Source of the DNA: Escherichia coli
GTDB taxonomy: Bacteria; Pseudomonadota; Gammaproteobacteria; Enterobacterales; Enterobacteriaceae
Length of the DNA: 64,000 nt
Assembly (NCBI RefSeq): GCF_045037415.1
Contig: NZ_CP173438.1
Reading direction: 5' to 3' (one strand)
Shown here: piece by piece, positions 1 to 64,000 of the stretch
Numbering within the stretch: position 1 is the stretch's first letter
Layout of the letters: the number at the start of each line of letters is the position of its first letter
Made by a program: the position numbers and the translations under genes
Notes under the pieces: generated by a model
What the model saw: the letters and a program-made list of their open reading frames with translations, nothing else
Told to the model about the DNA's origin: nothing
Database searches by the model: none

Positions 1-12788: not shown

Positions 12789-14804
12789 ATGGCTGAACTG
12801 ACTGCGCTTCACACATTAACAGCGCAAATGAAACGTGAAGGGATCCGCCGCTTGCTGGTGTTGAGCGGGGAAGAGCGTTGGTGTTTTGATCATGCGCTTA
12901 AGTTGCGTGATGCCTTACCTGGCGACTGGCTGTGGATTTCGCCGCAGCCAGATGCTGAAAACCACTGTTCTCCCTCGGCACTACAAACTTTACTTGGGCG
13001 CGAGTTCCGGCATGCGGTATTCGACGCCCGCCACGGCTTTGATGCCGCTGCCTTTGCGGCACTTAGCGGAACGTTGAAAGCGGGAAGCTGGCTGGTGTTG
13101 TTACTCCCTGTATGGGATGAGTGGGAAAACCAACCTGATGCCGACTCGCTGCGCTGGAGTGATTGCCCTGACCCTATTGCGACGCCGCATTTTGTCCAGC
13201 ATTTCAAACGCGTACTTACGGCGAATAACGACGCTATCCTCTGGCGGCAAAACCAGCCGTTCTCGTTGGCGCATTTTACTCCCCGTACTGACTGGCACCC
13301 CGCTACCGGCGCACCACAACCAGAACAACAGCAACTCTTACAGCAGCTACTGACCATGCCGCCGGGTGTGGCAGCGGTAACTGCTGCGCGTGGGCGCGGT
13401 AAGTCGGCGTTGGCAGGGCAACTCATTTCTCGTATTGCGGGCAGTGCGATTGTCACCGCTCCCGCAAAAGCGGCAACGGATGTACTGGCACAATTTGCGG
13501 GCGAGAAGTTTCGCTTTATTGCGCCGGATGCCTTGTTAGCCAGCGATGAGCAAGCCGACTGGCTGGTGGTCGATGAAGCCGCAGCTATACCTGCGCCGTT
13601 GTTGTATCAACTGGTATCGCGTTTTCCTCGAACGTTGTTAACTACTACGGTGCAGGGCTACGAAGGCACCGGACGTGGTTTTTTGCTGAAATTTTGCGCT
13701 CGCTTTCCGCATTTACACCGTTTTGAACTACAACAGCCGATCCGTTGGGCGCAGGGATGCCCGCTGGAAAAAATGGTTAGTGAGGCACTGGTGTTTGACG
13801 ATGAAAACTTCACCCATACACCACAAGGCAATATCGTTATTTCCGCATTTGAACAGACGTTATGGCGAAGCGAGCCAGAAACGCCGTTAAAGGTTTATCA
13901 GTTATTGTCTGGTGCGCACTACCGGACCTCGCCGCTGGATTTACGCCGCATGATGGATGCACCAGGTCAACATTTTTTACAGGCGGCTGGCGGAAACGAG
14001 ATTGCCGGAGCGCTGTGGCTGGTGGATGAGGGCGGATTATCTCAAGAACTCAGTCAGGCGGTATGGGCGGGTTTTCGTCGCCCGCGGGGTAATCTGGTGG
14101 CCCAGTCGCTGGCGGCGCACGGCAGCAATCCACTGGCGGCGACATTGCGCGGACGGCGGGTTAGCCGGATAGCAGTTCATCCGACTCGTCAGCGGGAAGG
14201 CACAGGGCGACAGCTTATTGCTGGTGCTTTGCAATATATTCATGACCTCGACTATCTTTCGGTGAGTTTTGGTTACACCGAGGAGTTATGGCGTTTCTGG
14301 CAACGCTGCGGTTTTGTGCTGGTGCGAATGGGTAATCATCGTGAAGCCAGCAGCGGTTGCTATACGGCGATGGCGCTGTTACCGATGAGTGATGCGGGTA
14401 AACAGCTGGCTGAACGTGAGCATTACCGTTTACGTCGCGATGCGCAAGCTCTCGCGCAGTGGAATGGCGAAATGCTTCCTGTTGATCCACTAAACGATGC
14501 CGTCCTTTCTGACGACGACTGGCTTGAACTGGCCGGTTTTGCTTTCACTCATCGTCCGCTATTAACGTCGTTAGGTTGCTTATTGCGTCTGCTACAAACC
14601 AGCGAACTGGCATTACCGGCGCTGCGTGGGCGTTTACAGAAAAACGCCAGTGACGCGCAGTTATGTACCACACTTAAACTTTCAGGCCGTAAGCTGTTAC
14701 TGGTTCGCCAGCGGGAAGAGGCCGCGCAGGCGCTATTCGCACTTGATGATGTTCGCACTGAGCGTCTGCGCGATCGCATAACGCAATGGCAATTTTTTCA
14801 CTGA
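12789..14804 (+). CDS. tmcA: tRNA(Met) cytidine acetyltransferase TmcA
   Basis: 671 aa, MAELTALHTLTAQMKREGIRRLLVLSGEE...; helicase-like plus GNAT architecture. Confidence 0.93.
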   Translation: MAELTALHTLTAQMKREGIRRLLVLSGEERWCFDHALKLRDALPGDWLWISPQPDAENHCSPSALQTLLGREFRHAVFDARHGFDAAAFAALSGTLKAGSWLVLLLPVWDEWENQPDADSLRWSDCPDPIATPHFVQHFKRVLTANNDAILWRQNQPFSLAHFTPRTDWHPATGAPQPEQQQLLQQLLTMPPGVAAVTAARGRGKSALAGQLISRIAGSAIVTAPAKAATDVLAQFAGEKFRFIAPDALLASDEQADWLVVDEAAAIPAPLLYQLVSRFPRTLLTTTVQGYEGTGRGFLLKFCARFPHLHRFELQQPIRWAQGCPLEKMVSEALVFDDENFTHTPQGNIVISAFEQTLWRSEPETPLKVYQLLSGAHYRTSPLDLRRMMDAPGQHFLQAAGGNEIAGALWLVDEGGLSQELSQAVWAGFRRPRGNLVAQSLAAHGSNPLAATLRGRRVSRIAVHPTRQREGTGRQLIAGALQYIHDLDYLSVSFGYTEELWRFWQRCGFVLVRMGNHREASSGCYTAMALLPMSDAGKQLAEREHYRLRRDAQALAQWNGEMLPVDPLNDAVLSDDDWLELAGFAFTHRPLLTSLGCLLRLLQTSELALPALRGRLQKNASDAQLCTTLKLSGRKLLLVRQREEAAQALFALDDVRTERLRDRITQWQFFH

Positions 14805-14877
14805 CTCCTTCAATTTTCTCCCATGGTCATTGTGAGTCAGCGGCGTAAAATTAATGACATCAGTTAAGGAGTTCGCC

Positions 14878-15576
14878 ATGAAACATGACCATTTTGTTGT
14901 TCAAAGCCCGGATAAACCAGCACAACAGTTGTTACTGCTTTTCCACGGTGTCGGGGATAACCCGGTGGCAATGGGGGAAATAGGTAGCTGGTTTGCGCCG
15001 CTGTTTCCTGATGCGCTGGTGGTGAGTGTCGGTGGCGCGGAGCCGAGCGGTAATCCGGCGGGGCGTCAGTGGTTTTCGGTGCAGGGTATTACGGAAGATA
15101 ATCGCCAGGCGCGTGTGAATGCCATCATGCCGACGTTTATTGAGACGGTGCGCTACTGGCAGAAACAAAGCGGAGTAGGGGCTAACGCCACGGCGCTAAT
15201 CGGTTTCTCACAAGGCGCGATTATGGCGCTGGAGAGCATTAAAGCCGAACCGGGCCTTGCTTCGCGCGTCATTGCCTTCAACGGACGCTACGCGAGCCTG
15301 CCGGAAACCGCGTCTACAGCCACAACAATTCACTTGATTCATGGCGGTGAAGATCCGGTTATCGATCTGGCGCATGCGGTTGCGGCGCAGGAAGCGTTAA
15401 TCAGTGCCGGTGGTGACGTGACGCTGGATATCGTGGAGGATTTAGGCCATGCGATCGACAATCGCAGTATGCAATTTGCCCTGGATCACTTGCGTTATAC
15501 CATTCCGAAACATTATTTCGACGAAGCGCTAAGCGGCGGTAAGCCTGGCGATGATGATGTGATTGAAATGATGTAA
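14878..15576 (+). CDS. ypfH: Esterase YpfH (alpha/beta hydrolase)
   Basis: ATG 14878 gives MKHDHFVVQSPDKPAQQLLLLFHGVGDNP...; GFSQG serine-hydrolase motif. Confidence 0.92.
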   Translation: MKHDHFVVQSPDKPAQQLLLLFHGVGDNPVAMGEIGSWFAPLFPDALVVSVGGAEPSGNPAGRQWFSVQGITEDNRQARVNAIMPTFIETVRYWQKQSGVGANATALIGFSQGAIMALESIKAEPGLASRVIAFNGRYASLPETASTATTIHLIHGGEDPVIDLAHAVAAQEALISAGGDVTLDIVEDLGHAIDNRSMQFALDHLRYTIPKHYFDEALSGGKPGDDDVIEMM

Positions 15577-15582
15577 TAATAG

Positions 15583-15649
15583 CCGGGTAGGTCTGATAAG
15601 ACTGTATCAGGCATCATGGCCGGATGCGGCGTTAACGCCTTATCCGGCC
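15583..15649. repeat. REP/BIME element
   Basis: gccgggtaggtctgataagactgtatcaggc...atggccggatgcggcgttaacgccttatccggcc. Confidence 0.85.
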
Positions 15650-15656
15650 ACTTAGC

Positions 15657-15857
15657 TTACTTCTTCGGTTGATCCTTTTTCGGCCAGTCGTCGTCATCGT
15701 CCCACTTATCGTTGAAATCACGATGCGGGGGAAGCTCCGGCTTGTTGGCGAGAAATTTCTTATGGTCGACGCGCTTGAGATCTTTAATCACGTTCAGCAG
15801 GACGCCTACCAAAAAGACAATCACCAGAATCCACCAATATTTAGCCAGCCAGTCCAT
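15657..15857 (-). CDS. ypfN: Small membrane protein YpfN
   Basis: ATG at 15857 gives [34 protein letters not shown]..., 66 aa. Confidence 0.88.
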
Positions 15858-15884
15858 GCTTATTTCCTCTTGCAGAACCACTCA

Positions 15885-17012
15885 TCAGGCGACGAGCTGT
15901 TCCATGATACGTTGATACATACGGGCAAGTAGCTGCAGGTCGGCAGCGTTCACACATTCATTGATTTTATGAATCGTGGCATTGACCGGCCCGAGTTCCA
16001 CCACCTGCGCCCCCATGCGGGCAATAAAGCGCCCGTCGGACGTTCCGCCTGTGGTCAGTAGCTGCGGTTTAATTTCATTATAGTGCTCAACCGCGTTAAC
16101 GACCGCATCCACCAGTTTACCGCGCGCGGTCAAAAATGGCTGCCCGGAAAGCCACCAATCCACCGTATAGCGCAGTTGATGTTTTTCAAGCAGGGCAAGC
16201 ACCTGCGCTTTGATCATCTCATCCGTCAGTTCGGTGCTAAAGCGGAAGTTAAACTGCACAAACAGTTCACCTGGAATAACGTTGTTACTGCCCGTTCCCG
16301 CCTGAATATTGGCAATCTGCATACTGGTCGCCGGGAAGAAGTCATTACCCTGATCCCACTCAATAGCCACTAATTCATTAATGAAAGGTGCTGCGCGATG
16401 TACCGGATTGTCAGCCAGATGTGGGTAGGCAACATGCCCCTGAACGCCATGAATGGTAAGGTTGCAGGTTAACGATCCGCGACGACCATTTTTCACCACA
16501 TCACCTACCACTTCGATACTCGACGGTTCGCCAACCAGACAGTAATCGAGACGCTCATTACGCGCCATTAACGCTTCGACGACTTTTACCGTACCGTTGT
16601 GGGCACTAGCTTCTTCATCAGAGGTGATCAGAAATGCCAGTCGCCCTGTATGGTTGGGATGTTGTGCGACAAAGCGTTCTGCCGCTACCACCATCGCCGC
16701 CAGCGAGCCTTTCATATCTGCCGCACCTCGCCCAAATAACATGCCGTCACGAATGGTTGGTTCAAATGGTGGATTGATCCAACGGTCGGCGTCGCCAGGC
16801 GGCACCACGTCGGTATGCCCGGCAAAGGCTAACGTTTCACCCTGCCCGCGCCATGCCCAAAAATTCTGCGTATCGGCAAAGTCCATGCGTTCAACGGTAA
16901 AACCGATCGCCTGCAAACGTTCAATCAACAAAGCCTGGCATCCTGCGTCATCAGGACTCAGGGAAGGGCGGCGAATAAGCTGTTGTGTCAGCTCAATAAC
17001 CGGGCACGACAT
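15885..17012 (-). CDS. dapE: Succinyl-diaminopimelate desuccinylase
   Basis: 375 aa, [29 protein letters not shown]..., M20 peptidase family. Confidence 0.97.
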
Positions 17013-17015
17013 AGA

Positions 17016-17390
<375 letters not shown>

Positions 17391-17752
17391 TTATGAGAAT
17401 AAATACTCATTTAAGGGTGAAAACATTTTGCCTGCAAATGATTATCAGGAAATATAACATTATCGAAGTATTCAAATTAACAACTATTAAATAACATTAA
17501 ACATTTTTAACGTAAACATTAAGAATATTCATCTTGTTATCTGTCTGTATTTTAACCAGAATTAAATCAGTATTAGATGCCGTATGAATATCTCGAAATG
17601 TTGCGGTGTATCACATACAAATCATCACCGCAGGACCATAGTATTTACATAAGGTTTGTCCCCCGGAGGTAGTCATCGCAGCAATCGAGTAAATTAGCTT
17701 CACCACGGTATATTGTTTCCGTAGAATACCCATAATTATAAGAGAGGTTGTT

Positions 17753-17812
17753 ATGATTGAACGTGAACTGGGGAACTGGAAAGACTTTATCGAAGTTATG
17801 CTTCGTAAGTAA
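17753..17812 (+). CDS. ypfM: Small protein YpfM (19 aa)
   Basis: ATG 17753 to TAA 17812 encodes MIERELGNWKDFIEVMLRK, preceded by RBS agagagg; matches the E. coli small protein as I recall it. Confidence 0.75.
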   Translation: MIERELGNWKDFIEVMLRK

Positions 17813-17877
17813 TTCCTGAGACAAAGTACAAACAGCAAGAACCCGCTGAGCAGGTTCTTAATCGGAAAGTTGAAAAG

Positions 17878-17905
17878 GGCGACACATTGGCATGTCGCCT
17901 TTTTT
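17878..17905. terminator. Bidirectional intrinsic terminator between ypfM and acrD
   Basis: ggcgaca/tgtcgcc stem flanked by A-run upstream and TTTTTT downstream. Confidence 0.75.
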
Positions 17906-17910
17906 ATTGC

Positions 17911-20900
17911 TTATTCCGGGCGCGGCTTCAGCGGGAAGCGGCGGCGCACCAGCACAAAGAACAGCGGCACGAAGTAAATAGCCAGAATAGTGGCCGAAAT
18001 CATCCCGCCCATTACGCCAGTACCCACCGCATGCTGACCACCGGAACCGGCACCTGTGCTGGTTGCCATTGGCAATACGCCGAAGATAAATGCCAGCGAG
18101 GTCATCAGAATCGGGCGTAAACGCTGACGGCAGGCGTGGAGCGTCGCTTCAAACAGGTCGTGGCCTTTTTGGTTCATCTCGTTAGCAAACTCGACGATCA
18201 GGATGGCGTTTTTCGCCGATAAACCAATGACCGTTAACAGGCCCACCTGGAAGTAAACATCGTTTTCCAGCCCGCGCATCCAGGTTGCCAGCAGCGCGCC
18301 GATAACCCCCAGCGGCACGACCAGCATTACCGAGAACGGCACCGACCAGCTTTCATACAGCGCAGCCAGACACAGGAATACCACCAGCAAGGAAATGGCG
18401 TACAGCGCCGGAGCCTGCGCGCCGGAAAGCCGCTCCTGATACGACATCGCCGTCCACTCCAGACCAAAGCCGTTTGGCAACTGCTTCACTAACGATTCCA
18501 TAATATCCATCGCCGTACCGGTACTGACCCCCGGTGCGGCTTCCCCAACAATCTCAACCGCAGAATAACCGTTATAGCGTTCCAGACGCGGCGAGCCTGT
18601 CTCCCAGCGTGAGGTCGCGAAAGCAGAGAAGGGCACCATGCCGCCATCTTTATTTCGGACATACCAGAGATTGATGTCATCTGGCAGCATGCGATACGGC
18701 GCAGCTGCCTGCACATAGACTTTCTTCACGCGACCGCGATCCATAAAGTCATTCACATAGCTCGAACCCCAGGCGGTTTGCAGTGTGTCGTTAATATCGT
18801 CGATAGCAACGCCCAGCGCCTGAGCTTTACGCTGGTCGATATCAATCTGCAACTGCGGACTGTCGTCGAGGCCGTTATGGCGCACACGGGTTAGCTCCGG
18901 GTTTTCCGCTGCCAGCGCCAGCAACTGGTTTCGTGCTGCCATCAGCGCATCGTGACCCGCTCCAGCGTGGTCCTGCAACTCCATATCAAAACCCGCAGAA
19001 CTACCAAGACCGCTAATTGCTGGCGGGCTGCTGGCGATAACGCGAGCTTCTTTAATCTTGTTAAACGCCTTCGTTGCACGCTCGATAATGGCAAACGAGG
19101 TGCCGGTCTTACTGTCGCGTTCGCTCCAGTCTTTCAGGCGGATAAACATTCGCGCCACGTTTTGCCCGTTCCCCCCAGGGCCAGAACCCACGGTGGCAAA
19201 CACCGACATGATGTTGTCTTTTTCATGGGTGAAGTAATATTTCTCGATTTGCTCAACGACTTTCAGGGTCTGTTGCTGGGTTGAACCGCTGGGCAACTGT
19301 ACCGAGGTAGTAAACATGCCACGGTCTTCCAGCGGTAAGAACGACGTCGGCAAACGCAGGAACAGGAACACCATGCCGCCAAGCAGCAGGACATAAATCA
19401 CAATCCAGCGCAGGCTACGGTGGAGAATTTTCGCCACCCCTTTTTCGTAGCGTTCGGCGTTGCGGTTAAACATCTGGTTAAACCAGGCAAAAAAGCCTTT
19501 TTGCCCGTGATGCTCACCTTTTTTCAGTGGCTTAAGTAGTGTGGCACACAGAGCCGGAGTGAGGATCATCGCTACCAGTACTGACAGCACCATCGCCGCA
19601 ACAATGGTAATAGAGAACTGGCGATAGATGGCACCGGTGGTGCCGCCGAAGAAGGCCATTGGCACAAATACCGCCGAAAGCACCATCGCAATCCCGACCA
19701 GTGCCCCCTGGATCTGCCCCATCGATTTACGTGTGGCTTCGCGAGGAGTGAGTCCTTCCTCACTCATAATACGTTCGACGTTTTCCACCACCACGATGGC
19801 ATCATCCACCAGCAGACCGATCGCCAGCACCATCGCGAACATGGTTAAGGTGTTGACGCTATAGCCGAAGGCATAAAGCACCGAGAAGGTTCCCATCAAC
19901 ACCACCGGCACGGCGATAGTGGGTATCAGCGTGGCGCGGAAGTTTTGCAGGAACAGATACATAACGAGGAAAACCAGGGCGATAGCTTCCAGAAGCGTTT
20001 TCACCACGTCTTCAATGGAGGCTTTTACAAAAGAGGTGGTTTCATACGCCACCTTGTATTCCAGTCCGTGTGGAAAATACTGCGCCAGCTCGTCGAGACG
20101 ATTGAGCACCAGCTCCGCTGTCGCCATTTCGTTCGCGCCGGAGGCCAGTTTTACCCCCAGCCCGGAGGCTGGCTTACCATTGAAGCGGCTAAGATAATCG
20201 TATTTCTCCGCCCCCATTTCGACGGTGGCGACATCGCCCAGCCTTACCTCTGAGCCGTCCTGATTCACCCGCAAGGTGATATCGCGGAACTGTTCTGGTG
20301 TTTGCAGCAGTGACTGGGCGTTAATGGTGGCGTTGAGCGCCTGCTTATCGACGGAAGGCGTACCACCAAGTTGCCCAACCGCAATCTGCGCGTTCTGTGA
20401 TTCAATGGCATCGGTGACATCTTTAGCCGTCATCTGGAAACTGTTGAGTTTCGCCGGGTCCAGCCAGATACGCATGGAATATTGCGAACCATAGGCATCG
20501 ATATCCCCGACGCCATTCACGCGGCTTAACGGGTCCTGAATATTACTGGCAACATAATCGGCAATATCCTGTTTATCCATCGAACCATCGGTAGAGACGA
20601 AGGCAATGGTCAGAATGTTGGTATCGCCGGTTTTACGCACCGTCACGCCCTGATTTTGCACCGCCTGCGGTAACTTTCGCATGGCTGATTGCAGCTGGTT
20701 TTGTACTTGCTGCACGGCTTCGTCCGGATCGGTGCCTGCTTTAAAACTTAACGTGACAGATGCCTGACCGGTGCCGCTGCTCTGAGATGACATATACATC
20801 AGATTATCGAGGCCGGTCATATTTTGCTCGATAACCTGGGTCACGGTGTTTTCCAGCGTCTGGGCCGATGCGCCGGGATAGTTAGCGGTCACTCGCACAT

Positions 20901-21024
20901 TCGGTGGCGCGAGATCGGGGTATTGTTCAACGGGCAATGAAAAAATCGCCAGGGTACCTGTCAGACACAACAGGATTGCCAGCACCCAGGCAAAAATGGG
21001 GCGATCAATAAAGAAATTCGCCAT
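17911..21024 (-). CDS. acrD: RND aminoglycoside efflux pump AcrD
   Basis: 1037 aa, [41 protein letters not shown]..., 12-TM RND transporter. Confidence 0.97.
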
Positions 21025-21093
21025 TAAAAGAGGACCTCGTGTTTCTGCGTATCGTTGTAGGCTTGGCTTGCTTCACTGTAGCGGCAAGGTACG

Positions 21094-21111
21094 AGCCAAT
21101 CGTGGAGAAAA
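21094..21111 (-). promoter_or_regulatory. BaeR response-regulator box in acrD promoter
   Basis: Minus-strand TTTTTCTCCACGATTGGC matches the BaeR consensus TTTTTCTCCATDATTGGC at 17/18 positions, about 70 bp upstream of acrD start. Confidence 0.6.
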
Positions 21112-21187
21112 AAAGGAGTTAATGTAAATTATCATGCCCTTTTATACTGAACCTTAAGTGCCACTATTCTTTGGTCAATAAGAGGCA

Positions 21188-22888
21188 TTACATCAGCTGA
21201 CTTTCCTCACCCTCCGCAGAGCGAAAGCTAATACTCACTAACGTGCCGCCGCCGGAAGGTTGTGAAAAAGTCAGCGTCCCACCCAATCTTTCCGCGCGTT
21301 CGCGCATGATATTCAGACCATAATGGCCTTCGGGTTCTTTCGGTTCACCGATGCCAATCCCGTTGTCGCGAATATAGACTGTGTGATTGCCATCCGGCGC
21401 GGTGACGCAGCTAACGGCGATTTCGCTGGCGTTGGCGTGCTTCATCGCATTCAGCACCGCTTCGCGAATAATTTGCAACAAATGCACCTGCATTTGCGCA
21501 TCCAGCGCCAGGGTTGGCAGACGGCAGTCGAGGGTCAGTTTGGCGCTGGTTTGATTTTGTAACGTATCCAGCATTTCCCTCAACGCGGAGGGGAGATCCG
21601 CCTGCTGCAGCGTCAGGCGGAAAGTAGTCAACAGCTCGCGTAACTGCCGATAAGCATCATTCAACGCCTGGGAAAAATCGGCCATGATACTTTGTGCGGT
21701 GGCGTTATCTTCCGGTATCGAACGCTTCAGTAACGTCAACTGGATACGTAAGTAAGAAAGTACCTGAGCCAGCGAGTCGTGCAATTCGCGGGCGATGGTC
21801 GCACGTTCTTCCATCAACAATAACTGCTGAAAATGCTTCTGCGCCTGATTAAAGTACAAACCGCGTCCCAGCATCGACGAAACGCTGTTAAGCAGCGGTT
21901 CTGATGATGAAACGTGACTATTTTGCCAGTGCAGTTCTCCGTAAACCGTCTCTTGCATTGTCACCGGTAAAATCTGCATCGGCAATTCCGGGTTTGGCTG
22001 CCCTTCGCTAATCCGCCAGTTGTCACCGACATTTAACTCCAGATATTCAGCCGCTTCATTGTCGCGAACAATCTGCAAAATATGGCGGAAACAATGCACA
22101 TCAATCTGGCTGGTGTTTAGCGCCTGCGAACACTGATACAACACCTCCAGACGACGCTTGGCCTCGTGGAGATCGCGGGTCTTTTCTTCTACTGACGCCT
22201 CCAGCGAACGGTACAATTTATGCAGCTCGCTCGACATCTGGTTAAAGGTTTTTGCAAGCAGGCCAAGCTCATTCGGCAGGCTGGTATCCAGCGGCGGCGA
22301 GTCGAACTGCCCGTGTTCAATACGCTGACTGGCGGTAACCAGCTGATTCAGCGGGGCAACCACCTGATGGCGTATGCGGCGCAAAGTAAAAAAGACCAGC
22401 GTGAAAATACCGATGCCGCCAGCCAGGGAAATTGCCACCACCAGCAGCATTTTGCGTTCAGCGTAGTGCTGTAAAGCCAGCACGAACAGGTCTATCTGAT
22501 TAACATAATTATTAATATTGGCCTGATACCACGGCAAGTCGCCCTTGCTGAGCCGATTATTCATCTCCAGCCAGTTGGCATTCAGATGCGCATAGCGGGT
22601 TTTTACTGCCTCTGGCACATACCAGACGTTGAGATTGGTTAATACCGGTGAATGCAGTGCCTGCTGAAATAACTGGCGATGTGCATTGAGTTGTGGACTG
22701 CCACTTTGCAAGTCGTAGCCCAGGCGGTAACTCTGCATACGCAGCGATCCGGCAATATTGATAGCCTCAGCGTCGCGTAAACTGCTCGCCAGCGTTAGCA
22801 GAGCGATACCCGTGGAAAGAATCGACAGCAGCACAATGTAAAAAAAGGCCCGGGCCAGACTGGCCGAGACGGGTCGTTTAACAATCAC
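21188..22888 (-). CDS. narQ: Nitrate/nitrite sensor histidine kinase NarQ
   Basis: ORF 21188..22903; NarQ N-terminus (M)IVKRPVSASLARAFFYIVLL corresponds to GTG at 22888; HAMP and HisKA_3/ATPase regions. Confidence 0.93.
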   Translation of the reverse strand: MIVKRPVSASLARAFFYIVLLSILSTGIALLTLASSLRDAEAINIAGSLRMQSYRLGYDLQSGSPQLNAHRQLFQQALHSPVLTNLNVWYVPEAVKTRYAHLNANWLEMNNRLSKGDLPWYQANINNYVNQIDLFVLALQHYAERKMLLVVAISLAGGIGIFTLVFFTLRRIRHQVVAPLNQLVTASQRIEHGQFDSPPLDTSLPNELGLLAKTFNQMSSELHKLYRSLEASVEEKTRDLHEAKRRLEVLYQCSQALNTSQIDVHCFRHILQIVRDNEAAEYLELNVGDNWRISEGQPNPELPMQILPVTMQETVYGELHWQNSHVSSSEPLLNSVSSMLGRGLYFNQAQKHFQQLLLMEERATIARELHDSLAQVLSYLRIQLTLLKRSIPEDNATAQSIMADFSQALNDAYRQLRELLTTFRLTLQQADLPSALREMLDTLQNQTSAKLTLDCRLPTLALDAQMQVHLLQIIREAVLNAMKHANASEIAVSCVTAPDGNHTVYIRDNGIGIGEPKEPEGHYGLNIMRERAERLGGTLTFSQPSGGGTLVSISFRSAEGEESQLM

Positions 22889-23093
22889 ACGCGTCTTCTC
22901 CACAAAAAATCATTAATCTTCCAGTTCGCTGAAACGCAATTTAGTCAGTGATGGGATTATTTGATCTGCCACAGTTTATAGCGAAATAGTTACTTATTCT
23001 GGGCACATGAACATTGCCGATTCCCCTGTAAGTCGGGTAATAACAACACTCATATAAAGAATAAGGTTTTTACAACCAAAAAAGAAGGTCGTT

Positions 23094-25073
23094 ATGAATC
23101 GTTTTATTATGGCCAACAGTCAGCAATGTCTGGGTTGTCATGCTTGTGAAATCGCCTGTGTCATGGCTCACAATGACGAGCAACATGTCCTGAGCCAACA
23201 CCATTTTCATCCCCGAATTACGGTTATCAAACATCAGCAGCAACGTAGTGCCGTGACCTGTCACCATTGTGAAGATGCGCCCTGCGCCCGTAGCTGCCCT
23301 AATGGCGCAATCAGCCACGTTGATGACAGCATTCAGGTCAATCAGCAAAAGTGTATTGGCTGTAAATCCTGCGTGGTGGCCTGTCCATTTGGTACGATGC
23401 AAATCGTTCTGACACCCGTTGCGGCAGGAAAAGTAAAAGCCACGGCGCATAAATGCGACCTTTGTGCAGGGCGCGAAAACGGTCCTGCCTGTGTCGAAAA
23501 TTGCCCGGCGGACGCGCTGCAACTGGTCACTGACGCCGCACTCTCCGGCATGGCGAAATCCCGCCGCTTGCGCACCGCACGTCAGGAACATCAACCGTGG
23601 CATGCCAGTACCGCGGCGCAAGAAATGCCGGTAATGAGTAAAGTCGAGCAAATGCAGGCAACGCCCGCGCGTGGCGAGCCAGATAAACTGGCGATTGAAG
23701 CGCGCAAAACCGGTTTTGATGAAATTTATCTGCCATTCCGTGCCGATCAGGCACAACGGGAAGCCTCGCGCTGCCTTAAGTGCGGCGAGCACAGCGTTTG
23801 TGAATGGACCTGCCCGCTGCATAACCATATACCGCAGTGGATTGAACTGGTGAAAGCCGGAAACATCGACGCCGCCGTCGAGCTTTCTCACCAGACCAAC
23901 ACCCTGCCGGAAATTACCGGACGCGTTTGCCCGCAAGACCGTTTGTGTGAAGGTGCCTGTACTATTCGCGATGAGCACGGCGCAGTAACTATCGGTAACA
24001 TTGAACGCTACATTTCAGATCAGGCGTTGGCGAAAGGTTGGCGTCCTGACTTAAGCCATGTCACCAAAGTGGACAAGCGGGTGGCGATTATCGGTGCGGG
24101 TCCGGCAGGGCTGGCCTGTGCAGATGTTCTGACCCGCAATGGCGTGGCGGTGACGGTGTACGATCGCCATCCAGAAATCGGTGGCTTGCTCACTTTCGGC
24201 ATTCCTTCTTTCAAACTGGATAAATCCCTGCTGGCACGCCGTCGGGAAATCTTCAGCGCGATGGGGATTCACTTCGAACTCAATTGTGAAGTGGGTAAAG
24301 ATGTCTCTTTGAATTCGCTTTTGGAACAATACGACGCGGTCTTCGTTGGCGTAGGCACTTACCGTTCCATGAAAGCGGGTTTACCCAATGAAGATGCGCC
24401 GGGCGTTTATGACGCGCTGCCGTTCCTCATCGCCAACACTAAACAGGTGATGGGACTCGAAGAGCTACCGGAAGAGCCGTTTATCAATACCGCCGGACTT
24501 AACGTCGTGGTACTGGGCGGCGGCGACACCGCGATGGACTGTGTGCGTACCGCGCTGCGCCATGGCGCGAGTAACGTCACCTGCGCTTATCGTCGTGATG
24601 AAGCTAACATGCCAGGCTCGAAGAAAGAGGTGAAGAACGCCCGTGAAGAGGGGGCCAACTTCGAATTTAACGTCCAGCCGGTGGCGCTTGAGCTGAATGA
24701 ACAAGGTCACGTCTGCGGGATTCGTTTCCTGCGCACGCGTCTTGGCGAGCCGGATGCCCAGGGACGTCGGCGTCCAGTGCCGGTGGAAGGCAGTGAATTT
24801 GTCATGCCAGCCGATGCGGTGATTATGGCGTTTGGCTTCAATCCGCACGGGATGCCGTGGCTGGAGTCGCACGGTGTAACGGTAGACAAATGGGGCCGCA
24901 TCATCGCGGATGTGGAAAGCCAGTACCGTTACCAGACCACGAATCCGAAAATCTTCGCCGGTGGTGACGCCGTGCGTGGTGCGGATCTGGTGGTTACCGC
25001 AATGGCAGAAGGACGTCATGCGGCACAGGGGATCATTGACTGGCTGGGCGTAAAATCAGTCAAATCTCACTGA
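23094..25073 (+). CDS. aegA: Fe-S cluster oxidoreductase AegA (ferredoxin domains fused to GltD-like NADPH oxidoreductase)
   Basis: 659 aa, N-terminal CxxCxxCxxxCP ferredoxin motifs and C-terminal FAD/NAD GxGxxG motifs. Confidence 0.93.
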   Translation: MNRFIMANSQQCLGCHACEIACVMAHNDEQHVLSQHHFHPRITVIKHQQQRSAVTCHHCEDAPCARSCPNGAISHVDDSIQVNQQKCIGCKSCVVACPFGTMQIVLTPVAAGKVKATAHKCDLCAGRENGPACVENCPADALQLVTDAALSGMAKSRRLRTARQEHQPWHASTAAQEMPVMSKVEQMQATPARGEPDKLAIEARKTGFDEIYLPFRADQAQREASRCLKCGEHSVCEWTCPLHNHIPQWIELVKAGNIDAAVELSHQTNTLPEITGRVCPQDRLCEGACTIRDEHGAVTIGNIERYISDQALAKGWRPDLSHVTKVDKRVAIIGAGPAGLACADVLTRNGVAVTVYDRHPEIGGLLTFGIPSFKLDKSLLARRREIFSAMGIHFELNCEVGKDVSLNSLLEQYDAVFVGVGTYRSMKAGLPNEDAPGVYDALPFLIANTKQVMGLEELPEEPFINTAGLNVVVLGGGDTAMDCVRTALRHGASNVTCAYRRDEANMPGSKKEVKNAREEGANFEFNVQPVALELNEQGHVCGIRFLRTRLGEPDAQGRRRPVPVEGSEFVMPADAVIMAFGFNPHGMPWLESHGVTVDKWGRIIADVESQYRYQTTNPKIFAGGDAVRGADLVVTAMAEGRHAAQGIIDWLGVKSVKSH

Positions 25074-25140
25074 TAGCCTGCGCAGACAAACCCGACTTCA
25101 CAGCGTAAGATAATTGTTCATTTCGCGCTGTGGAGTCGGT

Positions 25141-25716
25141 ATGACGCAACAAATCACCCTCGTTAAAGACAAAATTCTCTCCGATAACTATTTCACCCTG
25201 CACAACATTACTTACGATCTCACGCGCAAAGATGGCGAAGTTATCCGCCATAAACGTGAAGTTTACGATCGCGGTAATGGTGCGACGATCCTCCTGTACA
25301 ACGCGAAGAAAAAGACCGTGGTTCTGATTCGCCAGTTCCGCGTCGCTACCTGGGTTAATGGCAATGAAAGCGGGCAACTGATTGAAACCTGCGCCGGGCT
25401 GCTGGATAACGACGAACCGGAAGTGTGCATTCGCAAAGAAGCGATTGAAGAGACGGGCTATGAAGTTGGCGAAGTCCGCAAATTATTTGAACTGTATATG
25501 TCGCCAGGCGGTGTGACTGAGCTAATCCACTTTTTTATCGCCGAATACAGTGACAGCCAGCGCGCTAACGCCGGTGGTGGTGTCGAAGATGAAGATATTG
25601 AAGTGCTTGAGCTGCCGTTCAGCCAGGCGCTGGAGATGATTAAAACCGGCGAGATACGTGACGGTAAGACGGTGTTATTGCTTAACTATTTGCAAATGTC
25701 ACATTTAATGGACTGA
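25141..25716 (+). CDS. nudK: GDP-mannose pyrophosphatase NudK (Nudix hydrolase)
   Basis: ATG 25141 gives [27 protein letters not shown]...; Nudix box [21 protein letters not shown]. Confidence 0.93.
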
Positions 25717-25841
25717 AAAATAACAATAATATTTCGTTGTTTATTATTGGCTCAATCCGACAAATCCGATTGAGCCGCGCTACCTGCGCAACGAAGATAC
25801 GACTTGTGCTGTTTGTTTGAACTTCTGGGGTCGTACCGTCC

Positions 25842-26886
25842 ATGCGATATCGCATTTTCCTTCTCTTTTTTTTCGCTTTGTTGCCGATGTCTTTGGTGTG
25901 GGCGGCACCAGCGCAACGGGCGTTTTCCGACTGGCAGGTCACCTGTAATAATCAAAATTTCTGTGTAGCGCGCAATACGGGCGATCATAATGGACTGGTG
26001 ATGACCCTGAGCCGCAGCGCCGGGGCGCATACCGATGCCGTTTTACGTATTGAGCGCGGCGGGTTGAAGTCGCCGGATGCGTCAGAAGGGGAGATAGCGC
26101 CACGGCTGCTGTTAGATGGTGAGCCGTTGGCGTTAAGTGGTGACAAGTGGCGGATTTCACCATGGTTATTAGTAACCGATGATACGGCAACCATCACCGC
26201 GTTTTTGCAGATGATTCAGGAAGGGAGGGCGATCACCTTACGCGACGGCAATCAGACTATTTCTCTGAGTGGCTTAAAAGCGGCGTTGTTGTTTATTGAT
26301 GCCCAGCAAAAGCGCGTTGGCAGTGAGAACCGCGTGGATAAAGAAAGGGGACGAACCGCCGCTCAGCGTACCGCCAGCGCCTGCGCTGAAAGAGGTCGCG
26401 GTGGTTAACCCAACGCCGACGCCACTCTCACTCGAAGAACGTAACGATTTGCTGGATTATGGAAACTGGCGGATGAATGGTCTGCGCTGTTCGCTTGATC
26501 CGTTACGTCGTGAGGTGAATGTCACTGCGCTGACCGATGATAAAGCGCTGATGATGATTAGCTGTGAGGCAGGGGCCTATAACACCATTGATTTGGCATG
26601 GATTGTGTCGCGTAAAAAGCCGCAGGCCTCGCGCCCGGTACGGTTGCGTTTGCCGTTCAACAACGGTCAGGAGACCAATGAACTGGAACTGATGAACGCA
26701 ACATTCGATGAAAAATCGCGTGAACTGGTGACCTTAGCAAAAGGGCGCGGATTAAGCGATTGTGGCATTCAGGCGCGCTGGCGCTTTGACGGTCAGCGTT
26801 TTCGCCTGGTGCGTTACGCCGCAGAACCCACCTGCGATAACTGGCATGGGCCAGACGCCTGGCCCACGTTGTGGATCACCCGTTAA
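25842..26886 (+). pseudogene. ypfG: ypfG (DUF1176 periplasmic protein) disrupted by an apparent +1 frameshift
   Basis: Two overlapping ORFs, 25842..26408 (frame 0, signal peptide MRYRIFLLFFFALLPMSLVWA) and 26296..26886 (frame 1), together span one gene-length locus; 1045 nt is not a multiple of 3. Confidence 0.6.
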
Positions 26887-26904
26887 ACAAAATGGCGGGG
26901 ACAT

Positions 26905-26955
26905 GTAGACCGGATAAGACGCACCAGCGTCACATCCGACAATCAGCATCCGGCG
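26905..26955. repeat. REP element
   Basis: gtagaccggataagacgcaccagcgtcacatccgacaatcagcatccggcg. Confidence 0.8.
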
Positions 26956-26962
26956 ATCACCA

Positions 26963-28966
26963 TCAGGCACCTTTCACTCCCAGTACCTTATGCGCTTTTG
27001 CCACAATATTCTCGGCGGTAAAGCCAAAGAACGGGAACAGCTTATCCGCCGGAGCTGATTCCCCATAACCTGTCATCCCGACAATTGCCCCTTTCAGGCC
27101 AACATATTTGTACCAGTAATCGGCAATACCCGCTTCTACTGCCACGCGGGCAGAAACATTTGAAGGCAGTACCGACTCCCGATATTTCTCATCCTGGGCA
27201 TCGAAAATATCGGTCGAGGGCAGGGAAACTACGCGAACATTGCGACCTTCTCCCGCTAATTTCTCTGCCGCTTGCAGGGTGATTTCCATCTCTGAACCGG
27301 TGGCAATCAGAATAATATCTGGCTTACCGCCGCTGTCTTTCAGCACATAACCGCCACGAGCAATCTCTTTAACCTGATCCGGTGTTCGTTCTACCTGTGC
27401 CAGATTCTGCCTGGAGAGGATCAGTGCTGTCGGTCCGTTGTGGCGCTCAACCGCCAGCTTCCAGCCAACCGCCGCTTCCACCTGATCGCACGGTCGCCAG
27501 GTGCTGAAATTTGGCGTTAAGCGCAGACTAGCCAGTTGCTCAACAGCCTGGTGCGTCGGACCATCTTCGCCCAGACCAATTGAGTCGTGGGTATAAACCA
27601 TAATCTGCCGCGCTTTCATCAGTGCCGCCATCCGCGCGGCGTTACGGGCGTATTCAACAAACATCAGGAACGTCGCGGTATACGGCACAAAGCCGCCGTG
27701 GTGCGCGATGCCGTTGGCGATAGCGGTCATACCAAATTCACGCACCCCGTAGTGAATGTAGTTGCCCGCCGGATCTTCCTTCAGCGAAACAGAACCTTTC
27801 CAGATGGTCAGGTTGCTGGGAGCCAGATCCGCCGAACCGCCGAGCAACTCAGGCAGCATCGGCCCGTAAGCGTTAAGCGTATTTTGCGAAGCCTTACGGG
27901 TAGCGATTTTCGCCGGATTCGCCTGCAACTCATTGATATATTTCTGAGTCGTTTTCTCCCAGTCCTTCGGCAAACCGCCGCTCATCCGACGGGTAAACTC
28001 TTCTGCCAGTTGCGGATGAGCCTTTTTATAGGCGGCAAACTTCTCATTCCAGCTCTGCTGCGCTTTTTCGCCTTTTTCGCGGGCATCCCAGGCGTGATAA
28101 ATCTCTTTAGGGATCTCAAATGGCGGATGGTGCCAGCCCAGTTTTTGCCGTGCCAGAGCTACTTCTTCTTCCCCCAGCGGTGCGCCGTGCGCCTCTTCCT
28201 TACCTGCTTTATTCGGCGAACCAAAGCCAATCACCGTACGGCAGATAATCAGCGACGGCTTATCTTTCACGCTTTGCGCTTCAAGGATCGCTTCCTTCAC
28301 CGCCTGCGGATCGTGGCCGTCGATCTCGTGGACCACATGCCAGTGATAGGCTTCAAAACGTTTTGCCGTATCGTCGGTAAACCAGCCTTCGGTTTCACCG
28401 TCGATGGAAATACCGTTGTGATCGTAAAAACCAATCAGCTTGCCCAGCCCCAGCGTGCCCGCCAGCGAACAGACTTCGTGAGAGATACCTTCCATCAGGC
28501 AGCCGTCGCCCATAAACACATAGGTGAAGTGATCGACAATTTCATGATCCGGCTGATTAAATTGCGCCGCCAGCGTACGCTCTGCTATCGCCAGCCCGAC
28601 GGCGTTCGCCAAACCTTGTCCAAGAGGACCGGTGGTGGTTTCAACACCTGGCGTATAACCGATTTCCGGGTGACCAGGGGTTTTCGAATGCAACTGACGG
28701 AAGTTCTTCAGTTCTTCCAGTGGCAGGTCGTAACCGGTCAGATGCAGCAAACTGTAGAGCAGCATCGACGCGTGACCGTTGGAAAGAATAAAGCGGTCGC
28801 GATCATACCAGGTTGGGTCGGTAGGGTTATGTTTAAGAAAATCGTTCCACAGCACTTCGGCAATATCAGCCATGCCCATCGGCGCGCCGGGATGACCAGA
28901 ATTGGCTTTTTGTACCGCATCCATACTGAGTGCGCGAATCGCATTGGCAAGGTCTTTTCGGGACAT
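26963..28966 (-). CDS. tktB: Transketolase 2
   Basis: ATG at 28966 gives [40 protein letters not shown]..., 667 aa. Confidence 0.97.
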
Positions 28967-28985
28967 ATAACACTCCGTGGCTGGT

Positions 28986-29936
28986 TTATAGTTTGGCGGC
29001 AAGAAGATCTTCCAGTTTGCGTTGATCAACGGCGAACAGACGAATGCCTTCAGACAGTTTTTCTACCGCCATCGCATCCTGATTGTGCTCCCAACGGAAC
29101 TCTGCTTCGCTCATGGGAGCTGGGCGTGGGAACGTCTGAGAAGGTGGGATTAATTTACGTACCACTGGCGAAACTTTTTCCTGTAGCTCCTTCAGCAAAT
29201 TCGGTGCGATAGTCAGTCGGTCGCAGCCGGTTAAGGCGAGGATTTGTTCGGTGCGACGGAAGCTCGCGCCCATCACAATGGTTTCATAGTGGTGTTGCTT
29301 ATAGTAGTCGTAGATATTGCGTACTGATTTAACGCCTGGATCTTCTTCCACCACATACGGGTCCATCGGCTTGCGTGCCTGATACCAGTCATAAATACGC
29401 CCGACAAATGGCGAAATCAGAAAAACGCCTGCTTCTGCACAGGCCCGCGCCTGTGCAAAAGAAAACAGCAGCGTCAGGTTGCAGTTAATACCTTCTTTTT
29501 CCAGCTCTTCTGCCGCGCGAATTCCTTCCCAGGTCGAAGCCAGCTTGATCAGAATGCGCGATTTCTCAACGCCTTGTTGCTGATACAAATCCACCAGATG
29601 GCGCGCCTTCTCAATACTCTTTTCTTTATCAAAAGAGAGGCGTGCATCAACTTCTGTTGACACGCGACCGGGTACGATTTTGAGAATTTCAGCACCGAAA
29701 TTGACCGCCAGTTTGTCACACGCTGCGACCACCTGTTGTTCCTGGGTCTTGCCATTTTTTTTACCCCAGGCGATAGCATCGTCTATTAAATGCTCATATT
29801 GTGATAATCCGGCAGCCTTGAGTAACAGCGAAGGATTGGTGGTGGCATCCTGGGGATGATAATGGCGAATGGACTCAATATCGCCGCTGTCTGCCACGAC
29901 AGTGGTGAACTGTTTGATGCCGTCTAACTCGTTCAT
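28986..29936 (-). CDS. talA: Transaldolase A
   Basis: 316 aa, [42 protein letters not shown]... Confidence 0.97.
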
Positions 29937-30224
29937 AGGAAATACTCCTTGAAAAGTAAAGTGTTAGATGAGTGCGTTAATTCACACTTCTGAGAAATTT
30001 CGCTAAACGCATCAAAAAAGCATAGCAGACAGGCATGGTATTGCTGGATTAAGCAGGTAACATCAGTGTTATATGATTATTACCAAAACATTATATTAAT
30101 GGTGAGAGTTTGGACTTGCTCAAAGTCTGTAGACTCCGGCAGGGTAATAATGTGCGCCACGTTGTGGGCAGGGGCTGTTGCCCACACAATTTATTTGTGA
30201 ACGTTACGTGAAAGGAACAACCAA

Positions 30225-32504
30225 ATGGATGACCAGTTAAAACAAAGTGCACTTGATTTCCATGAATTTCCAGTTCCAGGGAAAATCCAGGTTTCTCCAA
30301 CCAAGCCTCTGGCAACGCAGCGCGATCTGGCGCTGGCCTACTCACCAGGCGTTGCCGCACCTTGTCTTGAAATCGAAAAAGACCCGTTAAAAGCCTACAA
30401 ATATACCGCGCGCGGTAACCTGGTAGCGGTGATCTCTAACGGTACGGCGGTGCTGGGGTTAGGCAACATTGGCGCGCTGGCAGGCAAACCGGTGATGGAA
30501 GGCAAGGGCGTTCTGTTTAAGAAATTCGCCGGGATTGATGTATTTGACATTGAAGTTGATGAACTCGACCCGGACAAATTTATTGAAGTCGTCGCTGCGC
30601 TCGAACCGACCTTCGGCGGCATCAACCTCGAAGACATTAAAGCGCCAGAATGTTTCTATATTGAACAGAAACTGCGCGAGCGGATGAATATTCCGGTATT
30701 CCACGACGATCAGCACGGCACGGCAATTATCAGCACTGCCGCCATCCTCAACGGCTTGCGCGTGGTGGAGAAAAACATCTCCGACGTGCGGATGGTGGTT
30801 TCTGGCGCGGGTGCCGCAGCAATCGCCTGTATGAACCTGCTGGTAGCGCTGGGTCTGCAAAAACATAACATCGTGGTTTGCGATTCAAAAGGCGTTATCT
30901 ATCAGGGCCGTGAGCCAAACATGGCGGAAACCAAAGCCGCATATGCGGTGGTGGATGACGGCAAACGAACCCTCGATGATGTGATTGAAGGCGCGGATAT
31001 TTTCCTCGGCTGTTCCGGCCCGAAAGTGCTGACCCAGGAAATGGTGAAGAAAATGGCCCGTGCGCCAATGATCCTGGCGCTGGCGAACCCGGAACCGGAA
31101 ATTCTGCCGCCGCTGGCGAAAGAAGTGCGTCCGGATGCCATCATCTGTACCGGTCGTTCCGACTACCCGAACCAGGTGAACAACGTCCTTTGCTTCCCGT
31201 TTATCTTCCGTGGCGCGCTGGACGTTGGCGCAACCGCCATCAACGAAGAGATGAAACTGGCGGCGGTACGCGCGATTGCAGAACTGGCCCATGCGGAACA
31301 GAGTGAAGTGGTGGCTTCAGCGTATGGCGATCAGGATCTGAGCTTTGGTCCGGAATACATCATTCCAAAACCGTTTGATCCGCGCTTGATCGTTAAGATC
31401 GCTCCTGCGGTGGCGAAAGCGGCGATGGAGTCGGGCGTGGCGACGCGTCCGATTGCTGATTTCGACGTCTACATCGACAAGCTGACGGAGTTCGTTTACA
31501 AAACCAACCTGTTTATGAAGCCGATTTTCTCCCAGGCTCGCAAAGCGCCGAAGCGCGTAGTTCTGCCAGAAGGGGAAGAGGCGCGCGTTCTACATGCCAC
31601 TCAGGAACTGGTAACGCTGGGACTGGCGAAACCGATCCTTATTGGTCGTCCGAACGTGATCGAAATGCGCATTCAGAAACTGGGCTTGCAGATCAAGGCG
31701 GGCGTTGATTTTGAGATCGTCAATAACGAATCCGATCCGCGCTTTAAGGAGTACTGGACCGAATACTTCCAGATCATGAAGCGTCGCGGTGTCACTCAGG
31801 AGCAGGCGCAGCGTGCGCTGATCAGTAACCCGACAGTGATCGGCGCGATCATGGTTCAGCGTGGCGAAGCCGATGCAATGATTTGCGGTACGGTGGGCGA
31901 TTATCATGAACACTTTAGCGTGGTGAAAAATGTCTTTGGTTATCGCGATGGCGTTCACACCGCAGGTGCAATGAACGCGCTGCTGTTGCCGAGTGGTAAC
32001 ACCTTTATTGCCGATACCTACGTCAATGATGAGCCTGATGCAGAAGAGCTGGCGGAGATCACCTTGATGGCGGCAGAAACTGTTCGTCGTTTTGGTATTG
32101 AGCCGCGTGTGGCTCTGTTGTCGCACTCCAACTTTGGTTCTTCTGACTGCCCGTCGTCGAGCAAAATGCGTCAGGCGCTGGAACTGGTCAGGGAACGTGC
32201 GCCAGAACTGATGATTGATGGTGAAATGCACGGCGATGCAGCGCTGGTGGAAGCGATTCGCAACGACCGTATGCCGGACAGCCCTTTGAAAGGTTCCGCT
32301 AATATTCTGGTGATGCCGAACATGGAAGCTGCCCGCATTAGTTACAACTTACTGCGTGTTTCCAGCTCGGAAGGTGTGACTGTCGGCCCGGTGCTGATGG
32401 GGGTGGCGAAGCCGGTTCACGTGTTAACGCCGATCGCATCGGTACGTCGTATCGTCAACATGGTGGCGCTGGCCGTGGTTGAAGCGCAAACCCAACCGCT
32501 GTAA
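30225..32504 (+). CDS. maeB: NADP-dependent malic enzyme (malic enzyme fused to PTA-like domain)
   Basis: 759 aa, [47 protein letters not shown]... Confidence 0.97.
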
Positions 32505-32521
32505 TTCTTTTTTAACTCTCA

Positions 32522-32549
32522 CGCTTACCCTGAATATTCAGGGTAAGCG
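32522..32549 (+). terminator. Perfect inverted repeat downstream of maeB (probable terminator hairpin)
   Basis: cgcttaccctgaa tat tcagggtaagcg 13 bp stem; no clean T-run, so confidence limited. Confidence 0.45.
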
Positions 32550-32796
32550 GTTTAGCTGCAATATATTAGTAAAGTTTATTACTGAGTTTGCGAATAATAA
32601 AAAAATCAGTATATAAAATATCTCGATATTATTTTATTTATATTCATGCGTTGTATATGAAAATTTATGCACCACAGCAAATATCTCTCCATTCTTAGTG
32701 ATCTACCTCACCTTTTAAACGCGCTTGCCGAATTTTGTTATTTACTCTGACGAAAAATTGTCACGATACACGAAAGTTTTTCACAGGCGGCGACTC

Positions 32797-33132
32797 ATGG
32801 ATAAAGAACGCATCATTCAGGAATTTGTGCCCGGTAAACAGGTCACACTGGCGCATCTCATCGCGCATCCCGGCGAGGAACTGGCGAAGAAAATCGGCGT
32901 TCCGGATGCGGGCGCAATCGGCATTATGACGCTAACTCCCGGAGAAACGGCGATGATCGCCGGTGATTTAGCGTTGAAAGCCGCCGATGTGCATATCGGT
33001 TTTCTCGATCGTTTTAGTGGCGCGCTGGTGATTTATGGCTCGGTGGGCGCAGTAGAAGAAGCGTTATCACAAACCGTCAGTGGTTTAGGACGCTTATTAA
33101 ATTATACGCTTTGTGAAATGACCAAAAGTTAA
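32797..33132 (+). CDS. eutS: Ethanolamine utilisation microcompartment shell protein EutS
   Basis: ATG 32797 gives [32 protein letters not shown]..., 111 aa BMC domain. Confidence 0.93.
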
Positions 33133-33144
33133 TACGAGGCATTC

Positions 33145-33624
33145 ATGAAACGAATTGCGTTTGTGGGTACCGTCGGGGCAGGAAAAACAACGTTATTTAA
33201 TGCGTTGCAGGGGAATTATACCCTCGCAAGAAAAACACAGGCCGTGGAATTTAATGATAATGGCGATATTGATACGCCGGGTGAATATTTTAGCCATCCC
33301 CGCTGGTATCACGCCTTAATTACCACGCTACAGGATGTGGATATGCTGATCTATGTCCACGGCGCGAATGACCCGGAAAGTCGGTTGCCTGCCGGGTTGC
33401 TGGATATTGGCGTCAGCAAACGGCAAATCGCCGTCATCAGTAAAACGGACATGCCAGATGCTGACGTCGCCGCAACGCGAAAGTTATTGCTTGAGACGGG
33501 CTTCGAAGAGCCGATTTTCGAGCTAAACAGCCACGACCCGCAAAGCGTGCAGCAACTGGTGGATTATCTGGCATCTCTCACCAAACAGGAGGAAGCAGGT
33601 GAAAAAACTCATCACAGCGAATGA
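33145..33624 (+). CDS. eutP: Ethanolamine utilisation GTPase/acetate kinase-like EutP
   Basis: 159 aa, P-loop GTVGAGKTT. Confidence 0.93.
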   Translation: MKRIAFVGTVGAGKTTLFNALQGNYTLARKTQAVEFNDNGDIDTPGEYFSHPRWYHALITTLQDVDMLIYVHGANDPESRLPAGLLDIGVSKRQIAVISKTDMPDADVAATRKLLLETGFEEPIFELNSHDPQSVQQLVDYLASLTKQEEAGEKTHHSE

Positions 33625-34300
33625 TATTCGTGAAGCACACGCGCGCGGCGAACTGGCAATGTCCGTGGTTCTGCGCGCCAGCATTATTACCCCGGAAGCT
33701 CGTGAAGTGGCTGATCTGTTGGGTTTTACCATCACCGAATGTGATGAATCGATCCCGGTAACGGCGTCTGTTCCCGCCAGCGCATCAGCCGATAAAACCG
33801 AAAGCCAGCGCATCCGTGAAACCATTATCGCCCAACTGCCGGAAGGTCAGTTTACCGAAAGCCTGGTCGCGCAGCTGATGGAAAAAGTGATGAAGGAAAA
33901 ACAGTCGCTGGAACAGGGTGCACTGCAGCCGAGCTTTAAATCGGTGACCGGCAAAGGCGGCATCAAAGTTATTGATGGCAGCAGCGTCAAGTTTGGTCGT
34001 TTCGATGGCGCGGAACCGCACTGCGTAGGCTTGACTGATCTCGTGACCGGAGACGACGGCAGCAGTATGGCCGCTGGTTTCATGCAGTGGGAGAACGCCT
34101 TCTTTCCGTGGACCCTGAACTACGACGAAATCGACATGGTGCTGGAAGGGGAGCTGCATGTTCGCCACGAAGGCGAAACTATGATCGCCAAAGCGGGCGA
34201 TGTGATGTTTATCCCGAAAGGCTCCAGCATCGAATTTGGTACGACATCCAGCGTGAAATTCCTGTATGTCGCCTGGCCGGCTAACTGGCAATCCTTATGA
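33599..34300 (+). CDS. eutQ: Ethanolamine utilisation cupin-fold acetate kinase EutQ
   Basis: 233 aa, MKKLITANDIREAHARGELAMSVVLRASIITPEAREVADL...; start overlaps eutP by 26 nt. Confidence 0.93.
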   Translation: MKKLITANDIREAHARGELAMSVVLRASIITPEAREVADLLGFTITECDESIPVTASVPASASADKTESQRIRETIIAQLPEGQFTESLVAQLMEKVMKEKQSLEQGALQPSFKSVTGKGGIKVIDGSSVKFGRFDGAEPHCVGLTDLVTGDDGSSMAAGFMQWENAFFPWTLNYDEIDMVLEGELHVRHEGETMIAKAGDVMFIPKGSSIEFGTTSSVKFLYVAWPANWQSL

Positions 34301-35100
34301 AAGATTTCATCACCGAAGCATGGCTAAGAGCGAACCATACGCTCAGCGAAGGCGCAGAGATCCATCTCCCTGCGGACAGTCGCCTGACGCCCTCTGCCCG
34401 GGAGTTACTGGAAAGCCGCCATCTGCGCATCAAGTTTATTGACGAGCAGGGCCGCCTGTTTGTTGACGATGAACAGCAGCAGCCGCAGCCCGTTCACGGG
34501 CTGACCAGTAGCGATGAACATCCGCAGGCGTGCTGCGAACTGTGCCGCCAGCCGGTGGCAAAAAAGCCGGATACGCTGACTCACCTGTCGGCGGAAAAAA
34601 TGGTTGCCAAAAGCGATCCGCGTCTGGGTTTTCGCGCTGTTCTCGACAGCACCATTGCGCTGGCAGTGTGGCTGCAAATTGAACTGGCAGAACCGTGGCA
34701 GCCGTGGCTGGCGGACATCCGCTCGCGTCTTGGCAACATTATGCGTGCCGATGCGCTGGGGGAACCGCTGGGCGAGCAAGCGATTGTCGGGCTTTCTGAC
34801 GAAGATCTGCATCGGCTTTCTCACCAGCCGCTGCGTTATCTCGACCACGATCATCTGGTGCCGGAAGCCAGCCACGGGCGCGATGCGGCGTTGCTCAATC
34901 TGCTACGCACCAAAGTGCGGGAAACAGAAACCGTAGCGGCGCAGGTCTTTATCACCCGCAGCTTTGAAGTATTACGCCCGGACATTTTGCAGGCGCTGAA
35001 CCGCCTTTCCAGCACGGTCTACGTGATGATGATCCTGAGCGTAACGAAGCAGCCGCTAACGGTGAAGCAGATCCAACAACGACTGGGGGAAACGCAATGA
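34297..35100 (+). CDS. eutT: Ethanolamine utilisation cob(I)alamin adenosyltransferase EutT
   Basis: 267 aa, [43 protein letters not shown]...; ATGA overlap with eutQ. Confidence 0.93.
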
Positions 35101-36113
35101 TTATTAAACGTTGTCGTGAACTGGCGTTGCGAGCGCCCGCCAGAGTAGTTTTTCCGGATGCGTTAGATCAACGTGTGCTGAAAGCTGCGCAATATTTACA
35201 TCAACAAGGTCTGGCAACGCCCATTCTGGTCGCCAATCCGTTTGAACTTCGTCAGTTTGCGCTCAGTCACGGCGTGGCGATGGACGGGCTACAGGTGATA
35301 GATCCGCATGGCAACCTCGCAATGCGGGAAGAATTTGCTCATCGCTGGCTGGCCCGCGCGGGCGAAAAAACGCCGCCGGATGCGCTGGAAAAACTTACCG
35401 ATCCGCTGATGTTCGCCGCTGCAATGGTCAGCGCCGGTAAAGCGGATGTCTGTATCGCGGGCAACCTCTCTTCCACGGCGAATGTGCTGCGTGCCGGATT
35501 ACGCATTATCGGCTTGCAGCCAGGCTGTAAAACGCTCTCATCCATTTTCCTGATGCTGCCACAGTACAGCGGTCCGGCGTTGGGTTTTGCCGATTGCAGC
35601 GTGGTGCCACAGCCGACGGCGGCACAACTGGCGGATATCGCGCTTGCCAGCGCCGAAACCTGGCGCGCCATCACCGGAGAAGAACCGCGCGTGGCGATGC
35701 TGTCGTTTTCCAGCAACGGTAGTGCCCGTCACCCCTGTGTTGCCAACGTCCAGCAGGCGACAGAAATCGTCCGTGAGCGCGCACCAAAGCTGGTTGTCGA
35801 TGGCGAGTTGCAGTTTGACGCCGCCTTCGTGCCGGAAGTGGCGGCGCAAAAAGCGCCTGCCAGCCCGTTACAGGGCAAAGCTAATGTGATGGTTTTTCCG
35901 TCGCTGGAAGCCGGAAATATTGGCTACAAAATCGCACAACGACTTGGCGGATATCGTGCCGTCGGGCCATTGATACAAGGACTTGCCGCGCCGATGCACG
36001 ATCTCTCTCGTGGTTGTAGCGTGCAGGAAATTATCGAACTGGCGCTGGTGGCAGCTGTGCCGCGTCAGACAGAAGTGAACCGCGAAAGCAGTTTACAAAC
36101 ACTGGTTGAATGA
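35097..36113 (+). CDS. eutD: Ethanolamine utilisation phosphotransacetylase EutD
   Basis: 338 aa PTA-family protein, [34 protein letters not shown]... Confidence 0.95.
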
Positions 36114-36151
36114 ACGGTCCCGTTCTGGACCCTGATAAAGAGGAAAGCACA

Positions 36152-36445
36152 ATGGAAGCATTAGGAATGATCGAAACCCGGGGCCTGGTTGCACTGATTG
36201 AGGCTTCTGACGCGATGGTTAAAGCTGCGCGCGTCAAGCTGGTTGGTGTTAAGCAGATTGGCGGCGGCCTGTGTACTGCCATGGTTCGTGGTGATGTTGC
36301 AGCCTGTAAAGCCGCGACCGATGCAGGTGCCGCAGCGGCACAGCGTATCGGCGAGCTGGTATCTGTACACGTTATCCCGCGTCCGCACGGCGACCTGGAA
36401 GAAGTCTTCCCGATCGGCCTGAAAGGCGATAGCAGCAACCTGTAA
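36152..36445 (+). CDS. eutM: Major BMC shell protein EutM
   Basis: ATG 36152 gives [39 protein letters not shown]..., 97 aa. Confidence 0.97.
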
Positions 36446-36551
36446 TCACCCTGTGTGACGTCGATTCGGGCGTCACGCTCTCTCCTTTTTCATTTTACCT
36501 TCTGCGGAGGGTAGGGGGAGCTTTTACCTGAAATACGCCACGGAGGCGGGT

Positions 36552-36839
36552 ATGAAACTGGCAGTCGTCACTGGACAAATTGTTTGTACCGTACGCCATC
36601 ACGGACTGGCGCATGACAAATTGCTGATGGTGGAAATGATTGATCCACAAGGTAATCCTGACGGGCAATGCGCCGTCGCCATCGACAATATTGGCGCGGG
36701 AACCGGGGAGTGGGTGTTACTGGTGAGTGGCAGTTCCGCCCGCCAGGCGCATAAAAGCGAAACGTCACCGGTCGATCTGTGCGTGATTGGCATTGTCGAT
36801 GAGGTGGTGTCTGGCGGTCAGGTCATTTTCCACAAATAA
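36552..36839 (+). CDS. eutN: BMC vertex (pentamer) protein EutN
   Basis: 95 aa, MKLAVVTGQIVCTVRHHGLAHDKLLMVEMIDPQGNPDGQ... Confidence 0.95.
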   Translation: MKLAVVTGQIVCTVRHHGLAHDKLLMVEMIDPQGNPDGQCAVAIDNIGAGTGEWVLLVSGSSARQAHKSETSPVDLCVIGIVDEVVSGGQVIFHK

Positions 36840-36850
36840 GGCAGAACATC

Positions 36851-38254
36851 ATGAATCAACAGGATATTGAACAGGTGGTGAAAGCGGTACTGCTGAAAAT
36901 GCAAAGCAGTGACACGCCGCCCGCCGCCGTTCATGAGATGGGCGTTTTCGCGTCCCTGGATGACGCCGTTGCGGCAGCCAAAGTCGCCCAGCAAGGGTTA
37001 AAAAGCGTGGCAATGCGCCAGTTAGCCATTGCTGCCATTCGTGAAGCAGGCGAAAAACACGCCAGAGATTTAGCGGAACTTGCCGTCAGTGAAACCGGCA
37101 TGGGGCGCGTTGAAGATAAATTTGCCAAAAACGTCGCTCAGGCGCGCGGCACACCAGGCGTTGAGTGCCTCTCTCCGCAAGTGCTGACTGGCGACAACGG
37201 CCCGACCCTGATTGAAAACGCACCCTGGGGCGTGGTGGCTTCAGTGACGCCTTCCACTAACCCGGCGGCAACCGTAATTAACAACGCCATCAGCCTGATT
37301 GCCGCGGGCAACAGCGTCATTTTTGCCCCGCATCCGGCGGCGAAAAAAGTCTCCCAGCGGGCGATTACGCTGCTCAACCTGGCGATTGTTGCCGCAGGCG
37401 GGCCGGAAAACTTACTGGTTACCGTAACAAATCCGGATATCGAAACCGCGCAACGCTTGTTCAAGTTTCCGGGCATCGGCCTTTTGGTGGTGACCGGCGG
37501 CGAAGCGGTAGTAGAAGCGGCGCGTAAACACACCAATAAACGTCTGATTGCCGCAGGCGCTGGCAACCCGCCGGTAGTGGTGGATGAAACCGCCGACCTC
37601 GCCCGTGCTGCTCAGTCCATCGTCAAAGGCGCTTCTTTCGATAACAACATCATTTGTGCCGACGAAAAGGTACTGATTGTTGTTGATAGCGTAGCCGATG
37701 AACTGATGCGTCTGATGGAAGGCCAGCATGCGGTGAAACTGACCGCAGAGCAGGCGCAGCAACTGCAATCGGTGTTGCTGAAAAATATCGACGAGCGCGG
37801 AAAAGGCACCGTCAGCCGTGACTGGGTTGGTCGCGATGCGGCGAAAATCGCGGCGGCAATCGGCCTTAAAGTTCCGGAACAAACGCGACTGCTGTTTGTA
37901 GAAACCACCGCAGAACATCCGTTTGCCGTGACCGAACTGATGATGCCGGTGCTGCCCGTCGTGCGCGTCGCCAACGTGGCGGATGCCATTGCGCTGGCGG
38001 TGAAACTGGAAGGCGGTTGCCACCACACGGCGGCAATGCACTCGCGCAATATCGAAAACATGAACCAGATGGCGAACGCCATTGATACCAGCATTTTCGT
38101 TAAGAACGGACCGTGTATTGCCGGGCTGGGGCTGGGCGGGGAAGGCTGGACCACGATGACCATCACCACGCCAACCGGTGAAGGGGTAACCAGCGCGCGG
38201 ACGTTTGTCCGTCTGCGTCGCTGTGTATTAGTCGATGCGTTTCGCATTGTTTAA
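36851..38254 (+). CDS. eutE: Acetaldehyde dehydrogenase (acetylating) EutE
   Basis: 467 aa aldehyde dehydrogenase family, MNQQDIEQVVKAVLLKMQSSD... Confidence 0.95.
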   Translation: MNQQDIEQVVKAVLLKMQSSDTPPAAVHEMGVFASLDDAVAAAKVAQQGLKSVAMRQLAIAAIREAGEKHARDLAELAVSETGMGRVEDKFAKNVAQARGTPGVECLSPQVLTGDNGPTLIENAPWGVVASVTPSTNPAATVINNAISLIAAGNSVIFAPHPAAKKVSQRAITLLNLAIVAAGGPENLLVTVTNPDIETAQRLFKFPGIGLLVVTGGEAVVEAARKHTNKRLIAAGAGNPPVVVDETADLARAAQSIVKGASFDNNIICADEKVLIVVDSVADELMRLMEGQHAVKLTAEQAQQLQSVLLKNIDERGKGTVSRDWVGRDAAKIAAAIGLKVPEQTRLLFVETTAEHPFAVTELMMPVLPVVRVANVADAIALAVKLEGGCHHTAAMHSRNIENMNQMANAIDTSIFVKNGPCIAGLGLGGEGWTTMTITTPTGEGVTSARTFVRLRRCVLVDAFRIV

Positions 38255-38264
38255 GGAGTAACCG

Positions 38265-39101
38265 ATGGCGCACGATGAACAATGGCTCACCCCACGTCTG
38301 CAAACGGCGGCAACGCTGTGTAACCAGACGCCCGCCGCGACGGAATCTCCGCTGTGGCTGGGGGTGGATCTGGGCACCTGCGATGTGGTGTCGATGGTTG
38401 TCGACCGCGACGGTCAGCCGGTGGCGGTATGCCTCGACTGGGCCGATGTGGTCCGCGACGGCATCGTCTGGGATTTCTTCGGTGCGGTCACCATTGTTCG
38501 TCGCCATCTCGACACCCTTGAGCAGCAATTCGGTCGCCGTTTTAGCCATGCGGCGACCTCATTTCCTCCTGGTACGGACCCGCGTATTTCCATCAACGTG
38601 CTGGAGTCTGCCGGACTGGAAGTGAGCCATGTGCTGGATGAGCCAACCGCAGTTGCGGATCTGCTGCAACTGGACAACGCCGGTGTAGTGGATATCGGCG
38701 GCGGCACTACCGGCATTGCCATCGTGAAAAAGGGCAAAGTGACGTACTCGGCGGATGAAGCCACCGGCGGACATCACATCTCTCTGACTCTCGCCGGAAA
38801 TCGCCGTATTTCGCTGGAAGAGGCAGAGCAGTACAAACGCGGTCACGGTGACGAGATTTGGCCCGCGGTGAAACCGGTGTACGAAAAAATGGCGGACATT
38901 GTGGCCCGTCATATTGAAGGGCAGGGCATTACGGATTTATGGCTGGCGGGCGGTTCCTGTATGCAACCGGGCGTAGCGGCGCTGTTTTGCAAACAATTTC
39001 CGGCGTTACAGGTGCATTTACCGCAGCACAGTTTGTTTATGACCCCGCTGGCAATCGCCAGTAGTGGGCGAGAGAAAGCGGAGGGGCTATATGCAAAATG
39101 A
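38265..39101 (+). CDS. eutJ: Ethanolamine utilisation chaperonin-like protein EutJ (Hsp70/actin fold)
   Basis: 278 aa, MAHDEQWLTPRLQTAATLCNQ...DIGGGTTGIAIV. Confidence 0.93.
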   Translation: MAHDEQWLTPRLQTAATLCNQTPAATESPLWLGVDLGTCDVVSMVVDRDGQPVAVCLDWADVVRDGIVWDFFGAVTIVRRHLDTLEQQFGRRFSHAATSFPPGTDPRISINVLESAGLEVSHVLDEPTAVADLLQLDNAGVVDIGGGTTGIAIVKKGKVTYSADEATGGHHISLTLAGNRRISLEEAEQYKRGHGDEIWPAVKPVYEKMADIVARHIEGQGITDLWLAGGSCMQPGVAALFCKQFPALQVHLPQHSLFMTPLAIASSGREKAEGLYAK

Positions 39102-40278
39102 ATTGCAGACCGCGCTCTTTCAGGCGTTCGATACCCTGAATCTGCAACGGGTAAAAACATTTAGCGTTCCACCGGTGACGCTTTGCGGTCCGGGCGCGGT
39201 GAGCAGTTGTGGGCAGCAAGCGCAAACGCGTGGGTTGAAACATCTGTTCGTGATGGCAGACAGCTTTTTGCATCAGGCAGGGATGACCGCTGGGCTGACG
39301 CGTAGCCTGGCCGTTAAAGGTATCGCCATGACGCTCTGGCCATGTCCGGTGGGCGAACCGTGCATCACCGACGTGTGTGCAGCCGTGGCGCAGTTGCGTG
39401 AATCAGGTTGTGACGGGGTGATCGCGTTTGGCGGCGGCTCGGTGCTGGATGCGGCGAAAGCCGTGGCGTTGCTGGTGACGAACCCGGATAGCACGCTGGC
39501 AGAAATGTCAGAAACCAGCGTTCTGCAACCGCGCCTGCCGTTGATTGCCATTCCAACGACCGCCGGAACCGGCTCTGAAACCACCAACGTGACGGTGATT
39601 ATCGATGCGGTAAGCGGGCGCAAACAGGTGTTAGCCCATGCCTCGCTGATGCCGGATGTCGCGATTCTCGACGCTGTGCTAACCGAAGGCGTGCCGTCGC
39701 ATGTCACGGCGATGACTGGCATTGATGCGTTAACCCATGCCATTGAAGCGTACAGCGCGCTGAACGCTACACCGTTTACCGACAGCCTGGCGATTGGCGC
39801 CATTGCGATGATTGGTCAATCGCTGCCGAAAGCGGTGGGCTACGGTCACGACCTTGTCGCCCGCGAGAGCATGTTGCTGGCTTCATGTATGGCGGGAATG
39901 GCGTTTTCCAGCGCCGGGCTTGGGTTATGCCACGCGATGGCGCATCAGCCAGGGGCGGCGCTGCATATTCCGCACGGTCTGGCGAACGCCATGTTGCTGC
40001 CAACGGTGATGGAATTTAACCGGATGGTTTGTCGTGATCGGTTTAGTCAGATTGGTCGGGCGCTGCGAACTAAAAAATCCGACGATCGTGACGCTATTAA
40101 TGCGGTAAGTGAGCTGATAGCGGAAGTTGGGATCAACAAGCGGCTGGCTGATGTGGGTGCAACAACCGGGCATTACGGTGCATGGGCGCAGGCCGCGCAG
40201 GAAGATATTTGTCTGCGCAGTAACCCGCGTACCGCCAGCCTCGAGCAGATTGTCGGCCTGTACGCAGCGGCGCAATAA
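39091..40278 (+). CDS. eutG: Iron-containing alcohol dehydrogenase EutG
   Basis: ATG 39091 gives MQNELQTALFQAFDTLNLQRVKTFSVPPVTLCGPGAVSSCG..., 395 aa; overlaps eutJ by 11 nt. Confidence 0.93.
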   Translation: MQNELQTALFQAFDTLNLQRVKTFSVPPVTLCGPGAVSSCGQQAQTRGLKHLFVMADSFLHQAGMTAGLTRSLAVKGIAMTLWPCPVGEPCITDVCAAVAQLRESGCDGVIAFGGGSVLDAAKAVALLVTNPDSTLAEMSETSVLQPRLPLIAIPTTAGTGSETTNVTVIIDAVSGRKQVLAHASLMPDVAILDAVLTEGVPSHVTAMTGIDALTHAIEAYSALNATPFTDSLAIGAIAMIGQSLPKAVGYGHDLVARESMLLASCMAGMAFSSAGLGLCHAMAHQPGAALHIPHGLANAMLLPTVMEFNRMVCRDRFSQIGRALRTKKSDDRDAINAVSELIAEVGINKRLADVGATTGHYGAWAQAAQEDICLRSNPRTASLEQIVGLYAAAQ

Positions 40279-40279
40279 A

Positions 40280-40464
<185 letters not shown>

Positions 40465-40494
40465 ATAAATAACAACTAACAGGGAGTAAAGGCG

Positions 40495-41721
40495 ATGGGA
40501 ATTAACGAAATCATCATGTACATCATGATGTTCTTTATGCTGATAGCTGCCGTAGACAGGATCCTGTCGCAGTTCGGCGGTTCTGCTCGTTTCCTCGGTA
40601 AGTTCGGTAAAAGTATCGAAGGATCCGGCGGTCAGTTCGAAGAAGGCTTTATGGCAATGGGCGCTCTGGGCCTGGCTATGGTCGGTATGACCGCACTGGC
40701 ACCGGTACTGGCCCACGTTCTCGGACCGGTGATTATCCCGGTTTACGAAATGCTCGGCGCAAACCCGTCAATGTTCGCCGGAACACTGCTGGCGTGCGAT
40801 ATGGGCGGCTTCTTCCTCGCCAAAGAGCTGGCGGGCGGTGACGTAGCAGCGTGGCTATACTCTGGGTTAATTCTCGGGTCGATGATGGGGCCAACGATTG
40901 TGTTTTCCATTCCGGTGGCGCTCGGCATTATCGAACCTTCTGACCGTCGTTATCTGGCGCTCGGCGTGCTGGCGGGCATAGTGACCATTCCGATTGGCTG
41001 TATCGCTGGTGGTCTGGTAGCGATGTACTCCGGTGTGCAGATCAACGGCCAGCCTGTTGAATTCACCTTTGCGCTGATCCTGATGAACATGATCCCGGTA
41101 CTTATCGTTGCGGTGCTGGTGGCGCTGGGGCTGAAATTCATCCCGGAAAAAATGATCAACGGCTTCCAGATCTTCGCCAAATTCCTCGTTGCATTGATCA
41201 CCCTCGGTCTTGCCGCTGCGGTAGTGAAATTCCTCCTTGGCTGGGAACTGATCCCGGGCCTTGATCCTATCTTTATGGCCCCTGGCGATAAACCCGGTGA
41301 AGTGATGCGCGCCATTGAAGTTATCGGCTCGATCTCCTGCGTTCTGTTAGGGGCGTATCCAATGGTACTGCTGCTGACTCGCTGGTTTGAAAAACCGCTG
41401 ATGAGCGTCGGTAAGGTGCTGAATATGAACAATATCGCGGCAGCCGGCATGGTGGCAACGCTTGCCAACAACATTCCGATGTTTGGCATGATGAAGCAGA
41501 TGGATACCCGCGGCAAAGTCATCAACTGTGCCTTCGCCGTTTCCGCTGCTTTCGCGCTGGGCGACCATTTAGGCTTCGCCGCTGCCAACATGAACGCCAT
41601 GATCTTCCCGATGATTGTCGGCAAATTGATCGGCGGCGTAACGGCAATTGGCGTGGCGATGATGCTGGTGCCAAAAGAAGACGCGAGCGCGGCTAAAACC
41701 GAAGCGGAGGCGCAATCGTGA
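40495..41721 (+). CDS. eutH: Ethanolamine permease EutH
   Basis: 408 aa polytopic membrane protein, MGINEIIMYIMMFFMLIAAVDRIL... Confidence 0.95.
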   Translation: MGINEIIMYIMMFFMLIAAVDRILSQFGGSARFLGKFGKSIEGSGGQFEEGFMAMGALGLAMVGMTALAPVLAHVLGPVIIPVYEMLGANPSMFAGTLLACDMGGFFLAKELAGGDVAAWLYSGLILGSMMGPTIVFSIPVALGIIEPSDRRYLALGVLAGIVTIPIGCIAGGLVAMYSGVQINGQPVEFTFALILMNMIPVLIVAVLVALGLKFIPEKMINGFQIFAKFLVALITLGLAAAVVKFLLGWELIPGLDPIFMAPGDKPGEVMRAIEVIGSISCVLLGAYPMVLLLTRWFEKPLMSVGKVLNMNNIAAAGMVATLANNIPMFGMMKQMDTRGKVINCAFAVSAAFALGDHLGFAAANMNAMIFPMIVGKLIGGVTAIGVAMMLVPKEDASAAKTEAEAQS

Positions 41722-43121
41722 ACACTCGCCAGCTACTGAGCGTCGGTATCGATATCGGCACCACCACCACCCAGGTGATCTTCTCCCACCTGGAGCTGGT
41801 TAACCGTGCGGCGGTGTCGCAGGTGCCGCGCTACGAATTCATCAAACGCGAAATTAGCTGGCAAAGCCCGGTGTTCTTTACCCCTGTCGATAAACAGGGT
41901 GGTTTAAAAGAAGCGGAACTGAAAACCTTAATCCTCGAGCAATATCAGGCTGCGGGCATTGCGCCGGAAAGCGTTGATTCTGGTGCCATCATCATCACCG
42001 GTGAAAGCGCGAAAACCCGCAACGCTCGCCCGGCGGTGATGGCGCTCTCTCGGTCGCTGGGCGATTTTGTCGTCGCCAGCGCCGGGCCGCATCTCGAATC
42101 CGTGATCGCCGGTCACGGTGCCGGGGCGCAAACCCTTTCTGAACAACGGCTGTGTCGGGTACTGAATATCGACATCGGCGGTGGCACCGCGAACTACGCC
42201 CTGTTCGATGCCGGAAAAATCAGCGGCACTGCCTGCCTCAACGTCGGCGGTCGCCTGCTGGAAACCGACAGCCAGGGGCGCGTGGTTTACGCTCATAAAC
42301 CGGGGCAGATGATTGTGGATGAGTGCTTCGGCCCAGGCACTGACGCCCGTTCGCTGACCGGCGCGCAATTGGCGCAGGTTACCCGCCGGATGGCGGAACT
42401 GATTGTCGAAGTGATTGACGGAACGCTCTCGCCGCTCGCGCAGGCATTGATGCAAACCGGTTTGCTGCCCGCAGGTGTTACGCCCGAAATCATTACGCTT
42501 TCTGGCGGGGTAGGCGAATGTTATCGCCACCAGCCCGCCGACCCGTTCTGTTTTGCCGATATCGGCCCGCTTCTGGCAACGGCGCTGCATGACCATCCGC
42601 GTCTGCGTGAGATGAACGTGCAGTTTCCGGCGCAAACCGTGCGCGCCACGGTGATTGGCGCGGGTGCACATACCCTTTCGCTCTCTGGCAGCACAATATG
42701 GCTGGAGGGCGTACAACTGCCGCTGCGCAATTTGCCGGTGGCGATCCCGATTGATGAAACGGATCTGGTCAGTGCCTGGCAACAGGCGCTGATTCAACTG
42801 GATCTTTGCCCCAAAACTGACGCGTACGTGCTGGCGCTTCCCGCCTCGCTGCCTGTGCGTTACGCCGCGGTACTGACGGTCATCAACGCGCTGGTCGATT
42901 TCGTCGCGCGTTTTCCGAATCCGCATCCCCTGCTGGTGGTGGCCGGGCAGGACTTTGGTAAAGCTCTGGGCATGTTGTTGCGCCCACAGCTACAACAACT
43001 CCCGTTGGCAGTCATTGACGAAGTGATTGTCCGCGCGGGGGACTATATCGACATTGGTACGCCTCTTTTTGGCGGATCGGTTGTGCCGGTGACGGTGAAA
43101 TCACTCGCATTTCCTTCCTGA
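41718..43121 (+). CDS. eutA: Ethanolamine ammonia-lyase reactivase EutA
   Basis: 467 aa, MNTRQLLSVGIDIGTTTTQVIFSHLELVNRAA...; ATGA-type overlap with eutH. Confidence 0.95.
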   Translation: MNTRQLLSVGIDIGTTTTQVIFSHLELVNRAAVSQVPRYEFIKREISWQSPVFFTPVDKQGGLKEAELKTLILEQYQAAGIAPESVDSGAIIITGESAKTRNARPAVMALSRSLGDFVVASAGPHLESVIAGHGAGAQTLSEQRLCRVLNIDIGGGTANYALFDAGKISGTACLNVGGRLLETDSQGRVVYAHKPGQMIVDECFGPGTDARSLTGAQLAQVTRRMAELIVEVIDGTLSPLAQALMQTGLLPAGVTPEIITLSGGVGECYRHQPADPFCFADIGPLLATALHDHPRLREMNVQFPAQTVRATVIGAGAHTLSLSGSTIWLEGVQLPLRNLPVAIPIDETDLVSAWQQALIQLDLCPKTDAYVLALPASLPVRYAAVLTVINALVDFVARFPNPHPLLVVAGQDFGKALGMLLRPQLQQLPLAVIDEVIVRAGDYIDIGTPLFGGSVVPVTVKSLAFPS

Positions 43122-43132
43122 GGGAACGACTT

Positions 43133-44494
43133 ATGAAACTAAAGACCACATTGTTCGGCAATGTATATCAGTTTAAGGATGTAAAAGAGGTGCTGGCTAA
43201 AGCCAACGAACTGCGTTCGGGGGATGTGCTGGCGGGCGTTGCTGCGGCAAGCTCACAGGAGCGCGTGGCGGCAAAGCAGGTGTTGTCGGAAATGACTGTA
43301 GCGGACATCCGCAATAATCCGGTGATTGCCTATGAAGATGACTGCGTGACGCGGCTGATTCAGGACGACGTTAACGAAACGGCCTACAACCAGATTAAAA
43401 ACTGGAGCATCAGCGAACTGCGTGAGTATGTGCTGAGCGATGAAACCAGCGTGGATGACATTGCCTTTACCCGCAAAGGGCTGACCTCGGAAGTGGTGGC
43501 GGCGGTAGCGAAGATTTGCTCCAACGCGGACCTGATCTACGGCGCGAAGAAAATGCCGGTGATCAAAAAGGCCAATACCACCATCGGTATTCCGGGCACC
43601 TTCAGCGCCCGCTTGCAGCCGAACGATACCCGTGACGACGTGCAAAGTATCGCCGCGCAAATCTACGAAGGGCTTTCCTTCGGGGTGGGCGATGCGGTGA
43701 TCGGCGTTAACCCGGTGACTGACGACGTGGAAAACTTAAGCCGCGTGTTGGATACCATCTATGGCGTGATCGACAAATTCAACATCCCAACTCAGGGCTG
43801 CATACTGGCGCACGTCACTACCCAAATCGAAGCGATTCGTCGCGGCGCACCAGGCGGGCTGATTTTCCAGAGTATCTGCGGCAGCGAAAAAGGGCTGAAA
43901 GAGTTTGGCGTAGAGCTGGCGATGCTCGATGAAGCACGCGCAGTGGGCGCGGAGTTCAACCGTATCGCCGGGGAAAACTGCCTCTACTTCGAAACCGGAC
44001 AAGGTTCGGCGCTGTCTGCTGGCGCGAACTTCGGCGCAGACCAGGTGACGATGGAAGCGCGTAACTATGGGCTGGCGCGTCATTACGATCCGTTTATCGT
44101 CAACACTGTGGTCGGCTTTATTGGGCCGGAGTATCTCTACAACGACCGCCAGATTATCCGCGCAGGCTTAGAAGATCACTTTATGGGCAAACTGAGCGGC
44201 ATCTCTATGGGCTGTGACTGCTGCTACACCAACCACGCTGACGCTGACCAGAACCTCAACGAAAACCTGATGATCCTGCTCGCCACCGCAGGCTGCAACT
44301 ACATCATGGGGATGCCGCTGGGCGATGACATCATGCTCAACTATCAGACCACCGCATTCCACGACACTGCCACTGTGCGTCAGTTACTGAATCTGCGCCC
44401 GTCACCGGAGTTTGAACGCTGGCTGGAAAGCATGGGCATTATGGCAAACGGTCGCCTGACCAAACGGGCGGGCGATCCGTCACTGTTCTTCTGA
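43133..44494 (+). CDS. eutB: Ethanolamine ammonia-lyase heavy chain EutB
   Basis: 453 aa, MKLKTTLFGNVYQFKDVKEVLAKANELRSGDVLAGV... Confidence 0.97.
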   Translation: MKLKTTLFGNVYQFKDVKEVLAKANELRSGDVLAGVAAASSQERVAAKQVLSEMTVADIRNNPVIAYEDDCVTRLIQDDVNETAYNQIKNWSISELREYVLSDETSVDDIAFTRKGLTSEVVAAVAKICSNADLIYGAKKMPVIKKANTTIGIPGTFSARLQPNDTRDDVQSIAAQIYEGLSFGVGDAVIGVNPVTDDVENLSRVLDTIYGVIDKFNIPTQGCILAHVTTQIEAIRRGAPGGLIFQSICGSEKGLKEFGVELAMLDEARAVGAEFNRIAGENCLYFETGQGSALSAGANFGADQVTMEARNYGLARHYDPFIVNTVVGFIGPEYLYNDRQIIRAGLEDHFMGKLSGISMGCDCCYTNHADADQNLNENLMILLATAGCNYIMGMPLGDDIMLNYQTTAFHDTATVRQLLNLRPSPEFERWLESMGIMANGRLTKRAGDPSLFF

Positions 44495-44514
44495 TGACGC
44501 GGAGATAACACATC

Positions 44515-45402
44515 ATGGATCAAAAACAGATTGAAGAAATTGTACGCAGCGTGATGGCGTCAATGGGACAAGCGGCCCCCGCGCCGTCAGAAGCAAAGTG
44601 CGCCACCACCACCTGTGCGGCACCGGTGACCTCGGAAAGCTGCGCGCTGGATTTAGGTTCTGCGGAAGCAAAAGCGTGGATTGGTGTTGAAAACCCGCAT
44701 CACGCAGACGTATTAACAGAACTGCGTCGCAGCACCGTGGCCCGCGTTTGTACCGGTCGTGCCGGTCCGCGTCCGCGCACCCAGGCGTTGCTGCGTTTCC
44801 TGGCCGATCACTCTCGTTCGAAAGATACCGTTCTGAAAGAAGTACCGGAAGAGTGGGTGAAAGCGCAGGGCTTGCTGGAAGTCCGCTCCGAAATCAGCGA
44901 CAAAAATCTCTACCTGACTCGCCCGGATATGGGCCGCCGCCTGTGTGCAGAAGCTGTTGAAGCGCTGAAAGCACAGTGTGTTGCTAATCCGGACGTGCAG
45001 GTCGTTATTTCTGATGGCCTGTCAACTGATGCGATCACCGTGAACTACGAAGAGATCCTGCCGCCGCTGATGGCGGGCCTGAAGCAAGCCGGGCTGAAAG
45101 TCGGTACGCCATTCTTTGTACGTTATGGTCGCGTGAAGATTGAAGATCAGATCGGTGAGATCCTCGGCGCGAAAGTAGTGATCCTGCTGGTGGGCGAACG
45201 TCCGGGGTTGGGGCAGTCAGAAAGCCTCTCCTGCTACGCCGTTTACTCGCCGCGTATGGCGACCACCGTTGAGGCTGACCGCACTTGTATCTCTAACATT
45301 CACCAGGGCGGCACGCCGCCGGTTGAAGCCGCAGCCGTCATTGTGGATTTGGCGAAACGTATGCTGGAGCAGAAAGCATCCGGCATCAACATGACCCGAT
45401 AA
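44515..45402 (+). CDS. eutC: Ethanolamine ammonia-lyase light chain EutC
   Basis: 295 aa, [22 protein letters not shown]... Confidence 0.97.
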
Positions 45403-45411
45403 GGAGGCATC

Positions 45412-46071
45412 ATGCCAGCTTTAGATTTGATTCGACCGTCGGTAACCGCCATGCGGGTGATTGCCTCCGTTAACGCCGAATTTGCACGTGAACTGAAATT
45501 GCCGCCGCATATTCGTAGCCTCGGGCTGATTTCTGCTGATTCAGATGACGTCACCTACATTGCGGCTGACGAAGCGACCAAGCAGGCGATGGTCGAAGTG
45601 GTATATGGTCGCTCGCTGTATGCGGGCGCTGCACACGGCCCGTCACCGACTGCCGGTGAGGTGCTGATTATGCTTGGTGGACCAAACCCGGCGGAAGTGC
45701 GTGCTGGTCTGGATGCGATGGTTGCGAATATTGAAAATGGCGCTGCTTTCCAGTGGGCTAATGACGCAGAAAACACAGCCTTCCTGGCACATGTAGTTTC
45801 GCGTACCGGTTCTTATCTCTCATCAACCGCCGGGATCACGCTTGGCGATCCGATGGCGTATCTGGTGGCACCGCCGCTGGAAGCGACCTACGGCATTGAT
45901 GCAGCGTTGAAATCTGCCGACGTGCAGCTGGTGACCTATGTCCCGCCACCGTCTGAAACCAACTACTCGGCAGCATTTTTAACCGGTAGCCAGGCCGCGT
46001 GTAAAGCAGCCTGTAACGCCTTTACCGATGCAGTGCTGGAAATCGCGCGTAATCCAATCCAGCGTGCGTAA
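45412..46071 (+). CDS. eutL: BMC shell protein EutL (tandem BMC domains)
   Basis: 219 aa, [41 protein letters not shown]... Confidence 0.95.
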
Positions 46072-46083
46072 CGGAGGTTGCCG

Positions 46084-46584
46084 ATGATCAATGCACTGGG
46101 ATTGCTGGAAGTGGACGGCATGGTCGCCGCGATAGATGCAGCTGATGCCATGCTCAAAGCAGCTAACGTTCGTCTGCTCAGTCACGAAGTGCTTGACCCT
46201 GGTCGCCTAACGCTGGTGGTGGAAGGCGATCTGGCGGCGTGTCGTGCGGCGCTGGACGCAGGTTGTGCTGCCGCGATGCGTACCGGGCGTGTCATCAGCC
46301 GCAAGGAGATCGGTCGGCCAGACGATGACACCCAGTGGCTGGTTACTGGCTTTAACCGCCAGCCTAAGCAACCCGTAAAGGAACCCGACGCGCCAGTTAT
46401 CGTCGCGGAATCTGCTGACGAGTTGTTGGCGCTGTTAACATCAGTACGTCAGGGAATGACGGCAGGAGAAGTGGCTGCCCACTTTGGCTGGCCGCTGGAA
46501 AAAGCCAGAAATGCGCTCGAACAGCTCTTTTCTGCCGGGACGTTACGTAAACGCAGTAGTCGTTACCGTCTCAAGCCCCATTAA
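46084..46584 (+). CDS. eutK: BMC shell protein EutK (BMC domain plus C-terminal helix-turn-helix-like tail)
   Basis: ATG 46084 gives MINALGLLEVDGMVAAIDAADAMLKAANVRLL..., 166 aa. Confidence 0.93.
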   Translation: MINALGLLEVDGMVAAIDAADAMLKAANVRLLSHEVLDPGRLTLVVEGDLAACRAALDAGCAAAMRTGRVISRKEIGRPDDDTQWLVTGFNRQPKQPVKEPDAPVIVAESADELLALLTSVRQGMTAGEVAAHFGWPLEKARNALEQLFSAGTLRKRSSRYRLKPH

Positions 46585-46629
46585 CCTGTCGGAGGTGCCG
46601 GGTGTCCTACAACACCCGGCATTAACATC

Positions 46630-47682
46630 ATGAAAAAGACCCGTACAGCCAATTTGCACCATCTTTATCATGAACCCTTACCCGAAAACCTGAAGCTCAC
46701 GCCGAAGGTCGAAGTGGATAATGTTCATCAACGACAGACAACGGACGTCTATGAACATGCTTTGACAATTACCGCCTGGCAGCAGATTTACGATCAGCTG
46801 CATCCGGGCAAGTTTCATGGTGAATTTACGGAAATTCTACTCGATGATATTCAGGTTTTTCGTGAATACACTGGTCTGGCGCTGCGTCAGTCGTGCCTGG
46901 TCTGGCCGAACTCGTTCTGGTTTGGCATTCCGGCGACGCGCGGTGAGCTGGGATTTATCGGTTCGCAATGTCTGGGAAGCGCAGAAATTGCGACGCGCCC
47001 GGGTGGAACCGAGTTTGAATTAAGTACGCCGGACGATTACACGATCCTTGGCGTAGTGCTTTCTGAAGATGTCATCACTCGTCAGGCTAACTTTTTGCAT
47101 AATCCGGATCGGGTATTACATATGCTGCGTAGCCAGTCGGCGCTGGAAGTGAAAGAGCAGCATAAAGCCGCTCTGTGGGGCTTTGTCCAACAGGCGCTGG
47201 CGACGTTTTGCGAGAACCCGGAAAATCTCCATCAGCCTGCAGTGCGAAAAGTGCTGGGGGATAATTTGCTCATGGCGATGGGGGCGATGCTGGAAGAAGC
47301 GCAGCCGATGATGACGGCGGAAAGCATCAGCCATCAGAGTTACCGCCGATTGCTTTCCCGCGCCCGTGAATATGTGCTGGAAAACATGTCCGAACCGGTG
47401 ACGGTGCTGGACTTGTGTAATCAACTGCATGTCAGCCGCCGCACGCTACAAAACGCATTTCACGCCATTTTGGGCATTGGTCCGAACGCGTGGCTGAAAC
47501 GTATTCGCCTGAACGCCGTGCGCCGCGAACTCATAAGTCCGTGGTCACAAAGCACAACGGTAAAAGACGCCGCCATGCAGTGGGGATTCTGGCATCTTGG
47601 GCAATTTGCCACGGATTATCAGCAACTGTTTGCCGAGAAGCCGTCACTGACGCTGCATCAGCGGATGCGAGAGTGGGGGTGA
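46630..47682 (+). CDS. eutR: AraC-family transcriptional activator of the eut operon
   Basis: 350 aa, C-terminal AraC HTH ([45 protein letters not shown]). Confidence 0.95.
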
Positions 47683-47687
47683 GGGAG

Positions 47688-48590
<903 letters not shown>

Positions 48591-49460
48591 TTACCGCTTT
48601 CTCGAGTGTGCTTTCTGGTTGTCAAACCAGTGGAAATAACTGATCACGCCTTCGGCAATCGCTGTGGCGATTTTCTGGCGAAACGCCGCCGTGCCTAACA
48701 GCCGCTCTTCTTCCGGGTTGGTGATAAACGAGGTTTCCACCAGCACCGACGGAACCGACGGCGATTTCAACACCACAAACGCGGCTTGTTCGGTGTTGCG
48801 GCTGTGCAGTTTATGCACCGGCTTAATCTTTTTCAGAATATGCGAGCCGAGCGTCAGGCTGTTTTTAATAGTATCGGTTTGCACCAGATCAAACAGCACT
48901 TGCTGCAATAGGTGATCCTTGTCAGTCGCTTTTTTACCGGCAACTTCATCGGCGCGGTTTTCGCGTTCAGACAGGTATTTTGCCATTGCGCTACTTGCCC
49001 CGCGGTTAGAGAGGGCAAATACCGAAGCACCGGCAGCTTTCGGGTTGGTAAAGCCGTCGGCATGAATTGACATAAACAGATCTGCGCCATGTTTATGGGC
49101 GATTTCAACGCGATCGTACAGTGGGATAAACGTATCGCCAGAACGCGTTAAACGCGCATCAATGCCATGATTACGCAATATGGAACGGACATTCTTGGCA
49201 ATTGCCAGCACCACATGTTTTTCTTTCGAACCGTTGCGTCCGATCGCTCCGGTATCAATCCCGCCGTGGCCTGGATCGAGAACAACGACACGTCTGCCGC
49301 CGCTTTTTTTTGCTTTCGGCTTGCTGTGTCCGTTACTGGTTTTTAACGGTTCTTCTTTGGCGATGGCTTGCGACATTCCTGACAACGTCAGGGCAGCCAA
49401 ACCGGCTTTCAGCACCTGGCGGCGCGAAGTGAGTGTTTTTAGTGGTTTAAAAGTGCTCAT
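48591..49460 (-). CDS. amiA: N-acetylmuramoyl-L-alanine amidase AmiA
   Basis: 289 aa, Tat-type signal MSTFKPLKTLTSRRQVLKAGLAALTLSG; amidase_3 domain. Confidence 0.97.
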   Translation of the reverse strand: MSTFKPLKTLTSRRQVLKAGLAALTLSGMSQAIAKEEPLKTSNGHSKPKAKKSGGRRVVVLDPGHGGIDTGAIGRNGSKEKHVVLAIAKNVRSILRNHGIDARLTRSGDTFIPLYDRVEIAHKHGADLFMSIHADGFTNPKAAGASVFALSNRGASSAMAKYLSERENRADEVAGKKATDKDHLLQQVLFDLVQTDTIKNSLTLGSHILKKIKPVHKLHSRNTEQAAFVVLKSPSVPSVLVETSFITNPEEERLLGTAAFRQKIATAIAEGVISYFHWFDNQKAHSRKR

Positions 49461-62673: not shown

Positions 62674-64000
62674 TTAGCAGATTGTTTTTTCTTCAATGAA
62701 CTTGTTAACCAGCGTCATTAACTCGTCCGTTGTCGGTTGAGCAAGAGCCTGCTCTGCTAACACCTTCGCATCTTCGAAGTTCGTGTTACGGATAATCTTC
62801 TTAATGCGCGGGATAGAAATGGCGCTCATAGAGAATTCGTCCAGACCCATCCCCAGCAACAGAAGTGTAGCACGTTCATCGCCAGCAAGCTCACCACACA
62901 TGCCAGTCCATTTGCCTTCAGCATGAGAAGCATCAATAACTTGCTTGATCAAGTTCAGCACGGACGGTGACATTGGCTGGTAAAGGTGTGAAATCATATC
63001 ATTACCACGGTCAACTGCCAGAGTGTACTGCGTTAAATCATTGGTGCCGATACTAAAGAAATCAACTTCTTTGGCTAAATGACGTGCAATTGTTGCGGCA
63101 GCCGGTGTTTCCACCATTACGCCGATTTCAATTGACTCGTCAAACGCTTTACCTTCGTCGCGCAGTTCCTGTTTGTAGATTTCGATCTCTTTGCGCAGTG
63201 CACGCACTTCTTCAACAGAGATGATCATCGGGAACATGATGCGCAATTTACCGAAAGCAGAGGCACGCAGGATAGCACGGAGCTGATCGCGCAGGATCTC
63301 TTTACGATCCATCGCGATACGGATAGCGCGCCAGCCGAGGAACGGGTTCTCTTCTTTCGGGAAGTTCATGTATGGCAGCTCTTTGTCGCCGCCGATGTCC
63401 ATGGTACGAACGATAACCGCCTGCGAGCCACACGCTTCAGCCACTGCTTTGTAAGCAGCAAACTGTTCTTCTTCAGTGGGCAACGCGTCGCGGTCCATGA
63501 ACAGGAACTCAGTACGATACAGACCAACGCCTTCAGCGCCGTTACGCTCTGCACCTTCAACGTCACGAACCGTACCAATGTTAGCGCACACTTCTACCTG
63601 GTGACCGTCCAGCGTAATAGCTGGCAGATCTTTCAGTTTAGCAAGCTCTGCTTTTTCAGAAGCCACTTGCTCCTGAACAGCGCGCATTTTATCAATAACT
63701 TCGTTGGTTGGATTGACGTAAACCTGATTATTTACGGCATCCAGAATCAGATAGTCGTCATTTTTCACCTGAGAGGTGACGCTACCGGTACCCACGATAG
63801 CAGGCAGTTCCAGAGAACGCGCCATGATAGAGGTGTGGGAAGTACGGCCACCCGCGTCGGTGATGAAACCCAGCACCTTCTTCAGGTTCAGCTGTGCGGT
63901 TTCGGACGGCGTCAGGTCAGCGGCAACCAGAATGACTTCATCCTGAATGGCGCTCAGGTCGATAATCTTCAGGCCCAGGATGTTGCGCAGCAGGCGCTTA
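62674..64000 (-). CDS. ptsI: PTS enzyme I, C-terminal ~440 aa (5' end lies beyond window end)
   Basis: Minus-strand frame ends ...[12 protein letters not shown] and continues in frame to position 64000; PEP-utilising enzyme domains. Confidence 0.95.

Follow-up and report, generated by a model that had tools for sequence, protein, structure and literature searches.

The question raised by the acrD locus of Escherichia coli is whether the short BaeR-like motif in front of this efflux pump gene is the working operator by which the BaeSR envelope-stress system controls it, and also whether the published 18-mer is the whole of that operator. We addressed it in one stretch of 64,000 nucleotides of an E. 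coli genome, called here the window. The site is already known, being the acrD BaeR box of the literature and of the regulon lists, and what the present analysis adds is its exact coordinates and strand, the circularity of its 17/18 consensus score, a longer module locked 28 bp from the -10, and a T-to-A change in E. coli. The features needed from the outset are the following:

17911 to 21024, minus strand: acrD coding sequence, an intact open reading frame of 1037 amino acids, annotated as acrD at equal coordinates in the near-identical SK1144
21188 to 22888, minus strand: narQ coding sequence, the upstream neighbour, with its stop codon 163 bp before the acrD ATG
21035 to 21038, minus strand: Shine-Dalgarno GAGG of acrD, kept as GAGG(T) about 10 nt before the ATG in our gapped alignment A3
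21095 to 21112, minus strand: 18-bp BaeR box TTTTTCTCCACGATTGGC, the only match in the window and identical in K-12

The box is contained in the 163-bp narQ-acrD intergenic region. The 501-bp stretch around the box was matched in 5424 of 5426 complete E. coli genomes, with 100% identity to SK1144 and 96.2% to K-12, and there are two differences from SK1144 in the first 26 kb of the window. The operator and the -10 are identical to those of K-12, and the 60-bp core from 21134 to 21075 is identical in 5335 of the 5386 matching E. coli records. Several substitutions relative to K-12 are clustered at 21160-21196, i.e., at the narQ stop and the proximal spacer, next to the identical operator and -10. 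Elsewhere in the window, the gene order at 6541-8170 and 32796-47681 agrees with SK1144, the annotated eut genes form an unbroken run from eutS to eutR, and yfgO and bcp are adjacent, with the hyf-focB cluster, which we take to lie between them in K-12, apparently absent. The only Rfam family in the window is naRNA4 (RF02564), matched at 40333-40414 on the plus strand between eutG and eutH (75.5 bits versus a gathering threshold of 59.5), and no tRNA was found in the window. The baeSR genes themselves are located outside it.

When both strands of the window were searched with up to 3 mismatches for the BaeR consensus TTTTTCTCCATDATTGGC, as quoted in PMC3915751 and PMC3799227, only TTTTTCTCCACGATTGGC was returned. 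This minus-strand match runs from 21112 to 21095 and departs from the consensus at position 11 alone, where it has C instead of T, and its score is therefore 17/18. The preliminary description had reported this same motif at 21094-21111; its match was reproduced, and its coordinates were one base off. The box is on the acrD strand and precedes the ATG (21024) by 88 to 71 bp, in agreement with the distance of about 70-90 bp given before. From the base composition of the window, only 2e-4 matches with at most 1 mismatch are expected per window and 0.016 per 5-Mb genome, and shuffled sequence gives 0.14 matches per window at up to 3 mismatches. A shorter BaeR consensus, TCTNCANAA, has also been quoted (PMC3799227), and TCTCCACGA, read from the sequence, agrees with it at 8 of 9 positions.

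We suggest keeping in mind how the published consensus was built. The K-12 boxes are TTTTTCTCCATAATTGGC at spy, TTTTTCTCCCTTATTGGC at mdtA and TTTTTCTCCACGATTGGC at acrD, and the consensus is the exact column majority of these three, with its 'D' being their A, T and G. The acrD site thus helped to define the motif to which it is compared, and its 17/18 score, while reproduced, is partly circular as an independent statistic. The comparison free of this circularity is that of the boxes with each other, as had also been proposed beforehand, and here the acrD box is identical to the spy box at 16/18 positions and to the mdtA box at 15/18.

Strong independent evidence for the site comes from its conservation among Enterobacterales. 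Taking one genome per species and the N-terminal 300 amino acids of AcrD as the query, we collected 80 loci (identity 80-100%) spanning from Escherichia to Erwinia, Pantoea, Yersinia and Serratia. When the 400 bp in front of acrD were scanned with the consensus, the best match fell on the gene strand in 79/80 loci, and these best matches nearly always contain TTTCTCCACG(A/T)TT, such that the core of the box is kept in the orthologous promoters of essentially all 80 species. This core does not stand by itself, given that it closes a module of about 37 bp that reads, across the 80 species, TTTACA, N3, TCTCC, N6, TCTCCACG(A/T)TT, with TCTCCACG(A/T) present in 64/80 species and near-variants in most of the others. 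When 75 upstream regions were anchored on the core, two conserved islands emerged that go well beyond the anchor, GATAATTTACAyTaTCTCCTyaaTTTCTCCACGwTTG and CCGCTAcAGTG, with an information content of practically zero between and outside them, in agreement with alignment A3. The narQ-proximal spacer is the least conserved part. In the window, the contrast between this narQ-side spacer and the operator is sharp, with constraint beginning at about 21135. The elements of the module are located as follows:

21097 to 21133, minus strand: the whole conserved operator block GATAATTTACATTAACTCCTTTTTTTCTCCACGATTG, delimited by the information-content profile of the 75 anchored regions and by alignment A3
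21103 to 21108, minus strand: proximal repeat TCTCCA, the core of the box, with invariant columns in alignment A3
21114 to 21119, minus strand: middle repeat ACTCCT, which is TCTCCT in other genera, 11 bp before the proximal repeat
21123 to 21128, minus strand: distal element TTTACA, 20 bp before the proximal repeat

Counting the offsets from the T of TCTCCA, the distal TTTACA is found at -20 in 74/80 species, the middle repeat.CT[CT]C at -11 in 76/80 (as TCTCC in 61/80), and a hexamer TAnnnT (TACAGT, TAAAGT, TAGAGT or TACATT) at exactly +28 in 79/80. The CTCC cores of the middle and proximal repeats, at 21118-21115 and 21107-21104, are 11 bp apart, which is the phasing of direct repeats of the OmpR/PhoB type. 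The published 18-mer is, in this sense, the promoter-proximal part of a longer and deeply conserved operator, whose distal TTTACA could be either a third BaeR-type repeat or a single CpxR half-site.

The hexamer at +28 brings the promoter into view, with two predicted features:

21075 to 21080, minus strand: predicted sigma-70 -10 hexamer TACAGT, 28 bp after the T of TCTCCA
21066 to 21070, minus strand: predicted transcription start at about 21068, with a leader of about 44 nt, deduced from the conserved -10

In alignment A3, T1, A2 and T6 of this hexamer are invariant and position 3 varies, a pattern characteristic of sigma-70 -10 elements. The box had been proposed as a positional anchor for the acrD promoter, and it serves well as such, with the -10-like hexamer keeping its exact distance of 28 bp from the TCTCCA core in all but one of the 80 species, while the predicted leader ranges from 41 to 351 nt. 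At a spacing of 17 bp, the -35 position reads ACGATT, which agrees with TTGACA at only 2/6 positions, and a consensus scan of 20900-21350 found neither a full sigma-70 promoter nor a terminator. A promoter without a consensus sigma-70 sequence is what is expected if it depends on an activator, although such a result is of no help in placing it. With TACAGT as the predicted -10, the box would cover about -44 to -27, and, since the start is itself a prediction, so is this overlap of the operator with the -35 region. Searches of the literature gave no usable account of a mapped acrD transcription start or of the BaeR site as direct repeats.

The dependence of acrD on BaeR has been documented in K-12, in which this region is identical to that of the window. 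In 5% ethanol, acrD in the baeR knockout compared with the wild type shows a log2FC of -2.9, i.e., it is about 7.5-fold down, versus -0.2 without stimulation (PMC7657598 Data Set S5). The deletion of baeS abolishes the tungstate induction of acrD (PMC13209484), and an acrD-lux reporter needs both baeS and baeR to be supplied for its response to indole (PMC4780735). Envelope-stress control of acrD, as the preliminary description had it, is thus well founded for ethanol, tungstate and indole, and the lack of BaeR-dependent induction that it had named as grounds for giving up the assignment is contradicted by these three lines of evidence. The acrD box combines a sequence match with a position in the promoter, on the same strand as acrD, whose BaeR dependence is taken from the literature. 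Only four BaeR sites have been reported in E. coli, namely those of spy, mdt-bae, acrD and ycaC (PMC2731931), and secondary sources list acrD as directly regulated by BaeR and as having a reported BaeR site (PMC2731931, PMC10052836).

Among the close relatives of the acrD box, that of mdtA, in the promoter of the mdtABCD-baeSR operon, has evidence of binding in vivo. As at acrD, this box contains the core TTTTTCTCC...ATTGGC, with 15/18 positions identical, and it has a second CTCC repeat upstream, at 10 bp instead of the 11 bp of acrD. It lies 54-71 bp from its ATG and immediately upstream of the -10-like hexamers TAGTAT (+23) and TATCAT (+26), and, unlike acrD, it has no distal TTTACA element. 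BaeR ChIP-exo peak_5 (2153931-2153967, 37 bp, TCATAATTCCTCCATTTTTCTCCCTTATTGGCTGGCT) encloses the mdtA box (2153945-2153962) together with both CTCC repeats, in contrast with acrD, which has no such peak. The motif is therefore present in a site occupied by BaeR, where its absence from footprinted sites had been named as the other possible objection. Peak_6 at mdtA covers the -10-like TAGTATCAT region (K-12 mdtA, L003 432-499).

The spy box is a perfect 18/18 match to the consensus and lies 139-156 bp from the spy ATG, with a second TCTCCA 22 bp upstream of it. Like acrD, it has a hexamer, TACACT, 28 bp downstream, which we had considered as support for the -10 and then dropped, since the spy ChIP-exo peaks suggest an active promoter further downstream; the working spy promoter may be located there, with the shared +28 hexamer being coincidental. 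Unlike at mdtA, these two peaks are found beside the perfect box, about 50-90 bp on either side of it (K-12 spy, L004 2678-2844), and the downstream one covers a stretch containing the CpxR-like GTAAAG. With the spy peaks flanking the box, the operator architecture may differ between BaeR targets.

Beyond BaeR itself, the PhoB pho box and the operators of the OmpR family in general are direct repeats bound by a winged-helix regulator, at or over the -35 of a promoter without a -35 consensus. In classical pho boxes, the last repeat is 10 bp from the -10, and the distance to the predicted -10 at acrD would be longer. The footprint of DzrR, a related OmpR-family regulator, falls on two CTCCAT repeats with a spacing of 11 bp, and its box, CTCCAT-N5-CTCCAT, has the CTCCA core and the 11-bp phase in common with the acrD block (PMC10052836). 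The DzrR and PhoB operators differ from the acrD block in belonging to other proteins, and the latter has a third, divergent upstream element. The acrD site of Erwinia amylovora is homologous to that of E. coli, and its published 18-mer, TTCTTCACGATTACTGGC, contains the TTCT(T/C)CACGATTA core of other Erwinia loci (PMC3915751); some 150-165 bp separate it from the ATG, with a leader longer than in E. coli. Compared with the register given by homology, the published alignment of TTCTTCACGATTACTGGC to the consensus appears to be displaced by 3 nt; when aligned like the E. coli box, the homologous Erwinia sites (L064 and L068, some 155-158 bp before acrD) read AATTTCTCCACGATTATC.

Taken in the light of these systems, we consider it very probable that the motif at 21095-21112 is the promoter-proximal part of a BaeR operator, where BaeR~P would bind the repeats and recruit RNA polymerase. 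BaeR is a response regulator of the OmpR/PhoB family, whose members recognise direct repeats spaced by one turn of the helix, in many cases across a -35 that is defective, and the CTCC cores 11 bp apart at acrD, the 37-bp peak at mdtA and the DzrR footprint all fit tandem binding of BaeR~P. When the envelope is stressed by indole, tungstate, copper or zinc, or ethanol, BaeS phosphorylates BaeR, and according to this mechanism BaeR~P would then bind head-to-tail to the helically phased direct repeats of the operator, with TTTACA at -20, (A/T)CTCCT at -11 and TCTCCA at 0, thus occupying from about -60 (or -50) to -27 relative to the predicted start near 21068. The bound BaeR~P would supply the contact that the absent -35 does not provide and bring in RNA polymerase, increasing the transcription of acrD, and the promoter, lacking a usable -35, would not fire without BaeR~P. 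In this scheme, the transcription start, the recruitment mechanism, and how many BaeR molecules bind and in which orientation, are inferred.

Within this conserved operator, E. coli carries a difference of its own. Position 21119, the first base of the middle repeat, is an A on the minus strand (TTAACTCC), in place of the T present in nearly all other Enterobacterales (ATCTCC). The T is also found at the equivalent position in E. albertii (L007) and in a divergent representative labelled 'E. coli' (L006). Among the complete E. coli records, the 60-mer with the A is exact in 5335/5386, and the version with the T is exact in none. Judging by these sequence comparisons, T has been replaced by A at 21119, and the change is fixed in E. 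coli specifically, at an operator position that is otherwise near-invariant; it could weaken the BaeR site. We would not go further than a tentative and rather doubtful proposal that the functional operator is the entire three-element phased module of about 37 bp, placed 28 bp from the -10 throughout the Enterobacterales, and that the A of E. coli weakens its occupancy by BaeR. If this were true, a weakened occupancy could explain why the ChIP-exo signal is found at mdtA and not at acrD, and also the need for CpxR.

The same ChIP-exo result is the main ground for the alternative that survives best, namely that the block is needed for acrD control but is not bound by BaeR in vivo, with BaeR acting indirectly and another regulator (CpxR, EvgA or an unknown OmpR-family protein) working at the promoter. 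In a genome-wide study of K-12 in 5% ethanol, no BaeR ChIP-exo peak was found upstream of acrD, and the authors class the regulation as indirect; besides, acrD is down in the cpxR knockout, with a log2FC of -1.9 (PMC7657598, with the latter value in its Data Set S5). CpxR has also been reported to bind the acrD promoter, and a single CpxR half-site, GTAAA, at 21124-21128 on the plus strand coincides with the distal TTTACA (TTTAC on the minus strand). However, one negative ChIP-exo experiment, with one inducer and a signal-to-noise cut-off, carries little weight as evidence that BaeR is absent, and the acrD block shares its core with the mdtA site that lies under a BaeR peak. Furthermore, the tandem CpxR box GTAAA-N5-GTAAA was not found at up to 2 mismatches between 20647 and 22637, which includes the intergenic region. 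In reviews, CpxR is described as an enhancer at acrD whose effect is strictly BaeR-dependent (PMC2731931), and E. amylovora BaeR shifts the homologous 246-bp acrD upstream fragment in EMSA (PMC3915751). Indirect control without BaeR at the block is thus improbable in our view, and the GTAAA half-site could instead be the place where CpxR assists. In the whole window, the loose CpxR pattern GTAAANNNNNGTAAA occurs 62 times at up to 2 mismatches versus 40 +/- 6 in shuffles, an excess that is probably a compositional or codon effect.

A second alternative is that the block serves narQ, as a terminator or another 3' element, and resembles a BaeR site incidentally, given that it begins only about 55 bp past the narQ stop codon. 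We rejected a narQ terminator since the RNA fold of 21200..21120 is no better than that of shuffled sequence (z = -0.5), no terminator-like site was found there, and the block is locked to the acrD side, at a fixed 28 bp from the -10-like hexamer while its distance to the ATG varies about fourfold. The low conservation of the narQ-proximal spacer also argues against it, and a role in narQ is accordingly very improbable. As to a chance T-rich 18-mer without function, which could be suspected in AT-rich intergenic DNA with a score inflated by circularity, the expectation of 2e-4 per window, the presence of the core upstream of acrD in essentially all 80 species and its invariance across E. coli leave this idea with a practically negligible probability, and it is the conservation that rules it out.

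A direct BaeR operator in front of acrD is therefore the reading that we retain, and it leaves the current understanding of the BaeR/acrD system unchanged. The site is the point where the BaeSR signal reaches the acrD promoter, and it fixes this promoter, with TACAGT at 21080..21075 as the predicted -10 and transcription likely to start near 21068. Its importance lies in what follows from BaeSR-driven overexpression of AcrD, which in E. coli, Salmonella and Enterobacter contributes to tolerance to aminoglycosides, to beta-lactams including temocillin, to novobiocin and to metals.

Follow-up and report, generated by a model that had tools for sequence, protein, structure and literature searches.

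The window, i.e., the whole stretch of 64,000 nt of Escherichia coli DNA that was analysed, contains the ypfG locus between the genes nudK and tktB (Table 1). The first-pass annotation had placed the locus in this interval and in the DUF1176 family and had described it as two ORFs in different frames, overlapping by 113 nt; gene order and the Pfam match agree with the placement, and the coordinates of both ORFs, 25842..26408 and 26296..26886, were reproduced. The span 25842..26886 comprises 1045 nt (3 × 348 + 1). The first 21 codons (25842-25904, MRYRIFLLFFFALLPMSLVWA) are hydrophobic, end in VWA followed by AP and look like a Sec signal peptide, and the TTG/ATG start of the downstream ORF simply marks where the open frame begins. 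YpfG is a conserved DUF1176 protein with a predicted periplasmic location, belonging to a functionally uncharacterised family. A sequence search of solved structures with YpfG returned no match. Inhibition of LolCDE was reported to raise ypfG expression strongly (~40-fold), along with that of envelope-stress genes (PMC5105897), and complement was reported to induce it in an ExPEC strain (PMC4145685).

Alignment with the intact ST131 allele (strain S2, 1044 nt, WP_001270494.1) revealed one extra A, located at 26328/26329 and changing GAGACC to GAGAACC, as the sole difference in the CDS. Both the origin of the 1045-nt span from a single-base insertion and its site at 26328-26329, with the join ...QQKRVGSE/TAWIKKGDEPPLS..., had been proposed from the sequence of the window, and the comparison with the intact allele led to the same base and the same junction. 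The protein restored in this way comprises 347 aa and is identical to WP_001270494.1. Residues 25-347 of the restored YpfG are covered by the Pfam family DUF1176 (PF06674; model positions 1-322 of 322, E=1.2e-106), and the model runs across the frame junction. Once the surplus base is removed, the window gene is no different from ypfG (b2466) of E. coli K-12, which shares both the position between nudK and tktB and the full-length family match.

The ypfG locus was found at a coverage of at least 80% in 5,424 of the 5,426 complete E. coli genomes, and in nearly all of the 5,426 the gene has the form of a single 1044-nt ORF, with intact CDSs of this length in strains S2, SE15 and Esc2, among others. 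Since the DUF1176 match is end-to-end and the locus is near-universal in E. coli, the ORF pair 25842..26408 / 26296..26886 is not a product of chance. In Citrobacter, Salmonella and Enterobacter, the homologue is one protein of 346-347 aa, with 76-81% identity at 100% coverage; together with the full-length Pfam match, this indicates that one gene is the normal arrangement. The possibility that two separate genes are normal here had been raised in the first-pass annotation as a circumstance that would change the interpretation, and the orthologues proved instead to be single in-frame ORFs. An arrangement of two genes, or a programmed ribosomal frameshift, as the normal state of the locus agrees with the two overlapping ORFs and with nothing else; its probability is negligible, given the single ORF in other E. 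coli genomes, the single-protein orthologues, in which the frameshift is not conserved, and the Pfam model spanning the junction. To our knowledge, GAG-AAC-CGC is not among the known slippery sequences.

Table 1. Coordinates of the ypfG locus, the Eco31I sites and the related features of strain Esc11
Feature	Sequence	Coordinates	Strand	Remarks
ypfG region as assembled, DUF1176	window	25842..26886	+	1045 nt, one surplus base
Upstream ORF, 188 aa, ATG start	window	25842..26408	+	162 native YpfG residues and 26 out-of-frame residues
Downstream ORF, 196 aa, TTG start, +1 frame	window	26296..26886	+	native YpfG residues 163-347 from 26330
nudK	window	25141..25716	+	flanks ypfG
tkt/tktB	window	26963..28966	-	flanks ypfG
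Disrupted Eco31I site	window	26325..26331	+	GAGAACC here, GAGACC in intact alleles
Second Eco31I site	window	26671..26676	+	GAGACC, unchanged in the window
parA, annotated 'frameshifted'	Esc11 IncI1 plasmid NZ_OZ369472.1 (90.6 kb)	20353-20998		insertion at 20487-20493
Eco31I-family adenine methyltransferase and adjacent cytosine-5 methyltransferase	Esc11 chromosome	3980820-3983625		genes intact
Alw26I/Eco31I/Esp3I-family endonuclease	Esc11 chromosome	3991704-3993374		intact, beside mcrCB

The insertion lies in a recognition site of the restriction-modification system Eco31I, which recognises GGTCTC/GAGACC and is associated with N6-methylation of adenine at GAG(m6A)CC (Forde et al. 2015, PMC4659465; Bitinaite et al. 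1992, cited therein). With the surplus A (26328 or 26329), the adenine that is N6-methylated in this motif is present twice. In the ST131 strain EC958, every GAGACC site (100%) carries the m6A introduced by M1.EcoMI (=M1.Eco31I), and GGT(m5C)TC methylation was predicted for the second EcoMI methyltransferase; the EcoMI/Eco31I system is chromosomal, is located on GI-leuX beside mcrBC and occurs in ST131 clades A and C (PMC4659465). The same pair of modifications, GAG(m6A)CC and GGT(m5C)TC, was found among nanopore methylation calls for E. coli ATCC 25922 (PMC12679398). The assignment of GAGACC to Eco31I/EcoMI follows the ST131 methylome study (PMC4659465). The shorter motif AGACC, recognised by the type III system EcoP1I, was considered and dropped, the window containing 72 AGACC/GGTCT sites versus only one GAGACC.

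Over its full length of 64,000 nt, the window shows 100% identity to positions 1700810-1764809 (reverse complement) of NZ_OZ369470.1 of the ST131-type strain Esc11, in which ypfG is annotated by PGAP as a "frameshifted" pseudogene. A 70-nt probe across the insertion, for which a 100% match was required, was compared with the 5,426 complete E. coli genomes. The insertion is present in exactly 27 of them, namely, 23 Esc assemblies, three Taiwanese clinical isolates (446, 447 and 463) and one Egyptian urine isolate (98194), i.e., in 23 of the 31 Esc assemblies and in 3/3 Taiwanese ones. All 27 carriers belong to recent accession series (CP173..., CP183..., OZ369...). The same allele, at an identity of at least 99% and without the extra base, was found in ~1,000 further genomes, including the ST131 strains JJ1887, O25b:H4 and SE15. 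Whether other isolates share the insertion had been proposed as a check in the first-pass annotation; these 27 do, and not as a clade.

Over 25 kb, strain 98194 differs from SE15 at two positions only, which are the m6A position of each GAGACC site, and between the window and SE15 there are seven ordinary SNPs in addition to the insertion. The insertion therefore stands on two haplotypes, SE15-like (98194) and JJ1887-like (Esc and Taiwanese isolates), the nearest relatives of each being intact, and over these 25 kb the carriers do not form a single clade.

Apart from the second GAGACC site of ypfG, 26671-26676, the 64-kb window contains no intact GAGACC/GGTCTC. In the 2.1 kb compared, the carriers differ from the window at positions 26673 and 26674 only: strain 447 has G>A at 26673, in the G paired with the m5C of this site, and strain 98194 has A>T at 26674, in its m6A. 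Each of the three carrier variants thus coincides with one of the two modified base pairs of a GAGACC site, a motif that occurs only twice in the region with the disrupted copy included, and the chance of three independent variants in those 12 of 2,101 compared positions is ~2e-7. The substitution 26673 G>A is common to three unrelated genomes, 447 (human, Taiwan), C25 (cattle) and A1.S1.126 (human), and could be either a recurrent error or a genuine deamination of 5-methylcytosine.

Strain Esc2 belongs to the same clone and project as Esc11, with chromosomes of 5,156,529 and 5,156,500 bp, respectively. The ypfG gene of Esc2 is intact and encodes WP_001270494.1, and in the ~26 kb of overlap the two assemblies are identical except for the A at 26328. 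The state of ypfG is therefore inconsistent within the clone: the gene is intact in Esc2 and frameshifted in Esc11 and 22 other Esc assemblies. Among Esc assemblies of the same clone, the chromosomes vary in length by tens of bp, and the lengths of plasmid 3 lie within 90,627-90,648 bp; such scatter among clonal assemblies points to residual indel noise.

The same change, GAG-ACC to GAGAACC, was found in the parA gene on the IncI1 plasmid of Esc11, where no other single-base indel occurs over 25 kb in comparison with the reference IncI1 plasmids pT247A and pSF-468-2. These 25 kb contain 142 Esc-specific differences, nearly all of which are clustered substitutions or in-frame repeat changes; clustered differences are typical of IncI1 mosaicism. 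Among the 731 genomes with the sequence, the parA insertion is limited to Esc-series assemblies, and it is also present in Esc2, 3, 4, 8, 14, 15 and 22, all of which are without the ypfG insertion. In Esc11, the change was found at only 2 of the ~23 GAGACC sites that were inspected, and it is missing from two plasmid sites with an identical 11-mer (GTGAGACCGCG), which implies either a dependence on wider context or a borderline call.

Several other candidates for the same effect were rejected. The IncI1 GAGAACC/GGTTCTC sequences at 39386 and at 42081 (mobA) are natural, since the reference plasmids also read GAGAACC at the former and the mobA protein is the same in both references at the latter. 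The 'frameshifted' genes for DUF905, yjhQ (near the Eco31I locus) and rnhA (plasmid 2) contain neither GAGAACC nor GGTTCTC. No GAGACC/GGTCTC was detected in 50 kb of the 106-kb phage-plasmid of Esc11 (plasmid 2), nor in 25 kb of two related reference plasmids, so the phage-plasmid is uninformative as a test bed, the absence of sites being natural avoidance rather than corruption. In the window, GAGACC/GGTCTC is likewise strongly depleted, with one site versus ~7 expected from a Markov model and ~31 from length alone; the depletion in the window and in the phage-plasmids looks like natural restriction-site avoidance. The 'frameshifted' rnhA of plasmid 2 (1172-1832) is unlinked to the Eco31I motif. 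The same plasmid has a run of brand-new protein accessions (WP_452124xxx), which may reflect further assembly errors or real divergence.

The extra A could also have arisen as a single real mutation, carried from one ST131 sublineage to another on a short tract exchanged by homologous recombination. A tract of up to ~17 kb would be invisible, as there is no clade-discriminating SNP from window position 14000 to 31568. Such a history is nevertheless extremely unlikely, because it leaves unexplained the coincidence of the insertion with the m6A, the identical event in the plasmid parA, the variants at the second GAGACC site and the intact ypfG of Esc2.

Genes for an Eco31I-type system are present in the Esc11 chromosome (Table 1). 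The motif, the genes and the mcrBC neighbourhood are shared with Eco31I/EcoMI of ST131, and methylation in Esc11 is predicted from these genes. The difference is that in Esc11, a module with ISEcp1-blaCTX-M-15, IS26, aac(6')-Ib-cr and blaOXA-1 splits the methyltransferase genes from the endonuclease gene. This ~8-kb chromosomal module, within 3980820-3993374, is composed of ISEcp1-blaCTX-M-15, a Tn3 remnant, IS26, aac(6')-Ib-cr, blaOXA-1 and a catB remnant. At its 3' end, the endonuclease ORF shares 26 nt with the catB remnant, and the C-terminus of the Eco31I endonuclease may be altered in Esc11 through this overlap. At 4026986-4029478 of the Esc11 chromosome, fimB is interrupted by the ISL3-like element ISEc53; this is a known ST131 trait and agrees with the lineage assignment of Esc11.

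Taken together, the motif coincidence, the methyltransferase genes, the recurrence at a second site, the discordance within one clone and the non-clade distribution support an artefact: the extra A is very probably a long-read consensus error at a doubly methylated Eco31I site, the real ypfG being intact, and the frameshift is probably not a real pseudogene. Two alternatives had been left side by side in the first-pass annotation, recent pseudogenisation and an assembly indel. The latter is favoured by the m6A coincidence, the recurrence in parA, the intact gene in Esc2 and the non-clade carriers, and the former is probably wrong.

The error would proceed as follows. The two methyltransferases encoded by the strain would modify adjacent base pairs of GGTCTC/GAGACC, and the m6A on one strand and the m5C on the other may distort the signal, which is the presumed cause at the signal level. 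In some contexts, the basecaller or polisher would then call the methylated A twice, converting GAGACC to GAGAACC. A borderline call of this kind would be present in some assemblies of one clone and absent from others, and the same error would recur in unrelated Eco31I-positive strains from other laboratories. The sequencing was probably nanopore-only, the platform being presumed.

Previous studies have described strain- and motif-specific nanopore errors induced by methylation, as well as indels that persist in assemblies built from long reads only (Lohde et al. 2024, PMC11610573; Sanderson et al. 2024, PMC11170131; bioRxiv 10.64898/2026.01.14.699587). The ypfG case is similar to the published nanopore methylation errors (PMC11610573, PMC11170131) in that the modified base of a strain-specific motif is affected at some instances only, and in that replicate assemblies disagree, creating false differences between otherwise identical genomes. 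It differs in the type of error: those published are mainly A/G and C/T substitutions, i.e., purine for purine and pyrimidine for pyrimidine, rather than insertions, whereas the change in ypfG is mainly a 1-nt insertion on a presumed platform. This difference argues against an artefact. The ypfG case is further distinguished by its location at a type IIS site whose two strands are modified at adjacent base pairs, one by m6A and the other by m5C, and by yielding false 'frameshifted' pseudogenes in RefSeq. A literature search on GGTCTC-specific nanopore errors gave nothing relevant, and no paper citing the carrier accessions was found.

The insertion is also fairly consistent (23/31 Esc and 3/3 Taiwanese assemblies), and a real segregating mutation could give the same pattern. 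A genuine recurrent +1 mutation, for which the Eco31I sites, or the ypfG site alone, would be hypermutable in Eco31I-positive ST131, is unlikely; its product would be an exported 188-aa N-terminal fragment without the C-terminal half. It is consistent with the reproducibility of the insertion in 27 assemblies from three sources and with the G>A opposite m5C at the second site in three unrelated genomes, and a methylated site could in principle be a mutational hotspot. Deamination of 5-methylcytosine is an established hotspot mechanism. Duplication of N6-methyladenine, however, has no known mechanism, and Eco31I cuts outside its recognition site, so that break repair would not put an indel there. 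A more specific form of recurrent mutation, in which the +A is real and doubly methylated Eco31I sites, with m6A beside m5C, are methylation-dependent insertion hotspots that inactivate genes such as ypfG and the plasmid parA in ST131 reversibly and again and again, is very unlikely.

A hotspot would also be expected to appear in thousands of short-read ST131 assemblies. A collection of ~15 billion proteins contains neither the exact 188-aa product nor the downstream products of 195 and 196 aa, while intact YpfG is present in it on at least 1000 contigs. When metagenomes were scanned with a pattern accepting either state, the 37-nt intact form was detected in 18/18 contigs, a result of low power. 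Both look-ups are of limited power, since the carrier records are recent and rare. The absence of the truncated product and the intact metagenome contigs count against recurrent mutation, as do the restriction of the carriers to recent accession series and the discordance of same-clone assemblies.

With a consensus error as the preferred reading, the frameshift carries little biological weight, as ypfG is most likely intact in the strain. A false pseudogene would be present in at least 27 RefSeq "complete" E. coli genomes for ypfG and in at least 20 for the plasmid gene parA, with methylation of Eco31I sites as the apparent cause in both cases. Such errors inflate pseudogene counts, give false alleles in cgMLST and SNP typing and, in a pandemic clone, could be misread as adaptive loss of genes. 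The change from GAGACC to GAGAACC is a signature that can easily be screened for and may serve as a quality-control warning at Eco31I sites. If the insertion were true, it would represent a methylation-linked mutational hotspot, a previously unknown kind of mutability linked to restriction-modification.

Two further observations were made in the comparisons of the window. Within eutJ, a segment of 466 nt (38444-38909) contains six substitutions relative to SE15 and 98194, with the accession of the EutJ protein unchanged; the changes thus appear synonymous, and the segment has the appearance of either a clade marker or a patch of recombination of small size. Genomes of U12A-U15A, AVS0051 and CMZE063 match window positions 14000-38999 in two pieces spanning 25,776 nt, which indicates that they carry a ~776-nt insertion, IS1-sized, within this stretch.

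Follow-up and report, generated by a model that had tools for sequence, protein, structure and literature searches.

The talA-maeB locus and the mapped maeB promoter

To characterize a putative stem-loop located upstream of maeB, we analyzed a stretch of 64,000 nucleotides of E. coli DNA (hereafter, the window) in which talA (28986-29936, minus strand) and maeB (30225-32504, plus strand, ATG at 30225) are transcribed divergently. The product of maeB is the NADP malic enzyme of central metabolism. Of 5426 complete E. coli genomes, 5424 contain the talA-maeB region (29900-30300) at no less than 95% identity, annotated as tal and maeB, and the source of the window is E. coli. Positions were related to K-12 through its annotation, window position p corresponding to NC_000913.3 coordinate 2608602 - p. 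Position 30189 is A in the window and C in K-12 and most E. coli (CACAATTT vs. CACACTTT), and the 85-nt leader segment of the window was matched at at least 99% identity by only 559 of 5425 records. At the other end of maeB, a perfect palindrome with 15-nt arms (CGCTTACCCTGAATA / TATTCAGGGTAAGCG; 32522-32549) begins 18 nt past the stop codon. It has an energy of -20 kcal/mol and a poor U-tail (GTTTAGC; d = -18 by the terminator score described below), and is probably the maeB 3' hairpin.

Published transcription start mapping, performed by 5'-triphosphate enrichment during exponential growth in M9 glucose, reported a single maeB start at NC_000913.2 2576520 on the minus strand, supported by 611 reads and giving a UTR of 121 nt, in a table restricted to starts reaching at least 50% of the strongest signal and to glucose (Kim 2012, PMC3415461). 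By K-12 coordinate mapping, this start (P1) corresponds to G30104 on the plus strand of the window. The -10 hexamer of P1, TATATT (30092-30097, plus strand; -12 to -7 of G30104), was located from the sequence and from a 51-nt published promoter string, and is not conserved in Salmonella. An ArcA~P site at 2576527-2576569 was described at -49 to -7 of the maeB start, and maeB is 4.9-fold derepressed in the absence of ArcA (Park 2013, PMC3798270). This operator, which consists of four direct repeats overlapping the -35 and -10 elements of P1, spans 30055-30097 (plus strand), and its numbering implies the same start as that of Kim 2012, G30104. It coincides with the block of strongest conservation between talA and maeB, which in other genera reads GGTAACAT…TGTTATA…GATAACAA. 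A consensus sigma-70 scan of this intergenic region found no promoter.

Inside the leader, a dyad TTTGG-N6-TCAAA (30109-30124) is followed, after a fixed 21-nt spacer, by a -10-like AATAAT (30146-30151), both on the plus strand. The whole block (30109-30151, plus strand) is ungapped and of high identity across the Enterobacteriaceae alignment, and is found also in Salmonella, Klebsiella, and Phytobacter. Judging from its sequence, it is a candidate second promoter (P2) that would start transcription near 30158/30159. The AATAAT is followed by a GC-rich GTGCGCC, and the geometry of P2 fits a class II CRP/FNR-type promoter with a site centered at -41.5 from ~30158; the P2 block itself sits within the mapped P1 leader (+6 to +55). 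We found no experimental start near 30158/30159, the Kim 2012 table holding only strong glucose starts, and no support for CRP control of maeB in the accessible literature (1.23-fold, glycerol vs. glucose). If P2 exists, the stem-loop described below would lie ~5 nt from the 5' end of its transcript. The idea of a 5'-terminal stabilizer, which depends on P2, was downgraded once the ArcA operator data supported P1.

A perfect 8-bp stem-loop in the maeB leader

Our analysis confirmed a stem-loop on the plus strand between the P2 block and the maeB start codon. Its 5' arm TGTGGGCA (30163-30170) is fully complementary to its 3' arm TGCCCACA (30179-30186), and the loop GGGGCTGT (30171-30178) contains no GGA. 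The arms are paired in both the minimum free energy (MFE) and the centroid structures and form eight perfect pairs, five of them G-C, while a G30171·U30178 wobble is a possible ninth pair. The stem ends 38 nt from the maeB ATG, in agreement with the distance of about 40 bp given by the original prediction. That prediction had the hairpin right, including its 8-bp stem, but set its interval (30162-30187) one unpaired base too wide at each end and wrote out a string of 25 nt for these 26 positions. It had also left to start mapping the matter of whether the hairpin is transcribed or lies upstream of the promoter. Because the published start is G30104, which precedes the hairpin, the element is transcribed at +60 to +83 of the maeB mRNA and belongs to its 5' leader.

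The isolated 31-nt hairpin piece folds at -15.0 kcal/mol (z = -2.75; 2 of 200 shuffles equally good), whereas an 81-nt fold around it has a z-score of only -0.18 and the 59-nt variable region one of -1.14. Perfect 8-bp stems with loops of 3-10 nt gave 38 seed hits in the window (~21 distinct hairpins), compared with 10.3 ± 4.4 seed hits expected per window from first-order Markov simulations; the chance expectation for a 121-nt leader is ~0.02. When the local G/C-rich sequence was shuffled with its dinucleotides preserved, an equally stable hairpin adjacent to a U-run arose in ~25% of trials. The perfect 8-bp hairpin is therefore only moderately more than chance, with a signal that vanishes in sequence context, and its place inside a short leader is mildly noteworthy and, alone, not statistically compelling. 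E. coli genomes carry the element once (median of one place per genome), which rules out a repeat family. A scan of 29500-30700 against Rfam 15 found no family matching the hairpin; its two matches, both elsewhere in that segment, were at chance level (E of at least 1.3).

Variation within Escherichia

The stem is perfect in the K-12 type. In the UTI89 type, found in 13 of ~70 E. coli-like metagenome contigs, the substitution G30168A creates an A·C mismatch that weakens the hairpin from -14.3 to -7.9 kcal/mol. RMDEC465 combines a G·U wobble in the stem with a 1-nt deletion in the loop, L147 has a U·G wobble, and two non-coli Escherichia-like contigs (91.6% and 93.4% maeB identity) carry 6-8 bp versions of the stem with mismatches. 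Taking these variants together, two pairs are broken in some lineages, three show wobble changes, and none is changed on both sides, so that covariation within Escherichia was rejected. The most variable columns of the 76-nt Escherichia alignment are those of the hairpin and its tail. As read from these alignments, the pattern is no positive evidence of selection on pairing. It should be noted that the three single-sided substitutions stay paired only as G·U on the plus strand, and such wobble changes would fit an RNA element of the plus strand better than a DNA element.

Orthologous leaders in other genera

We compared orthologous leaders from species-representative genomes, from Salmonella, K. 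pneumoniae, and Phytobacter contigs, and from a metagenome scan anchored on the conserved upstream blocks, which yielded 120 loci and, together with the named genomes, 42 unique leader sequences. Three blocks are conserved in Enterobacteriaceae leaders: the ArcA block; TTTGG-N6-TCAAA followed by 21 nt, nATAMT, and GCGGC (30109-30157); and GA-N-CGA-N-ACGTGAAAGGAA (30198-30229), which is almost invariant across genera. The last two of these blocks are separated by a stretch that varies in sequence and in length (46-101 nt when counted from the -10-like box to the ATG). This is the stretch that contains the E. coli hairpin, the sequence of which was not found outside Escherichia in the orthologous leaders compared.

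A GGTG…CACC helix of 5-9 bp can form in all 22 unique leaders of the Enterobacter/Klebsiella type. By scripted count, its loop contains a GGA (typically CAGGAU or CAGGAA) in 20 of these 22 leaders, and a U-run directly follows the stem in 17, as read by eye from the table. In the K. pneumoniae leader (L083), the place of the E. coli hairpin, ~55-40 nt before the maeB ATG (1501), is taken by GAC-AGGAUG-GUC, a hairpin whose hexaloop holds the CsrA consensus. In Salmonella and Citrobacter, different GC-rich stems precede CAC-TTTTT(T)G and reach d ~ -6 to 0. In the MAFFT alignment, the loop of E. coli, CAGGGGCTG, falls under CAGGATCG, that is, the CAGGA(U/A)CG motif of other genera. Across 14 orthologues, leader stability was not above that of shuffles (mean z ~0), and a conserved, unusually stable leader structure was rejected on this ground; nor were the hairpins adjacent to U-runs stabler than shuffles (p = 0.07-0.84). 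From these sequences we reasonably infer that a stem-loop and U-run may form a conserved module that presents GGA in some genera and has decayed in Escherichia, and we put it no more firmly because covariation in the GGTG…CACC helix is limited and stability is not above shuffles.

Ribosome binding site and upstream ORF

The Shine-Dalgarno sequence AAGGAA (30212-30217, plus strand) begins 25 nt downstream of the stem end, and the start codon lies in the context AUGGA (30225-30229, plus strand). GGA is the core of CsrA sites. Two motifs of this type occur here, 13 nt apart, at 30214-30216 (within the Shine-Dalgarno sequence, AAAGGAAC) and 30227-30229 (AUGGAUG), a pair that may constitute a dual CsrA site at the ribosome binding site.

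The effect of the stem on ribosome access was modeled in silico with partition functions, in the P1 leader and in a shorter one, for variants in which either arm or both arms were complemented, for the natural G30168A, and for a deletion of the hairpin. The opening energy of the ribosome binding site was 5.0-5.7 kcal/mol for the wild type and 5.0-7.6 kcal/mol for the variants, with an inconsistent pattern; that of the left-arm mutant was close to the wild type. The same hairpin appeared in the MFE structure whether the leader construct was 157 or 102 nt long. In these models, the hairpin behaves as a self-contained module that would barely affect the opening energy, and occlusion of the ribosome binding site was rejected, given the inconsistent shifts. 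The suggestion that the hairpin is a 5'-UTR structure affecting maeB translation thus holds as to its place in the transcribed 5' UTR, but the effect on translation finds no support, considering the 25 nt that separate it from the Shine-Dalgarno sequence and the inconsistent energies.

We also identified a 16-codon upstream ORF (MCATLWAGAVAHTIYL, then stop; 30150-30200, plus strand) that spans the hairpin, in the frame of a longer ORF at 30066-30200 and preceded by a weak AGGG Shine-Dalgarno sequence. It is frameshifted in the strain RMDEC465 and the contig L120, its ATG is missing in several genera, and on this comparison it is probably fortuitous. Attenuation through a leader peptide was ruled out for the same reasons.

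A possible modest effect on mRNA fate or a neutral by-product

Our leading interpretation, held tentatively and with somewhat less than even confidence, is that the hairpin, an autonomous stem-loop of the 5' UTR, influences the fate of the maeB mRNA modestly at most. It would represent, in Escherichia, a stem-loop and U-rich tract that is loosely conserved between the promoter-proximal leader and the Shine-Dalgarno block of enterobacterial maeB leaders. In Enterobacter/Klebsiella-type leaders, this stem-loop may present a CsrA-type GGA, while in Escherichia decay of the loop would have left GGGG in its place, and other bases would have come to form the stem. The E. coli hairpin is predicted to fold alone, to make no contact with the ribosome binding site, and to lie too far from the U-tract for efficient termination. 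As a stable leader structure, it may impede RNase E on its 5'-to-3' path to the AU-rich stretch that follows, and it may cause a local pause. We infer that it is homologous to the GGA hairpin found in other genera, and likewise infer any effect on mRNA stability; selection on the hairpin would be weak. This reading, which includes the homology, is supported by the stem and its energy, by transcription, self-containment, and positional counterparts in other genera, by the plus-strand G·U bias, and by the known control by CsrA. Counting against it are the lack of covariation, the UTI89-type mismatch, the high variability, and a stability not above that of shuffles.

These same observations give considerable weight to a second explanation, in which the hairpin has no selected function and is a lineage-specific by-product of a fast-evolving leader spacer rich in G/C runs, which forms and changes nothing measurable. 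Such a neutral origin is nearly as likely as a modest effect on mRNA fate, and we regard it as a serious possibility that falls well below an even chance. Within Escherichia, no part of the leader varies more than the hairpin region, a common E. coli variant has a mismatch in the stem, and no compensatory changes occur; stability is ordinary for the local composition, chance alone would give a window of this size about 10 seed hits for perfect 8-bp hairpins, and no effect on the ribosome binding site was seen in silico. Against a purely neutral origin, some stem-loop and U-run occupies the same place in most genera examined, and three Escherichia lineages (92-100% maeB identity) all retain a 6-8 bp version of the stem.

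A more specific proposal, which we consider doubtful, is that the GGA-loop hairpin and its U-run constitute an undescribed enterobacterial maeB module which, in competition with a small 5' hairpin, would act as an attenuator or as a decay switch that responds to CsrA; the copy in E. coli would be decayed or rewired. If true, Escherichia/Salmonella and Enterobacter/Klebsiella would differ in how CsrA controls the malic enzyme.

Less likely readings: leaky termination, CsrA or Hfq binding, and operator function

The hairpin is followed by the tail CAATTTATTT (CACTTTATTT in K-12; 30187-30196, plus strand), which is terminator-like by a simple scan and includes a U-rich tract proper at 30190-30196. 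This raises the possibility of a leaky intrinsic terminator, in which the hairpin and UUUAUUU would stop some transcripts before the coding region, and an alternative pairing, or else a bound protein, would set the degree of read-through. The simple scan accepts the hairpin with its tail (9 pairs, 6 T in 8), and a GC-rich stem-loop is present on the transcribed strand (8-9 bp, 5 G-C, -15 kcal/mol). The U-run at the position of the tail is conserved in Salmonella, Citrobacter, and Enterobacter, and in the counterparts from Salmonella and Citrobacter, which have the borderline scores given above, the stem is drawn up to it. In E. coli, however, the U-tract is interrupted and starts 3 nt past the stem (tail CAAUUUAUUU), and no U-tract adjoining the stem passes the discriminant. 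With our own implementation of a d'Aubenton-Carafa-type score (d), the hairpin has a T-score of 0.79 and d = -45, ranking ~230 of 3046 candidates in the window. As a yardstick, the clear terminators of the same window score d = +5 to +31, the three best canonical intrinsic terminators being those at 10824-10845, 2192-2216, and 55752-55775 (all plus strand; d = +31, +9, and +5, respectively). The published Term-seq tables, which cover three conditions in LB and M63 glucose only, list no 3' end near maeB among the entries checked, namely maeB, b2463, talA, tktB, eutS, and coordinates 25783-25785xx (Adams 2021, PMC7815308). A candidate competing antiterminator can be drawn on the 5' side, with analogous pairings in other leaders, but it amounts to only a 4-bp CCAC/GUGG pairing against the 8-9 bp of the stem. 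An efficient terminator in the E. coli maeB leader is excluded, and a leaky one is improbable.

Less probable still is that the loop serves as an upstream contact for CsrA (or Hfq), which would cooperate with the GGA of the Shine-Dalgarno sequence to repress maeB. According to published work, a reporter carrying the maeB leader is repressed by CsrA, and the maeB mRNA is stabilized in csrA51, that is, destabilized in a CsrA-dependent manner. This repression and the GGA at the Shine-Dalgarno sequence are what a CsrA-binding hairpin would call for, as is the CAGGA in the loop at the homologous position elsewhere, such as that of K. pneumoniae, and the U-rich tract that follows the hairpin is a further point in favor. 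The E. coli loop (GGGGCUGU), however, lacks the GGA found in 20 of 22 Enterobacter/Klebsiella-type leaders, and the start codon is already flanked by two such motifs. In addition, the maeB sites of a published CsrA model (mostly at -12/-13, also at -17 to -25 and -76, taking an unlabelled table to give offsets from the start codon) seem to miss the loop. The main text of Sowa 2017 makes no mention of maeB.

Finally, the original prediction had offered a protein-binding palindrome as an alternative, that is, DNA bound by a transcription factor controlling maeB and/or talA, and although the 8-bp dyad is perfect and the control region divergent, this is the least credible reading, with a pattern of variation that argues strongly against a sequence-specific operator: the palindrome lies 60 bp downstream of the mapped start with half-site centers 16 bp apart, its half-sites are kept in no other genus although the neighboring blocks are conserved, it is polymorphic in E. 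coli within the most variable region of the Escherichia leaders, its substitutions preserve only G·U pairing, which is meaningless for DNA symmetry, and the only mapped site that we found in accessible papers is that of ArcA at 30055-30097.

Taking the modest effect on mRNA fate as the preferred reading, the hairpin is an undescribed but ordinary structural element in the leader of a gene already known to be under ArcA and CsrA control. For maeB engineering or the modeling of CsrA regulation, it is relevant that the 121-nt leader holds a stable stem-loop, that common E. coli lineages differ in its stem, and that other enteric genera have a GGA-loop hairpin at the same position.

Comparison with known regulatory stem-loops

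The maeB hairpin shares features with three types of known elements. Like Rho-independent terminators and attenuators, it combines a GC-rich stem with a downstream U-rich tail, on the sense strand of a leader, and its Salmonella and Citrobacter counterparts are borderline terminators. The E. coli element differs from terminators in its displaced and interrupted U-tract and in having no 3' end in the published Term-seq tables, while the features that would mark a leader attenuator come down to a candidate 4-bp pairing and an unconserved upstream ORF.

A second resemblance is to CsrA-binding hairpins of the glgC type, which have a GGA in a short loop and a second GGA at the Shine-Dalgarno sequence. 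The E. coli hairpin occupies the same place as the GGA-loop hairpins of Enterobacter/Klebsiella, in the leader of a published CsrA target with a GGA at its Shine-Dalgarno sequence, but its own loop has GGGG instead of GGA.

Lastly, the hairpin can be compared with E. coli 5'-UTR stem-loops that shape mRNA decay as obstacles to RNase E. The 5' stem-loop of ompA is the classical stabilizer of this kind and lies only a few nt from the 5' end. The maeB hairpin differs from it, as it starts at +60 of the mapped mRNA and is weakened in natural variants; it has in common with these elements that it is a stable, autonomous leader hairpin, in an mRNA regulated at the level of stability, located shortly before a single-stranded AU-rich stretch.

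Follow-up and report, generated by a model that had tools for sequence, protein, structure and literature searches.

The genes of the operon

The window analysed here is a stretch of Escherichia coli DNA 64,000 nucleotides long. Positions 32797 to 47682 on its plus strand hold a complete and ordinary 17-gene E. coli ethanolamine utilization (eut) microcompartment operon in its ST131 clade C version. The first of these positions is the exact start of eutS and the last is the exact stop of eutR. The gene order, eutS-P-Q-T-D-M-N-E-J-G-H-A-B-C-L-K-R, is canonical, and every gene lies on the plus strand with no foreign insertion among them. The longest mechanical ORFs are too long for eutS, eutM, eutG and eutK, whose true starts are at 32797, 36152, 39091 and 46084. 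The genes are as follows.

32797-33132, plus: eutS, circularly permuted BMC shell protein, 111 aa; NF012012 1-111/111, 247 bits; Pfam BMC; 0 amino acid differences from K-12
33145-33624, plus: eutP, GTPase-like member of the EutP/PduV family with an acetate kinase annotation, 159 aa; NF012011 1-159/159, 351 bits
33599-34300, plus: eutQ, cupin-type acetate kinase, 233 aa, GTG start, 26-nt overlap with eutP; NF012001 1-233/233, 498 bits
34297-35100, plus: eutT, ATP:cob(I)alamin adenosyltransferase, 267 aa; NF011595 1-267/267, 569 bits
35097-36113, plus: eutD, phosphotransacetylase, 338 aa, annotated pta/eutD; NF007233, 410 bits; TIGR00651, 331 bits
36152-36445, plus: eutM, major hexameric BMC-H shell protein, 97 aa; NF012018 1-97/97; Pfam BMC, 101.6 bits; protein identical to K-12
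36552-36839, plus: eutN, pentameric BMC-P vertex protein, 95 aa; NF011992 1-95/95; Pfam EutN_CcmL
36851-38254, plus: eutE, CoA-acylating acetaldehyde dehydrogenase, 467 aa; NF011927, 731 bits; Pfam Aldedh
38265-39101, plus: eutJ, DnaK/actin-fold chaperone-like protein, 278 aa; NF011660, 400 bits
39091-40278, plus: eutG, Fe-dependent alcohol dehydrogenase, 395 aa, RefSeq start, 11-nt overlap with eutJ; NF011998 1-395/395, 882 bits
40495-41721, plus: eutH, ethanolamine permease/facilitator, 408 aa; NF011665 1-408/408, 873 bits
41718-43121, plus: eutA, ethanolamine ammonia-lyase reactivase, 467 aa, GTG start; NF007991 1-467/467, 1069 bits; Pfam EutA
43133-44494, plus: eutB, large subunit of the AdoCbl-dependent ethanolamine ammonia-lyase, 453 aa; NF011649, 664 bits; Pfam EutB, 685 bits
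44515-45402, plus: eutC, small lyase subunit, 295 aa; NF003971, 340 bits on residues 52-294; Pfam EutC, 276 bits
45412-46071, plus: eutL, tandem-domain BMC-T shell protein, 219 aa; NF011934, 401 bits; Pfam BMC in two stretches
46084-46584, plus: eutK, BMC-H shell protein whose C-terminal domain is nucleic-acid-binding-like, 166 aa; NF012010 1-166/166; Pfam BMC and EutK_C
46630-47682, plus: eutR, the operon's activator, of the AraC family, 350 aa; NF007522 1-350/350, 787 bits

A preliminary description had claimed that all 17 genes are intact ORFs, and the evidence bears this out. Each of the 17 proteins matches an NCBIfam model over the full profile and far above its curated cut-off (1.1 to 2.5 times), and none of the genes contains an internal stop. 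The eut stretch is 100% identical to strain JJ1887 across 21.2 kb, as it is to O25b:H4 and other ST131 genomes, and the RefSeq annotation of JJ1887 places no pseudogene flag in eut. Gene spacers are tight or overlapping and Shine-Dalgarno motifs precede the starts. Values of dN/dS between the window and K-12 range from 0 to 0.19 per gene, and all of the eut genes are under purifying selection. A chance series of ORFs or a set of pseudogenised remnants finds no support: the full-length matches to curated equivalogs, the identity to unflagged RefSeq genes and dN/dS far below 1 exclude it.

The content of the operon is that of the EUT1 type. Its signature enzyme, the AdoCbl-dependent ethanolamine ammonia-lyase, is represented by profile matches to both subunits, EutB and EutC, and the lyase reactivase EutA and the corrinoid adenosyltransferase EutT that mark this type are both encoded. 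The aldehyde-processing core with its cofactor recycling (EutE, EutG and EutD) is present in full. So is the shell set, which comprises the BMC-H proteins EutM and EutK, the permuted EutS, the tandem BMC-T protein EutL and the pentameric BMC-P protein EutN. The AraC-type regulator EutR is the terminal gene, with neither an EutVW two-component system nor an AdoCbl riboswitch beside it.

EutC has an N-terminal extension of about 50 residues before its catalytic domain, and the profile match begins at residue 52. Residues 1-32 are the same as in K-12, and N33T and R63H are the only differences in the protein. Residues 1-20 of the K-12 EutC have been employed as a BMC-targeting tag (PMC11334477); by its sequence, the EutC of the window would likewise carry an N-terminal encapsulation peptide.

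The remainder of the window consists of ordinary core genes, purN to maeB upstream of eut and hemF to ptsI downstream, so the operon is indeed its largest functional module, as had been proposed. The judgement that it is well described and not novel is also correct. The eut locus is already well known, and there is nothing special about finding it uninterrupted, which is the usual condition.

The junction between eutA and eutB

The last base of eutA is 43121 and the first of eutB is 43133. The earlier figure of 12 bp is right as the offset of the eutB start; the spacer itself is 11 nt (43122-43132). One further feature lies here.

43114-43121, plus: attachment core CTTCCTGA of IntZ-type islands (CPZ-55 family), unoccupied; single copy, overlapping the eutA stop codon

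In the window, CTTCCTGA is followed by GGGAACGACTT and the ATG of eutB, and there is no remnant of an integrase or of island DNA between the two genes. The preliminary description placed the CPZ-55 prophage at this point in K-12 MG1655, and it is annotated exactly there. This cryptic prophage (2558691-2565480, 6,790 bp, intZ and yffL-yffS) lies precisely between the eutA stop and eutB, bounded at both ends by an 8-bp duplication, CTTCCTGA, which contains the eutA stop codon. Strain SW07164 has a related island of 9.9 kb at the same site, and CTTCCTGA is again duplicated at both its ends. The eut site has been called a prophage hot spot (PMC6652756).

The interrupted state is uncommon among complete E. 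coli genomes. The junction is uninterrupted in 4,963 of 5,426 (91.5%), and intZ-like genes occur in 412, of which 216 are near-identical lab strains of the K-12 lineage. Even K-12 strains are not all interrupted, since eutA and eutB are adjacent in the W3110 reference. The CPZ-55 insertion is a derived state and the split copy of MG1655 is the exception. The claim that the uninterrupted arrangement is ancestral thus stands, given the duplication around CPZ-55, its single copy in the window and the prevalence of intact junctions.

One could argue that the junction only looks ancestral, an IntZ-type island having occupied it in some forebear and then excised precisely, regenerating attB. Precise loss evidently occurs: W3110 has eutA and eutB next to each other with the 11-nt spacer, and its sister MG1655 carries CPZ-55. 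The island has a tyrosine integrase and an 8-bp direct repeat at its flanks, so excision would be scarless, and diverged islands occupy the same site in wild isolates. Against this, the great majority of genomes are intact, intZ-like genes are few and about half of them belong to the K-12 lineage, the window retains no island DNA, and for ST131 a site that was never occupied is the more parsimonious history. We give a restored junction hardly any weight. The two histories leave identical sequence and so are indistinguishable here, and they entail no functional difference.

Our preferred reading, at a probability of roughly 93%, is that this is the chromosomal EUT1-type eut operon of an E. coli ST131 (clade C) strain, complete, with its IntZ/CPZ-55 attachment site at the eutA-eutB junction unoccupied.

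Regulation, function and the EutB allele

Three noncoding features accompany the genes.

32505-32796, plus: maeB-eutS intergenic region, the inferred site of the main promoter PI (dependent on EutR, ethanolamine and AdoCbl)
36453-36478, plus: stable hairpin with a T-rich tract after it, within the 106 nt that separate eutM and eutN; terminator-like match with a 10 bp stem and 6 GC pairs
40277-40464, unstranded: a pair of 100-bp BIME units in tandem, comprising four REP palindromes, that fills the eutG-eutH spacer; Rfam RF02564 naRNA4, 75.5 bits, above the gathering score

The 292-nt gap before eutS is 98% identical to K-12 with two compensating 1-nt indels, and the roughly 120 nt nearest eutS are 100% identical. 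A sigma-70 consensus scan of this gap gave no match on the plus strand, which is expected for an activator-dependent promoter. The position of PI follows the Salmonella and E. coli literature (PMC7617246). The eutM-eutN spacer, 100% identical to K-12, folds at -43.5 kcal/mol (z = -2.74). Its hairpin is possibly a partial terminator or an mRNA-stabilising element, and could set a high level of EutM and a low level of EutN. The BIME region contains an 88-nt direct repeat at 97% identity and nested inverted repeats. Its copy number varies between strains: the eutG-eutH gap is 116 nt in SW07164, 216 nt in the window and K-12, and 516 nt in KE41. An Rfam scan of positions 30000-50000 at E<=1 returned only matches to naRNA4, a REP-derived family. 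It found no riboswitch or other family at eut, which fits regulation of the EutR type.

The mechanism is established for the Salmonella and E. coli family and is applied to the window by orthology. With ethanolamine and adenosylcobalamin both available, EutR would turn on the promoter upstream of eutS, and since eutR comes last the operon would amplify its own expression. EutH would let ethanolamine in, and EutBC would split it to acetaldehyde and ammonia, with EutA reactivating the lyase and EutT providing the adenosylated cofactor. EutS, EutM, EutN, EutL and EutK would form the shell that traps the volatile, toxic acetaldehyde. Inside this scheme EutE would convert acetaldehyde to acetyl-CoA, EutG would make ethanol and recycle NAD+, and EutD would make acetyl-phosphate and recycle CoA, the acetyl-phosphate going on to ATP and acetate. 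The expected yield is ammonia as a nitrogen source together with acetyl units. E. coli requires an external corrinoid for this pathway, which relies on B12 uptake genes located outside the window.

Transcription must run from eutS through eutA into eutBCLK-R, so expression of the lyase and the late shell genes depends on an uninterrupted junction. This read-through is blocked in MG1655 and BW25113 by CPZ-55, 6.8 kb long and oppositely oriented. Published experiments agree with such a view. BW25113 carrying the prophage shows neither eutB induction nor BMCs, and both are seen in the B2 strain Nissle 1917 (PMC7617246). When the prophage is scarlessly removed, BW25113 regains growth on ethanolamine as a nitrogen source, and the uninterrupted operon is required (PMC11334477). 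Ethanolamine serves as sole nitrogen source for 45 of 47 UPEC isolates (PMC6652756). The operon in the window was described as presumably functional, and we would keep that wording on the strength of its intact genes, their purifying selection and these experiments on related strains.

The one mildly unexpected point is a substitution in the lyase itself. EutB is identical to the solved E. coli enzyme (PDB 3ABO) at 452 of 453 residues, and V224I is its sole difference from both that structure and K-12. Codon 224 (43802-43804) is ATA, isoleucine. It falls in the conserved motif PTQxC-V-LAHVTTQ, in barrel strand beta-3 of the lyase. Of 92 diverse EutB cluster representatives that span this position, 68 carry valine, 11 cysteine, 4 leucine and none isoleucine; because of this absence Ile224 may have a subtle kinetic effect. 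The change is a published marker, one of the few SNPs of the ST131 B-to-C transition (Table 1 of PMC4850260), and the window has the clade-C allele at EC958 position 2744500. An exact 41-mer with the Ile224 allele occurs in 355 of the 5,426 genomes, and all sampled carriers are ST131-like.

These observations invite the idea that an operon of intact structure is nonetheless impaired or re-tuned in its function in this lineage, through V224I, other B2-specific substitutions or a regulatory change. If that were true, to speak of intact ORFs would overstate function. An intact operon is no guarantee of use, as the two UPEC isolates out of 47 that had conserved eut operons but did not grow on ethanolamine make plain (PMC6652756). 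On the other hand, valine to isoleucine is conservative, eutB has a dN/dS of 0.007, and all other genes are full length and under purifying selection. The allele has been kept in a globally successful clone that colonises both the gut and the urinary tract, sites at which eut brings a benefit, and the literature searched contains no report of a V224I phenotype. We believe an impaired operon is very unlikely, and the complete, presumably functional operon remains our reading.

Comparison with known eut systems

The comparison with K-12 MG1655 that had been proposed shows the insertion at eutA/eutB and, once CPZ-55 is removed, two collinear operons of 14,886 nt each with 508 substitutions, no indels and 96.6% identity. 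No eut gene differs in length from its K-12 orthologue, and the proteins differ by 0 to 12 residues each. The differences are allelic only, V224I included, and the structure is the same. In MG1655 and BW25113 all 17 genes are individually intact and flanked by maeB and hemF as in the window; what sets MG1655 apart is the prophage after the eutA stop, whose presence prevents eutB from being induced, BMCs from forming and ethanolamine from being used. W3110 shares the eutA-eutB adjacency and 11-nt spacer of the window.

The EUT1 operon of Salmonella enterica and E. coli has the same 17 genes in the same order and on the same strand, with eutR last (Kofoid et al. 1999, cited in PMC7617246; eut+ W3110, PMC11334477). 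The operons of Nissle 1917 and of clinical UPEC, from B2 and other clinical backgrounds, are uninterrupted like that of the window. Those operons are functional by experiment: induction that depends on ethanolamine and B12, BMCs and growth have all been demonstrated (PMC7617246, PMC6652756). The operon of the window carries Ile224.

The EUT2 loci of Firmicutes (Enterococcus, Listeria, Clostridium) have EutBC, EutA and the logic of the BMC shell in common with the window, and Listeria EutB (2QEZ) matches its EutB with E = 4e-192. In EUT2 loci, control comes from the two-component system EutVW together with an AdoCbl riboswitch sRNA. The window differs in that no riboswitch was detected and its regulator is the AraC-type EutR.

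Gene content and spacing of the eut locus

The ORF map reads the ethanolamine-utilisation (eut) operon as an unbroken series of 17 ORFs on the + strand, from 32797 to 47682. The preliminary description gave these bounds for a complete, uninterrupted 17-gene operon; they are the exact start of eutS and the exact stop of eutR. The operon is indeed present and uninterrupted. In the NCBIfam scan each ORF covers the whole profile of one Eut protein, with scores far above the curated cut-offs.

Features of the eut locus, with examples of full-length NCBIfam matches
Upstream flank: maeB
32797-47682, + strand: eutS-P-Q-T-D-M-N-E-J-G-H-A-B-C-L-K-R
EutS: match 1-111/111
EutT: match 1-267/267
EutG: match 1-395/395
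EutH: match 1-408/408
EutA: match 1-467/467
EutR: match 1-350/350
41928-42926, - strand: 332-aa antisense ORF within eutA
Downstream flank: hemF/amiA, convergent

Pfam finds the BMC domain in EutS, EutM and EutK and in two stretches of EutL, along with EutK_C in EutK and EutN_CcmL in EutN, and it confirms the lyase subunits EutB and EutC. Four of the mechanically called ORFs are overlong; the real starts are 32797 for eutS, 36152 for eutM, 39091 for eutG and 46084 for eutK. The antisense ORF has no Pfam match and is unannotated in RefSeq. Most probably it is an artefact of base composition in a stretch with 62% GC.

Neighbouring genes overlap by 4 nt at eutQ/T, eutT/D and eutH/A, by 26 nt at eutP/Q and by 11 nt at eutJ/G. 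The other gaps are 9-45 nt long and carry Shine-Dalgarno-like motifs, apart from two longer spacers. In the 106-nt eutM-eutN spacer, which is identical in K-12, a stable hairpin stands ahead of a T-rich tract (36453-36478; fold z = -2.7). The 216-nt eutG-eutH spacer is filled at 40277-40464 by two tandem 100-bp BIME units, or four REP palindromes, which match Rfam naRNA4 above the gathering score. The copy number of these units varies between strains: the spacer is 116 nt in SW07164, 216 nt in the window and K-12, and 516 nt in KE41. All Rfam matches in the eut locus are REP-derived; the scan found neither a B12 riboswitch nor any other RNA. Scans for sigma-70 promoters (4 promoter-like sites against 9.1 expected) and for terminators (18 against 18.5) did no better than shuffled sequence. 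A seemingly divergent eutS promoter, with 70 mismatches in an ungapped comparison, was rejected. It comes from two compensating 1-nt indels, and once aligned the region upstream of eutS is 98% identical to K-12.

The operon had also been called the largest functional module of the window, and it is, because the remainder is ordinary core genome.

Some differences from K-12 lie elsewhere. At about 54759-54806 and 52219-52259 the window is without murR (917 bp; the murQP repressor) and nearly all of yfeW/pbp4B (1,409 bp); the annotation of the ST131 strain JJ1887 keeps just an 87-nt remnant of the latter. Since murR is found in 4,379 of the 5,426 genomes, being without it is a lineage trait, shared by about 19% of them. 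Loss of murR would predict de-repressed murQP. At about 55781-55785, in the cysP-ucpA spacer, the window is missing a 142-bp segment of K-12, perhaps a REP-type element.

The eutA/eutB junction and the frequency of its interruption

In the window the last base of eutA is 43121 and the first of eutB is 43133, and the spacer between them is GGGAACGACTT. The preliminary description placed the prophage CPZ-55 at this point in K-12 MG1655. The MG1655 annotation agrees, placing 'cryptic prophage CPZ-55' (2558691-2565480, 6,790 bp) at exactly the eutA/eutB junction. The element bears intZ and yffL-yffS, transcribed opposite to eut. Reading the K-12 junctions gives the same answer, as both ends of the prophage carry the 8-bp CTTCCTGA, which includes the eutA stop codon. 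The window has a single copy of CTTCCTGA, at 43114-43121, and its attachment site is thus unoccupied.

CPZ-55 is not the only element to have used this site. In the wild isolate SW07164 it is occupied by a different island of 9.9 kb (10089-20021 of the fetched locus, L007), with the same CTTCCTGA duplication. The integrase of this island has 86% nucleotide identity to intZ, and its genes are mostly hypothetical. This agrees with Dadswell et al., who call the eutA/eutB site a 'prophage insertion hot spot' (PMC6652756). The reference sequence of K-12 W3110 (NC_007779.1; 8127-8137 of its fetched locus, L011) is without CPZ-55: eutA and eutB adjoin there across the same 11-nt spacer. Even among K-12 strains, then, the interruption is not universal. 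The W3110 sequence implies that the island was precisely excised within the K-12 pedigree. The absence of CPZ-55 fits the eut+ phenotype reported for W3110.

A possible 36-bp junction scar in strain MRE162 (hit H56) was rejected, being an in-frame length change inside eutB and away from attB. The eutB gene of that strain (locus L006) is annotated at 1,398 nt versus 1,362 nt, a 36-nt in-frame gain near its 5' part.

How often the operon is interrupted was measured in 5,426 complete E. coli genomes, with a 601-bp query that has the junction at its centre. The query is contiguously covered in 4,963 of them (91.5%). An uninterrupted eut operon is therefore the species norm, found in about 91% of complete genomes. 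Integrases like intZ occur in 412 of the 5,426. Just over half of these (216) are at least 99% identical to the K-12 copy, and nearly all the ones sampled are laboratory derivatives of K-12; the other 196 or so have diverged, to 80-95% identity, and belong to natural isolates.

A second count asked for at least 80% of a 15-kb query in one place and gave 4,294 genomes. It was rejected as a gauge of interruption because it is an artefact. The full-length search joins pieces up to about 8 kb apart, so that K-12 with CPZ-55 is counted as covered (H157). In many genomes the match is split at query position 7668 for no other reason than a different REP copy number between eutG and eutH; KE41 has a complete operon despite its long gap at that spacer. 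This joining rule and the REP variation explain why 4,294 is lower than 4,963.

Integrity of the genes and residue 224 of EutB

Many E. coli ST131 chromosomes, JJ1887 and O25b:H4 strains among them, match a 15.2-kb stretch of the window at 100% identity, and all 21.2 kb fetched from JJ1887 are identical to the window. The RefSeq annotation of JJ1887 calls all 17 eut genes and flags none as a pseudogene. Each gene has the length of its K-12 MG1655 orthologue, no internal stops and 0-12 amino acid differences. With CPZ-55 removed, K-12 and the window are exactly collinear at 14,886 nt each, with 508 substitutions, no indels and 96.6% identity. The dN/dS values (Nei-Gojobori) run from 0 to 0.19 across all eut genes, with 0.007 for eutB and 0.011 for eutD, which is the pattern expected of genes under purifying selection. 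Divergence from K-12 is close to zero in two pockets, 36097-37000 (eutM, the spacer and eutN) and 45997-46900 (eutK and the start of eutR), where there are 0-2 differences per 300 nt versus about 10-20 elsewhere. One possible cause is that codons or RNA structure constrain the major shell genes; another is a recombination mosaic.

The preliminary description allowed for a disabling change not visible at the level of ORFs. The sole candidate is V224I in EutB (codon ATA, 43802-43804), the one residue at which this protein departs from both its K-12 counterpart and the E. coli enzyme that has been crystallised. It is the eutB SNP that Ben Zakour et al. list among the marker mutations between ST131 clades B and C, common only to the C0 strain CD306 and clade C (PMC4850260). 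V224I arose just before the expansion of clade C. An exact 41-mer with the Ile224 allele is present in 355 of the 5,426 complete genomes, and all those sampled are ST131-like. Residue 224 lies within the conserved motif PTQxC-V-LAHVTTQ, on a strand of the lyase barrel where conservation is strong. Among 92 EutB proteins covering the site, each representing a cluster at 50% identity, it is Val in 68, Cys in 11, Leu in 4 and Ile in none. One reading is that V224I alters ethanolamine ammonia-lyase activity, or the balance of its inactivation and reactivation, and so aids the gut or urinary colonisation success of the clade; we consider this very improbable. The change is probably neutral, because Ile is a conservative replacement for Val, the clade has had great success and the papers searched report no V224I phenotype.

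Function and comparison with known eut systems

The working of the microcompartment is established for the Salmonella and E. coli system, and by orthology the window's operon should work the same way. EutR would induce it in response to ethanolamine and AdoCbl. Ethanolamine would enter via EutH and be cleaved by EutBC inside the EutSMNLK shell. EutE, EutG and EutD would process the product and recycle NAD and CoA, while EutA and EutT would maintain the cofactor.

Published phenotypes show what the state of the junction means for growth. Jallet et al. took the prophage out of BW25113 without a scar, after which the strain could again grow with ethanolamine as its nitrogen source, and they conclude that it is essential for the operon to be uninterrupted (PMC11334477). 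In the work of Clare et al., eutS and eutR are induced in BW25113 but eutB is not, and no microcompartments form, whereas the B2 strain Nissle 1917 induces eutB, forms them and grows on ethanolamine with B12 (PMC7617246). The operon was conserved in 47/47 sequenced UPEC isolates, and 45/47 could use ethanolamine as sole nitrogen source (PMC6652756).

The microcompartment gives E. coli access to nitrogen, along with some carbon and energy, in the form of ethanolamine of host origin in gut and urine. Because it taps this supply, an intact eut operon is relevant to the fitness of pandemic multidrug-resistant ST131. K-12 MG1655 and BW25113 are unsuited as the reference state for eut. The arrangement was first read as ancestral and presumably functional, and the evidence supports this: it is a textbook EUT1 operon, uninterrupted as is normal. 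It was also said to be well described and not novel, and we agree, as the literature already covers the operon, its interruption by CPZ-55 in MG1655, the insertion hot spot and the effect on function. The eut locus of the window is ordinary and already known in every respect.

What the first reader, a model, noticed from the sequence alone, without database searches (positions are those of the whole stretch)
36455..36496. Hairpin plus T-rich tract directly after eutM, before eutN
The 106 bp eutM-eutN spacer contains gtgacg-N10-cgtcac followed by ctctcctttttcatttt. It resembles a weak intrinsic terminator or mRNA-stabilising hairpin placed after the major shell protein gene. Such elements are a known way to make an abundant hexamer protein (EutM) in excess over the vertex protein (EutN) from one transcript.
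Basis: inference. Interest (0 to 1): 0.3.

Follow-up and report, generated by a model that had tools for sequence, protein, structure and literature searches.

The report
Conserved RNA hairpins between eutM and eutN
The hairpin is real and is the first of two tandem, evolutionarily conserved RNA stem-loops in the only long gap of the E. coli ethanolamine operon; they most likely insulate and stabilise the message for the abundant shell protein EutM rather than stop transcription, which is an ordinary kind of operon punctuation not previously described for this operon.

Summary
It is the core of a 10-bp hairpin, HP1 (36453-36478, -17.4 kcal/mol, z -5.6).

The "T-rich tail" is not a terminator tail. 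HP2 is followed by UUUUACCUGAAAU and the eutN ribosome-binding site.

The spacer is single-copy, unannotated, and present in 5407 of 5426 E. coli genomes. HP1 stem bases are 15-16/16 identical in genera where synonymous sites of eutM/eutN are only about 45-67% identical. HP2 and deeper HP1 variants show compensatory changes.

In Salmonella, most Klebsiella and several Citrobacter the same gap holds REP elements or other hairpins. Nearly every sampled eutM is followed within about 10 nt by a stable stem-loop.

By a classical terminator score both E. coli hairpins fall below the 13 clearest terminator-like sites in the window. U-tracts are not conserved and REPs lack them. Published RNA and protein data show eutM > eutN, with recovery at eutE.

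Best reading: a 3' protective/insulating hairpin module (differential operon decay, translational uncoupling), at most a leaky terminator. It is a new member of a known kind, with modest interest.

The parts
36152..36445 (+). eutM coding sequence (97 aa, major BMC-H shell protein), stop TAA at 36443-36445
   Evidence: NCBIfam NF012018 EutM equivalog, 212.9 bits, full length. RefSeq annotation of an identical E. coli record.
36453..36478 (+). HP1: a 10-bp hairpin, GUGUGACGUC / GGCGUCACGC, with loop GAUUCG, starting 7 nt after the eutM stop. The core inverted repeat GTGACG/CGTCAC is 36455-36460 / 36471-36476.
   Evidence: Energy -17.4 kcal/mol, z -5.58. The core is invariant in 21 type-A spacers, and the pair at 36461/36470 varies U-G/C-G/U-A without ever being broken. 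Stem bases are 15-16/16 identical where 4-fold sites are 45-67% identical. Compensatory variants occur in the Pluralibacter-type locus, L064 and Yokenella. No polymorphism was found in the stem in the sampled Escherichia variants.
36477..36521 (+). HP2: an interrupted hairpin abutting HP1. The outer stem is 36477-36484 with 36514-36521. The inner stem is UACCUUC 36496-36502 with GAGGGUA 36507-36513. The loop is UGCG, 36503-36506.
   Evidence: Energy -19.9 kcal/mol, z -2.54. It appears in the RNAalifold consensus, with compensatory changes at 3 pairs among 16 Escherichia/Citrobacter/Klebsiella spallanzanii sequences. On the model-fitted alignment of 28 matches, 10 of its 15 pairs show double changes.
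36522..36534 (+). Single-stranded UUUUACCUGAAAU immediately 3' of HP2. ACCUGAA is invariant in Escherichia, Citrobacter, K. spallanzanii, Entomohabitans and three of four Buttiauxella spacers (AUCUGAA in the fourth). It contains an RN|WUU-like GC|UUU site at 36520-36524. TTTTACCT is a direct repeat of 36493-36500.
   Evidence: Alignments A2/A3. The tail is 9-12/12 identical in distant type-A genera. The motif recurs in the Pluralibacter-type locus, and a related form occurs in Silvimonas, L059 and L061. Reading this as an RNase E site is inference from the motif quoted in PMC5927463.
36536..36548 (+). Small 4-bp hairpin CGCC-ACGGA-GGCG overlapping the eutN Shine-Dalgarno sequence GGAGG (36542-36546)
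   Evidence: RNAalifold consensus, with U-G/C-G variation at its first pair. It is weak, and the eutN initiation region as a whole is not unusually structured (z -0.83).
36552..36839 (+). eutN coding sequence (95 aa, BMC-P vertex protein)
   Evidence: NCBIfam NF011992 EutN equivalog, 210.1 bits. RefSeq annotation.

Best explanation
The eutM-eutN spacer is transcribed as part of the long eut mRNA. It folds into two adjacent stem-loops, HP1 and HP2, followed by a short single-stranded U/A-rich stretch and the eutN ribosome-binding site.

I propose that it acts after transcription as operon punctuation, in three ways.
1. The hairpins start 7 nt after the eutM stop codon and block 3'-to-5' exonucleases (PNPase, RNase II). 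This would happen once the message has been cut downstream, either in the single-stranded UUUUACCUGAAAU stretch or in the poorly translated eutN segment. The heavily translated eutM-containing upstream part would then outlive the eutN part.
2. The structured, untranslated gap prevents terminating eutM ribosomes from re-initiating at eutN, so EutN can be made at about 1% of EutM.
3. Being folded, the gap avoids becoming an RNase E or Rho entry site.

Any transcription termination at HP2-UUUU is at most leaky in E. coli.

**Shown:** the structures exist, are conserved and covary; analogous hairpins occupy the same spot in other lineages; and the terminator features are poor. **Inferred:** the cleavage, the exonuclease block and the uncoupling.
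For: **Structure**
- HP1 z = -5.6, HP2 z = -2.5, whole spacer z = -3.2.

**Selection**
- HP1 stem bases are 15-16/16 identical to E. coli in Buttiauxella and Entomohabitans, where 4-fold sites are 45-55% identical (P 5e-5 to 9e-4).
- HP1 plus HP2 stems are 41/42 identical in C. werkmanii (P 6e-8). The rest of the spacer is only 23-56% identical.
- Escherichia polymorphisms fall in loops or unpaired bases, and none falls in the HP1 stem.

**Covariation**
- On the model-fitted alignment, 94% of cells pair and 16 of 27 pairs show double changes. No shuffle of 500 reaches this, and slid controls pair at 47-67%.
- RNAalifold finds the same structure independently.

**Functional analogues at the same place**
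- REP elements fill the spacer in Salmonella (subspecies enterica, arizonae, diarizonae), Klebsiella pneumoniae and the oxytoca group, and Citrobacter koseri, amalonaticus and sedlakii.
- Unrelated GC hairpins fill it in Intestinirhabdus, ESL0689 and betaproteobacterial-type loci.
- Among the 22 representative lineages listed, the first strong hairpin starts at most 10 nt after the eutM stop in 21. Across all distinct spacers it does so in most.
- REPs are established 3' stabilisers (malE-malF; PMC5927463).

**Fit to the differential-decay model**
- That model expects the stabilised gene to be the heavily translated one needed in excess.
- EutM:EutN is 96:1 at the protein level. eutM:eutN RNA is 2.9 to 11.

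**Not a terminator**
- d = -20 for HP1 and -15 for HP2, against above 0 for the 13 best sites in the window.
- U-tracts are not conserved.
Against: - There is no direct 3'-end, half-life or cleavage data for this operon.
- In the one RPKM table found, eutM (177) is lower than eutD (357) upstream, and eutE (149) is nearly as high as eutM. An RNA-level effect, if any, is modest and mainly local to eutN.
- An EHEC data set shows the same fold-induction on both sides of the spacer.
- The 96:1 protein ratio cannot be explained by RNA abundance alone.
- From my own knowledge (Liang, Rudd and Deutscher 2015, which I could not read here): stable structures within 15 nt of a stop codon can lower expression of the upstream gene, which would work against EutM.
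- REPs may simply colonise any tolerated gap, so their presence is not proof of equivalent function.
- A few lineages (B. noackiae HP1, L061, L059) do have canonical hairpin-plus-U-run geometry.
Confidence: 0.45

Rival explanations
1. Leaky intrinsic terminator (attenuator). RNA polymerase terminates with partial efficiency at HP2-UUUU (or HP1 plus the CU-rich tract), so eutSPQTDM is transcribed more than eutN-R. The hairpins then also protect the terminated 3' end.
For: - The consensus scan lists HP1 as its top terminator-like hit in 33-40 kb.
- In the alifold structure HP2 ends at 36521 and is followed at once by UUUU.
- Related lineages have clearer geometry: L061 has a GC hairpin plus U5 (d = +11.9), L059 has GGGGA plus U7, and B. 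noackiae HP1 has UUUCUUU (d = +4.5).
- RPKM falls from eutD/eutM (357/177) to eutN/E/J (62/149/147).
- Proteins downstream of the spacer are at most 39, against 96-100 for EutM and EutQ.
Against: - d = -20 (HP1) and -15 (HP2) in E. coli, below the 13 clearest terminator-like sites in the window.
- The number of terminator-like hits in the region is no higher than in shuffles (8 against 8.7).
- The U-run is interrupted (UCUCUCC) or short (U4 then ACC).
- The U-tract is absent in Yokenella and Entomohabitans and degenerate in Buttiauxella. ACCUGAA, not the U-run, is the conserved part.
- REP-type spacers have no U-tract.
- eutE RNA recovers to 84% of eutM, and eutH/A/B exceed it.
- The essential lyase genes and the activator eutR lie downstream.
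Confidence: 0.2
2. Primarily a translational device for eutN. The long folded gap uncouples eutN from the heavy ribosome traffic on eutM. Together with the small SD hairpin and the CU-rich anti-SD-like strands, it sets a low, independent initiation rate for the vertex protein. RNA stability effects are secondary.
For: - Every other junction in the operon except eutG-eutH is tight or overlapping, and only eutM-eutN has this structured 106-nt gap.
- EutN is about 1% of EutM although its RNA is 9-35% of eutM's.
- A conserved 4-bp hairpin overlaps the SD.
- The SD region CACGGAGGCGGGU is conserved in both hairpin-type and REP-type spacers.
Against: - The eutN SD (GGAGG, 5-nt spacing) looks strong, and its initiation region is not significantly structured (z -0.83).
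- This reading does not explain why the hairpin sits within about 10 nt of the eutM stop in nearly all lineages, nor the strong sequence conservation of HP1.
- EutN quantification by proteomics of a 95-aa protein is uncertain.
Confidence: 0.17
3. A specific recognition element or a stable excised RNA. HP1's invariant GUGACG/CGUCAC stem is bound by a protein or RNase. Alternatively, the HP1-HP2-UUUU unit accumulates as an intra-operonic small RNA whose CU-rich loop pairs with Shine-Dalgarno regions.
For: - The HP1 core is conserved at sequence level over distances at which HP2 is remodelled by compensatory change.
- The module ends in a hairpin plus U-run, like Hfq-type sRNA 3' ends.
- CUCUCCUUUUU is complementary to AAAAAGGAGAG.
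- Excised operon-internal RNAs are known in E. coli (Dar and Sorek, own knowledge).
Against: - There is no Rfam match, even at E = 10.
- Deeper lineages do change the HP1 core, with compensation, so structure rather than sequence is what persists.
- REP-type genomes do without the module.
- No literature trace was found.
- The CU-rich strand is paired inside HP2.
Confidence: 0.08
4. No dedicated function. The gap is a tolerated non-coding remnant that happens to contain palindromes and, in other genera, selfish REP insertions.
For: - REPs and an IS911 have inserted here, showing that the site tolerates change.
- One strain carries a stem-breaking G>C in HP2.
Against: - Conservation of stem bases is far above that of synonymous sites.
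- Covariation supports a maintained structure.
- The spacer is present in 5407 of 5426 E. coli genomes, at 99% identity or more in 4397.
- A hairpin follows eutM in essentially all sampled lineages, despite sequence turnover.
Confidence: 0.1

Closest known systems
malE-malF intercistronic REP hairpins and the general 'differential operon decay' mechanism (Newbury et al. 1987; Dar and Sorek 2018, PMC5927463)
   Same: - A stable stem-loop lies just 3' of the gene whose product is needed in excess, inside a polycistronic mRNA.
- The downstream neighbour is poorly translated.
- The structure is conserved among enterobacteria.
- In Salmonella, Klebsiella and some Citrobacter the eutM-eutN gap literally contains REPs.
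   Different: - The E. coli element is not a REP. It lacks the GCCGGATG/CTTATCCGGCCTAC consensus and is single-copy per genome.
- There is no measured half-life difference or mapped 3' end for eut.
- The stabilised part would be the end of a six-gene segment, not the first gene of the operon.
Leaky Rho-independent terminators/attenuators inside operons (for example rpsU-dnaG-rpoD, rplL-rpoB; own knowledge)
   Same: - A GC-containing hairpin is followed by a U-containing stretch between a high-expression and a low-expression gene.
- Some relatives (L061, L059, B. noackiae) have a canonical hairpin-plus-U-run.
   Different: - In E. coli the U-tracts are interrupted or only 4 nt long, with discriminant scores of -20 and -15.
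- The U-tract is not the conserved feature.
- Essential downstream genes are expressed at levels comparable to the upstream ones.
papBA, cfaAB and puf-type segmental mRNA stabilisation of a major structural subunit (cited in PMC5927463)
   Same: - The major structural subunit of a large homo-oligomeric assembly (pilin; here the shell hexamer) is flanked by stem-loops.
- eutM also has a conserved small hairpin (GGUCC-N6-GGACC, 36116-36131) upstream.
   Different: No processed monocistronic eutM transcript has been shown, and the RPKM table does not show eutM above eutD.
ANTAR (EutV)-controlled terminators inside Firmicute eut loci (reviewed in PMC5821096; features from own knowledge)
   Same: They are hairpins within a eut gene cluster that modulate read-through to downstream eut genes.
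   Different: - Enterobacterial eut is controlled by EutR and has no EutV.
- The loops are GAUUCG and UGCG, not two hexaloops with A1/G4.
- HP1 loop length varies from 4 to 19 nt among genera.

Membership tests
Rho-independent (intrinsic) terminator | GC-rich stem of about 5-14 bp with a 3-8-nt loop | tested here: met
   HP1 has 10 bp (6 G-C) and a 6-nt loop. HP2 has a long interrupted stem with an 11-nt internal loop, which is atypical.
Rho-independent (intrinsic) terminator | Uninterrupted U-rich tract (typically at least 5-6 U within 8 nt) immediately 3' of the stem, with a positive hairpin-plus-U-tract discriminant | tested here: not met
   The HP1 tail is UCUCUCCU (nT 2.0, d -20.1). The HP2 tail is UUUUACCU (nT 3.2, d -15.4). 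The 13 clearest terminator-like sites in the window have d above 0 and T5-T8 runs. The formula was recalled from d'Aubenton-Carafa 1990 and used with modern energies, so it serves as a relative ranking only.
Rho-independent (intrinsic) terminator | RNA 3' ends or a coverage step at the U-tract in vivo or in vitro | not testable with these tools
   Only gene-level RPKM was found: eutM 177, eutN 62, eutE 149. No Term-seq data under eut induction were found.
3' protective intercistronic hairpin (differential operon decay) | Stable structure at the 3' boundary of the more abundant or more translated gene | tested here: met
   HP1 (-17.4) and HP2 (-19.9 kcal/mol) start 7 nt after the eutM stop. EutM is 96 and EutN is 1 by proteomics.
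3' protective intercistronic hairpin (differential operon decay) | Structure conserved in related species | tested here: met
   Supported. Analogous hairpins or REPs lie after eutM in the sampled lineages.
3' protective intercistronic hairpin (differential operon decay) | Higher steady-state level and longer half-life of the upstream segment, with decay-generated 3' ends at the hairpin base | tested here: inconclusive
   The eutM/eutN RPKM ratio is 2.9 (induced) and 11 (basal), but eutE recovers and eutD exceeds eutM. Half-lives and 3' ends are not available.
REP / BIME elements | Match to the REP consensus (GCCGGATG...CTTATCCGGCCTAC) and many copies per genome | tested here: not met
   The REP motif has 10 copies in the window, none of them in 36446-36551. 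The spacer is single-copy per E. coli genome. The REP-type fillings in other genera do match.
ANTAR-regulated terminator | Two tandem small stem-loops with hexanucleotide loops carrying A at position 1 and G at position 4, plus a cognate ANTAR regulator in the locus | tested here: not met
   The loops are GAUUCG and UGCG, and loop lengths vary among genera. The locus encodes EutR, not EutV/W. The feature definition is from my own knowledge.
Any curated RNA family (Rfam 15) | Covariance-model match | tested here: not met
   No match in 35500-37500, even at E up to 10. The only gathering-level hit in the whole window is naRNA4, in the eutG-eutH REP cluster.

The most novel reading that the evidence does not exclude
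The spacer may be an ancient, dedicated RNA module of proteobacterial EUT1 operons, with the layout HP1 - CU-rich linker - HP2 - UUUU(A/G)CC(U/C)GAAAU. It is recognisable from Enterobacteriaceae to a betaproteobacterium (Silvimonas) and is functionally replaced by REPs in some lineages. It would actively set the hexamer:pentamer shell stoichiometry. This could work through regulated processing or attenuation, or by releasing a stable intra-operonic RNA whose CU-rich loop targets Shine-Dalgarno regions.
Probability: 0.1. Interest if true: 0.55.

Novelty: new member of a known kind. Interest (0 to 1): 0.33.

Why it matters
How microcompartment operons make about 100 times more facet protein than vertex protein from one transcript is not worked out. 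Engineered Eut shells are routinely built by cloning eutM and eutN with or without this spacer.

A conserved RNA element at exactly this junction gives a concrete, mutable handle for setting shell stoichiometry and for testing differential operon decay in an inducible 17-gene operon. The handle consists of HP1, HP2 and the ACCUGAA stretch, and REP swaps offer a further variant.

The replacement of a lineage-specific hairpin by REPs at the same position is also a tidy natural experiment on whether REPs are functional equivalents of dedicated stabiliser hairpins. If the element proves inert, the finding is ordinary operon punctuation.

Tried and rejected
1. **CRP-type site.** The half-sites TGTGA...TCAC are 14 nt apart in E. 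coli and vary in other genera. This is incompatible with CRP or any fixed-spacing dimer.
2. **Alternative long-range pairing.** HP1's 5' arm could pair with CGTCAC in eutN codons 5-7 (36566-36571). That hexamer is also present in REP-type genomes and absent from Buttiauxella and Yokenella type-A genomes, so it is simply coding sequence.
3. **Internal promoter.** No sigma-70-like site lies in the spacer.
4. **Small ORF.** A 19-codon frame starts at GTG 36455. It has no SD, and loop indels that are not multiples of 3 break it in Citrobacter.
5. **Minus-strand terminator.** There is no A-run upstream of HP1 on the + strand.
6. **Repeat family or mobile element.** The spacer is single-copy per genome, and the HP1 motif occurs once per locus, always in this spacer.
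7. **Known RNA family.** None matched.
8. **ANTAR substrate.** The loop features are not met.
9. **Literature.** I looked for a prior description or for 3'-end data on eutM-eutN. Nothing was found. Kofoid et al. 1999 is not held, and Liang et al. 2015 could not be read.
10. **Technical failure.** My first terminator-scan script returned nothing because of a wrong ViennaRNA constraint character. It was fixed.
Full report
**1. What is there**

The window is an E. coli chromosome segment carrying the complete eut operon.
- A 100%-identical RefSeq record annotates eutS-P-Q-T-pta(eutD)-M-N-E-J-G-H-A-B-C-L....
- NCBIfam equivalog models confirm EutM (36152-36445) and EutN (36552-36839).
- The gap between them is 106 nt (36446-36551). 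All other junctions in the operon are overlapping or at most about 45 nt, except eutG-eutH (216 nt).

**2. Anatomy**

The hairpin, HP1, is longer than described.
- It has 10 pairs, GUGUGACGUC/GGCGUCACGC, at 36453-36478, with loop GAUUCG. Its energy is -17.4 kcal/mol and z = -5.58, with 0 of 200 shuffles as stable. It starts 7 nt after the eutM stop codon.

The T-rich tract is not a free tail.
- In the fold of the whole spacer (-43 kcal/mol, z -3.2) and in the RNAalifold consensus of 16 relatives, it forms the 5' strand and an 11-nt internal loop of a second hairpin, HP2.
- HP2 spans 36477-36521. Its outer stem has 8 bp and its inner stem is UACCUUC/GAGGGUA around a UGCG loop. Alone it folds at -19.9 kcal/mol with z -2.5. 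It abuts HP1 with no spacer.

Three further pieces follow HP2.
- UUUUACCUGAAAU (36522-36534) is predicted to be single-stranded.
- A weak 4-bp hairpin lies over the eutN Shine-Dalgarno sequence (GGAGG, 36542-36546).
- The eutN AUG follows.

**3. Is it more than chance, and is it a repeat?**
- The exact pattern is expected 0.08 times per window.
- The spacer is single-copy. It occurs in 5407 of 5426 complete E. coli genomes, at 99% identity or more in 4397, and carries no annotation.
- It matches no Rfam family, even at E = 10.
- Polymorphisms seen in divergent Escherichia lie at 36450 (unpaired), 36465 (HP1 loop), 36485 and 36493 (HP2 internal loop), 36503 (HP2 loop), a G deletion in the G-run at 36514, and one strain-specific G>C at 36518. 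None touches the HP1 stem.

**4. Comparison across genera**

I fetched 48 loci through EutN from one genome per species and 12 more through EutN homologues. eutD-eutM-spacer-eutN-eutE synteny holds throughout, and the spacer is always 52-252 nt. Three kinds of filling occur.

*(a) The E. coli type.*
- It consists of HP1, a CU-rich linker, HP2 or another second hairpin, and (U)UACCUGAA.
- It is found in Escherichia, the Citrobacter freundii complex, Klebsiella spallanzanii, Phytobacter, Buttiauxella and Entomohabitans. A Pluralibacter gergoviae-type locus carries a variant of it, and Yokenella has HP1 only.

*(b) REP elements.*
- They carry GCCGGATGGCG...CTTATCCGGCCTAC, a motif with 10 copies in this window against 0.24 expected.
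- They are found in Salmonella enterica (subspecies enterica, arizonae, diarizonae), K. pneumoniae and the oxytoca group, C. koseri, amalonaticus and sedlakii, Pseudocitrobacter and a Pluralibacter MAG.

*(c) Unrelated GC-rich hairpins.*
- They are found in Intestinirhabdus, ESL0689, Pseudomonas nitroreducens and betaproteobacterial-type loci.

Two results hold across these types.
- In 21 of 22 representative lineages the first strong hairpin starts at most 10 nt after the eutM stop. Among all distinct spacers a minority, mostly REP-type, start 20-50 nt after it.
- 43 of 44 spacers fold better than their dinucleotide shuffles.

**5. Selection and covariation**
- Against E. coli, HP1 stem bases are 15-16 of 16 identical in Buttiauxella and Entomohabitans. 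Four-fold degenerate sites of the flanking eutM/eutN are only 45-55% identical there (binomial P 5e-5 to 9e-4).
- HP1 plus HP2 stem bases are 41/42 identical in C. werkmanii (neutral identity 0.62, P 6e-8). Loops and linkers are 23-56% identical.
- Among close relatives the HP1 core never varies. One internal pair cycles U-G/C-G/U-A without ever breaking.
- Deeper lineages do change the core, with compensation. The Pluralibacter-type locus has GCGUGGCG/CGCCACGC, L064 has GCGUGGUG/UACCACGC, and Yokenella has AUGACG/CGUCAU.
- The HP2 inner stem exists in at least seven complementary versions: UACCUUC/GAGGGUA, UGUUCUC/GAGAGCA, GCCCUC/GAGGGC, GCCGCC/GGCGGC, GCCGUC/GAUGGC, GCUGCC/GGCGGU and GCCGC/GCGGC.
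- A covariance model built from 16 close relatives finds the element only in eutM-eutN spacers. It finds none in REP-type loci. E-values are 4e-5 to 0.01 for Buttiauxella, 0.003 for the Pluralibacter type, 0.03 for Entomohabitans, and a weak 0.2-0.5 for Silvimonas and L064.
- On the model-fitted alignment, 94% of cells pair and 16 of 27 pairs show double changes. No shuffle of 500 reaches this, and slid controls pair at 47-67%. This alignment leans towards the structure, but RNAalifold on a plain MAFFT alignment gives the same helices.

**6. Is it a terminator?**

I scored every hairpin-plus-T-tract in the window with a d'Aubenton-Carafa-type discriminant. The formula is from memory, so I use it only as a relative ranking.
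- Thirteen sites score d above 0; most are short GC-rich stems followed by runs of 5-8 T.
- HP1 scores -20.1 (rank 50 of 1191) and HP2 scores -15.4.
- The simple consensus scan lists HP1, but the region has no more hits than shuffles (8 against 8.7).
- Across lineages the U-run is not the conserved feature. It is absent after the hairpins of Yokenella and Entomohabitans, degenerate in Buttiauxella, and absent from all REP-type spacers.
- Only three lineages have canonical geometry: B. noackiae HP1 (d +4.5), L061 (d +11.9), and L059 with U7.

Efficient intrinsic termination is therefore unlikely in E. coli. Leaky termination cannot be excluded.

**7. Expression data from papers**
- In E. coli W3110 on ethanolamine plus B12, relative iBAQ abundances are EutQ 100, EutM 96, EutL 39, EutB 37, EutE 27, EutC 24, EutS 11, EutD 10, EutK 8 and EutN 1 (PMC11334477).
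- In AIEC LF82, RPKM (minimal medium / bile salts) are eutD 108/357, eutM 55/177, eutN 5/62, eutE 14/149, eutJ 13/147, eutG 35/168 and eutH 106/514 (PMC6379400).
- RNA does drop across the spacer, 11-fold basal and 2.9-fold induced. It recovers at eutE, and later genes exceed eutM, which a simple terminator would not give. The roughly 100-fold protein difference is mostly translational.
- An EHEC data set shows equal fold-induction on both sides of the spacer.
- I found no 3'-end mapping or half-life data for eut.

**8. Mechanism proposed**

The best fit is the differential operon decay scheme documented genome-wide in E. coli (PMC5927463). In that scheme:
- a heavily translated gene needed in excess is followed by a 3' structure;
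- cleavage is directed to the poorly translated downstream segment; and
- 3'-to-5' exonucleases stop at the structure.

Here HP1/HP2 lie directly after the eutM stop, leaving no exposed RNA between the last ribosome and the barrier. The single-stranded UUUUACCUGAAAU contains an RN|WUU-like site (GC|UUU). eutN is the least expressed gene of the operon. The folded gap would also prevent translational coupling or re-initiation from eutM into eutN and avoid Rho or RNase E entry.

These steps are inferred. What is shown is the structure, its selection, and the positional equivalence with REPs, which are established stabilisers.

My confidences are:
- stabiliser/insulator, 0.45;
- leaky terminator, 0.20;
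- primarily translational control of eutN, 0.17;
- specific recognition element or excised RNA, 0.08;
- no function, 0.10.

**9. Relation to known systems, and novelty**
- It fails the U-tract criterion for intrinsic terminators.
- It is unrelated to the ANTAR terminators of Firmicute eut loci.
- No paper in the searchable library describes it or any comparable element in a microcompartment operon. Kofoid et al. 1999, the original operon paper, could not be read, so prior mention there cannot be excluded.
- I class it as a new member of a known kind. Interest is modest. It gives a concrete handle on shell-protein stoichiometry and a natural hairpin-versus-REP comparison, but the mechanism is conventional and untested.

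**10. Limits**
- Sampling beyond Enterobacteriaceae is thin. The similarity to Silvimonas, L059, L061 and L064 is partly by eye and by weak model scores.
- The sequences are related, so shuffle statistics overstate independence.
- The terminator discriminant is approximate.
- The expression data are gene-level and come from single studies.

Noticed in passing
window 40304-40443 (eutG-eutH spacer): The only other long gap in the operon holds a cluster of four REP motifs (a BIME). It gives the window's only Rfam gathering-level hit, naRNA4 RF02564, at 40333-40414 (75.5 bits). In the LF82 RPKM table, RNA jumps from eutG 168 to eutH 514 across it, which hints at an internal promoter or a stability boundary.
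   Followed up: partly
window 36116-36131 (eutD-eutM spacer): A small hairpin, GGUCC-CGUUCU-GGACC, starts 3 nt after the eutD stop and ends 20 nt upstream of the eutM AUG. It is conserved almost unchanged in both hairpin-type and REP-type enterobacterial genomes but not in Buttiauxella. eutM is therefore flanked by conserved stem-loops on both sides, which could be a 5' stabiliser of a processed eutM segment.
   Followed up: partly
L054 2580-3858 (E. coli strain 90-1); hit H20 (strain EC931): An IS911 copy is inserted in the eutM-eutN spacer just after HP2, at spacer position 79/80, in one strain. Another strain matches only the first 27% of the eutM-eutN query and appears to have a deletion removing eutN.
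   Followed up: partly
window 36493-36500 and 36522-36529: TTTTACCT occurs twice, 29 nt apart, once inside the HP2 internal loop and once right after HP2. Buttiauxella A111 also has two related copies (UUUUACCUGAUU directly after HP1 and UUUAUCUGAAUU near the SD). This suggests HP2 may have arisen by duplication or insertion into an ancestral HP1-UUUUACCUGAA unit.
   Followed up: no
L043 (Klebsiella spallanzanii) versus L029-L031 (K. michiganensis, oxytoca, grimontii): K. spallanzanii carries the E. coli/Citrobacter-type spacer and a EutM 98% identical to E. coli's, whereas its close relatives carry REP-type spacers. This suggests recombination or horizontal exchange of part of the eut operon between genera.
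   Followed up: no
L019, L033, L044 (contigs of 269-466 bp): Tiny contigs assigned to Gemelliphila, a Prolixibacteraceae bacterium and Caballeronia encode enterobacterial EutN at 87-100% identity. They are almost certainly enterobacterial contamination in those assemblies.
   Followed up: no
window 36455-36476 and type-A loci: The 6-bp HP1 core GUGACG/CGUCAC is invariant at sequence level across Escherichia, Citrobacter, Phytobacter, Buttiauxella and Entomohabitans, although the adjacent HP2 is freely remodelled by compensatory change over the same distances. Whether this reflects only the cost of weakening a short stem or sequence-specific recognition is unexplained.
   Followed up: partly
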